Shown here: positions 1 through 64,000 of the stretch, piece after piece
How the letters are laid out: every line of letters starts with the position of its first letter
How positions within the stretch are numbered: position 1 is the stretch's first letter
Assembly (NCBI GenBank): GCA_964016885.1
Contig: OZ024762.1
Coordinates: 26,660,001 to 26,724,000, forward strand
Length of the DNA stretch: 64,000 nt
DNA from: Eledone cirrhosa
Taxonomy: Eukaryota
Reading direction: 5' to 3'
Notes under the pieces: model-generated
The model's database searches: none
What the model saw: the letters and a program-made list of their open reading frames with translations, nothing else
What the model was told of the DNA's origin: nothing
Position numbers and translations under genes: made by a program

Positions 1-652
1 GGTAGCGGTTCACCTTGACCCTAGAGCAGATGGGGCTGCTGTGCATGGCATTGATCCAGCCCCTGAAAACGGGTCCGAAGCTTGCCGCCGCTAGCACCGC
101 ATCCATGTAACCATGGTCGACCCTATCGAATGCCTTAGATTGATCCAAGTTGATCAGGGCCCCACCAAAGCCGGGTTCGTTCCCAACCCTCTCTATGATG
201 TATCGCATGAGGTGGAGGTTATCGTGGATGGACCTGGACGGGATAGCACATGTCTGCGCATCTCCCACCAGGTTGCCCACGACAAGCGCCAACCTCTTTG
301 CTAGCACCTTGGCCAAAATCTGTAACTCTGTATTTAGCAGAGTTATGGGCCTGAAATTATTTATATCGTCCCCCTTGTTCTCGTCCTTCCTCACTAGCGT
401 GACTACGCCCTTGGTCACAGCACAGGGAATTCTCTCGTTCTGTCGCCAGTTGCAGTAGACCGCCTCGAGGAGTTCGGGGAACAAGTCCGGCATAGCTAGA
501 TATAGTTCGTATGGAAGACCATCGAGTCCCGGGGATTTGCGTTTGCCGCATTGGCTCAGCACATCCTCTATCTCAGCGGCTGAAATCGGCTCCTCGCAGG
601 ACTTAGTCTCCCTGTCCGAGAGACGCGGCAGGCCGTCGAGGTATGGACCGAA
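1..652 (-). pseudogene. L1/Tx1-clade LINE ORF2 fragment (RT region)
   Basis: Minus strand reads ...GLDGLPYELY...NFRPITLLNTELQILAKVLAKRLALVV...IHDNLHLMRYIIE...LINLDQSKAFDRVDH...; homologous to the copy at ~29370-29990. Confidence 0.9.
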
Positions 653-1092
653 GATAGAATTGGCCAAATACGCTTTACTAACTACTTATAGCAGATGTGT
701 TAGACCCCTTTAATTTTGTATCATTTTTGTTACTACTCCATTTCTACAATGTTTTTCTATTCTCAACTTATTAACCTGTAAATGTAAGATAGCATTGTGA
801 TTTTTTTAATTCTTTTCTCACTATCTAATTTTATATTTTTTTCTTTCTATTATCTTTTATTGTCCCCTACTCTCATTCGAATTACCTTTTCTATGACCTC
901 CCTCCTTCATGTCATAACCTATCCTTAGAATCTGCTGTATACATATCACTTTCAACGCTTGACCGGCTCCACTCACTCCCCTATTCTTCTACAGGCAAGT
1001 TCAGTCACCCCTACCTCCCACCAAATGCCATGAAAAGTTAGTCCAGAAATAGCCGTCGAAACGGCTTGAGCTCTGCCGTCGGTGTCATACTT

Positions 1093-2140
<1,048 letters not shown>

Positions 2141-2186
2141 TATATATATATATATATATATACATTATGAAGTATTTGTGTGTTTC

Positions 2187-2227
<41 letters not shown>

Positions 2228-2430
2228 TATTAAGGATACTATTTATGGTTATGCATATACAAAAACCTTTTGTAGTTGTATATATTTTTCAAACCCTAAA
2301 TAGTGATAGGCAGTACTATATTACTACCTTATTACCAGTAAGATAAATAGCTCAATGTAATAACATCAGTTGTTCTACAGAGCAGTTATATAGAAGTTAT
2401 AAGAATCAAAGTTCTGTTCAAATCATTTAT

Positions 2431-2480
2431 ACGCTTACAATTGTTTCTTCCAAACCGAGGTTTGTAGTCTTCGGAGCAAT
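2431..2480 (-). ncRNA. Hammerhead-like ribozyme, inverted copy of 3412-3460
   Basis: Reverse complement attgct-CCGAAGA-ctacaaacctcggtttggaa-GAAA-caatt-GTA-agcgt; part of inverted repeat ~2390-2515 / ~3375-3497. Confidence 0.6.
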
Positions 2481-3411
2481 TTATTAATGATTAATTACAT
2501 ACATGACCTCCTTTTAAACCCAAGAGACATACAGAAACATATGTATATATTTATGCTCGGTGGGTTGACATCCATTATAACATTTAGCGTGGCAATATAC
2601 ATTTAAAGATTTCAGTCATATCAGAAGAGGATAAAATTAAAGTTAAAATACAACAATGGCAGTTTATGAAAATAATGCGATAGGATAGTCAGAAGCAGTT
2701 AGTGTGTGCAATAGTTACACGTGTGGCAATCACGTGTGTCTTATTTATATAATATTATAGTGCGGCAGGGTGTTATATGTAATACAAGCACTTCAAGCGG
2801 GCAATCAAGAGTATTAAGGGGGTTGTACTGGTAATGTATCTTTTATATGAATGATATAGAAGCTTGTGTGTAGAGAAATATTATAAATATTAAAAATATT
2901 AAAAGTGTGTAGCAAAGCAATGTTATGGTTTTCGTGTACAACACCACTTTCACAGTCCGGGGAGCGTAATATCTAGATTATATGCCCTTCACATAATCCA
3001 CGATGATTCAATATTGGATGCTTGATGATACTGTTAGAATATCATAGTTTGTTGTTCTTTAGTCCAATTTATATAGCAGGTTGTTTTAGTTGCGAGAATT
3101 AACATCGTATTATTTACCGGGTGTGAGATTAAGGGGAGTTAATGCGTGAGGGGAGGTAACTCGCTGATTTCTATAACTAAATTTATTATCCTAATGTACA
3201 TTAAATGGTGTCTCAAATGAGTCCCTATCATATATGGTTATAAGCAGTTTCAAAAATTTAAAGTGTCCTATCTATAAATGACAGTGTAGTCTATCAAGAA
3301 GTATTAAAGGTGTTCATAATAGAGTGATTATCCTCCATTATAGAGTGCCATAATTGAATATTCCACATTGGGTTGAAAAGGAGGTCATGTATGTAATCAA
3401 TCACTAATAAA

Positions 3412-3460
3412 TTGCTCCGAAGACTCCAAACCTCGGTTTGGAAGAAACAATTGTAAGCGT
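3412..3460 (+). ncRNA. Type I minimal hammerhead-like ribozyme, variant core CCGAAGA
   Basis: ttgct-CCGAAGA-c tccaaacc tc ggtttgga a-GAAA-caatt-GTA-agcgt; palindromic ACAATTGT stem III. Confidence 0.65.
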
Positions 3461-3496
3461 ATAAATGATTTGAACAGAACTTTGATTCTTATAACT

Positions 3497-3535
<39 letters not shown>

Positions 3536-3790
3536 TTGAAGAGGTCACAGAATGTGTGACGAAAGAACTTTGACAATATATAAACAATCATATGGTTGTG
3601 GAACCAACCAACCAACCAACCGGAAATTTATAAATTCCTAAATTTATAAACTTATTATAATAAATTAAAGTGAAAGCAACTGGTGCGTGTGTTTCTTATT
3701 GGCAACATGACCCTCCCAAAGTATAACAATATCGGTTTCAACACACGTTTTCAGATAAAGAATCTTGCTAAACAAATTCAGAAACGAAAT
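3536..3790 (+). mobile_element. Solo PLE 3' end (pLTR remnant) starting inside an HHR core
   Basis: ttgaagaggtcacagaatgtgtgacgaaagaact... matches 42292-42490 and ends in gctaaacaaattcagaaacgaaat(AT)n. Confidence 0.8.
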
Positions 3791-3798
3791 ATATATAC

Positions 3799-3830
<32 letters not shown>

Positions 3831-3919
3831 AGGCACATAAATTTAGATATTTAAGTTCGTCATAAACGATAAATACGATAAGTGTCTTGTAGGTTGTATA
3901 CAGATTTTGTTTGCCATAA

Positions 3920-3972
<53 letters not shown>

Positions 3973-4051
3973 ATATGTGGGTGTATATATGTGCGTGTAT
4001 ATTTTGCATATGTGTGTATATATATATATCTGTGTATATGTATATACGTGC

Positions 4052-4115
<64 letters not shown>

Positions 4116-4207
4116 CGTTTCTGAATTTGTTTAGCAAGATTCTTTATCTGATATACACACACACATATATATATATGTGTGTGTGTGTGTGTTTATGTGT
4201 GTGCATA

Positions 4208-4282
<75 letters not shown>

Positions 4283-4649
4283 TAATACCTACGTACATAC
4301 AAACAGGGTGAGGCAGCTTTACTAAAAAGCTGTCGAAACCTAGTATAAACCCGACGATTAAATATGACAGTTAAGTGATAGCTTGACTATTGGTCTTACG
4401 TCTAACTCGTATCGATATATCGATATATCGATATATTGATATAGCATCATAAATGTTTCAGTCGATGATGAAGTCCATCAAATCTCTTATCTTCCATCTA
4501 AAAATATTGATTTCCAAAAATAATAGCTTGTGAACTCCAACAGTTGATTGGCTGGTGTATTTTAGTTTGTTTGTTGTTGTTGTAGTAGTGGTAGTATTAG
4601 TAGTAGTAGGGGTGGTGGTGGTGGTGGTAGTAGTAGTAGCAGCAGCATG

Positions 4650-5050
4650 AGGGTGGTGGATTGGCAGTAGCGGTAGATTTACGGCCCTTTACTATTTCAG
4701 TTCCAATCCCGCGGGGGTTAACTTTGCCTTTCATCCTTACGGTGTCGATGAAATAAAGTACCAGTAATGTACTGGGGTTGATTTAATGGACTTTTCCTTC
4801 TCCCAAAATTACTGGTCTTGTGCCTATATAAGAAATCATTATTATTATTATTATTATTGGCAGTATCGGTAGACGGTCGGACGCCCTGCTTTCCAGCATA
4901 GTTACGTCCCTTTATGATCTGAGTTCAAATCCCGCCGAGGTTGACTTTGCCGTTCATCCTTACGGGGTCGATAAAATAAAGTACCAGTAATGCACTGGGT
5001 AATTGCTGGCCTTGTGCCTAAAGTAGAAACAATTATTATTATTATTATTG
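4650..5050 (+). mobile_element. Two tandem tRNA-derived SINEs
   Basis: A-box-like tggcagtatcggtaga, B-box-like gagttcaaatccc, conserved body ctttgcctttcatccttacggggtcgataaaataaagtaccagt, (ATT)n tails. Confidence 0.85.
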
Positions 5051-5320
5051 TTCTTTGAGTCTCAGTCATTGATGTTAGTTAACTGGAAAGTTTGTTGAAA
5101 TGAATATCAACCCGCTACTTGCAGCCTCAGATATTCAGGACGTATCGGAGGCTTCTTGCTGTTCCCCGCAAGCATGCCTTTTGAAGCGTTCCAAAAGGCG
5201 TGGCGGGGCCAATTTTCTTTAACCATCCCTGGAAACTTTTTGAGATAGTACCTAGTGCGCCTATGACAATCGGGACCACTTTGACTTCATGGCAGCTCCA
5301 AATCATTTTTACCTCCCACA
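5051..5320 (-). pseudogene. R4/Dong-type non-LTR retrotransposon 3' fragment
   Basis: ...VKVVPIVIGALGTI...LQKACLRGTARSLRYVLNI* is the RLE C-terminus; followed by 3'UTR and (TAA)n. Confidence 0.8.
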
Positions 5321-6976
5321 TTATTATTATTATTATTACAGTTACATTTATCTTGCTTTATGTTCATACGAGTTGTCACCAAGTCACAACCAGTGACCTC
5401 AAGAGACAACAAGGTCCGCCATGTTCAAGAAAGAACATACATACTCACACATGCTTCTTTAGTGTTTAGACTTGTGATGTACTTATATTGACAGAATCTT
5501 CCTTAGTATATGGGCAGTTCCCATTAGTACTATCTTTTGTATTTCTCCTATACGCGGGTTTCCTGGGATTTGCGATAAGTAATCATTAGACCCCTTAGGT
5601 ATCATTCCCAGAGCGCCTACAACCACTGGTATTGTTTTAGTTCTCAATTTCCACATTTTTCCAATTTCTATCTCCAGGTCCTTATACTTGCTCAATTTTT
5701 CAAATGTTTTTATAGATACATTCTTGTCTATTGGAACAGACATATCAATTAGCAGGCATACCCTCTTTTGAAAGTCTTTCAATATTATATCAGGTCTGTT
5801 TGCATCTATTTTTCGGTCTGTTTGGATGCTAAAGTTCCACAAGATTGAGATGTGATCTTTTTCAAGTATGGGAGGTGGTTGATGCTCCCACCAATTCTTT
5901 TGATGGGGCAGGTCAAAATGCTTACACATTATCCAATGTATGTATTGTGCAGCTCTGTCATGCCTGTTTAGGTATTCGGTTGGAGCTATAGGACTGCACA
6001 TTGAAATTATATGGTCAATGGTCTCTGGTTGTTTTTCGCATACACGGCATAATAGGCAGCACCCATTTTTTATTATGTTGGCTTGGTAATTTTTTGTTGG
6101 CAGACACTGATCTTGTGCCGATATAATCAGTCCTTCAGTCTCCGATTTCAGTCCAGAGGATGCCAACCACTGATGGGTTAAAGTTTTGTCAACATCAGGA
6201 TTGTTAGCTCGCTCTGGGTATTTTCCATACAGAGGCTTTTCTTGCCATTTCTTAGCCAGTTTCTGTAGCAGTTCTTTCTTTGCAGTTACTTTTACCTGTT
6301 TTGCTTTTTCTGTGTTTTCCATTTCAGCAGTAAATGGGACTTCTGAAATTTGTAGTCCATTACTGTATCTTTGTGCATCTTTTGTAATGGAATATGATCT
6401 TTTGATGCTTTCGTGTTTCAAAACGAGTTTGATCATCCAATCATGTGATTCCCTTAGATATGTAGATAATCCAATTGTTGCAGTTTTCAACGCAATGTCT
6501 AATTGGATTAACCCACGTCCTCCTTCTTTCGTAGGGAGATATATTCTATCTATATCTGCCTTAGGGTGATGCATTCTGTGCATGGTTAAGAATTTTCGAA
6601 TTTTTGTATCGAGCCTACGGATCTCTGTGCTTGACCAGTTGATGACATTGTAACTGTAGGTTACTACTGGTATGGCAAGCGTGTTTATGGCATCGATCCT
6701 ATTCCTTGCATTCAATTCCGTTCTTAAGATTGCTCTTACTCTGCGGTAACATTTCATCCTTATCCTTTCCCTCATTGTCGAGTGCTTGATTCCGTCTCCT
6801 TCACAAACACCTAGATATTTGTAAGTTTTTTTCTTGATCAAGTTCTCTTATCACGTTCCCTCGATCAAGATTAATGTCTGAACTCTTCAGCAGCTTTCCT
6901 CTGGTGAACGTTGCTTTGGCGCATTTATCTAGTCCAAACTCCATTTTAATGTCATCACTGAACTGCTTCACAGTGG
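5321..6976 (-). mobile_element. 5'-truncated R4/Dong-type non-LTR retrotransposon (RT C-terminus, CCHC, restriction-like endonuclease); ORF 5483-6841
   Basis: FSDDIKMEFGLDKCA, YKYLG, GGRGL, AQDQ, CRVC..ETIDHIISMC, RHD, NRPDII, KLSKY, VVGALG motifs; 3'UTR ends in (TAA)n. Confidence 0.92.
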
Positions 6977-6978
6977 AT

Positions 6979-7016
<38 letters not shown>

Positions 7017-7017
<1 letters not shown>

Positions 7018-7590
7018 GGTGGTGGATTGACAATATCGGAGAGGGCCATCCTTTGTGTCATAGAGTTACGGCACTTTACAGTATGAGTTCAAATTCCACC
7101 GAGTTTAGCTTTGCATTTCATCTCTACGGAGTTGATAAAATAAAGTACCAGTAATGCACTGAGGTAATTGCTGGACTTGTGCCAAAAGTAGAAACAAGTA
7201 TCATTAATAATAGTATCGGCAGTATGGATAGAGCGTCAGACACCATACTTTCCAGCATAGAGTTATAGCCCTTTATGTTCTGAGTTGAACTCTCACCGAG
7301 GTTAACTTTGCCTTTCATTCTTACGAGGTCGATAAAATAAAGTACCACTAATGGACTAGGGTTGATTTAATCGACTTTCCCCTCCCCAAAATGTGTTCGA
7401 TTTTTGCCTAAATCAGAAACCATGGGGCGCTGGATTGGCAGTATTGGTAGAGCGACGGACAACTTGCTTTCCGGCATATAGTTACGGCCCTTTACGTTCT
7501 GAGTTCAAATCTCGCCGAGGTTAGCTTCGCCTTTCATCCTTACGAGTTTGATAAAATAAAGTACCAGTAAGGCACTGGAGTCGATTTAAT
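7017..7590 (+). mobile_element. Three tandem tRNA-derived SINE copies
   Basis: Same SINE body as 4650-5050 at ~7017, ~7215 and ~7424; preceded by (TAG)n. Confidence 0.85.
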
Positions 7591-8690
7591 CCATACATGC
7601 TGTGTGCATGGAGTCGTAACTCACAGGGGAGACGTATATCAATACGGCGTTTCTCGAACATTTCAAAACCTGGCGGAGTCCATCACCTGACCAGGTCTGA
7701 ATGCAGCAGAGTTCTTCAATAGAAGGATAGAGAGAGTGAAAAAGAGATATAGAGGAAGAATCGACCCTAGTACTATTTTCTATTTTTATCGACGGCGAAT
7801 GGATGAAAGACAAAGTTGGCTGGACGTCGGTGGGATTTGAACTCAGAATGAAGAGAGCTGAAACGAAAACGACAAAGCATTCTATCTGAAGGTCAAACTA
7901 TCCTTACAAGCTGTATGTATGGACGCGTAACTCCCAGGGAATTGTCGGGGTGCCCCATATCAATACGGCGGCTCTTGAGCATTTTTAAACCTGGCGGAGC
8001 CCTTCTCTCCACCAGGCCTGAATATAGGAGACTTCTTCAAGAGAAGGATAGGGAGAAAGTGAGAGAGAAGGTGAGAGAAAGCAAGTGAGAAAGAGATATA
8101 GAGAAACAATCGGTCCCAATACTAGACAATTAATTTTTGTTATCGACCTCCGATGGATGAAAGACCTCAGCGGGATTTGAACTGAGAACGAAGATAGCCG
8201 AAAGGAAAGCCACAAAGCATTCTATGCGACCTTCAAACGTCTCTGTCAATTCCCCAACTATCAAACTATCCATACAAGCTGTATGTATGGACGCGTAACT
8301 CCCAGGGAATTGGTCGGGGTGCCCTATATCAATACGGCGGTTCTTGAGTATTTTTAAACCTGTCGGAATCCGTTCACCTACCAGGCCACCAGGCCTGAAT
8401 ACAGCAGATTTCTTCAAGAGAAGGATAGAGAGAAAGTGAGAGAAAGGAAGTGAAAGAAAGGAAGTGAGAAAGAGATATAGAGGAACAATCGACCCCAGTA
8501 CTAGACAATTAATTTTTTTATCGAACTCCGATGCATGAAAGGCAAAGTTGACTTGGCCTCAGCGGGGTTTGAACTCAAAACGAAGAGAGCCGAAAGGAAA
8601 GCCACATACTATACGACCTTCAAACGTCGCTGCCAACTATCCAACTATCGATACATGCTAACCATGGCTATTCTATTTATTCTAGCTCGC
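7590..8690 (-). repeat. Three diverged ~330-390 bp tandem units, each containing a minus-strand SINE
   Basis: Recurrent gctgtatgtatggacgcgtaactcccagggaatt...ccaggcctgaat...gaaggatag...atgaaaggcaaagttgac...ggatttgaactcagaacg at ~7600, ~7910 and ~8278. Confidence 0.75.
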
Positions 8691-9108
8691 CGCAAACTAA
8701 TCAATAATTCTATCTTAACCAACAACAGAAAAATTCTGTTGGTCAGATATAAATTTAGCGTTACAATACTTTCTATGGTGCGGGATTCGGCGTAATTAAT
8801 ATGTAATGAATTAATTATCTACCTTATTATAAAACTAATTAGCTTTTTTTTTAATTCATGTATTTGTTAATACCAATTGTAACTTCGATAATTGCCAATG
8901 AAAATTCTTTTGTTATGTACCACATATGAATTATTTAACGCTCCATTCTCTTCGCCTTCGCTATTCTCTCAGAATCCAGAAATTTCCGAAGCGTAAAACG
9001 ACAATATATATACACTTTTGTATGGAGTAAATAGGACTCTACGTTTACATGCAACTGCTTGCATGTATATATATGTGTGTGTGTGTGCGTGTGTGTGTGT
9101 GCGTGTGC

Positions 9109-9139
<31 letters not shown>

Positions 9140-9263
9140 CGTGTGTATGTACGCGTGTATGTGTGTATATATAAGTGGGTATATATATATATATATATAT
9201 CTATGTATGCCATTTTTTGGCTCTCAGTGATACTACAAACGTTGTTATATAAATATAAATGAG

Positions 9264-9315
<52 letters not shown>

Positions 9316-9459
9316 CATGAGCATACAAGATTCATATTTCTTATCAAGTACGCTTATATATATATGTGTGGTTGCATGCATGAAGATATATATGTGTGTG
9401 TATATATATATATATGTGTGTGTGTGTATATACATATATATATATGTGTGTGTGTGTAT

Positions 9460-9499
<40 letters not shown>

Positions 9500-9598
9500 G
9501 TATTTGAAAAGGGAGTTATAGAGAAAATGTGGAATTGTAAATAGCACGGAAAATATATATATCGCCCCTCCCTTCCTTAACTCTCTCTCTCTCTCTCT

Positions 9599-9677
<79 letters not shown>

Positions 9678-9838
9678 CGTTCTCCATGTTCCCTCCTTCT
9701 CTCTCTCATCGTTTCACTAGCGGAACGTTTCTTTCAGACCAGAAATAACTAGCACACGCAAGTGTAAAACATCTACGTGACGAATAAAAGATTAACTTAT
9801 ATATTTTGAACACCCGTGTAGCCATCTTCGGAGTGTTG

Positions 9839-9922
<84 letters not shown>

Positions 9923-9927
9923 ATATA

Positions 9928-10031
9928 TAGGGTGTCCGCAAAAATATATACAGTACATACTTCAACAGCAGTCTAATAAATATTGCCTGTACAGTAATCA
10001 AAGTGTGTATACATTTTGGCGGGATACCCTG
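9928..10031. mobile_element. Tc1/mariner-type MITE (~104 bp)
   Basis: Imperfect TIRs tagggtgtccgcaaaaatatatac / gtatacattttggcgggataccctg, flanked by TA. Confidence 0.6.
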
Positions 10032-10037
10032 TATAAA

Positions 10038-10109
<72 letters not shown>

Positions 10110-10871
10110 CGGCGTTTGTGTATTGGTAATTAAAGGTACGACCAGAGTACCGAAAGGACAGTAGTGGTCAGGTCGTTTGTGCAATTAAATTTACAGCTTC
10201 GGTTAGGAGACAGCCAACAAGTAGTGGCTCATATTTAGGTATTGGCTTAATGCATTGTGATTTGTTGGATTTGAGGAGAAGCTGTTGTATTGTGATTGAT
10301 AGGTGGCAATTAAGGCTTCTCCAAACGATGTTATATTGCAGTTATCAGTGTGGCATAAGTGGAAATGTTTAATCAAGTTAGATAGGTGCTTGCCATATTA
10401 TAACATTCTAACAATATTATGGCAATGCTTTGGTTGCGTCGGAAAATAGGAGAGGAAGAGAGGAAATGATAAGAGGAGGAGAGGGGAGAAAAGAGGAAAA
10501 GATAAGAGAAGAGGGGAGAGAAGAGAAACGAGAAAAGAGAAAAGAGAAGAGAAAAGAAGAGAAGTATTTCTGTATTAAGTGGTTAACAAATGCAACAGTC
10601 ATTTGATTTACGATAACATGCATAGACGAAAATATGTAAAAACTACATTAATACATTCTTATACATTCATATACTATTTATTATGTTGTAAGGGTCTCTA
10701 TCATGGCCTGGTGGTTAGTGTGGACAATGTGGACAATCCAACAGGTTGTGTTCTTAAGCAAGACTCTTTATTTCATGTTCCGTTCAGACTAACTTTATTT
10801 AGCCCCAAATACGGTGTAAGCATATATCTCTACTTTAATTTCAAACTTCGCTCGGTGTTTCATAAACACGG

Positions 10872-10942
<71 letters not shown>

Positions 10943-11109
10943 TCTGCTAGTTATTATGTTGTAAGGGTCTGTCATGACCTAGTAGTTAATGTGGGCAATA
11001 CAACACGTGTTCTTAAGCAAGACTCTTTATTTCCGTATTAAATGGTTAATAAATGTAAGTCATTCGGTTTTACAATGACACATGAAAGGAAAGTATGTAA
11101 CATCGGCTA

Positions 11110-11640
11110 TATATATACAGTTATTAAGAAGAGTTGAAATGAATGCATGCAAGATTTCACAGCTCTAGCATTATTCCTACATAATCAGCCTATGAATATT
11201 TCAGCTGACTCTATTTTTTTCTAGGAAGTTCATAGGCTGACCAAGATAATCTCCTGGAATTACCAGATGAGCTTTATTTTTCAAGAGAAAAGAAACGATG
11301 CAGTTATTGATAAAAGAGTTGAAATTGATACATGCAAGATTTTACAGCTCTAACATCAATCCTTCATTGTCAGCCTATGAACTATTCAGCTCATGCTCGT
11401 GTGCACGTATATATATATATTTATTTATATATTTTTACACACACACACATATATAATATACGAGGCTCGACTGAAAAGTTCATAGGCCAAGCAAGATACT
11501 CTCATGGAATGACCAAATGAGATTTATTTTTCAACGAGGTCCCTGAAAACAAATAATGCAGTTATTTATAAGAGAGGTGAAATTGATGCATGTAAGATTT
11601 CACAGCTCTAGCATCAATCCTTCATAGTTAGCCTACTCTC
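11110..11640. repeat. Diverged ~200-240 bp tandem repeat, possibly from a mariner-like MITE
   Basis: Three copies of gcagttatt...agagttgaaat...catgcaagatttcacagctctagcatcaatccttcat...cagcctatgaa; TIR-like tacgaggctcgactgaaaagttcataggc at ~11459. Confidence 0.5.
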
Positions 11641-11774
11641 GTATTAATATATATGGTTAGGTTTTTAATACATACCTTGTTGTATTGTTTTCTTTTCTCC
11701 CTCTCTCCCTCTCTAATTTTTTTATATTTTATATAATTTTATATATATACATTAAATATAATTTTATATATATG

Positions 11775-11807
<33 letters not shown>

Positions 11808-11917
11808 TACCGGTCCGAATCGAAACGTTAAGAGCCTCCTCCTGTTATTTCTAGTGTTAAACTGATATATTCCTTCCATATACTGTACCGATTGTGTTGT
11901 TATTTTTTTTACCTTTT

Positions 11918-11986
<69 letters not shown>

Positions 11987-12500
11987 TGAGATATATATAT
12001 ATATATATATATATATACTTTTTTGGCTTATACCTAGAATAATATAAACCAGAAACTATATATAATAGAAAAGATGCTGAATATAGCCGAGCTGGCTGAA
12101 TGGCAGATAAAGTTTTTATGAACTTAGACAACATAGTAAATCATCCTTCGAACCAAACACCTGACATGACTGTTTCCAAACATGATAGGTTTCAAAAATG
12201 TTACGTACTGAAAAGACGTATGGTAACAGGGATATTTGTTTTATTATCTATGGTAATTCTTATAGAAACAGATGTAGACCCATACGTCAAGTAATGTTGC
12301 CGACGTCAAAACGAGGCCCTGTTTTCATAAATTCCTTGGGGCCCTATCATTTTATCAATGATGCTAACAAAAGATGTGTATGAGATGAGCAAAATGCACG
12401 CCATCTTAATTTTTTATTATATTCGTTGATTTTCGATGAAGGAAGTTATTTTTAGAGATTTATATATTATCGCTCACCAATTTGAATTATGTTCATCATA

Positions 12501-12557
<57 letters not shown>

Positions 12558-12847
12558 AAATAACGAAACGAAATTAAATTTCGTTTCGTTTGTAACTCAC
12601 TTTTGTATGACTGACGCTTAAACAATTAAGTTAAAAAATGTACATCTACATATGCATACTGAAATACTAGTGTGTATATGAATACACACACGTATACATA
12701 TGTAGGTGTACCAAGTCTTTCACTGGTCGCTTTACAGTGAGCGGCCCAGCTATTCTGTATGTAAACACACAGACAAACCGGTTTTTAGAGTCATACTGGT
12801 TTTTCGGGGGAACACCTTCCCCCTATTCTCCAGAAAGCCAGACAAGG

Positions 12848-12892
12848 AACATTGAACTAGTTTCGTTGTTGTTACAACTCATCAGCAATATT
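12848..12892 (-). ncRNA. Type I hammerhead ribozyme (family A, unit 1)
   Basis: aatattg-CTGATGA-gttgt aaca acaac-GAAA-cta-GTT-caatgtt; palindromic ACTAGT stem III. Confidence 0.9.
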
Positions 12893-13316
12893 TACCTATC
12901 TACCGGCCTTTCTGGAGAATTGTAAAAGCACATATCGTTATATGCTTTTTCTATGAAAATTAGTAGTGGGCAGACTAATTTACATAGAGTGTGAGTACGC
13001 ACCGGTTCAGCGGAGACGATAAAAACAAATAACGAAACGAAATTAAATTTCGTTTCGTTTGTAACTCACTTTTGTATGACTGACGCTTAAACAATTAAGT
13101 TAAAAAATGTACATCTACATATGCATACTGAAATACTAGTGTGTATATGAATACACACACGTATACATATGTAGGTGTACCAAGTCTTTCACTGGTCGCT
13201 TTACAGTGAGCGGCCCAGCTATTCTGTATGTAAACACACAGACAAACCGGTTTTTAGAGTCATACTGGTTTTTCGGGGGAACACCTTCCCCCTATTCTCC
13301 AGAAAGCCAGACAAGG

Positions 13317-13361
13317 AACATTGAACTAGTTTCGTTGTTGTTACAACTCATCAGCAATATT
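13317..13361 (-). ncRNA. Type I hammerhead ribozyme (family A, unit 2)
   Basis: Identical to 12848-12892. Confidence 0.9.
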
Positions 13362-14028
13362 TACCTATCTACCGGCCTTTCTGGAGAATTGTAAAAGCAC
13401 ATATCGTTATATGCTTTTTCTATGAAAATTAGTAGTGGGCAGACTAATTTGCATAGAGTGTGAGTACGCACCGGTTCTGCGGAGACGATAAAAACAAATA
13501 ACGAAACGAAATTAAATTTCGTTTCGTTTGTAACTCACTTTTGTATGACTGACGCTTAAACAATTAAGTTAAAAAATGTACATCTACATATGCATACTGA
13601 AATACTAGTGTGTATATGAATACACACACGTATACATATGTAGGTGTACCAAGTCTTTCACTGGTCGCTTTACAGTGAGCGGCCCAGCTATTCTGTATGT
13701 AAACACACAGACAAACCGGTTTTTAGAGTCATACTGGTTTTTCGGGGGAACACCTTCCCCCTATTCTCCAGAAAGCCAGACAAGGAACATTGAACTAGTT
13801 TCGTTGTTGTTACTTTTTTAACTTAATTGTTTAAGCGTCAGTCATACAAAAGTGAGTTACAAACGAAACGAAATTTAATTTCGTTTCGTTATTTGTTTTT
13901 ATCGTCTCCGCTGAACCGGTGCGTACTCACACTCTATGCAAATTAGTCTGCCCACTACTAATTTTCATAGAAAAAGCATATAACGATATGTGCTTTTACA
14001 ATTCTCCAGAAAGGCCGGTAGATAGGTA

Positions 14029-14073
14029 AACATTGCTGATGAGTTGTAACAACCACGAAACTAGTTCAATATT
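14029..14073 (+). ncRNA. Type I hammerhead ribozyme (family A, inverted arm)
   Basis: aacattg-CTGATGA-gttgtaacaaccac-GAAA-cta-GTT-caatatt; one mismatch each in stems I and II. Confidence 0.8.
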
Positions 14074-14527
14074 CCTTGTCTGGCTTTCTGGAGAATAGGG
14101 GGAAGGTGTTCCCCCGAAAAACCAGTATGACTCTAAAAACCGGTTTGTCTGTGTGTTTACATACAGAATAGCTGGGCCGCTCACTGTAAAGCGACCAGTG
14201 AAAGACTTGGTACACCTACATATGTATACGTGTGTGTATTCATATACACACTAGTATTTCAGTATGCATATGTAGATGTACATTTTTTAACTTACACATT
14301 TTTTAACACACATTTTTTAACTTAATTGTTTAAGCGTCAGTCATACAAAAGTGAGTTACAAACGAAACGAAATTCAATTTCGTTTCGTTATTTGTTTTTA
14401 TCGTCTCCGCTGAACCGGTGCGTACTCACACTCTATGCAAATTAGTCTGCCCACTACTAATTTTCATAGAAAAAGCATATAACGATATGTGCTTTTACAA
14501 TTCTCCAGAAAGGCCGGTAGATAGGTA

Positions 14528-14572
14528 AATATTGCTGATGAGTTGTAACAACAACGAAACTAGATCAATGTT
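14528..14572 (+). ncRNA. Family A hammerhead with mutated cleavage triplet (GAT)
   Basis: aatattg-CTGATGA-gttgtaacaacaac-GAAA-cta-GAT-caatgtt; probably inactive. Confidence 0.7.
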
Positions 14573-14797
14573 CCTTGTCTGGCTTTCTGGAGAATAGGGG
14601 GAAGGTGTTCCCCCGAAAAACCAGTATGACTCTAAAAACCGGTTTGTCTGTGTGTTTACATACAGAATAGCTGGGCCGCTCACTGTAAAGCGACCAGTGA
14701 AAGACTTGGTACACCTACATATGTATACGTGTGTGTATTCATATACACACTAGTATTTCAGTATGCATATGTAGATGTACATTTTGTAACTTAATTG

Positions 14798-14942
<145 letters not shown>

Positions 14943-15770
14943 GTCATACTGGTATATATATAGAATAGAAGTTACCGAGATAAGTTAGTCTTATATGTAT
15001 GTTGTAGTAAAAATTTGGTATATATATATATCCAAGGTTTCAAATCAGTCAGTCCTGTTCTAATTTTTTTGGGGGGGTCACTTGTATCGGTATTTTTTAT
15101 TGAACTCTGATGACATCCACGGTTTATAATCACTGATGGCAAATTGTTAAATAAAATGATTTGCTATATATAGCATAACCTGGTTAGACATAATTGTAGT
15201 TATTAAATGCCTTAAACCCTTAAATTCTTTGGATTTTAAACAAACTATAACTATATAATAGCTCTGAGCGATCTCATCATTGTATTAAACAAAAATACAC
15301 CTAGGAAATGAGTAGAATTTACTCTCATTAATACTACTATTATATATATATATAGAAGTAGTAACACAAGAGTTAGTTCACCATACCGAGAACAATTGTT
15401 TCACCTTAGCGGGTCTTGATCCGCTAAGGTGAAACAGCTACTTCTACCAAACTGGTCCCATGGACTGAGTGCTCTACCACTACGGATATTACCTTCCAGT
15501 GTCCTCCCTATATATAGGAAAAGAGTCAGGACCTCGACGGCTGAGCACCGGCCGTTCGACAGCTAGATGTTCGGATCTAGCTGTCGAATAAGACGAATAC
15601 AAGAAACGTCCGCATTCGTTAGTCAGACAAAGCAATTACTGACGAACGAATGCGGACGTTTCTTATATTCGTCTTACTCGGGAAACCTTTGGTAATGAGG
15701 TAATTATATTGTATCGTTTATTATACATTAAATCCTCTGACTTTTTCAATTTTCACGGAAACTTCATTAC

Positions 15771-15819
<49 letters not shown>

Positions 15820-15824
<5 letters not shown>

Positions 15825-16095
15825 AGTATGTATGTATACAGACGTACAGTAGCATGTATATATATACATACAGGCACACATATGTATATGCACGTATCAG
15901 TTTACCGAACATTTATTATAATAAATGTTCGGTAAACTGATACGTACATATATATATGTGTGCCTGTATGTATATATATACATGCTACTGTACGTCTGTA
16001 TACATATATTTATGTACGTATACATACATACTTACATTTAAGTAAGTGCCGTATAAGAGTGAGAAATGAAATTTCGTTTCATTCTATTCCATTTA
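15820..16095. mobile_element. Short fold-back fragment of retrozyme family B
   Basis: tgtatacagacgtacagtagcatg arms inverted around ~15920; ends gagaaatgaaatttcgtttcattctattccattt(AT)n like other family B termini. Confidence 0.75.
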
Positions 16096-16141
16096 TATAT
16101 ATATATATATATAATATATATAATATATATATATATATATT

Positions 16142-16190
<49 letters not shown>

Positions 16191-16252
16191 TATATATATT
16201 ATATATATATAACATATATATATAATATATATATATATATTATACATATATA

Positions 16253-16328
<76 letters not shown>

Positions 16329-16335
16329 TTATATA

Positions 16336-16822
16336 TACGTTATTCGGGGTTGAATCGGAGGTAACCACAGTAAGTAAGGTACTCAATACATTGCAGAGTA
16401 TAAAAGTTTTAATATAGATGAGATTCTACAGGTCTAGAACTGTTTCATTCTTTAGAAATAATCAGGAATCTGATGATTTCTAAAGAATGAACAGTTCTAA
16501 TCCTGTAGAATCTCATCTATATTAAAAATATATTTTATATATATATATATATTAATTTATTAAAATAACAGATTATTTATTATTATTACTATATATATAT
16601 TATATATATATATATATAAATACATTATAATATAGATGAGATTCTACAGGACTAGAACTGTTTCATTCTTTAGAAATCATCAGAGATTCCTGATGATTTC
16701 TAAAGAAAGAAACAGTTCTAGTCCTGTGGAATCTCATCTATATTAAAACTTTTATACTCTGCAATGTATTGAGTACCTTTCTTACTGTGGTTACCTCCGA
16801 TTCAACCCGGAATAACGTAAAT
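16336..16822. mobile_element. Two fold-back PLE-type 3' ends centred on an HHR (same family as 49718-49768)
   Basis: Palindromes centred at ~16468 and ~16685 with gattc-CTGATGA-tttctaaagaaa-GAAA-cagttctagtcctg; terminus gattcaacccggaataacgta(TA)n. Confidence 0.8.
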
Positions 16823-16980
16823 ATATATTATATATATATATATTATATATATATATATATAATATATATATATTGTATATATATATAATATATATATAAT
16901 ATATATATATATATTATATATATATTATATATATTATATATATATATTATATATATATATTTATTAAAATAACAGATTAA

Positions 16981-17031
16981 AGTTTAAGCAAAGAATCGCT
17001 GCTTTCACCCTTAACGGGATCTTCTGAAACT
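16981..17031 (-). ncRNA. Hammerhead-like ribozyme, variant core CAGAAGA (Naiad 3'UTR)
   Basis: agttt-CAGAAGA-t ccc gttaa ggg t-GAAA-gca gcgattctt tgc-TT-aaact. Confidence 0.7.
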
Positions 17032-17952
17032 AACAAAGTCAATTTGTAAACGCAGAACTGGATATTTCAAAGAACGTTGCAAGCGGAGGAAGATAGGAAG
17101 ACGATATTTTGGTTCGTGGAAACGTTCACAAGCAAAGAACGGGAAAAAACGAACAAAACATCATTAATAGGAGCGGTGAAAAACAATTACGCGCAAAGAC
17201 AGAACCACGTTTATGGTATAAAAGAGGTCGTAGACTAATGTTCTCTTAGGTGGTGCATAGAGACGTTCTCTGGCAATGAACGAAAAAACGAAGATAATAC
17301 GTCATATGTCGTGCGTGAGGAACAATAGCACGCCAAGACAAAACCACGTAAATGGTATAGCAGAAGTCGTAGACTAAAATTCTAACTGGGAGACCAAATG
17401 AATCTCCGCTACAGAGTTAAGAACAAAGTAAATAAATATAATACAGAAGTAATAGAAATAGAAATAAATACATACACGCAAACAAATACGTACATACACA
17501 AGCATACGCAAAACCTTACCATAGGTATACAAAACCACGAACATATAAATGTGTGTGTGTGTATGCGTGTATACAAATAAATAATTATATAAACGTATAA
17601 GAATAAATAAATACGTATATAACAAGCGCACACACATACCTACATATAAATACACGAATGTTCGGAGACGTAAGTCAACTAAAACAAGAAGTACACATAT
17701 ACACACACCCACCATACGTACGAACCTGCATACTCACACAGACGCAAAACTCCCGTATACACATAGCCAAACCCTATGTACCAGTAAATAAAAGTATACG
17801 CCATAACAATCAAAGTTACGTACGAGAAGGTATACGTACCTTCACAAAACATACGGGTAATATATACTTACCTATGCAAATAAGTAAAGGAATAAACAAA
17901 ACATATACTTAGCTCCCACATCAAAACGTAAAATATCCACGTATAGATCGTA

Positions 17953-20030
17953 CTATCCGTTAGGGCATAACGTGGGGCTGTAATACAGGAAAGTTTTGTG
18001 CAATTTATGTTTACAAGCCGAAATTGCCTCAGATTTATTGTTTAAGATGTGGTCTGTGGCGTAGAGTATTTCCAGGGCCTCAGCGGCGCAGAGGTCACAT
18101 GGTCTTTTATTTCCGTTATACGATCTAGCCCTAGCTAGGATCTCCCAGTGTAACTTATATTGGGTGTGGTTGTTTTTTAGACTCCAGATATAAGCTGAAA
18201 GTGACGTCATATTCCTTCTCAGAGGGTAACGGAAAGAATGGGTATGCATGTAAAGACGCTGCTTGAAACTATTGGCGGTTAACCCTATGTAAGCCCTATG
18301 GGACGTGGGTGTTACAAACTTACATTTGTAGACAATGTTACTAGAATGGCATTTCCCGGATAGGGGGCAAACAGCCCGATTCCTACAATTACAGTTAGTA
18401 CTAACTACAGGGTTGCACGTGTTCCTACGGCTAGGTAGTTTACCTAAATTTGAAGCTGTGATGTTATGTGCAAGGTTAGGAGTCGTAGAGTAAGAAATTT
18501 TAATAGTATTTCTATTAAAAATTTTACTATATTTATGTGTAGGGGGAAAATGCTTTGTAATATGGGAAAGAAAGATCTTAGCTAATGGTGTGGCCACCTC
18601 CATATTATATGGTAGGTTATACCAACAAATGCGACGGGATCTATTTCTTCTAGGTCTATTTTCGTGCTTTGTATATGCTACCTTATCGACAAATCCACTT
18701 CGAGCAAGAGCTTCATTGTAATAAGTGGAATGGTCGTTGAAAATAGGCTCGTTGGTGGAAAGACGGCAAAGCCTCAACGAAACGTTTCTTACCAGGTTCT
18801 TGGTTATGCTGGCAGGATGGTTGGAATGCTTACTTATGTAATTAAGCGTATCATTCGGCTTTCTATACGGGTAATACAACCCATTCAATAAATTGAGGGT
18901 AACATCGAGGTAATTAACGACCGAGAGATTGGCCTCAACCTGTATAGAGAGGTTGAAGCCTTTAAAGAAGGCTGTGAGTTCTTTTATGAACCTGTCGCAA
19001 GAACGAGGTCCGCACTTAGTCATGAGACCATCGTCACGGTACAAACCACCGCCCGCGTTGGGGAATTCGTCCTTGATAGAGAAAAGAAGGAAAAGGCCAA
19101 TAAGATCAGTAACCTCCGCAGAGTCACTGGCGCCCATACTCACGTCGAATGGGGTACTATTGGATTTTTTAATCCAAATAGAGTCGTCGAAATTAATCAC
19201 CGACATTCGGGCATTGAGGATGACATCAACTTCGAAATCCTTAACCACTGTGAGTGTTTTAGCGAAATTGATAGCTCTAAGGAAAAGTGGTGAAGTGATG
19301 GACGAGTAATAATTGTTGATGTCGAATTGGATAAAACGGCAATGTTCCTTGTTACATATGCCGTTGAACCAATCAATCACCGCGAAAGAATTGTTCCACA
19401 GTGCAAGAGGGGCCAAACTTCTAATTTCAGGTATAATTCTATCAAGAATCGTTTTACTAAGTTTACCTAAATCGGACTTCGTAGGGTTAATAAGCCGAAT
19501 AGAGGGGTTGTTCGGAAAATTGGATTTGTGATCCTTTAGGGTAAAGTGGGGAGAAATCGGGTCCAGAGGTTCGGTCCGGTCCAGGATGTTGAGATTAGAT
19601 GTGATTTTAAACCCAGCATCGTTGATTTCATTGATGACGCACCGATTAGTTTTACGGTAATCCTTAGTTACAGCATTATGTAGTAGTTGATGGTAAGTAC
19701 TGCGCTCCACTTGATATAGGTTGCCAGTTTTTTCGGAATGGACGTGCACGGCGTTAGAATCCTTAATAGAACGAATTCTATTCTTCAGGTCTCGCTGGAA
19801 GGAATTGCTACTATTCCGAAATTTGATACTCCGAATGAGTTCCAAGACATCATTTTCGAAGTGTAGCAATGCTGGGTTCCACGGGGGGGGGGGGGGGTAT
19901 TATAGGTTTTAAATCCAAATTTATCCTGTTTGTTGTCTGCTTTTCGCGGATTATCGAAATAAAAGGCACGCCAACGCAACCTTTTAATGAACGCGTCTGT
20001 TTTCTGTATCAGGAGTTTTAGGTATGTTTT
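17953..20030 (-). CDS. Naiad-type PLE polyprotein (RT + CNC zinc knuckle + GIY-YIG endonuclease), one frameshift at the G15 run 19883-19897
   Basis: FIKRLRWRAFYF, TLKDHK, IRLINP, FDINNYYSSI, MGASDSAEVTDLIG, GLYRDDGL, YLDVTLNL, SNHP, CNCRNRAVCPLSGKC, IVYKC...YIG, CDLC...CKH. Confidence 0.93.
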
Positions 20031-20700
20031 AATAGAAATACTATTAAAATGTCTTACTCTACGACTCCTAACCTTGCACATAACATCACAGCTTCAAATT
20101 TAGCTAAACTACCTAGCCGTAGGAACACGTGCAACCCTGTAGTTAGTACTAACTGTAATTGTAGGAATCGGGCTGTTTGCCCCCTATCCGGGAAATGCCT
20201 CTCTAGTAACATTGTCAACAAATGTAAGGTTGTAACACCCACGTCCCATAGGGCCTACATAGGGTTAACCGCCAATAGTTTCAAGCAGCGGCTTTACATG
20301 AATACCCATTCTTTTCGTTACCCTCTAAGAAGGAATATGACGTCACTTTCAGCTTATATCTGGAGTCTAAAAGACCACACCCAATATAAGTTACACTGGG
20401 AGATCCTAGCTAGGGCTAGATCGTATAATGGAAATAAAAGACCATGTGACCTCTGCTCCGCTGAGGCCCTGGAAATACTCTACGCCACAGACCACATCTT
20501 AAACAAAAAATCTGAGGCAATTTCGGTTTGTAAACATAAATTGCACAAAACTTTCCTGTATTACAGCCCCACGTTATACCCTAACGGATAGTACGATCTA
20601 TACGTGGATATTTTACGTTTTGATATGGGAGCTAAGTATATGTTTTGTTTATACCATTACTTATTTGCATAGGTAAGTATATATTACCCGTATGCTCATG
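20030..20700 (+). mobile_element. Inverted 3' copy (GIY-YIG region) at the 5' truncation point of the Naiad element
   Basis: ORF 20049-20591 is nearly identical to the C-terminus of 17953-19869, on the opposite strand; typical PLE inverted pLTR. Confidence 0.9.
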
Positions 20701-22110
20701 TACCAGTATGTATAATATAATATATACGCCTATAACATATACAAGCCAATATACGTGCGAGGAAGTATACGTACCTTCACAAAACAAACAGGTAATATAT
20801 ACTTACCTATACAAATAAGTAATGGTATAAACATAACATATACTTAGCTACCACATCAAGATATAAAATATCCGCGTATAGATCGTACTATCCGTTTGGG
20901 TATAATGTGTGGCTGTAATATAGGAAAGATTTGTGCAATTTATGTTTACAAGCCGAAATTGCCTCAGATTTTTTGTTTAATATGTGGTCTTTGGCGTAGA
21001 GTATTTCCAGGGCTTCAGCGGCGCAGAGGTCACATGGTCTTTTATTTTCGTTATACGATCTAGCCTGAACTAGGATCTCCCAGTGTAACTTATATTGGGT
21101 GTGGTTGTCTTTTAGACTCCAGATATAAGCTGAAAGTGACGTCATATTCCTTCTTAAAGTGTTAAGAAAAGAATGGGTATGCATGTAAAGACGCTGCTTG
21201 AATCTATTGGCGGTTAACCCTATGTAGGCCCTACGGGACGGGGGTGTTTCAACCTTACATTTGTAGACAATATTACTAGAGAGGTAATTCCCGGATAGGG
21301 AGCAGTCAACCCGATTCTTACAATTGCAGTTAGTACTAGCTACAGGCTTGCACGTATTCCTACGGCTAGGTAATTTAGCTAAATTTGAAGCTGTGATGTT
21401 ATGAGCCAGATTAGGTGTCGTAGAGTAAGAAATGTTAATGGTATTTCTATTAAAAATTTTAGTATAATTATGTGCTGGGGGAAATGCGCTATAATAAGGG
21501 AGAGAAAGATCTTTGCTAATGGTGTGGCCACCTCCATATTATATGGTGGGTTATACCATAAAATGCGTCGGGATCTATTTTTCCTAGGTCTATTCTCATA
21601 CTCTGTATATGCTACCTCATCGACAAATCCACTCCGTTCAAGGGCTTCATTGTAATATGAGGAATGGTCGGTGAAAATATACTCGTTTGTAGATAGACGG
21701 GAAAGCCTCACAGAAACATTTCTTACCAGGTTCTTGGTTATGCTGGCAGGATGGTTAGAATGCTTACTTATGTAAGGAAGCGTATCATTCGGCTTTCTAT
21801 ACGGGAAGTGCAAGCCATTCGACAAATTGAGTGTAACGTCGAGGTAATTAACGACCGAGACGTTGGCTTCAACCTGTATGGAGAGGTTGAAGCCTTTAAA
21901 GAAAGCTGTGAATTCTTTTCTGAACCTATCGCAAGCACCTAGGCCGCACTTTGTCATGGTCAAAAGACCGTCATCACGCTACAAACCACTGCCCACGTTG
22001 GGGAATTCTTCCATGATAGAGAAAAGAAGGAAAAGGCCGATAAGATCAGAAACCTCCGCAGAATCGCTGACGCCCATACTCACATCGAATCGTGTACTAT
22101 TAGATTTTTA
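20700..22110 (-). pseudogene. Diverged 5'-truncated Naiad copy with frameshifts
   Basis: ORFs 20888-21184 and 21379-21963 are homologous to the thumb and GIY-YIG regions of 17953-19869. Confidence 0.9.
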
Positions 22111-22441
22111 ATAGCAGCCAGGTTTATTCGACATTTGAATTAGCTCAACAAATTAACGGAGCCGAATATATCAAAGGTATATATTGAGTTAGAAACTCAA
22201 AATATATGTGTTCAAATCGTAAGGGACCAGATTCGCTAAGGTGAAAAAATACTAACTATAGACAATAAGGTTTGCCTGACTCAATTTAAGAATATATAAA
22301 GAAAATAAATACAAACTGGAATTGCTATTTTTAGTGTGTAAGTTTGTGAGACGCGCTAAGTTCAGATACCATGTGCGTTGTTATATATACGCACACTATT
22401 CAGTTCCTTAATATACTTAGAAGTGTTTAGGATACTAATTC

Positions 22442-22524
22442 GTCACCCACTGATGAGCAAGAATTGGCATTCCTATTCACAATTAATTTTGCGAAACAGC
22501 AGTACCAAAAGTCGTCTGGGTGAC
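22442..22524 (+). ncRNA. Type I hammerhead ribozyme in a PLE-type 3' end (with inverted partial copy 22170-22340)
   Basis: gtcaccca-CTGATGA-gcaagaatt...aattttgc-GAAA-c...GTC-tgggtgac; perfect 8-bp stem I. Confidence 0.85.
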
Positions 22525-22813
22525 TAGTAGTTACCACAATTCCGGTTTGTATTTATTTTCTTGATTTATTCTTAAATTGAGTCAGGCAAACCTTATTGTC
22601 TATAGTTAGTATTCTTTTCACCTTAGCGAATCTGGTCCCTTACGATTTGAACACATATATGTATATATCTGTGTTGGTCTTTCTTTTATATTCAATTATA
22701 ATACACGGCTCGGAAAAATCTCTTTCCTAGGGCTATTTTGTTGTAAGAGACTATTTTGAGTTTCTAACTCAATATATACCTTTGATATTATATTATATAT
22801 ATATATATATTAT

Positions 22814-22959
<146 letters not shown>

Positions 22960-23091
22960 GATAAATCTACCAAGAGTTTACGGTAGTGTCCAATCCGTAT
23001 GAAGAACTCAATGTATTCCGGATATCATGGAAAGAAGAGATGTAATAAAAATCCAATTTCGGTGAAAGATAAACGGTATACAGAGTCAAGA

Positions 23092-23493
23092 TAAAATATT
23101 AAACAAATAATGAACAAACAATTCCTTATATTAAACAAAAAAAGTTCACTATTTAACGATCGTTTCTAGGGTATATATGTGTTATAGTTGGTATGCATAT
23201 TTAACAGATCTATGTACAAAATTATACAAAATTATACAAATTATCAAGATTAAATATACATACCTAACTCATATATACGCCGTCTTCATTATTTCTGAAG
23301 ACGGCGTATATATGAGTTAGGTATGTATATTTAATCTTGATAATTTGTATAATTTTGTATAATTTTGTACATAGATCTGTTAAATATGCATACCAACTAT
23401 AACACATATATACCCTAGAAACGATCGTTAAATAGTGAACTTTTTTTGTTTAATATAAGGAATTGTTTGTTCATTATTTGTTTAATATTTTAT
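23092..23493. repeat. ~400-bp near-perfect palindrome of a Naiad-type 3' end
   Basis: Arms mirror around ~23288 (cgccgtcttca / tgaagacggcg). Confidence 0.9.
23285..23439 (+). ncRNA. Hammerhead-like ribozyme with ~115-nt stem II
   Basis: ttcattattt-CTGAAGA-[long hairpin cggcgtatatatg...catatatacccta]-GAAA-cgatc-GTT-aaatagtgaa; 10-bp stem I, palindromic ACGATCGT stem III. Confidence 0.75.
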
Positions 23494-23519
23494 ATATATA
23501 TATATATATATATTATATA

Positions 23520-23727
23520 GGGTTGGCAGTATCGGTAGAGGGTCGGACGCCATGCTTTCTAACATAGAGTTACGTCCCTTTACGTTCTGAATTCAAATCG
23601 CGCCAAGGTTAACTTTGCCTTTCATCCTTACGGAGTCGATAAAATAAAGTACCAGTAATGTAGTGGGTTAATTACTGGCCTTGTGCCAAAAGTAGAAACA
23701 ATTATATATATATATATATATAATATA

Positions 23728-23770
<43 letters not shown>

Positions 23771-23876
23771 ATATATAATATATAATTGTTTCTACTTTTG
23801 GCACAAGGCCAGAAATTACTCAGTGTATTACTGGTACTTTATTTTATCGACCCCATAATGATGAAAGGCAAAGTTA
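23520..23876. mobile_element. SINE (+, 23520-23704) and partial SINE (-, 23784-23876) around (TA)n
   Basis: Same tRNA-derived SINE consensus as above. Confidence 0.8.
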
Positions 23877-24032
23877 TATATAAAATATATAATTAGATGT
23901 TAATAAGGTTCATTGATTACTCAAGAAATATAGGTTTACAATAGATTTAAAGCACATAACAGTGTTTTCTGGAGTTATTAATATAATTCAAAATATTAAT
24001 AAATGAAAACGTTCACATAATCAAAATATATG

Positions 24033-24094
24033 TTTTATTATATACATTTCGGAGGTACTGTGCTGTTTTTTCAGTACGTCCTCATCAGATAAAA
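24033..24094 (-). ncRNA. Type I minimal hammerhead ribozyme at the end of a Naiad 3'UTR
   Basis: ttttat-CTGATGA-gga cgtactg...cagtac ctcc-GAAA-tgtat-ATA-ataaaa. Confidence 0.8.
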
Positions 24095-24423
24095 TACATA
24101 AATTGATGTACAACATACCTCAACTGTCTTGATGGTTTAATTTCAGTCTTGGCAGTGATTTATTACAACAAAACTCTATGTTTATATACCACAAGAAGGA
24201 ATAACGTGACAAACTAAATATGATGAAGAGAGGGATGTGAAGCGAGATATAAGTATCAAGAGGGGGTGGGTATGAGAAAATATAGAAGTAAATAAACACA
24301 TAAGTACAATATTTAAATATTCATGTTAGAGAAGAAACAGAAGGGAAAGAAAAAATGATGAAGATAAGAAGACAGGGGCAGAGGGAGATAAAAGAGAGGA
24401 TGTAATACCTAACTGCAACAGGA

Positions 24424-24467
<44 letters not shown>

Positions 24468-25259
24468 AAAAAGGGACGTGATGCGTGACAGTTGTTTTTA
24501 AATATTAAGTCAGGTAGAAGCGACCAATTAAATACCGTTAAAATTATTACTATCTATTGTATTATACTAATATATTAAATCAAAATTAAACAATATGAAA
24601 TATTTTCAATGAGAATCAGAAGTATACTTAAATTAATAAATATATTCTATATTGTGTTACAAAATTCAAAATCAGAAACATTTAATCTACAAATAAAGTT
24701 TACAAATATAGTAAATATGTATGAGTATATTTATCATAACTTAATCACATATCACCATTTGTATATTCATGTTATACAATACATTATAAACATTACAAAC
24801 GGTTTAAATCAATAGTTGTCAATTACATATAGGATTAATTGATAGTTATATATACTCTTGAAAGTATTATTATTTCGAATCATCCTAATCCTACTACATG
24901 CAACAGTATAAATTATGTTAAATATACATTATTAATCCATTTGGATAAAAACGAAAATTATATACGATAAATGTAAACAAATGAGCTCCGTACAACATAT
25001 CTGGTCTTTTAAATTAGCTAAATGCTTTGAAAACCAGGAGGTGTTTCACATCACAAATTTAGAAAATTCAAGTTATTCAAAGACGATTCTAAAACCGAAC
25101 TAAAGGTATTTAGTCAATCATGAAATTAACTCACCATATAAAAGAGCCAATATGCAATTGTATAAGGTAAGGTAAAACATTATATATAATAACAACGGTA
25201 CCATTTCAAGAATTATTAATAAAAGTCAATATTTTTTCACTCATTCAGTGTTTTTTTTC

Positions 25260-25781
25260 TAAATTTAAATGATGCTTGAAATGATTTTCCAGATTTATGG
25301 AGGCAAGTTGCAAATAACTCATTTTTCTTATCAATTAAATTACCATAATTATTAATAGAGTTTCCAAATTGCAAAGATGGCAGATTGGTGAGATGGAAGC
25401 ATTCCGATATGATTGAAAGTTTCTGGGTATTTTATATTTTTCTCTTTCAAAGACCATATTAATTGTGATAACGAAGTAGAAAATGTTTTATGTGGATTAG
25501 AGAAAGAATGTTTATGATTGGAAAATCGAAGTTTAAAGTTCGATGAAGTTGCCCCTATGTAGTTATAAGTAATAATATTATTTGTTTTAATGGTACATTT
25601 ATATACTAAATTCTTATCAAGGCAATTATTTTGTAAAGGGCATTCAGATTTCCTTCTACAGTTACAGTTCGATTCAATGCTATTTCGATAACCTAAACTG
25701 TTCGTATTATCATTGTTAATGTTTCTGGGTGTTCCACTATATGTGTTTAATTTATTGTTATTGTTATTCGCATTAACTACT

Positions 25782-25825
<44 letters not shown>

Positions 25826-25830
25826 GTTGG
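25260..25830 (-). pseudogene. Naiad C-terminal fragment (poly-Asn linker, CNC knuckle, GIY-YIG)
   Basis: NCNCRRKSECPLQNNC..LVYKC..YIGATSSNFKLRFSNH, then frameshifted CHLC; 3'UTR runs to ~23950. Confidence 0.85.
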
Positions 25831-26045
25831 TGAAGCCACGCTTCTTATCGCCTCCAGTCTTTTTCAACGTTTACCTCTTTTTCAACCATTCTAAACCTTT
25901 TATTCAAGTTTTAAATTTGATAAAAGTTTAGAAGAAGTGACCCACCTAATACAGAGATTCACTAGTAAATAATACGGCACCCCTTTACGGGGTGTCGTAT
26001 TCGTATTCGTATTTGTGTAAAAATATTTTTTTTTTAAATTTCAAC

Positions 26046-27799
26046 ATGGATAACACAAAAAAGAGAGAGAGCGCTGTCAGACAACACAGAGAGAGGGAGA
26101 CTTTATCAGCATGTCAACAAGACAGCGTTCCAGCGGAGATAAATATAAACGAAAATATTACAATGGAAAAAAAGATTGTTACAGATTTAAAATTACCAAA
26201 TATTTCTAACACAAACAACACCAACAATAACACCAACAACATCACCAACAACACCAAAAATAACAGCGGTAAAGTCGAGAACGACAATAACAAAAATAAC
26301 AGCGGTAAGGTCGAGAACGACAATAACAAAAATAACAGCGGTAAGGTCGAGAACGACAATAACAATGACAATTACAACAGCCACAACAACAATAATAGTA
26401 GGAACAGTATCAACAAAAACAACAATAATAACAACAGCCACAATAACAGTAACAGCAGCAACAGTATCAACGAAAATAACACCAACAACTGTACCAGCGA
26501 AAAGAACAACAATGACACCGATACCTGTAATAGCGATCTCAGCACCACCAGTAAGACCAGTAGCGGCAGCAATAGTGGTGCTGCTCAAAAAGGGACCACT
26601 TCTTTTGCAGGTGTCGCCCGAAATATCGAGACAGTGTTAGTCACAGAGGAGGAGATGGCAGTCGCAAGGGCCATGGTGACAAGAAGCGCAAATAGAGTTT
26701 CCCAGAAACCTCCACCCGATTTTTTCAAGGACCAGCAGCTACGGACGGTGACTTACCGCACCGTAAGCAAAATCTCACATCGAGTGGAGAGAGCCACGGA
26801 GGCTCAAATCCAAAAGGCCTTGGAGTGCGTCTGGGCATGCAAAACCCACATCACCCGAAAGTACGCCACAGTAGACGTACTTTTCGCCACGCCCCAGGAA
26901 GTAAAGTCTCACTCTTTGGAAACCCTAAAGAGTGACGAGTTAGTCTTGGTGCCCTCCTACTGCGGCAAGAAATTTGTGAGGGTCAAACTGACCCAGGTCC
27001 CACTCGACGTGCCCATACCTTGGCTGGCCGCGTCTGTCCTTGCTGGAATTGAGAACAGGGCGACCATGCTGCAAGTAGAACAAATAGGGAGAGAGAACTG
27101 GTCAGGTATAGGCATGCAAATACTTATACAAACTGACCAGGAATGTATCGAGGCTATCCCCGATATCATAGACTTCGAGGAAGGACTCCAACTCCCTATA
27201 AGTGTAGAAGGAAGACGACCAAAATGTTATCTCTGTGGGTCGAAAGGTCACCTCAGGGCCTTTTGCCGCAGAAGACACCGAAGAGGGCCCCTCTCCTTCC
27301 AATACCTGGTCCGCTGCTACCAAGAGCAGGACAGGCAACAAACGAAGAAGCCCCTTCCACGGTGAGTAGGAGGGCAACGTCCGTAGCACCCGTACCAAGG
27401 CCACGGATAACTAAAGCAGCATCATCAGTAGCGGCAACACAAATAGCTACATTTGAAATGGCTACACCAGCAACAAAATTGCCGAAGAGGGCTCCACTAC
27501 CACCACCAACAGCCGTGGAGCACATACCCCTCCCAGACGCCACAGAAACAGACATGGATTTTGAGGCGGGAGTGACGTGGCAAACAGTCTGCCACAAAAA
27601 ACAAAAAACAAAAAACCCGTTAGATTCACCCTCCAAAAGCGAAGGCATACAAAGAGGGGTAAAGGCAGCAAGGAAACTTGCAGCAACACCACCACAAACA
27701 CGAACAACGCAAACACAACAAGACACACACACACCAAACAGCAACAAGAAGAAAACGGCAACAAAATCACCCCTCCCCCCAAAAAGTACACAGCCATAA
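26046..27799 (+). CDS. Tx1-type ORF1 (gag-like, CCHC zinc knuckle), frameshift near 27270
   Basis: ATG at 26046; Asn-rich N-terminus with 3x KNNSGKVENDNN; VEGRRPKCYLCGSKGHLRAFC; Pro/Thr-rich tail continues in the frame of 27143-27799. Confidence 0.8.
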
Positions 27800-28097
27800 T
27801 CATAGCAAAAAAAGAACTCATGAAATATATAAAGCAACACACAGACATCACGGAAAAAAACTATTACACTCCACCAACACCAAGAACTCTCCCGACAAAG
27901 ATAAGCATCATCGAAATCTCATTAGAACAATACAAACCTTTAAAACAAAAATTCCCCAACGCAGTTGGGGACTTCAGAGGATATACACTGACATCCTCTT
28001 GGAAACACCCATGACCAGCGAAAGGGATGGTTCTACTGTCCCTTCACCACGAACAAGGTAAGTGACCCTTTCTCATTTGCCCCGTTTCTCATCCAAC

Positions 28098-30474
28098 ATG
28101 GCTGTACTCAGAATAGGCAGTATAAATGCATGTGGCCTGGGATCATCTTGGAAGAGGGTCACCTGCTCAATGACCTCAGGTCACTAAACATAGATGTGGT
28201 GGCCATCAGTGAGACCAGAATCTCCGAGGCAGTGGCCTTCGCACCGATCTTCAGCGGCTACGATGTATACGCATCTCCCAGCCGTCCAGGATCGGGTGGT
28301 GGGGTTGCCTTCCTTTTTCGGAGAGGCTTGGAACTCACGATACGGGCCATCTTCCTGGATCCAGAAGGCAAGTCGGTGGTGCTGGACGTGACCGGCAGCG
28401 AAGGCAATGCTTTCAAGCTAGTGGCCGTCTACGCCCCAACAGGGGCAGGACGGCCAGATTTCTTCAGACGTCTAGAGACCTTTCTTGGAACGTCCCGATC
28501 TTTAGTGTTAGTGGGCGACGGGAACGGTATCTTAGATGCACGCTGGGATCGTGTGGGGATTATTGGATAGGGGAGGAGAGTGCAAGAGCCTCACCAACCT
28601 GCTCAGACGTTTTGAACTGTCTGACAGGTATCGACTGGATCACCCGAATGTGCCAATGTGGACATGGACAAACCGCATCGGGTCATCCAGATCGTATCTA
28701 GATAGGGTATTCTGCAGGGAACTAGATAAGGCTAGTATAAGTTGTCCACAATTTAAAATAGTCGACTACACAGACCACAAATTTGTGATCTGTGAGATCG
28801 ACATAGACAGACTTCATAGACAAGGGCCTGGTTACTGGAAGCTGAACGCGTCTTTCCCGGCGCGCAAGGCCTACAGAGACCGGATTAGTGTATTAGTTAA
28901 GCGGGCGTTGACGGGAGCGGTCGTCAACAACAGGTGGTGGTTCGCCCTGAAAAGGGCAATTAAAGTAGAGTCGATTAGGTTTAGCAAAGGAGTAGTGATA
29001 GAGGAAAATAGAGTAGAGGGAGAGCTAGTCAGAAAGCTAGAAGAGGCGTTTAGGACAGGCATCGCAACCGACGTGCTTGCGGCGAGATTGGCACTCGACC
29101 AATTCTTCAACGCAAAACACGAAGGCTGCGTTGTCAGAGCTAGAGCGCGTGCTCTGAAACACGAGGGGACAAAAGCCGTCCAATGGGCCCGGGTGGCAGA
29201 GGCGCGACGTGGCATCAAAGCCACAATTCGGTCTTTGCCTGACCAAAACGGGTGCCTGATGCTCGAACCCGAGCCGATGTGTGAAGCTTTTCAGCAGCAC
29301 TTTGCTGAACTGTTCGGGAGCGGCGGAGGCCTGGATTGGGGCATGGACTTCAGTGCATACCTCGACGGACTGCCTCGGCTCTCGACGACCGCAGCACAGT
29401 GTTGCGAAAAGCCAATAACAGCCGGTGAAATACGGGAAGCGATGGCTAACTGCACAAGAGGTAAATCGCCAGGTTTAGATAGTCTGCCCTACGAGCTTTA
29501 TGCATTTATGCCAGACTTGTTCGGTGACCTCTTGGCAGACGTCTACTGCAACTGGCAGCAGAACGGGACCTACCCAGTTTTGTGAGCCGGGGAGCAGTGG
29601 CGCTGCTGAGAAAAGACCCGAACAAGGGGTTGTTATTGATAATTTCAGGCCCATAACACTGCTAAACGCAGAGTTCAAGATTTTGGCCAAGGTGTTAGCA
29701 ACGAGGTTGGCGCTTGTCGTCAAGGGTCTGGTGGGAGAGGCGCAGACATGCGCCATTCCGGACAGATCCATACACGACAACCTCCACCTCATGAGATACA
29801 TCATAGAGAGGGTGGTTAAGGAACCTGGCAAGGGTGGGGCGCTGTTCAACTTTGATCAATCCAAAGCATTCGATAGGGTCGACCATCGGTACCTGGCGGC
29901 GGTCCTCGAGGCAGCCGGTTTCGGGCCCGTTTTCAGGGGTTGGATCGCAGCAATGTACAGCGACATCTGCTCAGTTGTGAGGGTGAACGGTCACCTGTCG
30001 CAGCCGTTCAGCATCATGCGCTCAGTCCGCCAGGGTTGTCCCCTCTCGTCCCTCTTGTACGTATTGGCTCTCGAGCCGTTATGCACAATCTGGGGGCGAT
30101 GAGGGGCGAACTAGGATGCGGGAAATCCGAGTCGGCTTATGCTGACGACGTCATCGTGGTGGTGTCGAGCACCAGACACGTCCAGATGCTCGGCACCGCT
30201 CTCAAGGAATACGAAACGGTGACAGGAGCAAAGATAAACCAGGAAAAGTCGGTGGGCTTGCAGCTAGGCACCTGGAGAGGCAAGTCCATGCCGTACGTCA
30301 GCGTCGTGTCGCGTTGGACGGACGGACCGGTAAATTGCTCGGGGTCTGGTTCGGACCAAACCTCCAGATGGAGAAAAACTGGAACGAGGTGACGAGCAGG
30401 GTGGCGTCCCTCACCCAGAAATGGGCTGAGAGGAAGCTGTCCCTGAAAGGCCGGGCGGAAGTGGCGAATGCGTG
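28098..30474 (+). pseudogene. Tx1-type ORF2 (APE endonuclease + reverse transcriptase), frameshifted
   Basis: MAVLRIGSINACGL, ISET, GGVA, VYAP, VGD, YLDRVF, TDH, GYWKLN, KSPGLD, FRPITLLN, DQSKAFDRVDH, VRQGCPLS, YADD. Confidence 0.92.
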
Positions 30475-31850
30475 TGCCTGTTCACTAATCTCCTTCTGTA
30501 CTGTCTCAATCCACACTGCCTGGTCATTGTGTTTAACATCCTGCTCCCATATTCCTCTCCAGAATGTTTCATTTTGTTCCGCCTCAGGGATCAAGTCGTT
30601 GCCTCTTTATTTCCCTTCAAGCTGTCCAAACAGCATCTTCTGGTTGTGTGCAAACATGCGGTTCTTTCTATACTGACTGACTCTGCTCTCGTATCGCTTA
30701 ATTTTTGCACTCTTTGCTACAATGCGTTGCTTCAGTTCCTCTATGATAATATTTAGCTTTTTCCTCCTAGTTTTGTACTTTATTTCCAGTCTATTTTTAG
30801 TGTCTATTTTTTTTTAGTGTCCCATTCAGTAGGGACTCAAGCTTTCCAATGTCATTTCTCATTGCCCTGATTTGACCACTCAGTCGTTTCTTCCACCAAG
30901 GCTCTGATCTTTCTTGTTTGTTGTTTCCTCTCGCTTTTATACCAAGTAATTTCCTCACCGTATTTGCTGTTGCTTTGAGGATATTGTTGCACTGGTGAAG
31001 GCTCCTCGCCTCAAGGTATAGGATGACTTTGTTTACTTTAGCTGTTGTTTCTTTTAACTTTTTCCTGTCTACAAATCTTAGGTTCATAGGTTTCCCACTA
31101 TCATTGTTCAATTCATCTACCACTAAGTTTAGGATATCAACCAAATCTTGTCCTAGCCGTCAGCATTCATCTCCCCAATGGCCGTATCTCTGTTCTAGGT
31201 ATTATTTATTTCAGCATTCAGATCATTGTCTGCTTCGGATAGTTCCCCCGTTCTCTCGACCTCTTCACCTTCATTTCCCATTGGCTCGTTTGCCTGGCAT
31301 ACTCCACTCTCCATTTCCAAGCTAATCTCTCTGCTCAGTTCCTCCAGTTCCAGCTCGCTTATCCACACATTAGTTCTTATTACCCGAACCTGCCCGGCCA
31401 ATTTTTGTTCATCTAATTTAAATAGACCAATATCGTTCCAGATGTTATGTATCCGTTTCCTATAGCCTTTCTCCTTGGGGTTACTCTTCAGGTAACATTG
31501 CATAACAGTTCTATTCAATTCTTTCGTCAAGTTGGTTCTGGTCCCTTTCCTTCTTCTTCCTCCGACACCAGCAGTATTTGGTTGACAGCCAGATCCCTGC
31601 TGCTGAGCTAGGGAGCACCTGTTGGGTGAGAGTCTGTCACATGACATTCTAGTCTCCACTTCACCGTTATTCGAACAGTTTAGGTTCGACATTTAAACAC
31701 TCTTATCGAGGATTGGCGAATGTATGATTACATAACCACCGGTGATTTCATCACCTCCGGTGATTTCGTCACTCCCGGTGATTTTTGTGTGGCAATATCA
31801 CGCTGTAGACGAACATAAATAAACAATCATACAAACAGGCAAAAAAAATT
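30475..31850 (-). pseudogene. R4/Dong-type retrotransposon 5' part (N-terminal ORF, ATG at 31692), 3'-truncated
   Basis: TKELNRTVMQCYLKSNP..GYRKRIHNIW..EQKLAGQVRVI..W.SELELE, PWWKKRL, FWRGIWE; 5' end abuts (TAA)n. Confidence 0.85.
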
Positions 31851-31857
31851 ATTATTA

Positions 31858-31898
<41 letters not shown>

Positions 31899-31916
31899 GT
31901 TATTATCGCTAATTAT

Positions 31917-32204
31917 TTACTGGTTTGAATTAAGAATTTTGCTATTAATTTGTGCAATATTTTGAGAAATATTCATAATTGTCGCGTAAGAAAGTTTAAC
32001 TGTGTGTCTATTGAAGATAGAGTAATACTTATGTGATCTAGGGAACCATTTATCTAAGGCTTTAAAAAATAAATGTGCTAAAGGTGTTTTATTAGCTAAA
32101 AACGCTGGTGGGGCATACCAAATAATAGATCTAGTTCTAAACTTTTTCTTCGATTTATTCTCCAAATTGTTGTTTTTATTTGTATTTTTAGCGTCAGTTT
32201 TATT

Positions 32205-32239
<35 letters not shown>

Positions 32240-32730
32240 GAATATTGCGTTTATAATTACTATTATTTTTATCTACATATTCGATATTATTTTTATATCC
32301 TGCTTTATGTAACGCTTCATTATCCAGCATTAGTATTAAAAATGGATTTGTTAGCAGATAATCTATTATACGTTGCATTTTTAACAATTTTAGGATGATT
32401 AGAATAAAAACTAATATAATTTAGGTTTTCATTGGGTTTATGGAAAGGGTAATATAGGCCTGAGTTTAAATTAAGGGTTATGTCTAAGAAGTTAACTATT
32501 ATATTGTTATTTTTTACTTGTAATTTAAGGTCGTAATTTTTAAAGAATTCTACAATTAGTTTCTTTACTCTATTTAATTCACTATTATTATGTTTAACTA
32601 CAGTAAATAATATGTCATCACTATATAAACCACAGGTAATCTCCGGCCGTTTTCTATTTACCATATTAAGGATGAAAATTCCCACAAGATCAGTAACTTG
32701 CGCGGAATCGGACGAGCCCATAGTAATCAA
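31917..32730 (-). pseudogene. Naiad RT/thumb fragment
   Basis: ITMGSSDSAQVTDLVG, GLYSDDIL, FLDITLNL, SNHP, IIWYAPP, IFNRHTVKLSY. Confidence 0.88.
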
Positions 32731-32837
32731 TGAACCTTATTAACATTTGATCATATTTAGCTCCCAGAAGGTAGAGCGCTTCTTCTGCAATAGATTATCA
32801 ATTAATAAATGATGGAATTCTTTATATATATATATAT

Positions 32838-35983
<3,146 letters not shown>

Positions 35984-38028
35984 GGTCGTTAATTACCTCG
36001 ACGTTACCCTCAATTTATTGAATGGGTTGTATTACCCGTATAGAAAGCCGAATGATACACTTAATTACATAAGTAAGCATTCCAACCATCCTGCCAGCAT
36101 AAACAAGAACCTGGTAAGAAACGTTTCGTTGAGGCTTTCCCGTCTTTCCACCAACGAACGTATTTTCAACGACCATTCCACTTATTACAATGAAGCTCTT
36201 GCTCGAAGTGGATTTGTCGATAAGGTAGCATATACAGAGTACGAAAATAGACCTAGAAGAAATAGATCCCGTCGCATTTGTTGGTATAACCCGCCATATA
36301 ATATGGAGGTGGCCACACCATTAGCTAAGATCTTTCTTTCCCTTATTACGAAGCACTTTCCCCCTACACATAAACATAGTAAAATTTTTAATAGAAATAC
36401 TATTAAAATTTCTTACTCTACGACTCCTAACCTTGCACATAACATCACAGCTTCAAATTTAGCTAAACTACCTAGCCGTAGGAACACGTGCAACCCTGTA
36501 GTTAGTACTAACTGTAATTGTAGGAATCGGGCTGATTGCCCCCTATCCGGGAAATGCCTCTCTAGTAACATTGTCTACAAATGTAAGGTTGTAACACCCA
36601 CTTCCCGTAGGGCCTACATAGGGTTAACCGCCAATGGTTTCAAGCAGCGTCTTTACATGCATACCCATTCTTTTCGTTACCCTCTAAGAAGGAATATGAC
36701 GTCACTTTCAGCTTAAATCTGGAGTCTAAAAGACAACCACACCCAATATAAGTTACACTGGGAGATCCTAGCTAGGGCTAGATCGTATAACGGAAATAAA
36801 AGACCATGTGACCTCTGCGCTGCTGCGGCCCTGGAAATTCTCTACGCCACAGACCACATCTTAAACAAAGAATCTGAGGCAAGTTCGGCTTGTAAACATA
36901 AATTGCACAAAACTTTCCTGTATTACAGCCCCACGTTATACCCTAACGGATAGTACGATCTATACGTGAATATTTTACGTCTTGATGTGGGAGCTAAGTA
37001 TATGTTTTGTTTATTCCTTTACTTATTTGCATAGGTAAGTATATATTACCCGTATGTTTTGTGAAGGTACGTATACCTTCTCGTACGTTTATTTGATTGT
37101 AATTTTTCATATATTCTGGTACATAGGGTTTGGCTATGTGAATACGGGAGTTTTGCGTCTGTGTGAGTATGCAGGTTCGTACGTATGGTGGGTGTGTGTA
37201 TATGTGTATTTCTTGTTTTAGTTGACTTACGTCTCCGAACATTCGTGTATTTATATGTAGGTATGTGTGTGCGCTTGTTATATACGTATGTATTTATTTA
37301 TATACGTTTATATAATTATTTATTTGTATACACGCATACACACACACACATATTTATATGTTCGTGGTTTTGTATACCTATGGTAAGGTTTTGCGTATGC
37401 TTGTGTATGCACGTATTTGTTTACATGTATGTATTTATTTATTTCTATTTCTTCTGTATTGTATTTATTTACTTTGTTCTTAACTCTGTAGCGGAGATTC
37501 ATTTGGTCTCCTAGTTAGAATTTTAGTCTACGACTTCTGCTATACCATTTACGTGATTTTGTCTTTGCGTGCTATTGTTCTCCACGCTCCACATTCACGT
37601 ATTATCTTCGTTTTTTCGTTCATTGCCAGAGAACGTCTCTATGCACCACCTAAGAGAACATTAGTCTACGACCTCTTTTATGCCATAAACGTGGTTCTGT
37701 CTTTGCGTGTAATTGTTTTTCACCCCTCCTATTAATGACGTATTATTCGTTTTTCCCCGTTCTTTGCCAGCGAACGTCTCCACGAACCAAAGTATTGTCT
37801 TCATGTCTTCCTCCAGTTGCAACGTTTTTTGAAATATCCAGTTCTGCGTTTACAGATTGAATTTGTTAGTTTCAGAAGATACCGTTAAGGGTGAAAGCAG
37901 CGATTCTCTGCTTAAACTTTAATCTGTTATTTTAATAAATATTTGCTCTACGGTTCTTATATATTTGATATATATCTATCCTTATCGAGCCCTCTTTGGA
38001 TTTTAGTCTTCAAATTTATTATCATTAC

Positions 38029-38030
<2 letters not shown>
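35984..38030 (+). mobile_element. 5'-truncated Naiad, same family as 16960-20030 (ORF 36018-36953 with one internal TAA)
   Basis: Near-identical protein and 3'UTR; ends ggattttagtcttcaaatttattatcattac(TA)n. Confidence 0.92.
37868..37918 (+). ncRNA. Hammerhead-like ribozyme, variant core CAGAAGA
   Basis: agttt-CAGAAGA-taccgttaagggt-GAAA-gcag cgattct ctgc-TT-aaact. Confidence 0.7.
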
Positions 38031-38125
<95 letters not shown>

Positions 38126-38338
38126 CGTTTCTGAATTTGTTTAGCAAGATTCTTTATCTGAAATCGTGTGTTGAAACCGATATTGTTATACTTTGGGAGG
38201 GTCGTGTTGCCAATAAGAAACACACGCACCAGTTGCTTTCACTTCAATTTAATTTAATATATATTTATAAATTTACAAATTTATAAATTTCTGGTTGGTT
38301 GGTTGGTTCCACAACCAGATAGTTGTTTATATATATAT

Positions 38339-38383
38339 AGTCATAGTTCTTTCGTCACACACTCTGTGACCTCTTCAGTGACT
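38339..38383 (-). ncRNA. Minimal hammerhead-like motif in PLE pLTR
   Basis: agtca-CTGAAGA-g gtcac agagtgt gtgac-GAAA-gaa-CTA-tgact. Confidence 0.7.
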
Positions 38384-38680
38384 GGGGATTTCTTTCTTCG
38401 TTTCTGTGCCTTTCCTTTCTTCTATCCTACGCCATTTTGTTTGTGTGTGGGTTGCGTGCTCAGTTTGCGCATGCGCCACATCCGGGTGTCTGTGTGTGTT
38501 TGTGTTCATTTTTCTATTTTTCTATTTATATTTGTTTGTTTATTTATTTATTTATTGTTGGTTGGTTGTTTGTTCTATGTGTGTGTGTGTTTTCATTTTG
38601 TCTTGTGTGTGTTTTCATTTTGTGTGTGTTTTCAATTGTAAGTTGTTTGTTCTATGTGTGTGTGTGTTTTCATTTTGTCC

Positions 38681-41600
38681 TTAATTGTAAGTTGTGATGT
38701 TGCTGTTCCACTCATATTTTCTATTTAATTTTGGTTTTAATTCTTTTATGCTTACTGCCTCTGTAATTTGCCTAAACATTGCGTCTTTCTTGTGTGTGGA
38801 TTCTATTTTTATTTCTATGCTCTCTAATTTACCCCTGTGTTCTATCTTAGCATGTTGGTAGAGCACAGATGATTCTTTACTATCTTGGAGGTCTCGCCAG
38901 TGTTCATTTATTCGTTCCCCTATACTACGAGCTGTCTCACCGATGTACACTATATTTTTGTTTCTACATTGTCCTTCAGTACATCTTATGCTATATACTA
39001 CATTTCTAGTTTTACAGTTAATATGGGGGCTTATTTTACAGGTTATACATTTCTTATCTATACATGAGGGTCTTTGGAACGGGTATGTCTTGCTAATAAG
39101 TGTTTTTACGGAGGTACCAGGTCTTTCTACTATCTTAATATTGAGATTATGTTTCTTTAGGGCCCTTCTAAATTTGTAGGCTAGTTCGCCTCTAGGGGTT
39201 GTATTGATGAACATTACACTCTGGTATTTATTGCTATCATACCATGAGTTTATTCTATTGGCCTTGTTCTTAGTTCTTTCTATTCTATTCCAAAATTTGC
39301 TCCTATACAAGGGGCAGGTCCCATTTATGTCATTATTTACCATTTTTTCCCATTTGGTTCTGGCTCCTTTATACACTCTGATTCTATCTCTCTGATTGTA
39401 GCCAGAGAACTGCATACGGTGGATGAAGTGTTGTATGTGTCTCTCTAGTTCTTCGGGGTTGCACATGCGGGACACATTTCTCATCACCCGTATCAAATCC
39501 GCAATCAGTATGTTGATTTTGGTATGGTCCGAAATGGCCGAGTTTCGGTGGATCAGATGTTTGGAAGTCATGGGTTTGGCATAATGGGAATGGAGGATTT
39601 GTTTTTGGTTGTTAATAGTATCTAACCAGAGCTCTGTGTCTAGTACAGGTAATCGATGGTTGGGGTGTCTACTTGGGTAGTCTATAGTAACTCTAATGCT
39701 CTGGTGGATGGAGTTTGCTATTTGCTGGATGCTTTCCATTGTGTTTTTCTCTGGTTCCTGACTGTTCTTTAGTGGGGGTGTCTTAACTACGATGTTTATA
39801 TCATCTACGTAGCGGGAGTACATTATCAGGGTTAAGCTGTCTTCTAATTGTTCTTTAAGTTTTTTTTTAAGTCTACTGTCCCACCATACCATGAACAAGT
39901 TAGCTATGTCGCCTGCAATGCTAACACCAATGGCTGCTCCTTCCTCTTGGGCATATGTTTTACCATTAAATTTGAACATATGTTCCTTAAGGGTTAATTT
40001 TATGCTGGCCCCTACCGCATGTGCAATCATTTTCTTCAGTTCATCGTGGTTTTCGGGTGTCCGTATGGCTCTGGTCCACCCGTTCCATCTATCTGTGTGG
40101 GTTTTCTTGGCCATTGAGGTAATGGTAGGTGGTCTGCCTCTTGCTGGTCTTGTAGGGCACAGGTTGCTAAGGTCATAAGTGTCTAGGTAACTATTACTAT
40201 GGGTAAGCTTAAGTAGAAGTCCCAGCTCACTGGTATCAATCCCACGGAACTCAACCTTGCTCTCGCTGATCATTTCGACGCATTTCTCCACAGCAAAATC
40301 CACGTCAATAGATGGATACAGGGACACAACATCCATACTGCCTATTATGCAGTTTGTTAGGTCCCCAGATCGGTTACCCGCGCCGATTCTGCTGAGGAGG
40401 TCCTCCGTGCTGTCACACACATCTGGGGACATCTCAATGATGGGGCGTATGATCAGGGAGAGGAAGTAGGACAGTCTGTAGTTACTAGCAATGTTAGCCC
40501 CACAGACTGGCCGTGTTGGTGGTCCCGCGACAGGGTCCCAGCCCGTTTTATGGTCTTTTCGAAGCCCATACAACGCCGGCACGTCATTGTTCCAGGCCTG
40601 GAAGTTGTTGGCAGTCCTTTTGTTGGGCTGCATTATATTTGTCCACATCACCATATGGGCATTGAGGGTTTTTTCTCTATCCTCATGCTCCTGTGGTGTT
40701 ACCTCTCTTGTGTTAGTGATGTGGGGTTGCATTGCCTGGATGTAGTTTGGCAGGCTGTCAACCGACATTCTGCCAGACTTGTCTGTTGGAAAGCATGCTA
40801 TCTCTCCATTACGCGAGCGCTGCATGAGCTTACGCAAGCCATTTGCAGATTCTTCTCCCAGTTGCTGGGCCTCTATTCTATTATGCTTCTTGCTATACTG
40901 TTCTATAATATTTCTAAGTTCGGATTTAGCTATACTAAATTGTGCTTCTGTTTGTTCATCGACCTGCGACGGCAACTGCGTGCGTTTGTTAAATGGCAAA
41001 GTCGTGGCGTGGACTCGTCGTAGGTCGAATGATTTATCGGAGGGGTTATAAAACGGAGAGTTCCAGGCTGCTGCTTTATGTGTACTAGTGCTATTGTTAG
41101 TTGTGTTGTTTCTATTTCCACCAACAGCAGCAGCCTCAGCTTCATGGTTGTTTCTATGTCTCTCATAATTACTCCTGTCTCTTTCCACTGGCTCAATGTT
41201 GTTATCTACCCTATTTTGTGTGTCTGTGTGTTCGTCTTGGTTATTCTCTTTGTCCTTAGTCTCCCTACTCCTTTTAATCCTATTAGTTTCTCTTATTTCT
41301 CTGATTTCTGTGCTACTGTCATTACTTGTTTTCTGTGTCTGTGTGTTTGTTAAGATTGTAGTGGTGGTGAGAGGCATTGAATGTGTGTGTGTTGTTGTTG
41401 TTGATGTGTGTTGTTGTTGATGTGTGTTGTTGTCTCCGTGTGTGTGTGTGTTATCGTTGTTGTGTGTGTTGTTATTGTTGTTTGTGTTTGCGTGTCTGTT
41501 GTTGTTGTATCTGGGTATGTTGCTGTTGTTGTTGTTGTTGATGTGTGTGTTGTTGTTATTGTTGTCTCCGTGTGTGTTGTTATTGTTGTTTGTGTCTGCG

Positions 41601-41712
41601 TGTCTGTTGTATCTGGGTATGTTGCTATTGTTGGTGTTGTATCTGGGTATGTTGCTATTGTTGGTGTTGTATCTGGGTATGTTGCTATTGTTGTTGTTAT
41701 TGTTGTTTGTGT
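38681..41712 (-). CDS. Uninterrupted PLE RT + GIY-YIG ORF (first genuine in-frame Met at ~41377)
   Basis: PTDKSG, LYGLRKDHK, PPTRPV, SMDVVSLYPSI, EGAAIG, YSRYVDDI, LPVLD, C-x4-C-x2-C linker, NVVYSIRC..YIGETARSIGERINEH. The first ~25 aa of the ORF-track call are antisense of the inverted arm. Confidence 0.93.
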
Positions 41713-42286
41713 AAATATAGTGTACATAGGTGAGACAGCTCGTAGTATAGGGGAACGAATAAATGAACACTGGCGAGACCTCCAAGATAGTAAAGAATCA
41801 TCTGTGCTCTACCAACATGCTAAGATAGAACACAGGGGTAAATTAGAGAGCATAGAAATAAAAATAGAATCCACACACAAGAAAGACGCAATGTTTAGGC
41901 AAATTACAGAGGCAGTAAGCATAAAAGAATTAAAACCAAAATTAAATAGAAAATATGAGTGGAACAGCAACATCACAACTTACAATTAAGGACAAAATGA
42001 AAACACACACACACATAGAACAAACAACTTACAATTGAAAACACACACAAAATGAAAACACACACAAGACAAAATGAAAACACACACACACATAGAACAA
42101 ACAACCAACCAACAATAAATAAATAAATAAATAAACAAATATAAATAGAAAAATAGAAAAATGAACACAAACACACACAGACACCCGGATGTGGCGCATG
42201 CGCAAACTGAGCACGCAACCCACACACAAACAAAATGGCGTAGGATAGAAGAAAGGAAAGGCACAGAAACGAAGAAAGAAATCCCC

Positions 42287-42331
42287 AGTTACTGAAGAGG
42301 TCACAGAGTGTGTGACGAAAGAACTATGACT
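42287..42331 (+). ncRNA. Minimal hammerhead-like motif in the inverted pLTR
   Basis: agtta-CTGAAGA-ggtcac agagtgt gtgac-GAAA-gaa-CTA-tgact. Confidence 0.7.
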
Positions 42332-42482
42332 ATATATATATAAACAACTATCTGGTTGTGGAACCAACCAACCAACCAGAAATTCATAAATTTGTAAATT
42401 TATAAATATATATTAAATTAAATTGAAGTGAAAGCAACTGGTGCGTGTGTTTCTTATTGGCAACATGACCCTCCCAAAGTAT

Positions 42483-42528
<46 letters not shown>

Positions 42529-42539
42529 TATATATATAT

Positions 42540-42608
<69 letters not shown>

Positions 42609-42749
42609 AGATAAATCTACCAAAATATACGGTAGTGTCCAATCCATTTGAAGAACTCAATGTAATCCAAATATCATGAAAAGAGAAGATGTATTCAAAA
42701 ATGTTTTCGATGAAAATCACAGGAAAACAGAGTCAAGATAAATTGCCTT

Positions 42750-44025
42750 TTTAATAACATAGTTTATAAATGTAAAATCAGCACTAAGGGCTCAACTTAT
42801 TCATATATAGGAGCTACTTCTAACCAATTTAAAGTAAGATTTAATACCCACACACACAGTTTTAAAAATGCCACATTAGCTAATACAACATCCTTAGCTG
42901 AAATAATTAATAATTATAGAAAAAAGAATATCGATTATAATCTGACTTGGAGTGTGCTCAAAAGGGCCACCCCTTATCAAAATAACAGATATTAGTGTAG
43001 ATTATGTTCCCCGGAACGTTTTGAAATCTAAGGATATCCTATTAAATAAGCGACAAGAATTAATTATATCGTGCAATCATAGAATTAGAAGAACTTTCAA
43101 ATATTATAAACTTAATTAATATACACTTATATTTTACAAATTATTATAATTAGTTTTTTTTTATTTAGTTAACCTATAATTAGTATTTTACTACTGAGAA
43201 CTTCATAATTTTATTTCCCTTTTACAGCTATCTTTTCCTAAAATTAATACCTATAAGTATACATATAAACTATTTTAATTTCCTGTTATGAATCTAAATA
43301 CCTTGTAGTCTCTATAAGTTTGTTATTTCTCACTAATACATTTATCCCCCCAAAAATATTTATCTTCGTTTTTAACAACATTCTTTAATAACATCTAACA
43401 CTTATTTATCACATCTATATGAATTAATATAAATTTATCCCTATAAGTATACCTACCAATTAAATTAATTTAATTTCTTTTTATAGATCTAAATTCCTTA
43501 TGTTTTAAATAAGACTGGTATTTCTCACAAACACATTTATCCTAAAGTTTTATTCTCCTTCGATTTTAACATTAGCATTATTCTTTAAAAACATCAAATT
43601 TTCGTGTACCTTTCATCGGCTTGACCTCTTTTCATCCACAAAGTAATCTTTTCATTCAAAATATTCTTTCCATTCAAAACTGAAGTCTGCATTCCTCTAC
43701 GCCTAAATTAAATTTCTACTAATACTATTCTATCAACTTGACCACTTACTACTTTTCTATTGGTCAATTCAAAACCTGTTCCCAAACAGACCTATTATAT
43801 TAAATCATTGTTGGTTTTTTTCAATACACAAATATCATTATTTCTGAAGACAGAATATATATGTGTAGGTATGTATATTCCCTCTGATAGTTTGTAAAAT
43901 TGTTATATAGATCTATATGATATACATACCAACACACACATATATATCCTAGAAACAATCGTAAAATGATGAATTTTTTAATATAAGGAACTATTTCTTT
44001 GTTTTTATTCATTGTTTTTATTAAT
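42750..44025 (+). pseudogene. Degenerate Naiad GIY-YIG C-terminus plus 3'UTR
   Basis: IVYKCKISTKGSTYSYIGATSNQFKVRFNTHTHSF..WSVLKRATPY..CRLC..CNH at 42755-43118. Confidence 0.8.
43835..43972 (+). ncRNA. Hammerhead-like ribozyme with ~100-nt stem II (relative of 23285-23439)
   Basis: tcattattt-CTGAAGA-cagaatatatatgtgt...acacacatatatatccta-GAAA-caatc-GTA-aaatgatga. Confidence 0.72.
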
Positions 44026-44269
44026 TTATATATATATAATAGTTTTAATATAGATGAGATTATACAGGACTAGAACTGCTTCAATCTTTAGAAATCATCA
44101 GGAATCTGGGTATCCAAAAATAAAGGTGGTATATATAGTTCTTTTCTGGTGGTAGGAGAGGGTGAGGAGTGGGATGGGTAGAGGACATTGGTTGATAGAA
44201 AAGGGAATTCATTAAAAGCTAATTCTTTAAAGCTATAATTTATATTGAGAGTGACAAAGGGCGACCTTT

Positions 44270-44458
44270 GTACTCCAGAAAGCGCGCTCTTACAACGGAG
44301 GACACAAGGGCTGCGACATTTGTATCTCAGAGAGCTACGAAATTTTATTCGCCAAGGGCCGGCTACTGAACACATTCTCTGAACATTGCCAGAACTGCAT
44401 GCACAAGAACTTTGCAACTTTCAAATACGTTAAGCCAGTGTTAATGCCCGATGGCTAA
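44270..44458 (+). pseudogene. Naiad C-terminal fragment from another family (not in the ORF track)
   Basis: VLQKARSYNGGHKGCDICISESYEILFAKGRLLNTFSEHCQNCMHKNFATFKYVKPVLMPDG*. Confidence 0.8.
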
Positions 44459-44850
44459 AGACGACCTCCCCCTTTTAGCCCCTCTACGTTCTTCTGACCC
44501 CAGCCCCACCCCTCCTCAACCTGAAATACGGCCACAATGGTTATGTCAGTACCTCTTACCTATCTGCACCTTTTGCTTGTAGAGCTGTTTTTATGTGCCT
44601 GTGTATATGCGTATATTTATGAGTACTTATTTGTATGTATTTTTATGAGTGGCCGTTTGTTTCTATGCATATCGCTGTGTGTAGGTGGGATTACTTGTCC
44701 TCTCTGTGTGTATATTTATATTTATTTGTATGTATATATGGTTTTGTGTATGTGTGTGTGTGTGTATGTATATGTGTATATATATATATGTGTGTGTGTG
44801 TATATATGTATATATATGTATATATAAATATATATACACATACACACATG

Positions 44851-44941
<91 letters not shown>

Positions 44942-45003
44942 ATGTGCGTATATATGTGTGTATATATATGTTTTATATGAATATGTGTGTATGTATGTGT
45001 ATG

Positions 45004-45034
<31 letters not shown>

Positions 45035-45253
45035 GAGTATATGTATATATATATGTGTATATATGTATGCGTGTGTGGTTGTATATATGTATGTATGTGT
45101 GTATATTTGTATATATATATATATGTATATATGTATATATATATATGTATGTATATATATATATTATGTATACTCCAGTCCTACAAACTGTAGAGTGCTT
45201 CTTATCCGATGTCTGCATTGCTTTATTGTACTACAATAACACTCACCTCCTAC

Positions 45254-45315
<62 letters not shown>

Positions 45316-45552
45316 GTATGTGCATGTGTGTATGTTTGTATATATATATATGTGTTTGTGTGTGTGTGTATGTGTGTATATAAATGCGTGTATATGTGTA
45401 TTTGTGTGTGTATGTATGTGTATGTGTATATATATATATATGTGTGTGTAGATATATATATATATATATATGTATATATGTGTGTGTATGTGTATATGTG
45501 TGAATATATATATATGTATGTGTGTATTTGTTTGTATATATGTATATCTATT

Positions 45553-45639
<87 letters not shown>

Positions 45640-46387
45640 TGGTAAACGGAAAAGAAAATGCTGACAAATTGTTCACAGTGAAAAATAGTTTAATTAGCAA
45701 TAAGTGATAATTAGCAATAGTATTGGTTAGTATTAAGTTTTGGGTTTAAGTTTTACCGGTTGCGCATTTCTAATGCTTTTCAAAAATAATTTTGAGATAG
45801 AGCGTCCGTGATGTTTGCTCTGATCTGATTAGTTTTGGGAATTCTAGCTGTTTTTATGTTAAAAAAGTGGCTCCAGCGGTATTAAAATAAGTTTTGCGCT
45901 AATTCGTGTTGCAAAAATTCTTGTGGTCAAAACAATTTTGATTGGTCGGTAGAGGTCATGTGAATGTAAAAAATTGATTTTGCGCCAAATGTAGGTTTGT
46001 GTCGGCTGACTGAGAGATAAGTCTTTCCCTACAAATATGTGTGTGCTGTGTGTGTGTGTAGTAGTAGTAGTAAAGAGGTTCGTTGTTGTGATAATGGTCA
46101 GCAGGGATGTGTGTGCGAACCGCAGCCTGTTGACAGTTCAAATGCCTATTAAGACAAGTGTGTGTGTGTGTGTGTGTCTGTGTGTAGCAGAGTAATTCGT
46201 GGTAGAGGGATAGTCAGTAGGAATCTGTCTGTAAGGGTGCGGTGGATATTTTAGCATGTTAAAAGATATTTTTTCAGCTCTTGTCTTATACGGAGAAGTG
46301 TGTGTGTGTGTGTGTGTGTATGTCTCTTTGTATGTTAATGTACGCTTATGTATATGTGTGTGTATATATGTGTGTGTGTGAGAGAGA

Positions 46388-46451
<64 letters not shown>

Positions 46452-46644
46452 ATCAGTATTTATTTCTCTTAAAATGGTGTACATTATTGATATTTTCAGT
46501 AAACTCGATTCTCTCAATAGAACATCAAAAACCTTAATAATAAAAGGTGTGAAATGATATATAGTATTGGCATAATACCAAGGTGTGTGTGAGAGTCCAG
46601 GTTGTACGTACTGCAAGGGGAATTCATTAGGCCTTGCCGTATTG

Positions 46645-46723
<79 letters not shown>

Positions 46724-46830
46724 GTGTGTATATGTGTATGTGTATGTATGTGTATATGTATGTATGTGTGTATATGTGGATACATGTGTATATGTGTATA
46801 TATGTGTGGATATATATATATATGTATATA

Positions 46831-46902
<72 letters not shown>

Positions 46903-47084
46903 TGAACGGGAACAAAACAGAGAGGCAGTACGAACAAAGGTTTATTAGTTTCACACTCTTGAGAGTGGGGTGGTGGTGGGGAACGACTTTTCGGGCATAA
47001 GCCCTTCTTAGTGGAAAGTTCAGAGAGTGGTCACGGCGGATTAGATCGGGGTTGAGCCGGAAGTCAAGGTATATATAGTAAGAA

Positions 47085-47330
47085 TAATAATTTTGAAGAC
47101 TAAAATCCAGAGAGGGCTCGATAAGGATAAATATATATTACATATATATGAACCGGAGAGCAAATATTTATTAAAATAACAGATTAAAGTTTAAGGAAAG
47201 AATCGCTGCTTTCACCCTTAACGGGATCTTCTGAAACTAACGAAGTCGATCTGTGAACGCAGAAGTGAATATTTTAAAAAAACGTTGCAACCGGAGGAAG
47301 ACAGGAAGACGATACTTCGGTTCGTGGAAA
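47085..47330 (-). mobile_element. Naiad 3'-end fragment with CAGAAGA hammerhead-like motif (47188-47238)
   Basis: Matches 37780-38030 in reverse complement. Confidence 0.8.
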
Positions 47331-47824
47331 CATATACACACATATACAAATATACATATATACATACATGGTGGCTGCCAACTCGTTTTCGAGTACGGCC
47401 ACTACTTTATATCCTTGTAGGAGAACCCATACCGATGCGCTGAACGAGTGTGACTTTTTAGTCAAGCCAGTGACTTGAAAACTCTGGTACAAACACTATA
47501 CTTGTGGCAATTATTGACACATAGTGCTGGGCCCATGGTACCGTGTGACGACAAGTGCAGAGATATCTCCAGATATAAAGCAATGCCTGTGCCGTGAAGA
47601 TTTTATAGTGAGCATAGGAACTGCACAAAGCCAGTCCCACTCTCAATAACCAAGATGATATTTAGCAAAAAGAAGAACAAGTCAACATCATTGGATACCA
47701 TCAGGGTTGCAGGTGTTATATCAGAGTTTTCCTTCTCATAGAATTCTGCCTTGACAAAGGCCAGGGGGTCATCTCTTCTGTATATACATATATACATACA
47801 TACATACATACATACATACATACA

Positions 47825-47858
<34 letters not shown>

Positions 47859-48347
47859 CACACATATACTTATATATACACATATATACACATATACACA
47901 CATAAATACACACATATATATACACATATATATATATATATATTTATATATGTATATATATATATATGTATATGTATGTGTATGTATATAAATATATGTA
48001 TATATATATATGTCCTCATCAGGGAGTTAGCCAGTTCTTAGATATGCCAGCTCTGTGTTTATAGTGATGATGGTATGAAAGCCTTGGGACATGTGAGCTT
48101 GTTAGGAATAAATTAATGTTGTCAGCAGGAATAGTCTTAACTCTCATTTGTCAGTTTGTAGATGGTAGTAGGGTTGGTATTTGACCTCAAAGAGGCAGGT
48201 GGTGTTGTAAAGTTCAAACCGTCAGGCAAGATGACAATAGTTCCATATGACTGATTTTCACAAAAGGCATTCCTGGTGAGATATATATTCATATATATAT
48301 ATATATATATGCATGTGTATGTATGTGTGTGTATGTGTGTATATATG

Positions 48348-48526
<179 letters not shown>

Positions 48527-48539
48527 ATATATATGTATG

Positions 48540-48593
<54 letters not shown>

Positions 48594-48595
<2 letters not shown>

Positions 48596-49414
48596 AGTAT
48601 GTACACGTACATACATATATGTATACAGACGTACAGTAGTATGTATATATATATATATATAAATACATGCACACATATATACCTGTACGTATGGATTCAC
48701 CGAACATTTATTATAATGCTCGATGTGTTTGTAAACAAACATCCCCTATTAAGCCGTAGTGTCTCGCAACCATTTTTGCTCGTTTGTTCAACACTGACAA
48801 AGGAACGTTGTACTAGTTTCAAGCTTATTAGCTATCGTCAGCAACGTATACCTTCCTGCCAGATTGTTGAACGTATATACTTACCTTATGCATATTAACG
48901 TCTGAGTAGCCCAATTTGCATATCGAGTGGGTCAATCGGCCGGGTGCACCGAAAACGATAAACGGAAAAAATTAAACGAAATTTCTTTTCCCACTCTTAG
49001 TACGGCTGTTACATAAATATAAGTATGTACACGTACATACATATATGTATACAGACGTACAGTAGTATGTATATATATATACATACATGCACACATATAT
49101 ACATGTACGTATGGATTCACCGAAAATTTATTATAGTGCTCGATGTGTTTGTAAACAAACATCCCGTATTAAGCCGTAGTGTCTAGCAACCATCGTTGCT
49201 CGTTTGTTCAACACTGACAAAGGAACGCTGTACTAGTTTCAAGCTTATTAGCTATCGTCAGCAACGTATACCTTCCTGCCAGCTTGTTGAACGTATATAC
49301 TTACCTTATGGATATTAACGGCTGAGTAGCCCAGTTTGCATATCGAGTGGGTTAATCGGCCGGGTGCACCGAAAACGATAAATGGAAAAAATGAAACGAA
49401 ATTTCATTTCCCAC
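48594..49414 (-). mobile_element. Retrozyme-like array, family B2: two ~420-bp units with HHRs at 48805-48847 and 49225-49267
   Basis: acgttg-CTGACGA-t agct aata agct t-GAAA-cta-GTA-caacgt; period 420. Confidence 0.88.
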
Positions 49415-49717
49415 ATCCATATTCACATTTACATTCACATTCACATATATGTGTGTGTTTGTAAATGTGTCTGTTGACATCTGGAATATAGCTTAAGAGA
49501 AATTTGAAGATAATAATATGATAGTCACCCAATATTGTTAACTGGTCTATCGAATTCTTTTGGACTTTGTCACTCTAAATATAAATTATAGCTTTAAAGA
49601 ATTAGCTTTTAATGAATTCCCTTTTTATCAACCAATGTCCTCTACCCATCCCACTCCCCACCCTCTCCTACCACCTGAAAAGACCTATATATATACCACC
49701 TTTATTTTTGGATACCC

Positions 49718-49768
49718 AGATTCCTGATGAGTTCTAAAGAATGAAACAGTTCTAGTCCTGTAGAATCT
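49718..49768 (+). ncRNA. Type I hammerhead ribozyme in a PLE-type 3' end (49560-49852)
   Basis: agattc-CTGATGA-gttc taaa gaat-GAAA-cag ttctagtc ctg-TA-gaatct; degenerate minus copy at ~44055-44108. Confidence 0.88.
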
Positions 49769-49870
49769 CAACTATATTAAAATTTTTATACTCTGCTATG
49801 TATTGAGCACCTTACTTATTGTGGTTACCTCCGATTCAACCCGGAATAACGTATATATATAATATATATA

Positions 49871-50909
49871 TTATATATAACTTTGATAACTTTGATAAAT
49901 TTGATAGGTTTCGGCCAGTATTGGCCCAGGACATGTCTAACTTAATAGCACCACCTGACGAAGTCTTACAAATCAGTGTTTGGGTACCATGGCCCACTCG
50001 AGCAGAGAGTTATTGTTTACGGAGGCATATCCGGGTGTAGGAGGCTTATCCGGGATTTCTTGAAGGAATTTATCCAAAGACTTCTTGAACTTGATGGGGT
50101 CTGTCTCTGCTTTGATGTGTTTTTGTGTAATGTTAAAGAGTGGAGGGCCAATTGAAGTGGAATAATTGTGCCGTATTGTTGTTATGTGATGCGAGTGAGA
50201 TTTTTGTCATGGGCGGATAGCACGGAGCCCAAGCCTTGGGTGTACACTAAGGGTGATGCCAACATCATTTGGGCAAAGCTGATGGAATATTTTCCACATC
50301 ATACAGATAATGTAGCGCACACGGCGACGTTGAATAGAATATAGTTTGAGCTTGTCTAATCGACTCCAATAGTCAAGGCCTGTCATGCCAACTATCTTTT
50401 TTGTAATTGACCTTTGGGGTGCTTCAACTTTCATGATACTTTGTTTCGTGTGGGGTGACCACAGTGGACAACAGTATTCAAGGTGGGGTCGGGTAAAAGT
50501 GGAGAAGAGAAGGATAACAGTGTGGATAGCTCTCGTCTGGAAAGTTCTAAGAATCCAGGAACACATTCTGCGAGCCATATCAACTTTGCTGTTTTTATGA
50601 GTGGCCGAGCTTATGTTGTCCACAATTACTCCCAGGTCTCTGATGTTATTGGATGCCACTAGAGTTTCACCTGAAGGAAGAGAATATGGTAGTTTCAGGG
50701 CATCCTTTTTTCCAAAGTGCATTAATTCAAATTCATCATCATTCAACAGCCAACAGCATATTATTCATCTCTGCACATTGGATAACAGCCAGTAGGTCTG
50801 ACTGAAGGCAAGTCCAGTCACCCGCCTCCTTGATTGGAATCAGCAGATTGGAATCATCTGCGAAGATTCTGATGTTGGTGTGCTTGATGATGTCAGTAAT
50901 GTCATTAAT
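49871..50909 (-). pseudogene. CR1-group LINE 3' fragment
   Basis: [57 protein letters not shown]; 3' hairpin ggccaatactggcc plus short tatcaaa(g/t) tandem tail. Confidence 0.88.
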
Positions 50910-50914
50910 ATATT

Positions 50915-51036
<122 letters not shown>

Positions 51037-51105
51037 TTATATTATATATATAATATATATATATAAATATATATTGTATATATAATATATATATATATAT
51101 GTATA

Positions 51106-51189
<84 letters not shown>

Positions 51190-51193
<4 letters not shown>

Positions 51194-52593
51194 GTAAGTA
51201 TGCATGTATACGTACATACATATATGTATACAGACGTACAGTAGCATGCACATATATATATATATATATACATATATACATACATATGCATACAGGTACA
51301 CATACATCTATGCACGTATCAGTTTAGCGGCGCTAACGTCGCTTTGTTCGTTTGTCAACAAACTGAACAGCCTTAATTTATGCCATACGGTGTTAAGGCA
51401 ACCACGTCACCTTTTTGTTCAACACTGACACAGGAACGATGTACTAGTTTCAAGCTTGTTAGCTATCATCAGCACCGTTTACCCATCTGCCAGATAGTTG
51501 AACGTTCGAAAGTATATACTTTCCTTATGAAAATTAACGGCTGAGCAGCCTAATTTGCATATTGAGTGAGTTAAATCGGTCAGGCATACCGAAAACGATA
51601 AATTGAAACAAAATGAAAACGAAATTTCATTTCTCACTCTTAGTATGGCACTTACTTAAATGTAAGTATGCATGTATACGTACATACATATATGTATACA
51701 GACGTACAGTAGCATGCACATATATATATATATATATATACATATATACATACATATGCATACAGGTACACATACATCTATGCACGTATCAGTTTAGCGG
51801 CGCTAACGTCGCTTTGTTCGTTTGTAAACAAACTGAACAGCCTGAATTTATGCCATACGGTGTTAAGGCAACCACGTCACCTTTTTGTTCAACACTGACA
51901 CAGGAACGATGTACTAGTTTCAAGCTTGTTAGCTATCATCAGCACCGTTTACCCATCTGCCAGATAGTTGAACGTTCGAAAGTATATACTTTCCTTATGA
52001 AAATTAACGGCTGAGCAGCCTAATTTGCATATTGAGTGAGTTAAATCGGTCAGGCATACCGAAAACGATAAATTGAAACAAAATGAAAACGAAATTTCAT
52101 TTCTCACTCTTAGTATGGCACTTACTTAAATGTAAGTATGCATGTATACGTACATACATATATGTATACAGACGTACAGTAGCATGCACATATATATATA
52201 TATATATACATATATATACTTTCGAACGTTCAACTATCTGGCAGATGGGTAAACGGTGCTGATGATAGCTAACAAGCTTGAAACTAGTACATCGTTCCTG
52301 TGTCAGTGTTGAACAAAAAGGTGACGTGGTTGCCTTAACACCGTATGGCATAAATTCAGGCTGTTCAGTTTGTTTACAAACGAACAAAGCGACGTTAGCG
52401 CCGCTAAACTGATACGTGCATAGATGTATGTGTACCTGTATGCATATGTATGTATATATGTATATATATATATATATATGTGCATGCTACTGTACGTCTG
52501 TATACATATATGTATGTACGTATACATGCATACTTACATTTAAGTAAGTGCCATACTAAGAGTGAGAAATGAAATTTCGTTTTCATTTTGTTT

Positions 52594-52596
<3 letters not shown>
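51190..52596. mobile_element. Retrozyme-like array, family B1: ~469-bp units (HHR minus at 51435-51479 and 51905-51949; inverted arm HHR plus at 52252-52296)
   Basis: aacggtg-CTGATGA-t agct aaca agct t-GAAA-cta-GTA-catcgtt; periods 468 and 470; inversion at ~52213. Confidence 0.9.
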
Positions 52597-52636
<40 letters not shown>

Positions 52637-52683
52637 TATATATATATTATATATAAATATTATATATTATATATTATATATGC

Positions 52684-52731
<48 letters not shown>

Positions 52732-52735
<4 letters not shown>

Positions 52736-53601
52736 TTATGTTCAGCGAATTCACGGACTTGACTTCACTTTTCGTTGCTTCACCATCTTTGTTTGTTTAC
52801 ACTCTCGCTCGTTCCCCTTATTTACGTGTCCCAACGACTTTCTTTAGCCGTTGCTCGCACCAACCGGGGGTATATGGTCTTTAAAGCGATGAAATACCAA
52901 TGCTGGTTGGAAGATCACTGATGAAGGACTAACTTTATTCATATGTAACCCATTAGCTACCACGCAGCACGTTTATTCTCATATTTGCACATATTTTTTC
53001 CCCCGCTTCTGACCCGTCTATTTCGTTCTTACTGCTTCCTCTTTCTCTCTGTCATTCTCTCTGTTAGCCTCTTCCTCACCCTTCACTCACTCACTCTCTG
53101 TTACTACCTATCCTCCTCCTCCTCCTTCCCGTTTGACCTGTGCGTAATTCTTTTCTTTCGCACGCTTGGTCAGGCTGGTTCCCCTTTTCTCTCTCTCTCG
53201 TCTACGATTTCACAGAACTTATGTTCACCGAATTCACGGACTAGACCCCTTCTTCCTCTCGTTAGACCTGTGCGGAATTCCTTCCTTGCTCACATTTCAA
53301 CCAGGTTTGATGGTCTTTATTCTCTCTCGTTCACGATTTCACCGAACTTATATTCATGGAAATCTGGGACTTGACTCTTTCTTCCTCACTTTTCGTTGCT
53401 TCACCATCTTTGTTTGTTTACACTCTCGCTGTTCCCTTTATTTACGTGTCCCAACGACTTTCTTTAGCCGTTGCTCGTACCAACCGGAGGTATATGGTCT
53501 TTAAAGCGAAGCAATACCGATGATCGTTGGAAGATCACTGATGATGGACCACTTTATTCATATGTACCCCATTTGCAACCACGCAGCACGTTTATTCTCA
53601 T
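52732..53601 (+). repeat. Family C1: ~620-bp pyrimidine-rich unit, ~1.4 copies
   Basis: Block ttcgttgcttcaccatc...gatcactgatga...cacgcagcacgtttattctcat repeated at ~52770-52983 and ~53390-53601. Confidence 0.75.
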
Positions 53602-53632
<31 letters not shown>

Positions 53633-54052
53633 TAGAAAGTGAGGTTTTTTTTACAAAATGAAAAATAACCGAGGTGTCCTACACGAGTGAAAGTTTAAAG
53701 AAAAAAAGATTAAATCGAAAATGCAACTGTAGTCGTATTTTTAAAACAATATATATTTTGTTTTAAAAATAAGACTCCAGTTGCATATTCGATTTCATCT
53801 TTTTTTCTACATATATATATATATAGTATAATAATCGACTATCGAAAAATCGGCGCACGAGTTCACGATAAACAAAATTCGAAATGAGCGGCAGAGGGCT
53901 CAATAATTCAGATAAATCAGAGCTATAACTATCGGTAAAATACCGTCACACATTGAACATGTCAACAATCAACCATACGACCGAAAAATTGCGATACGGA
54001 AGATTCGGTACACTCAGATAAAATATCAATAAATCAATAAATCAAATGAATG

Positions 54053-54108
<56 letters not shown>

Positions 54109-54126
54109 TATATATATATATATATA

Positions 54127-54907
<781 letters not shown>

Positions 54908-54952
54908 GTAATAATAATGAATTTGAAGACTAAAATCCAATTTATTTTAATA

Positions 54953-55008
<56 letters not shown>

Positions 55009-55014
55009 TATAAG

Positions 55015-55608
55015 ATATGGAAATTCTCTGGATTTCCACTCTTTGGATTGGTAAAACCGTCCGTAACATCAATGGGAGAGGTGAGTATTTAAATCGTTTT
55101 TTAATTTGTTTAAAAAACTGTTTGATAATTGCTTGCTCCGCTCATTTGTATAGTTCTGTTATCTCAAACTAGTACCATCGAACCACAACTATTATAAATA
55201 CCTTGCATATTTCTATAGGTACCTAGTGCGTGCTGGAATATCCATACCCTTTTATGATTTTTCTCGTTATCTAGGGAACAAACGTTGTATCGGGACTGCT
55301 ATTTCTAGTGGCATGATCCACAAGTTTATAATAACCAGCTTTTACTTGTGGCCTAATTTTGGTGAGTGTCACTTTGACGGCTTGACCGCATGCGTTGGGC
55401 AGGAAGCGGAATATTGACTTACTATGAAATTTGCACCCTTATGGTATGGAAATAAGCTGTCTGAAGATCTAATTCTTTCCATTGGAAATTATATGGGTTT
55501 CCAATCTTTGGATTGGTGAACCCGTCCGTAACAGCAATAGAACAGGTGATTATTTAAATAGTTTTTTAATTTATTTAAAAAACTATTTGATAATTGATTG
55601 CTCCGCTC

Positions 55609-55613
<5 letters not shown>
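55015..55613 (+). repeat. ~465-bp unit with ~130-bp diverged terminal redundancy in (TA)n
   Basis: tggaaatt...ctttggattggt...ccgtccgtaaca...tgctccgctcattt at 55018-55148 and 55483-55612. Confidence 0.7.
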
Positions 55614-55690
<77 letters not shown>

Positions 55691-55848
55691 ACATATATAT
55701 ATCATATATATAATATATATTTATATATTATATATATATATATTATATATATATATATATATAATATATATATAATATATATATTATATATATAATATAT
55801 ATATAATATATATATAATATATATATATTATAATTATAATATATATAT

Positions 55849-55927
<79 letters not shown>

Positions 55928-55965
55928 AGTATTATATATATATAATATATATATATATTATATAT

Positions 55966-56024
<59 letters not shown>

Positions 56025-56077
56025 ATATATTATATATATATATTATATATATACTTATATAAGTATATATATATATA

Positions 56078-56284
56078 AGTTTGTTTACAAACACACCGAG
56101 CATTAAAATAAATGTTTGGTGAATCCATACGTACATATATATATATATGTGCGTGCTTGTATGTATATATATATACATACTACTGTACGTCTGTATACAT
56201 ATATGTATGTACGTATATATACTTATATTTAAGTAACAACCGTACCAAGTCTGGGAAATGAAATTTCGTTTCATTTTTTCCGTT

Positions 56285-56285
<1 letters not shown>
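56078..56285 (+). mobile_element. Family B2 3'-terminal fragment
   Basis: Ends gggaaatgaaatttcgtttcattttttccgttt(AT)n. Confidence 0.8.
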
Positions 56286-56315
<30 letters not shown>

Positions 56316-56317
<2 letters not shown>

Positions 56318-57127
56318 GAATGAAAATATACCGTGAAACAGGAACGTCGATTATCACTAGCCTGCTGATTATCATTCGTATTTATTCGCATTAAACAGTA
56401 GATAACTAAAATCAGTGCGAACGATAACTAAATTAAGCTAGGGGGACAGAGGACAGTAAACAAACAACATGGTAGTAATGCAACGTAAAGAGGGGAAAAG
56501 AGAGACAAGTCAATGCACCTTGTGGGCTTAAGTCCGAGTCGCAACAACGCAGCACGCCAATTTTCATTCACATGTATATTTTCATTCACATGTATATTTT
56601 CTCCCTTCGCTGTTTGTTCGTAATTTTTTCTGTCACCTTACTGCTATGCTCTTTTTTCTCTACCCCTTCTCTCTCCTTTACCTCTTGCTTTATTCCACCC
56701 CGCCGCTGGTCACACACTCTCCGCTGGCCCATTCCTCACACTTTCTCAGACTCAATCTCTGCTACTCCTCCTCTCTCACTTTCTCCGGTCTGACGTGCGT
56801 GTAATTCTTTCCTCTCTCAATTTTCGCGTGGCTCGGCCGTGTCTATGACTTCTCGTCATTTCATTTGTCGGACTTAAGCTCACAAGATTCATTGACTTGT
56901 GTCCTTTTCCTCTCTTTACGTTGCATTACATTACTACCATGTTGTTTGTTTACTTTCCTCTGTCCTGATAACTTAATTTAGTTATCGCTCGCATTGATTT
57001 TACGTATATAGTGTTTAATGCGAAGAAATACCAATGACAACCACAGCTATTGATGATGGACATTCCTGTTTCTCGTGCTATTTTCATTCAAACGTTCATA
57101 TTCGCAACAACGCAGCACACCATTCTT

Positions 57128-57135
<8 letters not shown>
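56316..57135 (+). repeat. Family C2: ~563-bp unit with terminal redundancy plus inverted partial copy (56316-56540)
   Basis: gcaacaacgcagcac at 56541 and 57104; homologous to C1; 56316-56540 is the reverse complement of ~56865-57090. Confidence 0.72.
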
Positions 57136-57194
<59 letters not shown>

Positions 57195-57261
57195 GTGTGT
57201 GTATATTATATATATATATATATATATATACAGTTTATATATACATATATATTACATATAT

Positions 57262-57305
<44 letters not shown>

Positions 57306-57332
57306 ATATAATATATATATATATTATATATA

Positions 57333-57987
57333 TTTGCTTACATTAATTTCTCTATTTTCATTTATATATTTAAACTTGGAATTTTCCTTGAGTGTTTACT
57401 ATTATTTGTGACTAATCCGAGTTTTTTATGAAAAAAATTGTGATAATATTGCTTATGCTGAACTCCATATTTTTGTTGAGTTTTTTCGGAATGTTTTGAG
57501 TGGTGTTTCTTGCAAACAGTTTTACGTTTCATCCCGACATCACTAGTTTTGAATCCACGTGTATTTTGTTACTTCATTTCAACACGCTGTTCACTTGCCT
57601 GCTATTAAATTCCCCTCTGGCATCTTAGCAGTATTATTTAGTTAAAGTGTTGAGCACTACTGATGAACGACCCCAACCGTGTCTAACCCCACTGAAAGGT
57701 TTCGTGAAATAGTCTTTTAAGATTATATAGTGCATTTGTAGTTTTCCCCAAATTGACGGTTAAGTATTTCTTTTTGATTTTATTTTGAGTTAAGATAGTA
57801 TTGTTTTTTTTCCCCAGCTTACACAAAGTCTGAGGATAGAATCTTTCTTCTTGACTTGCTTTGAATTAAGATTAAATTATTTATCCCATATCTTTCGTTA
57901 TAAATGTTTCAACTTGATGTTATAATCACTTATATGTCTGAATTATTGTCGGCTTTTTGCTTACATTGATTTCTCTATTTTCATTTA
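57333..57987 (+). mobile_element. 623-bp HHR-containing unit with ~32-bp terminal direct repeat
   Basis: tttgcttacatt(a/g)atttctctattttcattta at 57333 and 57956; HHR in the middle; diverged minus copy at 58246-58600. Confidence 0.8.
57654..57733 (+). ncRNA. Type I hammerhead ribozyme
   Basis: gcacta-CTGATGA-acga...tcgt-GAAA-tagtc ttttaa gatt-ATA-tagtgc. Confidence 0.87.
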
Positions 57988-58012
57988 AATATATATGATA
58001 TATATATATATA

Positions 58013-58108
<96 letters not shown>

Positions 58109-58130
58109 ATATATATATATATATATATAT

Positions 58131-58192
<62 letters not shown>

Positions 58193-58496
58193 ATATTATA
58201 TATATAATATATGTATATATTATATATATATATATATTATATATATAAATGAAAATAGAGTAATTAATGTGAGCAAGAGGCCAACAGTAATTCATACATA
58301 TAAGTGACTATTTTGTCAAGATGGAATATATTTAACGTAAGATATGGGAAAATAATTCAATCCTAATTCAAAGAAAAGTCAAGACAGAAATTTTATCCAC
58401 AGATTTTGTGTAATCCAGAGAAAACTCCAATAGAGTCTTAACTCAGAATAAAATAAAGCTTAAATACTCATCCTTCAATTTGGAAAAAGTACAAAT

Positions 58497-58577
58497 GCTC
58501 TGTATAGTCTTAAAAAGAATATTTCACGAAACTTTTCAGTGGGATTGGTCACGGTTAGAGTCGTTCATCAGTAGAGC
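58497..58577 (-). ncRNA. Type I hammerhead ribozyme (diverged copy of 57654-57733)
   Basis: gctcta-CTGATGA-acga...tcgt-GAAA-tattc...gact-ATA-cagagc; compensatory A-T to T-A change in stem I. Confidence 0.75.
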
Positions 58578-58699
58578 TCAACACGATGACTAAAAAACTC
58601 AGTCATATATATATATAATATATATATATATAATATATATATTATATATATATATAATATATATATATATATTATATATATATATATTATATATATATA

Positions 58700-58771
<72 letters not shown>

Positions 58772-58794
58772 CATATTATATATATATATTATAA

Positions 58795-58851
<57 letters not shown>

Positions 58852-59052
58852 TATATATATATTATATATATTATATCTATATATATTATATGTATATATT
58901 ACAGATATATATTATATATATATATATACAATGTATATATAATATATATATATTTTATATATATATATATTATATATATATATATTATATATATACTATA
59001 TATATATATATATTATATATACATATATATATATTATATATATATATATATA

Positions 59053-59125
<73 letters not shown>

Positions 59126-59450
59126 AAATTTCTTTAAGTCGTTTGGAAGCCTCGACAATGCAGATGGGTCAATTTCCGGGCAACAAGATCCGGTGATGGA
59201 GAGAGAGATATAAGTGGGTGTACGTTGAGATGCGTGGCGTGTATAAGACTGTAACGTGTAAAGGAATGAAGGAATGAAAGGATAAAAATAAAAATAACAA
59301 CAAAAGAAAGAGTTACCTTGGGAGAGATTTAATTGTCCCTATATATTTCGGATTCACATCCATCATCTGCGGTTTTTCCGGGGGTAGGGGGGAAGGTTGT
59401 CTGTCGGAAAGGTGCGAAACGTGTCCTCCGCTGTTCGTTGTTTTGAATAT

Positions 59451-59503
<53 letters not shown>

Positions 59504-59528
59504 TATATATAATATTTATAGATATTTA

Positions 59529-59559
<31 letters not shown>

Positions 59560-59566
59560 ATATATA

Positions 59567-59599
<33 letters not shown>

Positions 59600-59865
59600 A
59601 TATATATATATATAATATATATATATAATATATATAGATATTTATAATATAATATATATATATATATAATATATATGATATATATATATATATATAGTAA
59701 TAATAATAAATTTGAAGACTAAAATTCAAAGAGGGCTCGATAAGGATAAATATATATCAAATATATAAGAACTGTAGAGCAAATATTTATTAAAATAACA
59801 GATTATTCAAATAACAGATTAAAGTTTAAGTAACACTTTAATCTGTTATTTTAATAAATGTATAT

Positions 59866-59899
<34 letters not shown>

Positions 59900-59901
59900 A
59901 T

Positions 59902-59993
<92 letters not shown>

Positions 59994-59996
<3 letters not shown>

Positions 59997-60330
59997 CGGG
60001 TAAAATTTCCGAGATCCATGGACGAGTTCTCTCCAGCGGTCTCTGTCCATCATTATTGCTGCCATGTCCTGCGTCTCCAACAGACCAGTGTCTGTCCTTA
60101 GGGCATCAATATACGTTAACCTTGGTCTTCCTCTTCTAGTGTGTCCATGTAGGGGCTCCCAAAGGAGCACTGAGTGCAATGTCAACTCTGGATGTCGGTG
60201 AGCATGTCCAGCTAACCTCAGTCTCCTCTGTGTCACTTTTGAGCTGACTTTTGGGAGGCTCCCGTACAGCTCTGAGTTTTTCAACCTCAGTGTATACTCG
60301 TTAATGTTCAGAGCCATCCTCAACATTCTT
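59994..60330 (-). pseudogene. RTE-group LINE 3' fragment
   Basis: MLRMALNI..N.ELYG.LP..RRLRLAGH..LLWEP..RRGRPRLTYID.L..DTG..DRDRWR; runs into (TA)n. Confidence 0.85.
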
Positions 60331-60473
60331 TATATAATATTATATATATAATATTATATATAGTATATATATAATATTATATATATAATATTATATATAG
60401 TATATATATAATATTATATATATAATATTATATATAGTATATATATAATATTCTATATATAATATTATATATA

Positions 60474-60542
<69 letters not shown>

Positions 60543-60585
60543 TTTTTTTATATATATATATTATATTATATATATATATATATTT

Positions 60586-60616
<31 letters not shown>

Positions 60617-61379
60617 TTTATATATATATATATATATTATATATAAGGAATGTCAATAAAGTTTGTTATCTCCCTTACATCAATTTTTCTACCGATAATT
60701 TTGATATCGATTTTTTATTGCTTAACGTAGGTCGATTTGAAAAATGTTTATGATGTGACAATCTTATCAAACAGTGCAACGTGCACAGAAAATTTTGTTA
60801 AATTCAGTTGGCAATTGTGAAAGCCTTATGCATGCAAAGTTGTACACAGACACACACACATCCTCGCTTTTATATATATAAAGATATGATATATATATTT
60901 AATATATATATATAATATATAAATCATTAAAAAAAATAATGAATAAACAAAGAAACAAAAAAAGTTCATTATTTTACGATCGTTTTCCATTGTGATATGG
61001 ATAATGGACAAGAAAAAGAGCTCAACTATTTGTATATGGAGTTATAAAGCCATACACATATATGTATATATATATATATATATATATAAATTTACATACA
61101 CATACAATACAAAAATAAGAATATCCCCGTGAAAATAGGAGCAAAGTATGTAGATAAATCTACCAAAAGTTTACGGTAGTGTCCAATCCGTATGAAGAAC
61201 TCAATGTAATCCGGATATCATGAAAAGACAAGATGCATTCAAAAACTACTTTCGGTGAAAACTATATTTTTTTTAATGATTTATCTTGACTCTGTTTTCC
61301 GTTTATTTTTCACTGAAAGTAGTTTTTGAATGCATCTTCTCTTTTCATCTTCTCTTTTCATCTTCTCTTTTAATAATTC

Positions 61380-63090
61380 TTTGGACAAAACTTCGGAACT
61401 GTGGAGTTTACCACAACTCTAGTATATGAAATAACTGCGCACTCTGTACAATGGAAACGCTGTTGATTATTAATAACTATGAGACCCTAATTAACAAAAA
61501 AAGTGAATTATTCTCTAGTTGGCTCCATAAAGCTACGTCCACATTCTTAGCCTCCCACAAAACGAGAAAAAAAGAGAGTGAAACATTAAACTATTAAAAA
61601 CTTGGTTGTCAGATCTATAAAATCAACAGGGAAACACTTTAGTGGCCTTTAATATTGCACTATCTTATAACTCTCTATAGAAGAAATAACGCTCGAATAA
61701 AAAACACTTGTTCAATAACATGCCGGAACATTGATACACATAACAATATTCTGTTAACTTTGATCCATGTCATTATTTCTTTATTTCTCTATCCTTATCT
61801 TCCTACTTAAGTTTTAAATCTAAGTTTTACATCCAACCCTTACATCTTTACTGAACTTATTTATAACTGTGAATTTTTCATGCGTTTCTGATCTCTTATT
61901 TATAATATGTATGTAATTATATTTTCTATGTTTTTAAATATGCCTACTGCATTCTTATATCCATGATTCAAATATAAAGCAAATATCCAAATTACAAATT
62001 ATTATAAACATTATTTTGAACTATGAATTATCCATGCATTTATTATTGTTTCTCTTATATATATATATATATGTATTTCACTTTAACACCTAGAACTTTA
62101 TTATATAAAATTATAACCATTATCATTTACCTAAAGTATACTGTATCACTAATACATAATATAAAATATAACCATATATAACTCCCTGTATCTTTCTATA
62201 CATAATTTTCAGTTAACATATAAATTTTTTGATTGTTTTTACTTTGAGCTAGGAATTATTAATACATTTACACACGGTTATATATAGGTATATATTTAAT
62301 TTTAACATGCCTCAATCTATTATTTTATTTTTATTTTATTTTCATTATCATTTACCTAAAATATACTGGCTCATTAATTAATATATATCTATATACATAA
62401 CCGTTATTTAAATTTTTCTAACAATAAGTACTTCAAAAGCTTTACATACCTAATACGTTGACAAGGACTAACTTCATTAAAGATTACATTTAGGAAAAAT
62501 ATCCATCAGTGTAAACTTTCCTTAATAATGGCCAGCTAAATTCTTTAAATCTTATAATCAAAAAAATTCAGAAGCTTAGAAATGTTAACACGCTTATAAA
62601 ATTTACAAAACTAATATATAAATAAAAAAAACCTAAAATGTTGATTCTTCACCCTAAGATAACATAAATTAAATATTTTCAAACCTAACCGTTTAATTTC
62701 GGAAAAGAATCTCCTTCTGCATACATTACCCCCCTCATCTTTCCTTCTCGCTCACTGACTGTTATAATTCATGAAATGCTTTCCTAGATAAATTGTAGTA
62801 TCATCGATATTAAAATCTCGATAACTGGTGCATTAAGCAACGTTTTTCTTACTCAGACATTCTCTATTGAATTTATTGCGTTTTCGCATTTTCTCATTAT
62901 TAGGGTATAAATGTTAAATTTTCTCTTAGGTTAATCACTACCTTGATTAAATCTTAACCATTTAACATCTCAGAGTATGTCATATATCATTGTATTTTGT
63001 CTGATGAGGACATACTGTTGTACATCCGAAATATGTATGATAAAATGTAATTGATCAAAAGAACATCTATTTTATTAATTCTAATATACA
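61380..63090 (+). pseudogene. Naiad C-terminal remnant plus ~1.5-kb 3'UTR with degenerate HHR (62994-63046)
   Basis: NCALCTMETLLII..LINKKSELFSSWLHK at ~61432-61560; attttgt-CTGATGA-gga...tcc-GAAA-tatgt-ATG-ataaaat (non-cleavable triplet). Confidence 0.7.
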
Positions 63091-63199
63091 TATTATATAT
63101 ATATTTATATTCTAATATATATATATATTATATATAATATATATGTATATATATATATATTATATATATATTATATATAATATATATGTATATATATAT

Positions 63200-63232
<33 letters not shown>

Positions 63233-63310
63233 ATATATAATATGTATATATATATATAATATGTATATATATATATATTTATATTATATATATATATTAT
63301 ATATTATATA

Positions 63311-63348
<38 letters not shown>

Positions 63349-63352
63349 TTAT

Positions 63353-63450
<98 letters not shown>

Positions 63451-63540
63451 CGAAGGGAATGTGGTAAGGAACCAGGTGGACCATAACGCACCAAAGTACT
63501 CAATACTTAGGGTAGTAGAGTGGGTAATAGGAACAAGTAA

Positions 63541-63636
63541 GACCCCGACGGCTGAGCTCAAGCCGTTTCGACGGCTAATTCGGTACTGAATGAAAATTTA
63601 TTCTGGTATTTAAATAGCCGAACTTATCAAGGGGTA
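63541..63636 (-). ncRNA. Degenerate hammerhead (core TTGATAA)
   Basis: acccc-TTGATAA-gttcggcta...tagccgtc-GAAA-cggct tgagctc agcc-GTC-ggggtc; related 3' half at 1050-1087 (+). Confidence 0.55.
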
Positions 63637-63935
63637 ATTCCATATACGGTCAAAGAGATAATCACCAGGATTGGTCACATCACAAGTTAGTAGTAAATCT
63701 GTGATGGCAAGTTGGTGGGGGAGGGGGCAGCTAAACCTGCCGGTAGGAGAAAAAGGGAGAGGGGCTGGAGTAGACCCATTCATGCGTTGGTAGTGCCAGC
63801 TACAGCTGGGTGTGAGGTCAAAGAGGATACTGGGGAGGGGGAGGGGAGGAGGTCGAAACGGTAAGTAGAACAATGAAAGGTAAAACTATAAAAGGTACTG
63901 AGAGAGAAAAAAATAAAATAAAATAAGCAAAATGT

Positions 63936-63990
63936 ATTGCTATATATATTTCGGTGACAGCCATCCTTGGCTGTGATCTCTTCAGGCAGT
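63936..63990 (-). ncRNA. Type I minimal hammerhead ribozyme
   Basis: actgc-CTGAAGA-gatcacagcc aaggat ggctgtcacc-GAAA-tatat-ATA-gcaat. Confidence 0.75.
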
Positions 63991-64000
63991 CCGAATTGTT

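Follow-up and report, generated by a model that had tools for sequence, protein, structure and literature searches.

A hammerhead retrozyme of Eledone cirrhosa inserted head-to-head in (TA)n, probably copied from an edited RNA circle by a Penelope-like element

In total, 64,000 nucleotides of Eledone cirrhosa DNA (contig OZ024762.1, positions 26,660,001–26,724,000; hereafter, the window) were analysed. The locus studied is an insertion in (TA)n, belonging to a repeat family referred to as family A, whose two arms consist of 2.7 + 2.1 units of a 469-bp hammerhead repeat joined head-to-head (5′-to-5′). The analysis suggests that the locus is probably a non-LTR retrozyme, derived from an A-to-I-edited monomeric circle through rolling-circle reverse transcription by a Penelope-like element (PLE) protein that primes twice. 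Somewhat more cautiously, the arrays of the family may be read as a fossil record, in which a PLE reverse transcriptase (RT) would have primed twice inside a single ADAR-edited circular RNA and made a rolling-circle copy in both arms.

Tandem Repeats Finder detected a period of 469 (99% matches, 2.7 copies) at 12550–13813, in agreement with the period given by an earlier reading of the sequence alone, and a second tandem array at 13814–14793, which according to self-comparison is the reverse complement of the first. The tandem array described in that sequence-only reading for 12554..14797 is therefore real within each arm, but it is not head-to-tail throughout, as the arms are opposite in strand. 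Unit positions are numbered here from the presumed cleavage site (GUU|CAAUG = 1). Arm 1, on the minus strand, extends from its truncated inner end at unit 449 to fixed site 2 at its outer end (unit ~302–305, in this locus 305), while arm 2, on the plus strand, extends from its inner end at unit 217 to fixed site 1 at its outer end (unit ~233–236, in this locus 236). The locus comprises the following features:

12505–12554, no strand: (TA)25 target repeat, left flank
12550–13813, minus: arm 1 with 2.7 units, the ribozyme being encoded on the minus strand
12550–12618, minus: outermost stretch of arm 1
12832–12903, minus: hammerhead 1 (type I), intact, expected to be cut after GUU between 12855 and 12854
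13301–13372, minus: hammerhead 2 (type I), intact, expected to be cut between 13324 and 13323
13793–13813, minus: hammerhead 3′ half where arm 1 is truncated on its inner side
13814–14799, plus: arm 2, inverted, 2.1 units and a 30-bp insert, ribozyme sense on plus
14018–14089, plus: hammerhead 3, with both helix I and helix II mismatched
14295–14324, plus: 30-bp stutter insert immediately upstream of site 1, found in this locus only
14517–14588, plus: hammerhead 4, with A in place of U16.1 and hence expected to be inactive
14798–14939, no strand: (TA)71 target repeat, right flank

Apart from the 30-bp insert, just one 5-nt case (L160) was found at ~410 sites (overlapping loci included), and telomerase-like stuttering at site 1 was therefore rejected. 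The unit has a G–C content of 37.7% and, as had been claimed before, no credible ORF: the longest ATG ORF encodes 19–20 aa and the longest stop-free stretch 84 aa, circular reading included, and no ORF with the RT and GIY-YIG parts of an autonomous PLE was found in the unit. The predicted fold has a z-score of −11.1 (0/100 shuffles were equally stable) and contains all five of the hairpins listed previously.

The hammerhead core at the window locus (CTGATGA..GAAA CTAG TT) is of type I, with the CUGANGA/GAAA/NUH core, three helices and helix I open; helix I is bulged, as the sequence-only reading had noticed. One hammerhead per unit had been claimed, and four complete cores were indeed found, but only two of them are fully intact: in the core at 14535, the invariant U16.1 is replaced (GAT instead of GTT), and helices I and II of the core at 14036 are mismatched. 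Likewise, the palindrome ACTAGT attributed to stem III is real, but helix III itself is a single A–U pair capped by a palindromic CUAG loop. The ACUAGU self-duplex is calculated at −7.2 kcal/mol; helix III is thus poor as a monomer helix, which suggests that cleavage may be dimer-dependent. According to PMC7229834, axolotl HHR_Amex1 has this one-pair helix III, and its cleavage is poor in the monomer but good in the dimer. This weak-helix-III newt/axolotl type is closer to family A than the Schistosoma Sm-alpha hammerhead with which it had been compared, the latter being taken as it was described there. No Rfam family reached its gathering score in the window locus; the best match was Hammerhead_HH9 (35 bits vs. 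a cut-off of 52; E-value, 1.7e-6), with four places at 25–35 bits. Hammerhead_1, the model proposed for an Infernal check, was absent from the matches, from which the tool had left out five lower-scoring overlaps of the same clan.

Across 56 natural units, 97.4% of the cells are paired. Double-sided pair changes number four (one in helix II), below the shuffled mean of 5.7, the units being related and the structure that of the first sequence. When subfamilies and sister families are compared, both helix I and helix II contain compensatory pairs, among them compensatory changes in helix I of sister families B and C. H17 is G in 2/782 matches, with overlapping loci counted repeatedly, and no opposite-strand hammerhead core was found in the unit.

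Sister family B (50900–52730) has a ~470-nt hammerhead unit with a GUA triplet, head-to-head arms and two fixed ends in (TA)n, its cores lying at 51472 and 51942 on the minus strand and at 52259 on the plus strand. The same anatomy is displayed by sister family C (~420 nt, CUGACGA core) and by B/C fragments at 48587–49414, 54124–54811, 56079–56330 and 15820–16100. Unrelated hammerhead-like motifs, each within its own repeat, are located at 22450 (plus), 24088 (minus), 49724 (plus), 57660 (plus) and 63985 (minus), and at 16167–16964 a degenerate member of the 49724 family forms a palindrome.

The exact core occurs 5,142 times in the genome, and a wider pattern covering non-GUU relatives 27,818 times (reversed control, 0 in both cases). 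Exact site-2/(TA) junctions number 2,205 (reversed control, 0), and site-1/(TA) junctions, searched with one form of site 1, number 1,021 (reversed control, 2). The genome-wide copy count called for earlier thus amounts to at least 2,205 family A insertions. Their identity to the window unit is ~85–99% over the family and 98–99% within the window subfamily; the description of the element as young fits the subfamily, but not the family as a whole.

Of the first 100 site-2 loci listed on contig C1, 87 were mapped; once one duplicate and 13 loci that continued past the end of the retrieved sequence had been set aside, 73 were evaluable. In 53 of these 73 unselected loci, an inverted arm starts at site 1: it is long and starts at unit 225–237 in 44 loci, every one at (TA)n, and short in nine, while the other 20 were unscored, some of them through parsing. 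The insertions end at two fixed unit positions ~69 nt apart, whereas their inner junctions are scattered, mostly with a 0–9 nt overlap or a few added bases, and the arms reach ~20 units among the loci examined. The 2,205 fixed-end junctions, together with random inner truncation, indicate dispersal by retrotransposition. The units are tandem and non-coding, each carries a type I hammerhead, at least two follow one another, and self-pairing is strong by both measures given above; the identification of the element as a retrozyme is accordingly supported. Fold-back self-priming of the inverted arm was rejected for most loci (mirror junctions, 2/42; inverted arm longer than the direct one, 18/42). 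As side observations, the arms of L178 are separated by a GC-rich foreign insert of 65 nt, L127 and L128 represent one insertion found twice, ~18 kb apart (either through segmental duplication or as an artefact of the assembly), and pieces of the unit were present at low depth in runs X5 and X6 (organisms B and C), as relatives or contamination.

The defining anatomy, which the sequence-only reading missed, consists of arms joined head-to-head, priming ends at two fixed positions and targeting of (TA)n, and it connects the element with PLEs. For PLEs, PMC8557442 and PMC3846280 describe truncated arms in inverted orientation, a tail on one side and a preference for (TA)n. As reported in PMC11167929, a purified PLE protein cuts and extends both strands and primes internally at two tail-bounding sites, its main in vitro substrate is unprocessed RNA, and hammerhead mutants insert normally. 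In family A, an inverted 5′-truncated arm with a tail at one end was observed in the 53/73 loci mentioned above, and the two fixed ends, combined with random microhomology joins, constitute the PLE signature of two-site priming and tail. Any target-site duplication would be hidden by the (TA)n repeats. Thus, it is very likely that family A is a PLE-mobilised retrozyme.

An autonomous PLE is present in the window at 38033–42619, with a 1,038-aa frame giving a weak RVT_1 match, an inverted pLTR and hammerheads at 38378 (minus) and 42292 (plus). There are 38,200 candidate matches to it, 150/150 of those scored being 100% identical, and it shows the same two-end pattern as family A, with two fixed ends ~60 nt apart in (TA)n. 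It is a very active PLE of the C-terminal-endonuclease family, putatively Neptune-like, a label read by eye from the cysteine linker and not from a tree. Two direct retrozyme–PLE junctions were detected among 295 sequences, both with this 38-kb PLE family, and none with four PLE sequences labelled Hydra-like by eye. One of the two is a clean chimera (L004:1491–2840) that combines a family A arm with PLE coding sequence and a PLE end in inverted orientation; the PLE end and family A site 2 lie on opposite sides, with a 7-nt overlap. The other junction (L037) is ambiguous. The terminal reverse-complement match of the unit to the 38-kb PLE is 18/21 (5/300 shuffles), while another family gave 1/300, in 10 tests in all. 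The 38-kb PLE family is tentatively proposed as the likeliest driver of family A. No coding partner was found by protein searches, by a profile scan among the matches listed or by inspection of ORF-adjacent hammerheads. No autonomous PLE sharing unit sequence was present in the 87 tail-anchored loci, beside PLE ORF matches or among the five PLE sequences of the window that were compared.

Other Hydra-like PLE copies, recognised by eye, are located at 16814–22109, 35976–38029, 24480–25870, 31917–34560 and 42620–44030, some of them as inverted pairs ending in (TA)n, and a near-perfect palindrome of 403 bp (23091–23493) is related to the 3′ end of the 42620–44030 element. Frames resembling LINE-type ORF1, endonuclease or RT were seen by eye at 25950–30392, 5483–6847, 8–653, 50207–50764 and 59838–60329; the four of these that were scanned had no Pfam match.

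The changes fixed in whole arrays show a strand bias. A variant was regarded as array-fixed when present in all units of the array (an earlier counting rule gave 12:2). On the ribozyme strand of 55 pooled loci, the array-fixed variants comprise 19 A>G and 6 T>C among 48 events, as compared with 23 A>G and 37 T>C among 290 unit-private events (Fisher p = 0.002 for the contrast). The fixed A>G:T>C ratio was 15:5 in the discovery set (21 loci) and 8:2 in the replication set (34 loci; p = 0.11 alone), with just 4:1 among the replication events unseen in discovery, and the changes shared in 14 two-unit loci were 13:1 of 22. In a third set of 20 further loci, selected for likeness to L130, 12 had no fixed change, two had another haplotype and six had a single fixed change (4 A>G, 1 T>C, 1 G>A), while private A>G:T>C was 6:6. 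The autonomous PLE used as a control gave 12:13, despite sense-strand A being twice as frequent as T. Since C>T:G>A was 7:7, selection for wobble pairs alone fails to explain the bias. One locus, L135, carries eight A>G and one C>T, the same in every pass of both arms, and a 28-nt motif with five of these A>G changes has four matches genome-wide, all inside L135. The neighbour and pairing preferences of ADAR are reflected in no more than a weak trend (5′ G at 1/19 fixed A>G vs. 16% background; paired sites at 14/19 vs. 61%), and position-5 G is present in 4/5 copies in the window rather than in all of them. Judging from the sequence pattern, the A>G bias probably originates from ADAR. The fixed-only bias fits one edited sense-strand monomer read several times, or may stem from a parent outside the assembly. 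The circular RNA proposed in the sequence-only reading thereby receives indirect backing from the genome.

Over 128 arms, termination occurs at ~1.3 per 1,000 nt with a roughly constant hazard, and the corresponding length is ~790 nt. In 189 passes of the cut site, two stops fell within ±3 nt against 1.7 expected, eight loci being left out of this count; in a window of ±5 nt, six stops vs. 2.65 (p = 0.053) leave room for a small excess. A cleaved linear monomer was rejected as the template because the arms read through the cleavage site, and this read-through implies that the template was either circular or a multimer left uncut. In young arrays, the units of both arms are uniform (18/18 identical in L181), while most older arrays are star-like. 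Uniform haplotypes recur, that of L181 at 100% in four other loci (one haplotype-recurrence search was made without scoring of the query's own locus); array homogeneity is thus non-discriminating and was no longer taken to prove a circle. In 24/44 arrays with at least four units, there are variants common to some but not all units, in 15 of these arrays at two or more columns. Periodic internal blocks were found in L130/L182, L217 and L219, two haplotypes are mixed in both L189 and L289, and L226 is a 13-unit mosaic of several interleaved haplotypes with mainly A/G differences, possibly derived from a multimeric circle or template switching. These patterns indicate that multimeric templates, template switching or later local duplication also occur; still, a circular monomer was probably the main template of family A.

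Several other origins of the arrays were considered. The one with the greatest weight, although clearly improbable, is that a PLE-mobilised repeat was copied from an uncleaved linear multimeric transcript, in which the hammerhead is a passenger and uniformity stems from young masters and later local unit duplication. Cut-site read-through is equally compatible with such a template, as are the identical haplotypes in several loci, the periodic internal blocks, the normal insertion of hammerhead mutants (PMC11167929) and the cleavage of 1/9 Xenopus dimers reported in bioRxiv 10.64898/2026.07.22.740005. Independently edited linear units should, however, show an excess of private A>G, and the absence of such an excess makes the fit poor: at ~4 fixed changes per 17 loci, ~30 private A>G would be expected over ~150 passes, a rate that is an upper bound if some of the changes were inherited, whereas six were seen, equal to T>C. 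The private eight-edit pattern of L135, present in both arms, and the compensatory pairs kept in the hammerhead helices also speak against it.

Edits would likewise be fixed in all units if the circle had been amplified from RNA to RNA in the fashion of viroids before a PLE copied the resulting uniform multimers, and RNA–RNA replication is raised in PMC7229834 for mussel retrozyme circles matching no genomic entry. Nevertheless, the absence of an opposite-strand hammerhead core from the unit and the extra step, needless under rolling-circle reverse transcription, make this quite improbable. Still less credence, the possibility being largely refuted, is given to an orphan pLTR or satellite amplified and homogenised as DNA without a current RNA phase. 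Local duplications are present, and local amplification of solo pLTRs is proposed in bioRxiv 10.64898/2026.07.22.740005, but dispersed two-fixed-end insertions in (TA)n, random inner truncations and the strand-specific A>G bias require an RNA step, and the symmetric fixed changes expected from DNA-level homogenisation were not seen.

The preferred explanation, rolling-circle reverse transcription of an edited monomeric circle, would proceed as follows. An array would be transcribed on the ribozyme strand; by analogy with the newt/axolotl type, neighbouring hammerheads would pair via the palindromic helix III and cut after GUH, and the monomers would be ligated into circles, a lone circle being hard to re-cut. 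The hairpin-rich RNA would then gain A-to-I edits, presumably by ADAR, leaving the observed A>G bias. A PLE endonuclease/RT, the presumed enzyme, would nick both strands of the (TA)n target and prime internally at two sites ~69 nt apart, which correspond to the observed ends. Both cDNAs would circle one RNA for ~790 nt at a constant hazard, as the arm lengths and shared variants suggest, and the cDNA ends would finally be joined through short microhomology, as seen at the joins.

Among known systems, family A resembles the metazoan non-LTR retrozymes, especially axolotl Rtz_331 with HHR_Amex1 (Cervera & de la Pena 2020, PMC7229834): these share a non-coding, low-GC, self-paired unit, one type I hammerhead per unit with a one-pair helix III and palindromic tetraloop, thousands of copies, and PLEs in the same genome. 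According to the same source, metazoan retrozymes are ~170–400 nt long and their circles have been demonstrated, whereas family A units measure 465–470 nt, have GUU/GUC triplets and are predicted to form circles. Head-to-head arms, two fixed ends and a tail distinguish family A further, the words 'inverted' and 'microsatellite' being absent from the main text of that article. Retrozymes of Xenopus and other vertebrates, presented as non-autonomous PLE derivatives in bioRxiv 10.64898/2026.07.22.740005, share the PLE link and a size range (51–972 bp) that includes family A; the unit therefore lies at the long end, as had been stated, of the former range but not of the latter. The Xenopus link rests on pLTR homology and co-occurrence, in contrast to insertion anatomy and one chimera in family A, for which pLTR homology was not found, and the template type is addressed here, unlike in the Xenopus study.

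Similarities to EN+ PLEs (Penelope/Poseidon, Neptune, Hydra; PMC8557442, PMC3846280, PMC11167929) include partial tandems, an inverted 5′-truncated arm, a tail at one end, (TA)n preference, a hammerhead upstream of the ends and two internal priming sites, although family A has no ORF, a tail of ~69 nt instead of 30–40 nt, and arms of up to ~20 units. Non-autonomous Chlamys elements such as MRC1 are, as described in PMC8557442, also non-coding, multicopy and PLE-mobilised, but most Chlamys lack canonical hammerheads and their non-autonomous elements resemble the partner at the 3′ end.

The non-LTR retrozyme class and the PLE/circle hypothesis have already been published: circles as RT templates and PLEs as drivers are put forward as hypotheses in PMC7229834, while the retrozyme mechanism is called unresolved in bioRxiv 10.64898/2026.07.22.740005. 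Neither the head-to-head two-site anatomy nor an editing record of retrozymes was found in the literature, searched at title and abstract level, with most subscription journals and supplements outside the search. The comparison of fixed and private variants by strand offers a sequence-only test for any genome with such arrays, and family A supplies two priming sites whose positions are mapped, together with a candidate active enzyme that could be assayed in vitro. A possible route from RNA edits to heritable DNA is thereby indicated. If the arrays are indeed such a fossil record, this genome, with its >30,000 related hammerheads, allows single template molecules to be read from DNA, and animal retrozymes would evolve largely through RNA editing written back to the genome.

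What the first reader, a model, noticed from the sequence alone, without database searches (positions are those of the whole stretch)
13780..13860. Retrozyme arrays have the same tails-out inversion architecture as neighbouring Penelope elements
Seen: arrays A (flip ~13813), B1 (~52213), B2 (~54238) and the 15820-16095 fragment each consist of a body plus an inverted copy attached at the 5' truncation point. The coding PLEs show the same at 20030, 33461 and 41713, and all lie in (TA)n. Established: inverted partial-tandem structure is a PLE hallmark, and PLEs are the proposed mobilisers of animal retrozymes. Inference: this is direct structural evidence of trans-mobilisation by a TA-targeting PLE.
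Basis: partly seen in the sequence, partly recalled or inferred. Interest (0 to 1): 0.75.

Follow-up and report, generated by a model that had tools for sequence, protein, structure and literature searches.

The report
Retrozyme insertions carry Penelope integration signature
Small non-coding, self-cutting RNA repeats in what looks like an octopus genome were pasted in with the same back-to-back layout, the same two fixed start points and the same TA-repeat targets as the neighbouring Penelope retrotransposons, which is good indirect evidence that they borrow the Penelope enzyme.

Summary
The four inversions are real. Arrays A (469-bp unit) and B (420/470-bp units, homologous to A) are hammerhead tandem repeats without ORFs, i.e. 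non-LTR retrozymes. In 4 of 6 insertions, two 5'-truncated arms are joined head-to-head with their 3' ends in (TA)n. A stronger signature was missed. All 10 retrozyme arms end at one of two fixed, homologous sites (short S, long L, 56-69 nt apart). Every inverted insertion has one S end and one L end (4 of 4), as do the PLE and PLE-type families here (10 of 10 further scorable pairs). This is the PLE 'tail at one end only'. Best model: a PLE RT/endonuclease cuts both strands of (TA)n and primes at S and L on one circular or multimeric RNA. The partner PLE is unidentified, so the evidence is strong but indirect. The PLE-retrozyme link has been proposed since 2020 and argued in a 2026 preprint; I found no report of this insertion anatomy.

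The parts
12553..13813 (-). Retrozyme A, left arm, 2.7 units of 469 bp; 3' end at long site L (monomer position 332) in (TA)n; 5' end in hammerhead helix II (position 11); intact type I hammerheads at 13354 and 12885
13814..14799 (+). Retrozyme A, right arm, two units plus about 18 nt, with a 30-nt stutter at 14280-14312; 3' end at short site S (position 264) in (TA)n; hammerheads at 14036 and 14535, both mutated
15821..15923 (-). Retrozyme B fragment, left arm, S end in TA (with a ~20-nt internal deletion, so assignment is slightly less clean)
15916..16095 (+). Retrozyme B fragment, right arm, L end in TA; junction at an 8-nt palindrome of the monomer
48594..49414 (-). Retrozyme B0, 420-bp unit, 19 nt short of two units; S end in TA; no same-family inverted arm; joins head-to-head, with no TA between, to the segment leading into hammerhead element C
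49415..49852 (+). Candidate heterologous partner arm: 47-nt palindrome (49424-49469), unassigned DNA, then PLE-type element C (full type I hammerhead at 49724) ending at its L site in TA
51189..52219 (-). Retrozyme B1 left arm, 2.2 units of 470 bp, S end in TA
52213..52598 (+). Retrozyme B1 right arm, 0.8 unit, L end in TA; 7-nt microhomology at the junction
54126..54233 (-). Retrozyme B2 left arm, about 110 nt, L end in TA
54241..54805 (+). Retrozyme B2 right arm, 1.3 units, S end in TA
56079..56286 (+). Solo retrozyme B fragment, L end, TA on both sides
16961..20026 (-). Hydra-like PLE H1, nearly full length with a frameshift near 19880; S end in TA
   Evidence: motifs as defined in PMC8557442
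20027..20714 (+). Inverted H1 arm; 3' end lost, abuts a diverged H1 copy (20698-22109, minus strand)
32839..35980 (.). Hydra-like PLE D head-to-head pair: S arm 32839-33461 (-), 45-bp fold-back 33458-33500, long arm 33515-35980 (+) with a SINE at 35083-35275 and a truncated L tail
38124..41712 (-). Neptune/Nematis-like PLE E, open reading frame of more than 900 codons, L end in TA
41713..42487 (+). Inverted E arm, S end in TA, 5 mismatches in 774 nt against the body
1153..1369 (.). E mini pair, S (left) | L (right), TA on both sides
16338..16819 (.). Two element-C mini pairs (L|S at 16338-16535; S|L at 16619-16819) around an H1 micro pair (S|L at about 16553-16589)
22957..23491 (.). D pair, L (left) | S (right), 397-bp 98.7% palindrome
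42606..44030 (.). D pair in which the L arm (42606-42742) is only the tail and stops within about 3 nt of the S site; S arm 42743-44030
54908..54954 (.). H1 micro pair, L (left, about 32 nt) | S (right, 13 nt); the arms do not overlap in sequence
59697..59859 (.). H1 mini pair, L (left) | S (right)

Best explanation
A and B are non-autonomous non-LTR retrozymes inserted by the RT plus GIY-YIG endonuclease of a (TA)n-targeting Penelope-like element. SHOWN in the sequence: non-coding hammerhead units with a shared fold; two fixed 3' ends per family; one S and one L end in every scorable head-to-head pair; 5' ends scattered and never at the ribozyme cut; both arms of one insertion are of the same sequence variant. 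INFERRED: the endonuclease cuts both strands of the self-complementary (TA)n tract; one 3'-OH primes cDNA at L and the other at S, both internal to the RNA unit and each at or just after a conserved hairpin; the template is one circular or uncleaved multimeric RNA, so cDNA can run for more than one unit; the two cDNA ends are joined head-to-head, blunt, by microhomology or at a short palindrome. This is twin priming with two fixed start sites. Some near-symmetric junctions may also involve cDNA fold-back. The arrays arrive as multimers at integration and are not built later by local amplification. The partner PLE family is not identified.
For: Ends: 10 of 10 retrozyme arms end at S or L (A 264/332; B0-type 242/302-303; B1-type 286/341-344, one S call complicated by a deletion), and the sites align between A and B. 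Random ends never clustered this tightly in 200,000 trials of 10 ends, and did so in 274 of 200,000 trials of 6. The ends avoid the 12-21-nt internal TA runs of the B monomers, so they are not set by annealing to the target, as in vitro for the anole PLE (PMC11167929). Pairs: one S + one L in 4 of 4 retrozyme pairs and 10 of 10 scorable pairs of families E (2), H1 (3), C (2) and D (3); 0.5^14 = 6e-5 if ends were chosen independently. 'Tail at only one end' is the described PLE pattern (PMC8557442 Fig. 2 legend; PMC3846280). The anole PLE cuts and extends both strands, starts at two internal sites and is predicted to be a dimer. In two H1 micro pairs the S arm is not contained in the L arm, and in D 42606 the L arm stops at the S site: both need priming on RNA at two sites. 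Target: 10 of 10 retrozyme 3' ends are in TA, vs 1 of 5 LINE and 2 of 11 SINE ends (Fisher p=1e-4). Hydra and Neptune/Nematis-like PLEs sit in the same tracts. One template: in 3 of 3 inverted B insertions the arms are each other's closest match (97.8-100%, vs 82-97% between insertions).
Against: No coding PLE 3' region in the window resembles A or B beyond low-complexity or hammerhead-core matches, unlike the pLTR homology reported in Xenopus. One window only. 3 of 17 head-to-head pairs could not be scored; one of them (D 61150|61348) has a right arm that ends inside the tail without TA and fits the rule badly. The micro pairs were found after the rule was framed, with 12-20-nt AT-rich arms. 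The published tails are 30-40 nt; these are 56-136 nt. In vitro the anole PLE showed no strand preference between its two start sites, which does not explain a strict one-S-one-L rule. Same-variant arms are equally expected from cDNA fold-back or gene conversion. Inversion rate against LINEs alone is not significant (p=0.06). No expression, circularity or cleavage data.
Confidence: 0.72

Rival explanations
1. Cis mobilisation: A and B are the tandem hammerhead repeats at the 3' end of an unseen autonomous PLE, and these copies are just its 5'-truncated ends. The PLE signature would then be trivial and would not show trans-mobilisation.
For: PLEs with hammerheads in tandem are described (PMC7229834). 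Families C, I and M here look like truncated PLE 3' ends with the same hammerhead-S-L order. The longest arm is only 1,261 nt. No partner PLE was found.
Against: None of 10 arms leaves the unit sequence. Units are exact head-to-tail repeats of up to 2.7 copies, with at least three diverged variants keeping one fold (circular MFE z of -4 to -11; 21 of 113 consensus pairs show a two-sided change among 4 sequences). The coding PLEs E, H1 and D show one hammerhead-like core upstream of S, not a tandem.
Confidence: 0.12
2. PLE machinery, but the second arm is made by fold-back (self-priming) of a single cDNA and is then trimmed by the endonuclease at S or L.
For: Near-symmetric junctions at short palindromes (15916-15923; 23290; 1232) and short fold-backs at 33458-33500 and 49424-49469. 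Arms of one insertion are of the same variant. Self-priming and endonuclease-mediated resolution are the published suggestions (PMC3846280; PMC8557442).
Against: In the H1 micro pairs and D 42606 the S arm cannot be copied from the L arm. A, B1 and B2 junctions are strongly asymmetric. This rival changes the mechanism but keeps the PLE conclusion, and it may apply to some insertions.
Confidence: 0.25
3. A LINE enzyme (the TA-inserting APE-type family or another) copies retrozyme RNA, and L1-style twin priming on a multimer mimics the overlap of the arms.
For: An APE-type LINE lies in TA at both ends (59995-60330). L1 twin priming yields oppositely oriented cDNAs, also in passenger RNAs. LINEs were left open as candidates in PMC7229834.
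Against: 0 of 6 LINE and 0 of 11 SINE copies here are head-to-head. In L1 the first cDNA starts at the poly(A) end and the second at spread internal sites with a median overlap of 12 bp; here both starts are internal, fixed, and patterned exactly like the PLE families. No retrozyme arm has a poly(A) or repeat tail of its own.
Confidence: 0.07
4. DNA-level origin or artefact: satellites amplified locally and inverted by break repair in fragile (TA)n, or chimeric reads and misassembly.
For: TA tracts of 14 bp or more cover 9.5% of the window (91 tracts). B1 arms are identical. The 2026 preprint allows local amplification. PLE inversions are known to trouble assemblies.
Against: Flanks are not mirrored in 4 of 4 cases. 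Ends fall on two fixed sites in six separate insertions of five sequence variants. Arms of older pairs have diverged (95.8-98%). Only hammerhead- or PLE-type sequences show the head-to-head pattern in a label-blind scan (one small pair at 53633-53810 is unclassified).
Confidence: 0.06

Closest known systems
Metazoan non-LTR retrozymes (Cervera and de la Pena 2020, PMC7229834; passages and Discussion read)
   Same: Non-coding tandem units, each with a type I hammerhead; highly paired predicted circle; PLEs named as the likely mobiliser; circRNA proposed as template for tandem cDNA.
   Different: Units here are 420-470 nt (170-400 reported). In the passages I saw there is no account of insertion ends, inversions or target sites. 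No RNA data here.
Li, Clavereau and Pollet 2026, bioRxiv 10.64898/2026.07.22.740005 (main text read, parts 1-4 of 5; supplements closed)
   Same: Concludes that animal retrozymes are non-autonomous PLE derivatives.
   Different: Its evidence is co-occurrence in 32 of 35 species and pLTR homology in Xenopus; its text has no occurrence of 'tail' or 'junction' and does not use inversions. It lets arrays grow by local amplification. Here there is no pLTR homology but there is an integration signature, and it points to multimers made at insertion.
EN+ PLE insertion anatomy: Hydra, Neptune/Nematis, Naiad (Craig et al. 2021, PMC8557442, passages and section 11; Arkhipova et al. 2013, PMC3846280, passages)
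   Same: 5' truncation, inverted 5'-truncated copy head-to-head, tail at one end only, hammerheads, (TA)n targets for Hydra and Naiad; trans action on pLTR-flanked cargo reported in a rotifer.
   Different: Tails here are 56-136 nt, not 30-40. The pattern is seen on protein-free multimeric hammerhead repeats. Non-overlapping micro pairs favour two RNA-primed starts over self-priming or endonuclease trimming.
Anole Poseidon PAc in vitro (Frangieh et al. 2024, PMC11167929, parts 1-2 of 4 read)
   Same: Both strands cut and extended; two internal RT start sites that define the tail; no homology to the target needed; hammerhead upstream of the starts.
   Different: Different clade and target (ATT, not TA repeat). 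No strand bias between the two starts in vitro, whereas the pairs here are one S and one L.
Non-autonomous Chlamys PLEs such as MRC1 (PMC8557442 and bioRxiv 10.1101/2022.05.23.493040, passages)
   Same: [quoted passage not shown]
   Different: They share 3' sequence with autonomous partners and the clade lacks canonical hammerheads; A/B have hammerheads and no partner found.
L1 twin priming (PMC12016303, passages)
   Same: Two oppositely oriented cDNAs, one from each target strand, also on passenger RNAs.
   Different: Poly(A)-primed first strand, variable second site, little overlap; here two fixed internal sites and overlaps of up to about 1 kb.

Membership tests
Metazoan non-LTR retrozyme (A, B) | Head-to-tail tandem units of a few hundred bp | tested here: met
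   469, 420 and 470 bp units, up to 2.7 copies
Metazoan non-LTR retrozyme (A, B) | Type I hammerhead in each unit, at least two consecutive | tested here: met
   Core plus helices I and II and a short palindromic helix III in A (Rfam HH9 at E 4.5e-5, below gathering score). B cores by pattern, alignment and fold; the strict scan did not list them
Metazoan non-LTR retrozyme (A, B) | No protein coding, no LTRs | tested here: met
   No PLE or LINE hit in the arrays; long frames over B are low-complexity or family-less
Metazoan non-LTR retrozyme (A, B) | Highly self-paired unit RNA | tested here: met
   66-67% paired, circular MFE z -11.0, -4.2, -10.7 against 25 shuffles each; 21 of 113 pairs with a two-sided change in 4 sequences
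Metazoan non-LTR retrozyme (A, B) | Self-cleavage and circular RNA in vivo | not testable with these tools
   No RNA data
PLE-mobilised non-autonomous element (A, B) | Inverted 5'-truncated copy joined head-to-head | tested here: met
   4 of 6 insertions; 10 of 18 for coding PLE families, tallied by hand
PLE-mobilised non-autonomous element (A, B) | [quoted passage not shown] | tested here: met
   10 of 10 ends at S or L; 4 of 4 pairs one S + one L; tail longer than published
PLE-mobilised non-autonomous element (A, B) | Same target as local PLEs, (TA)n | tested here: met
   10 of 10 vs 18 of 26 for coding PLE families; not exclusive, 3 of 16 LINE/SINE ends
PLE-mobilised non-autonomous element (A, B) | 3' sequence shared with an autonomous partner | tested here: inconclusive
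   None among the 3' regions in this window; the rest of the genome was not available
PLE-mobilised non-autonomous element (A, B) | Mobilisation in trans shown experimentally | not testable with these tools
   Needs protein and RNA
Hydra clade PLE (H1, D) | RWK-like motif, DKT for DKG, CxCX5C linker, C-terminal GIY-YIG | tested here: met
   H1 has RWR, EKT, CxCX5C and YIG against the definition; D and other fragments match H1 by tblastn
Hydra clade PLE (H1, D) | Placement in an RT phylogeny with named Hydra elements | not tested
   No named references among the hits
Neptune/Nematis PLE (E) | RT, CX2-5CxxC linker, C-terminal GIY-YIG with CCHH | tested here: met
   RVT_1 E 3.6e-4; DKS, YVDD, CX4CxxC, YIG; two Cys inside the core and later His read. 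Which of the two clades was not tested
LINE-dependent SINE-like element (A, B) | Fixed 3' terminus with poly(A) or simple-repeat tail or a LINE-derived 3' end | tested here: not met
   Ends are internal to the unit at two sites; no similarity to the window's LINEs in the self-comparison

The most novel reading that the evidence does not exclude
PLE 'inverted copy plus tail at one end' insertions are made by fixed two-site twin priming: a dimeric RT/endonuclease primes from both strands of a cut (TA)n at sites S and L. Retrozyme circles have kept exactly these two structured start sites as their cis signal, so their arrays are multi-lap cDNAs of a circle. Two traces would then be direct records. 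First, arms that stall near the end of a lap (A right +18 nt with a stutter one lap earlier, B0 -19 nt, element F about +30 nt; 3 of 7 multi-unit arms, p about 0.05). Second, a single chimeric insertion at 48594-49852 in which a retrozyme S arm and a PLE-type L arm were laid down by one enzyme complex.
Probability: 0.35. Interest if true: 0.75.

Novelty: new member of a known kind. Interest (0 to 1): 0.5.

Why it matters
Which enzyme moves animal retrozymes has rested on co-occurrence and, in frogs, on pLTR homology. An integration signature is a different kind of evidence: it speaks to how each copy got there and not only to ancestry, and it argues against arrays growing by local amplification. 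It also names the two RNA sites where copying starts, which turns the question into a defined in vitro assay. The one-S-one-L rule and the non-overlapping micro pairs give a countable test between the published models for PLE inversions. It supports an expected answer, so it is useful more than surprising.

Tried and rejected
Searching for a partner PLE by sequence: A, B0 and B1 were aligned to 20 other regions on both strands. Scores with z of 4-9 were TA/CA low-complexity or hammerhead-core matches where inspected (4 alignments shown). Folding the S-L regions of seven families or variants gave no fold shared between retrozymes and coding PLEs. Rfam gave mostly microRNA look-alikes from TA repeats and a sub-threshold HH9 match for A (150 of 225 rows shown). 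Pfam missed H1 and most LINE fragments. PDB sequences gave R2 for 5486-6847 (E 4e-4) and nothing for 50210-50764, so the labels 'CR1-like' (49950-50912), 'R4-like' (30797-31845), 'RTE', 'Tx1-like' and 'SINE' are recalled from motifs; only the AP-endonuclease or RT nature of 27992-30102, its relative 1-653 and 59995-60330 was shown. The protein Atlas gave no result. Pairs from single-copy families (I 22110|22790, M 2390|3499, N 53633|53810, G 56318|57131) also have unequal ends but were left out of the count, because S and L cannot be defined independently for them. Tails-in pairs around a TA tract (SINE 23517|23876; F 57334|58597) were treated as separate insertions. Priming by microhomology to TA was rejected because the ends avoid internal TA runs. 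Literature searches found no paper on inverted or tailed retrozyme insertions; the library lacks most subscription papers (for example Arkhipova 2006, Evgen'ev and Arkhipova 2005, not seen), and supplements were not read, including Fig. S9 of PMC7229834 and those of the 2026 preprint.

Full report
Setting. The window is 33.8% GC, and TA tracts of 14 bp or more cover 9.5% of it. The best named relative of one PLE protein is from Octopus vulgaris (66% identity), so an octopod source is likely (inference). I viewed about 56 of the 64 kb as raw sequence; 26000-31600 and 39000-41200 were covered only by scripts and ORF lists.

The arrays. A is a 469-bp unit. B has 420- and 470-bp variants and is homologous to A. 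Each unit holds a type I hammerhead with a long helix I and a short palindromic helix III. Units fold alike: 66-67% paired as circles, z -4 to -11, and 21 of 113 consensus pairs show a two-sided change among four sequences (few sequences, so supporting only). There are six insertions: A, B0 (48594), B1, B2, the 15821 fragment and a solo piece at 56079. They meet the sequence definition of non-LTR retrozymes; expression and cleavage were not testable.

The observation. Four of six insertions are two 5'-truncated arms joined head-to-head. Junctions differ: near blunt (A), 7-nt microhomology (B1), 6-7 unmatched nt (B2), an 8-nt palindrome (15916-15923). The ten 5' ends are spread over the unit and none is at the ribozyme cut, so the template was a circle or an uncleaved multimer. 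Flanks are not mirrored. The coding PLE cases are real but less tidy than stated. 41712 is clean. At 20026 the right arm has lost its end. At 33461 there is a 45-bp fold-back and a jump, and the right arm ends against another PLE.

Why the stated argument is not enough. Human L1 makes oppositely oriented twin cDNAs in 18-22% of insertions and in 3 of 23 processed pseudogenes (PMC12016303, passages). In this window an AP-endonuclease LINE lies in TA on both sides and 2 of 11 SINE 3' ends are in TA. Inversions are 4 of 6 for retrozymes, 10 of 18 for coding PLE families (hand tally: E 2/4, H1 4/7, D 4/5, other Hydra-like fragments 0/2), 0 of 6 for LINEs (p=0.06) and 0 of 17 with SINEs (p=0.0017). 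Several control labels are recalled from motifs.

The stronger signature. All ten retrozyme 3' ends fall on two sites, S and L, 56-69 nt apart, which align between A and B. S lies in or at a small hairpin and L just after a second hairpin, both kept in A and B. The ends avoid the long internal TA runs of B. Families E, H1, C and D also have two fixed ends (59, 89, 68 and 136 nt apart), downstream of a hammerhead or hammerhead-like core. Among 17 head-to-head pairs of multi-copy families, 14 could be scored and all 14 have one S and one L end: retrozymes 4, E 2, H1 3, C 2, D 3. The three left out are H1 16961|20714 (end lost), C 44041|44260 (partner's end unknown) and D 61150|61348 (right arm ends inside the tail, a poor fit). 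C has no ORF in the window, so its PLE status is inferred. This is the PLE pattern of an inverted copy with a tail at one end only (PMC8557442; PMC3846280), and the anole PLE makes its tail from two internal RT starts while cutting and extending both strands (PMC11167929). Loss of S-S or L-L pairs as unstable palindromes is possible, but near-perfect S-L palindromes of 400-770 bp survive here.

Mechanism. Two H1 micro pairs have S arms that are absent from their L arms, and the D arm at 42606-42742 is only the tail and stops at S. These need two priming events on RNA and do not follow from copying one cDNA. In 3 of 3 inverted B insertions both arms are of the same variant, although five variants occur in the window, which suggests one template per event. 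Best reading: twin priming at two fixed sites by a PLE enzyme on a self-complementary (TA)n target. Fold-back probably contributes at some junctions. The micro pairs are short, AT-rich and were found after the rule was framed; the 13-mer marking H1's S end occurs 7 times in the window, each at an H1-related place.

The partner. H1 and D have Hydra motifs, and Hydra families mostly insert in (TA)n. E is Neptune/Nematis-like with an open frame, and its arms are as alike (99.4%) as those of A and B1. None shares 3' sequence with A or B. One site may be a chimera: B0's S arm joins, with no TA and through a 47-nt palindrome, to a segment leading into element C, which ends at L in TA. The 150 nt after the junction are unassigned, so independent insertion is about as likely.

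Prior work. PLEs were proposed as mobilisers in PMC7229834 (passages and Discussion) and PMC7761336 (passages). The 2026 preprint argues PLE origin from co-occurrence and Xenopus pLTR homology, without ends, tails or inversions. Opposite-strand hammerhead pairs near truncated PLEs were noted in PMC4209133 (passages). Non-autonomous Chlamys are known. PMC6431247, PMC8969392 and PMC8490949 (passages) add nothing on retrozyme ends. Eight searches found no description of inverted or tailed retrozyme insertions; subscription papers and supplements were not seen.

Verdict. Observation largely real. New members of a known kind with a new type of supporting evidence. Interest 0.5.

Noticed in passing
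window 48594-49852: Possible chimeric insertion: retrozyme B0 (S end) joined head-to-head, with no TA and through a 47-nt palindrome, to a segment leading into hammerhead element C (L end).
   Followed up: partly
window 14030-14570: Four of the six private substitutions of A's right arm fall in its two hammerheads, one at the conserved U before the cut. It is the only retrozyme arm with two hammerheads on the plus strand; the two-hammerhead arms on the minus strand keep intact cores. Unexplained; it might reflect selection against cutting a plus-strand transcript.
   Followed up: no
window 14280-14312 and 13814: A 30-nt stutter and the arm's 5' stop lie at the same unit position, about 18 nt past S, one lap apart.
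   Followed up: partly
window 57334-57988 and 58248-58597: Element F: non-coding unit of about 625 nt with a full type I hammerhead (57660), one lap plus about 30 nt, TA on both sides; a diverged copy faces it tail-to-tail. Possibly a third retrozyme family.
   Followed up: partly
window 52732-53599 and 56318-57131: Element G: non-coding, TA-flanked, about 1.4 laps of a ~610-nt unit with hammerhead half-cores, plus a diverged head-to-head pair.
   Followed up: partly
window 23295-23430, 37872-37915, 3418-3460: Unusual hammerhead-like folds at PLE-type 3' ends: family D with a helix II of about 120 nt; H1 with a core change at the second position in its three copies; element M with another change at that position.
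   Followed up: partly
window 22109/22110 and 35980/35983: Head-to-tail joins between different families without TA (H1-like copy into element I's tail; H1 into D's tail): template jumps or later deletions.
   Followed up: no
window 22110-22790, 2224-3499, 53633-53810: Further head-to-head pairs of single-copy families (I with a full hammerhead at 22450; M; N, unclassified), each with unequal ends.
   Followed up: partly
window 23517-23876 and 59995-60330: Two SINE copies facing tail-to-tail across one TA tract, and an AP-endonuclease LINE fragment with TA on both sides: TA is also used by non-PLE elements.
   Followed up: yes
window 41380-41712 and 26200-26520: Asparagine/threonine-rich repeat stretches at the N-terminus of PLE E and in the first ORF of the LINE at 25950; asparagine-rich inserts are described for rotifer PLEs.
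   Followed up: no
window 15355-15770, 1040-1096, 63450-63590: Further TA-flanked hairpin-rich non-coding pieces with hammerhead-like half-cores (family K).
   Followed up: no

Follow-up and report, generated by a model that had tools for sequence, protein, structure and literature searches.

The window, by which we mean the whole 64,000-nt stretch of DNA analyzed here, is AT-microsatellite-rich animal DNA from a genome of 3.0 Gb, and it holds a series of insertions built from tandem units of 420 to 470 nt, each unit with one predicted minimal type I hammerhead ribozyme. Two related unit families in the window share a terminal hairpin: the array at 12554 consists of 468- to 469-nt units, and the other units range from 420 to 470 nt. 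We label the family of 410 to 490 nt AC and that of 468 nt B; their exact ribozyme cores number 23,244 and 5,202, respectively, across the genome. In the ribozyme sense, copies stop at one of two fixed points, which we call T (the 3' end named by an earlier note on this DNA) and S (a second fixed end upstream of T). Coding Penelope-like elements (PLEs) lie in the same window (Table 1).

Table 1. Retrozyme arms, ribozyme, tail, and coding PLEs, by position in the window
Feature	Position	Strand	Basis
T arm, 469-nt-family insertion, 2.7 units; hammerhead cores at 13354 and 12885	12554..13813	-	
S arm of the 12554..13813 insertion, 2 units	13814..14797	+	
Short S arm	15820..15918	-	by eye; script called it non-S owing to a 20-nt deletion
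Short T arm, partner of 15820..15918	15915..16096	+	
Hydra-like PLE, 5'-truncated frame, CxCX5C linker	17953..19899	-	
Coding PLE, head-to-head in (AT)n; 1038-aa frame at 38681-41797	38124..42488	-	
Single arm, 2 units, ends at S; units differ by 4.7%	48588..49414	-	
S arm of the 52220..52597 insertion, 2.2 units, two hammerheads	51189..52219	-	
T arm of 470-nt-family head-to-head insertion, 0.8 unit, one hammerhead	52220..52597	+	
Minimal type I hammerhead, predicted	52252..52296	+	read from sequence
Tail, 58 nt, from the S site to the T end of the plus arm; TTTCAAT, then (AT)n	52540..52597	+	sequence
Terminal hairpin within the tail, AAAUGAAAU-UUC-GUUUUCAUUU	52567..52588	+	fold
T arm, 420-nt-family insertion	54126..54249	-	
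S arm of the 54126..54249 insertion, 1.4 units, hammerhead core at 54562	54240..54812	+	
Single 5'-truncated arm, ends at T	56079..56285	+	

The predicted hammerhead at 52252 combines stem I (AACGGUG/CAUCGUU), CUGAUGA, stem II, and GAAAC-UA-GUA with a palindromic ACUAGU stem III, and its cut is predicted after 52289; across the retrozyme units, the predicted cut is GUA or GUU. At the level of the motif, every unit has the full hammerhead core and stem I of a type I ribozyme. Rfam Hammerhead_HH9 reached 35 bits on the 469-nt-family array, under the gathering score of 52, and the rest of the Rfam output for the window was mainly microRNA noise caused by AT repeats. Units in the genome sample measure 410 to 500 nt and have no meaningful reading frame, and tandem non-coding units of a few hundred bases with a GC content below 50% place them among the non-LTR retrozymes. 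They are like the metazoan members of that group, as the literature consulted describes them, in their non-coding tandem units, low GC content, and single type I hammerhead per unit, as well as in having thousands of dispersed copies in a genome that also harbors PLEs, but they stand at the long end of the size range. LTRs and a 4-bp target duplication are absent, the arms ending in (AT)n at S or T without flanking terminal repeats. Unlike autonomous PLEs, the retrozyme encodes no protein, neither a reverse transcriptase (RT) nor a GIY-YIG endonuclease.

All five insertion ends that the earlier note had named are present where it placed them, each running into (AT)n. These T ends lie at 12554 (minus strand, TTGTTT followed by ATAT), 16094/5, 52597, 54126 (minus strand), and 56285. 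The end at 52597 reads TTTCAAT followed by ATAT (caat, then at), 2 nt short of the modal T point, and the end at 12554 likewise stops 2 nt before the TTTAT-ATAT point; tandem copies continue as TTTAT-CG, and at T ends the sequence becomes (AT)n instead. T lies 269 to 310 nt downstream of the predicted cut (331 nt in a unit with a 30-nt duplication), farther than the ~200 nt that had been claimed, and ~150 to 165 nt upstream of the next predicted cut. S, which lies 59 nt (AC) or 72 nt (B) upstream of T, has the sequence CATACTTA, then C or T, then AT, meeting ATAT at the junction, and its 468-nt-family version ends TAACTTAATT; S ends occur in the window at 14797, 15820, 48588, 51189, and 54812. 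At the 52540..52597 locus, S falls at +250 and T at +306/308 from the predicted cut. Each of the four head-to-head insertions in the window has one arm that runs to T and one that runs to S, as at 51189..52219, where the S arm lacks the tail and finishes ACTTACATTTA and then (TA)n. No ribozyme is present in the copies that end at 16095, 54127, and 56285, and their sense was assigned by homology.

The ends were also mapped in a sample of 320 loci, almost entirely from within 57 Mb of the start of contig C1; 260 of the loci merged into 177 segments (861 kb), the 10 cut-site loci not being among them. Alignment produced 555 raw arms, of which 337 remained after cross-family and low-complexity matches were removed, and the census of ends was taken over the 123 ribozyme-holding arms in ribozyme-anchored segments. 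T accounts for 58 of these ends, S for 51, and other places for 14, with none within 15 nt of the cut. An AT run adjoins 56 of 60 T ends and 52 of 55 S ends, compared with 5 of 14 other ends, which indicates the same (TA)n preference that characterizes PLEs. The 3' ends are fixed and the 5' ends scattered, the copies are arranged in tandem and head-to-head, and the tail stands on one inverted arm, all of them features of PLE-type insertions.

Genome-wide counts were made with sequence patterns whose reversed controls gave 0 to 2 matches. Exact T-to-(AT)n junctions of AC number 9,613 (reversed-pattern control, 0), next to 16,048 AC read-throughs at T; B gave 2,332 T-to-(AT)n matches, 1,096 of them forward, the reverse ones being partly double-counted. 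S joins (AT)n in 3,388 forward and 5,689 reverse matches, the latter again partly double-counted, and we estimate ~6,800 such junctions. The predicted cut site joined to (AT)n has 12 matches at ~9 places, and a control site ~35 nt past T with a longer microhomology (4-nt ATAT) has 4 junctions. A fixed 3' terminus distinct from the ribozyme cut, the central claim of the earlier note, is therefore confirmed, and a start of reverse transcription at a specific internal site away from the cut, by a Penelope-type protein, is supported both by these counts (9,613 against 12 and 4) and by the published PLE mechanism as far as it is set out in the portions of PMC11167929 used here. The sharp peak at T that the note had called for is real, but it is half of a T/S pair, since there are two fixed ends, one per arm.

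Microhomology of 2 to 4 nt to the (AT)n target is present at the insertion ends, as had been suggested. Microhomology alone does not choose the end, because no arm ends near the cut and only 4 of the 123 end in the internal (AT)n tract of the unit, where homology to the target is longest. These same figures bear on an origin of the ends at the level of DNA, in which AT-rich parts of the unit would slip or recombine with (AT)n and the arrays would grow by unequal crossing-over. S and T do both end in AT-compatible bases, and block duplication can yield periodic arrays, such as a period-3 variant that one S arm carries and its T arm lacks. The neglect of the internal tract and of the better microhomology site, the strict pairing of S with T described below, and a direct target repeat of ~16 nt around an insertion in non-repetitive DNA (C1:85.31 Mb) nevertheless make this origin exceedingly improbable; it is contradicted for the ends, and block duplication may still lengthen some arrays.

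Target duplications are not readable within (AT)n. The insertion in non-repetitive DNA (L301, G000:C1:85311500-85316500) has a target repeat that shares ~4 nt with each end of the element, as from a staggered cut with microhomology at S and T. At another locus (L069, G000:C1:5540380-5544070), 28 nt of identical flank follow both arms, each in its own sense, and a long identical flank follows both arms in the same manner in an S+S PLE insertion (L314); the flanks at these two loci are target DNA duplicated in inverted orientation.

The pairing of arms is the strictest regularity in the data. Among 121 head-to-head pairs, 90 are S+T, 1 is T+T, none is S+S, and 30 have one or both ends elsewhere; with two locally duplicated pairs dropped, 88 S+T pairs stand against 1 (p = 3e-25). 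Either the S or the T arm can be on the left, and the T arm is the longer in 46 of the 88. It extends more than 30 nt past S in 81 pairs and stops at S in 7. Arm lengths within pairs are weakly correlated overall (rho = 0.30), and the correlation is not significant within families. Each fixed end abuts the target and looks like the beginning of a cDNA in antisense; two first strands were therefore likely primed, one per side of the break.

Previous work (PMC3846280 and PMC8557442, in the portions consulted) offers a route with a single priming site, in which the inverted arm arises when the first cDNA folds back and primes itself and the other fixed end arises when the endonuclease resolves the intermediate. 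The 14 of 88 junctions that are near-palindromic (5' ends within 10 nt of each other), mostly at internal hairpins, have the appearance that this route would give, and 58 of the 88 pairs are nested one way or the other. The remaining 30 are nested in neither direction, which is impossible by fold-back onto the first cDNA and excludes it as a general route; either arm may be the longer, and S and T both match RT starts seen in vitro for a PLE in the relevant portions of PMC11167929. We therefore regard a single priming site as very improbable.

Two primed first strands recall another group of retrotransposons. In the twin priming of L1, both target ends prime cDNA on one RNA, and the cDNA ends are then joined to give an inversion; the position of the second start varies, and there is no overlap between the arms. 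The retrozyme differs from L1 on both counts, since both of its starts are fixed and its arms overlap in 81 of 88 pairs.

The closer parallel is with PLEs themselves, and the comparisons that follow are limited to the portions of the cited papers that we drew upon. According to Frangieh et al. 2024 (PMC11167929), a PLE protein cleaves AT-rich DNA on both strands and extends each of them; its two start sites are internal, distant from the ribozyme cut, and mark the borders of the genomic tail. The protein is predicted to be a dimer, and it uses uncut RNA. Craig et al. 2021 and Arkhipova et al. 2013 (PMC8557442 and PMC3846280) report (TA)n targets and a tail carried by one of the inverted arms. 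The retrozyme shares with PLEs the two fixed 3' ends away from the ribozyme cut, the tail on one arm only, 5' truncation, head-to-head inverted arms, and (TA)n targets. It departs from them in the length of the tail (59 to 72 nt, against 30 to 40 in PMC11167929, PMC8557442, and PMC3846280) and in the place of its ends (215 to 310 nt after the cut, against 85 to 92 in the anole element). Both retrozyme end sites carry 2 to 4 nt of target microhomology; the start site of the anole PLE in vitro is non-homologous to the target, with no difference in start site between the strands (PMC11167929). In the PLE papers, the tail is described as "optional" or as lying "often at one end"; in the retrozyme, the rule of one S and one T is counted at 88:1:0, and, again in contrast with those papers, the retrozyme arms reach 17.6 units. 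T is the known PLE tail end; taken singly, the ingredients are all familiar, and what is new is the coupling rule and its presence in a retrozyme.

Coding PLEs of this genome have the same layout. The element at 38124..42488 encodes an RT, a CX4CXXC linker, and a GIY-YIG-like end (RVT_1 E = 4e-4, below the cut-off) and has a hammerhead-like core in its terminal repeat; its tail of 58 nt (38124-38181) stands on one arm only, in the retrozyme layout but with an unrelated sequence, and related PLE families have tails of similar length ~200 nt after a hammerhead-like core. The N-terminal part of its 1038-aa frame is Asn-rich and repetitive, and the inverted arm (41714-41986) joins within it. A second, Hydra-like family has two fixed ends 88 nt apart and 39,031 first-look candidates genome-wide; read by eye, the inverted copies in 13 of its loci include 7 S+T and 1 S+S. 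No canonical hammerhead core was found in this family by a simple pattern, which a non-canonical ribozyme could escape, and canonical hammerheads are reported throughout Hydra in the consulted portions of PMC8557442. Since a family lacking a canonical core has paired ends, neither a ribozyme nor a circle is needed for them. The Hydra-like PLE is very abundant (17953-22110 and 35976-36950 in the window; L308-L320 in the sample), with a 713-aa frame, a 3' UTR of ~1 kb, and an 88-nt tail ending ~28 nt before the start codon. Its 3' UTR was considered as a relative of the retrozyme unit and rejected, the likeness being short and low-complexity only.

In 1.24 Mb of loci, which hold several PLE families, no coding PLE shares the tail, ribozyme, or terminal-repeat sequence of the retrozyme; this differs from the Xenopus retrozymes, which Li, Clavereau and Pollet 2026 (bioRxiv 10.64898/2026.07.22.740005) tie to PLE terminal repeats in the part of their preprint considered here. 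The earlier note had further held that the terminal hairpin is what the protein recognizes. The hairpin is indeed kept in the 468-nt family with a single U-A to C-G change. Covariation between AC and B was scored on a 21-nt core (a MAFFT alignment misaligned the two families) and amounts to one compensatory pair, with a score that 36 of 500 shuffles reached. One compensatory pair is too little to demonstrate hairpin recognition, and coding PLEs have the same layout with unrelated tails.

We turn to the RNA template, for which the paired arms are informative. Arms of one insertion differ by 2.5% on average, compared with 8.7% to the median other arm. Overlap was sufficient in 74 of 85 pairs, and the partner arm is strictly the nearest in 21 of these and nearest or tied in 34; in the 468-nt family, 8 of 16 pairs have no differing site between the arms (tallied from the table). 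The 5' ends show no preference for the cut: 13 of all 245 AC arms stop there (12.5 expected), as do 8 of the 154 arms that were not fetched by their own ribozyme (7.6 expected; 87 of them cross the cut). The absence of an excess points to an RNA that was continuous there, as a circle or an uncut multimer. Strict pairing, overlapping arms that are not nested, and this read-through of the cut together argue strongly for coupled twin priming.

Long arrays provide a further record. Among 21 arms of ~3 or more units, 14 differ by no more than 0.5% between neighboring units, 2 are strongly ABAB (3.5 to 4.1% at lag 1 and 0.2 to 0.7% at lag 2), 2 are weakly ABAB, and 2 old arrays have heterogeneous units without a period (2.9% and 5.5%). 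One arm is counted in two classes, and 2 short arms fall between classes. In a 10-unit arm (L243) and a 5-unit arm (L056), two haplotypes alternate ABAB, as from a dimer circle. A young B haplotype with three A>G changes within 6 nt comprises 69 units at 7 loci (L171-L172 and L301-L307); it is nearly substitution-free, its changes mark both arms and fill nearly all units of the 7 loci, and its arms reach 17.6 units. Linear copying cannot fill an array with a new variant, and a step from monomer to multimer must therefore have occurred at least once, for which a circle is the simplest route.

The chief alternative to a circle retains priming at two sites but places it on a long, uncut, linear read-through transcript of an existing array, with arrays lengthened by other means. 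The anole PLE uses unprocessed RNA, and its ribozyme mutants insert normally (PMC11167929, in the portions consulted); the hammerhead here is minimal, with a stem III of 1 to 2 bp, a type that cuts poorly as a monomer according to the corresponding part of PMC7229834. The lack of stops at the cut fits uncut RNA equally well, aperiodic arrays exist, and the longest arm of the young lineage, at 17.6 units, could have templated all of its shorter arms. Such a transcript, however, can neither lengthen an array nor spread a new variant to every unit, as the three clustered changes in both arms at 7 loci demand, and the assembly holds no parent array longer than that 17.6-unit arm. We consider a linear read-through template unlikely, though it is the most credible of the alternatives.

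Far less probable is that the template consists of ribozyme-cut linear monomers and that the RT, on reaching the 5' end of a monomer, transfers to the 3' end of that monomer or a different one. An 11-unit arm on a small contig with several indels (L307, G000:C744:11000-19500) does pass from an older haplotype, with GUC at the cut, to the young GUU haplotype, the change falling no earlier than the last base before the cut and no later than position 69 after it, and two alternating templates could give ABAB arms; yet the 5' ends show no excess at the cut, and most long arms are uniform although many 468-nt haplotypes coexist.

A circular template copied for more than one round, as the earlier note had proposed, is accordingly the reading of the arrays that we somewhat favor on the pattern of unit sequences. 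The fixed end on which the note had based it is no evidence for a circle, because the Hydra-like PLE family, in which no canonical hammerhead core was seen, ends in the same way. The private variants that it had suggested as a check proved a weaker instrument than proposed: 8 of 94 multi-covered insertions hold a fixed variant seen nowhere else in the sample, and the best candidate for proof of a circle, a 20-unit array with three variants among 30 insertions sampled, was set aside when its variants proved common to 7 loci genome-wide. Among variants fixed in all covered units, A>G outnumbers T>C by 17 to 8, and among single-unit variants the figures are 40 and 43 (one-sided p = 0.045; Fisher p = 0.11). 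The A>G excess among array-wide variants, taken on the RNA strand, is no more than a hint of A-to-I editing.

Taken together, we assign a probability of roughly 0.6 to a scenario in which these non-coding hammerhead retrozymes, whose insertions end at internal T and S, one per arm, were written into (AT)n by a Penelope-like RT/endonuclease, two cDNAs likely being primed, one at each side of a double-strand cut, with a single, probably circular RNA as their template. The DNA itself shows the starting point: copies lie in (AT)n, their 3' ends fixed and their 5' ends scattered. From the PLE literature, we infer that a PLE protein, probably as a dimer, would bind the 59- to 72-nt tail and cut the AT-rich target on both strands; one cDNA would start at the 3' edge of the tail (T) and the other at its 5' edge (S), with 2 to 4 nt of AT pairing helping both starts. 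The two arms have one haplotype in common, span the same part of the unit, and read across the cut with no excess of stops; the template would thus have been continuous there. In most cases it would have been a circle of one unit and in some a circle of two, with copying continued for up to 17 or more rounds, and the joining of the two cDNA ends would then yield a head-to-head insertion with the tail on one side only. Several observations weigh against this scenario: the uncut RNA, the non-homologous start, and the equal start sites on both strands of the anole PLE in vitro (PMC11167929); the lack, in 1.24 Mb of loci, of a coding PLE with the tail or ribozyme of the retrozyme; the paired ends of the Hydra-like family; the two heterogeneous old arrays; the period-3 variant of one S arm; the 4.7% between the units at 48588..49414; the haplotype switch of L307; and a partner arm that is strictly the nearest in only 21 of 74 pairs. 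A more specific and tentative form of this scenario, to which we give slightly less than an even chance, is that the Penelope dimer clamps the tail on a single RNA circle and launches two RTs from the tail edges, each primed by one side of the double-strand cut and both rolling round the same circle for kilobases.

The tandem and inverted structures of PLEs and their one-sided tail are named as an open question in PMC8557442, in the part considered here. If the more specific form, with a dimer on a single circle, is true, the PLE tail and the inverted repeats would be the fixed footprint of coupled twin priming, and the arrays would record, for the first time at genome scale, how a ribozyme circle is retrotransposed by rolling-circle copying, with RNA edits carried into each unit. 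Cervera and de la Pena 2020 (PMC7229834) demonstrated circles of retrozyme RNA in three animals and suggested that PLEs reverse transcribe them into tandem cDNA, and Li, Clavereau and Pollet likewise proposed PLE mobilization (bioRxiv 10.64898/2026.07.22.740005); the return of the circles to genomes is proposed in the consulted portions of both works, without a demonstration in either, and those portions contain no mapping of insertion ends, arm pairing, or 5' truncation. A literature search, with subscription papers and supplements mostly outside its scope, returned no paper that maps retrozyme ends, states the rule of one S and one T, or calls PLE inversions twin priming. That rule, the overlapping non-nested arms, and the lack of a stop at the cut translate into exact predictions for an existing assay (PMC11167929, as described in the portions consulted), namely, that an element of 60 to 70 nt holds two coupled starts and that synthesis on a circle continues over multiple rounds. 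Tool builders would likewise be interested in a short cis signal by which an RT can place multi-kilobase concatemers in (AT)n.

The window holds a bevy of other repeats. Further hammerhead-like cores at 16338-16820, 22450, 24088, 49724, 57660, 58571, and 63001 belong to other non-coding repeats in (AT)n, and a census found many such hammerhead-like non-coding families across the genome. Two related AT-flanked non-coding elements of ~850 nt (52733-53600 and 56319-57130) have internal repeats and a CTGATGA core in an unusual context. A LINE-type element at 25950-30676 has a gag-like frame followed by endonuclease and RT frames, and other LINE fragments lie at 5483-6847, 50207-50764, and 59838-60329.
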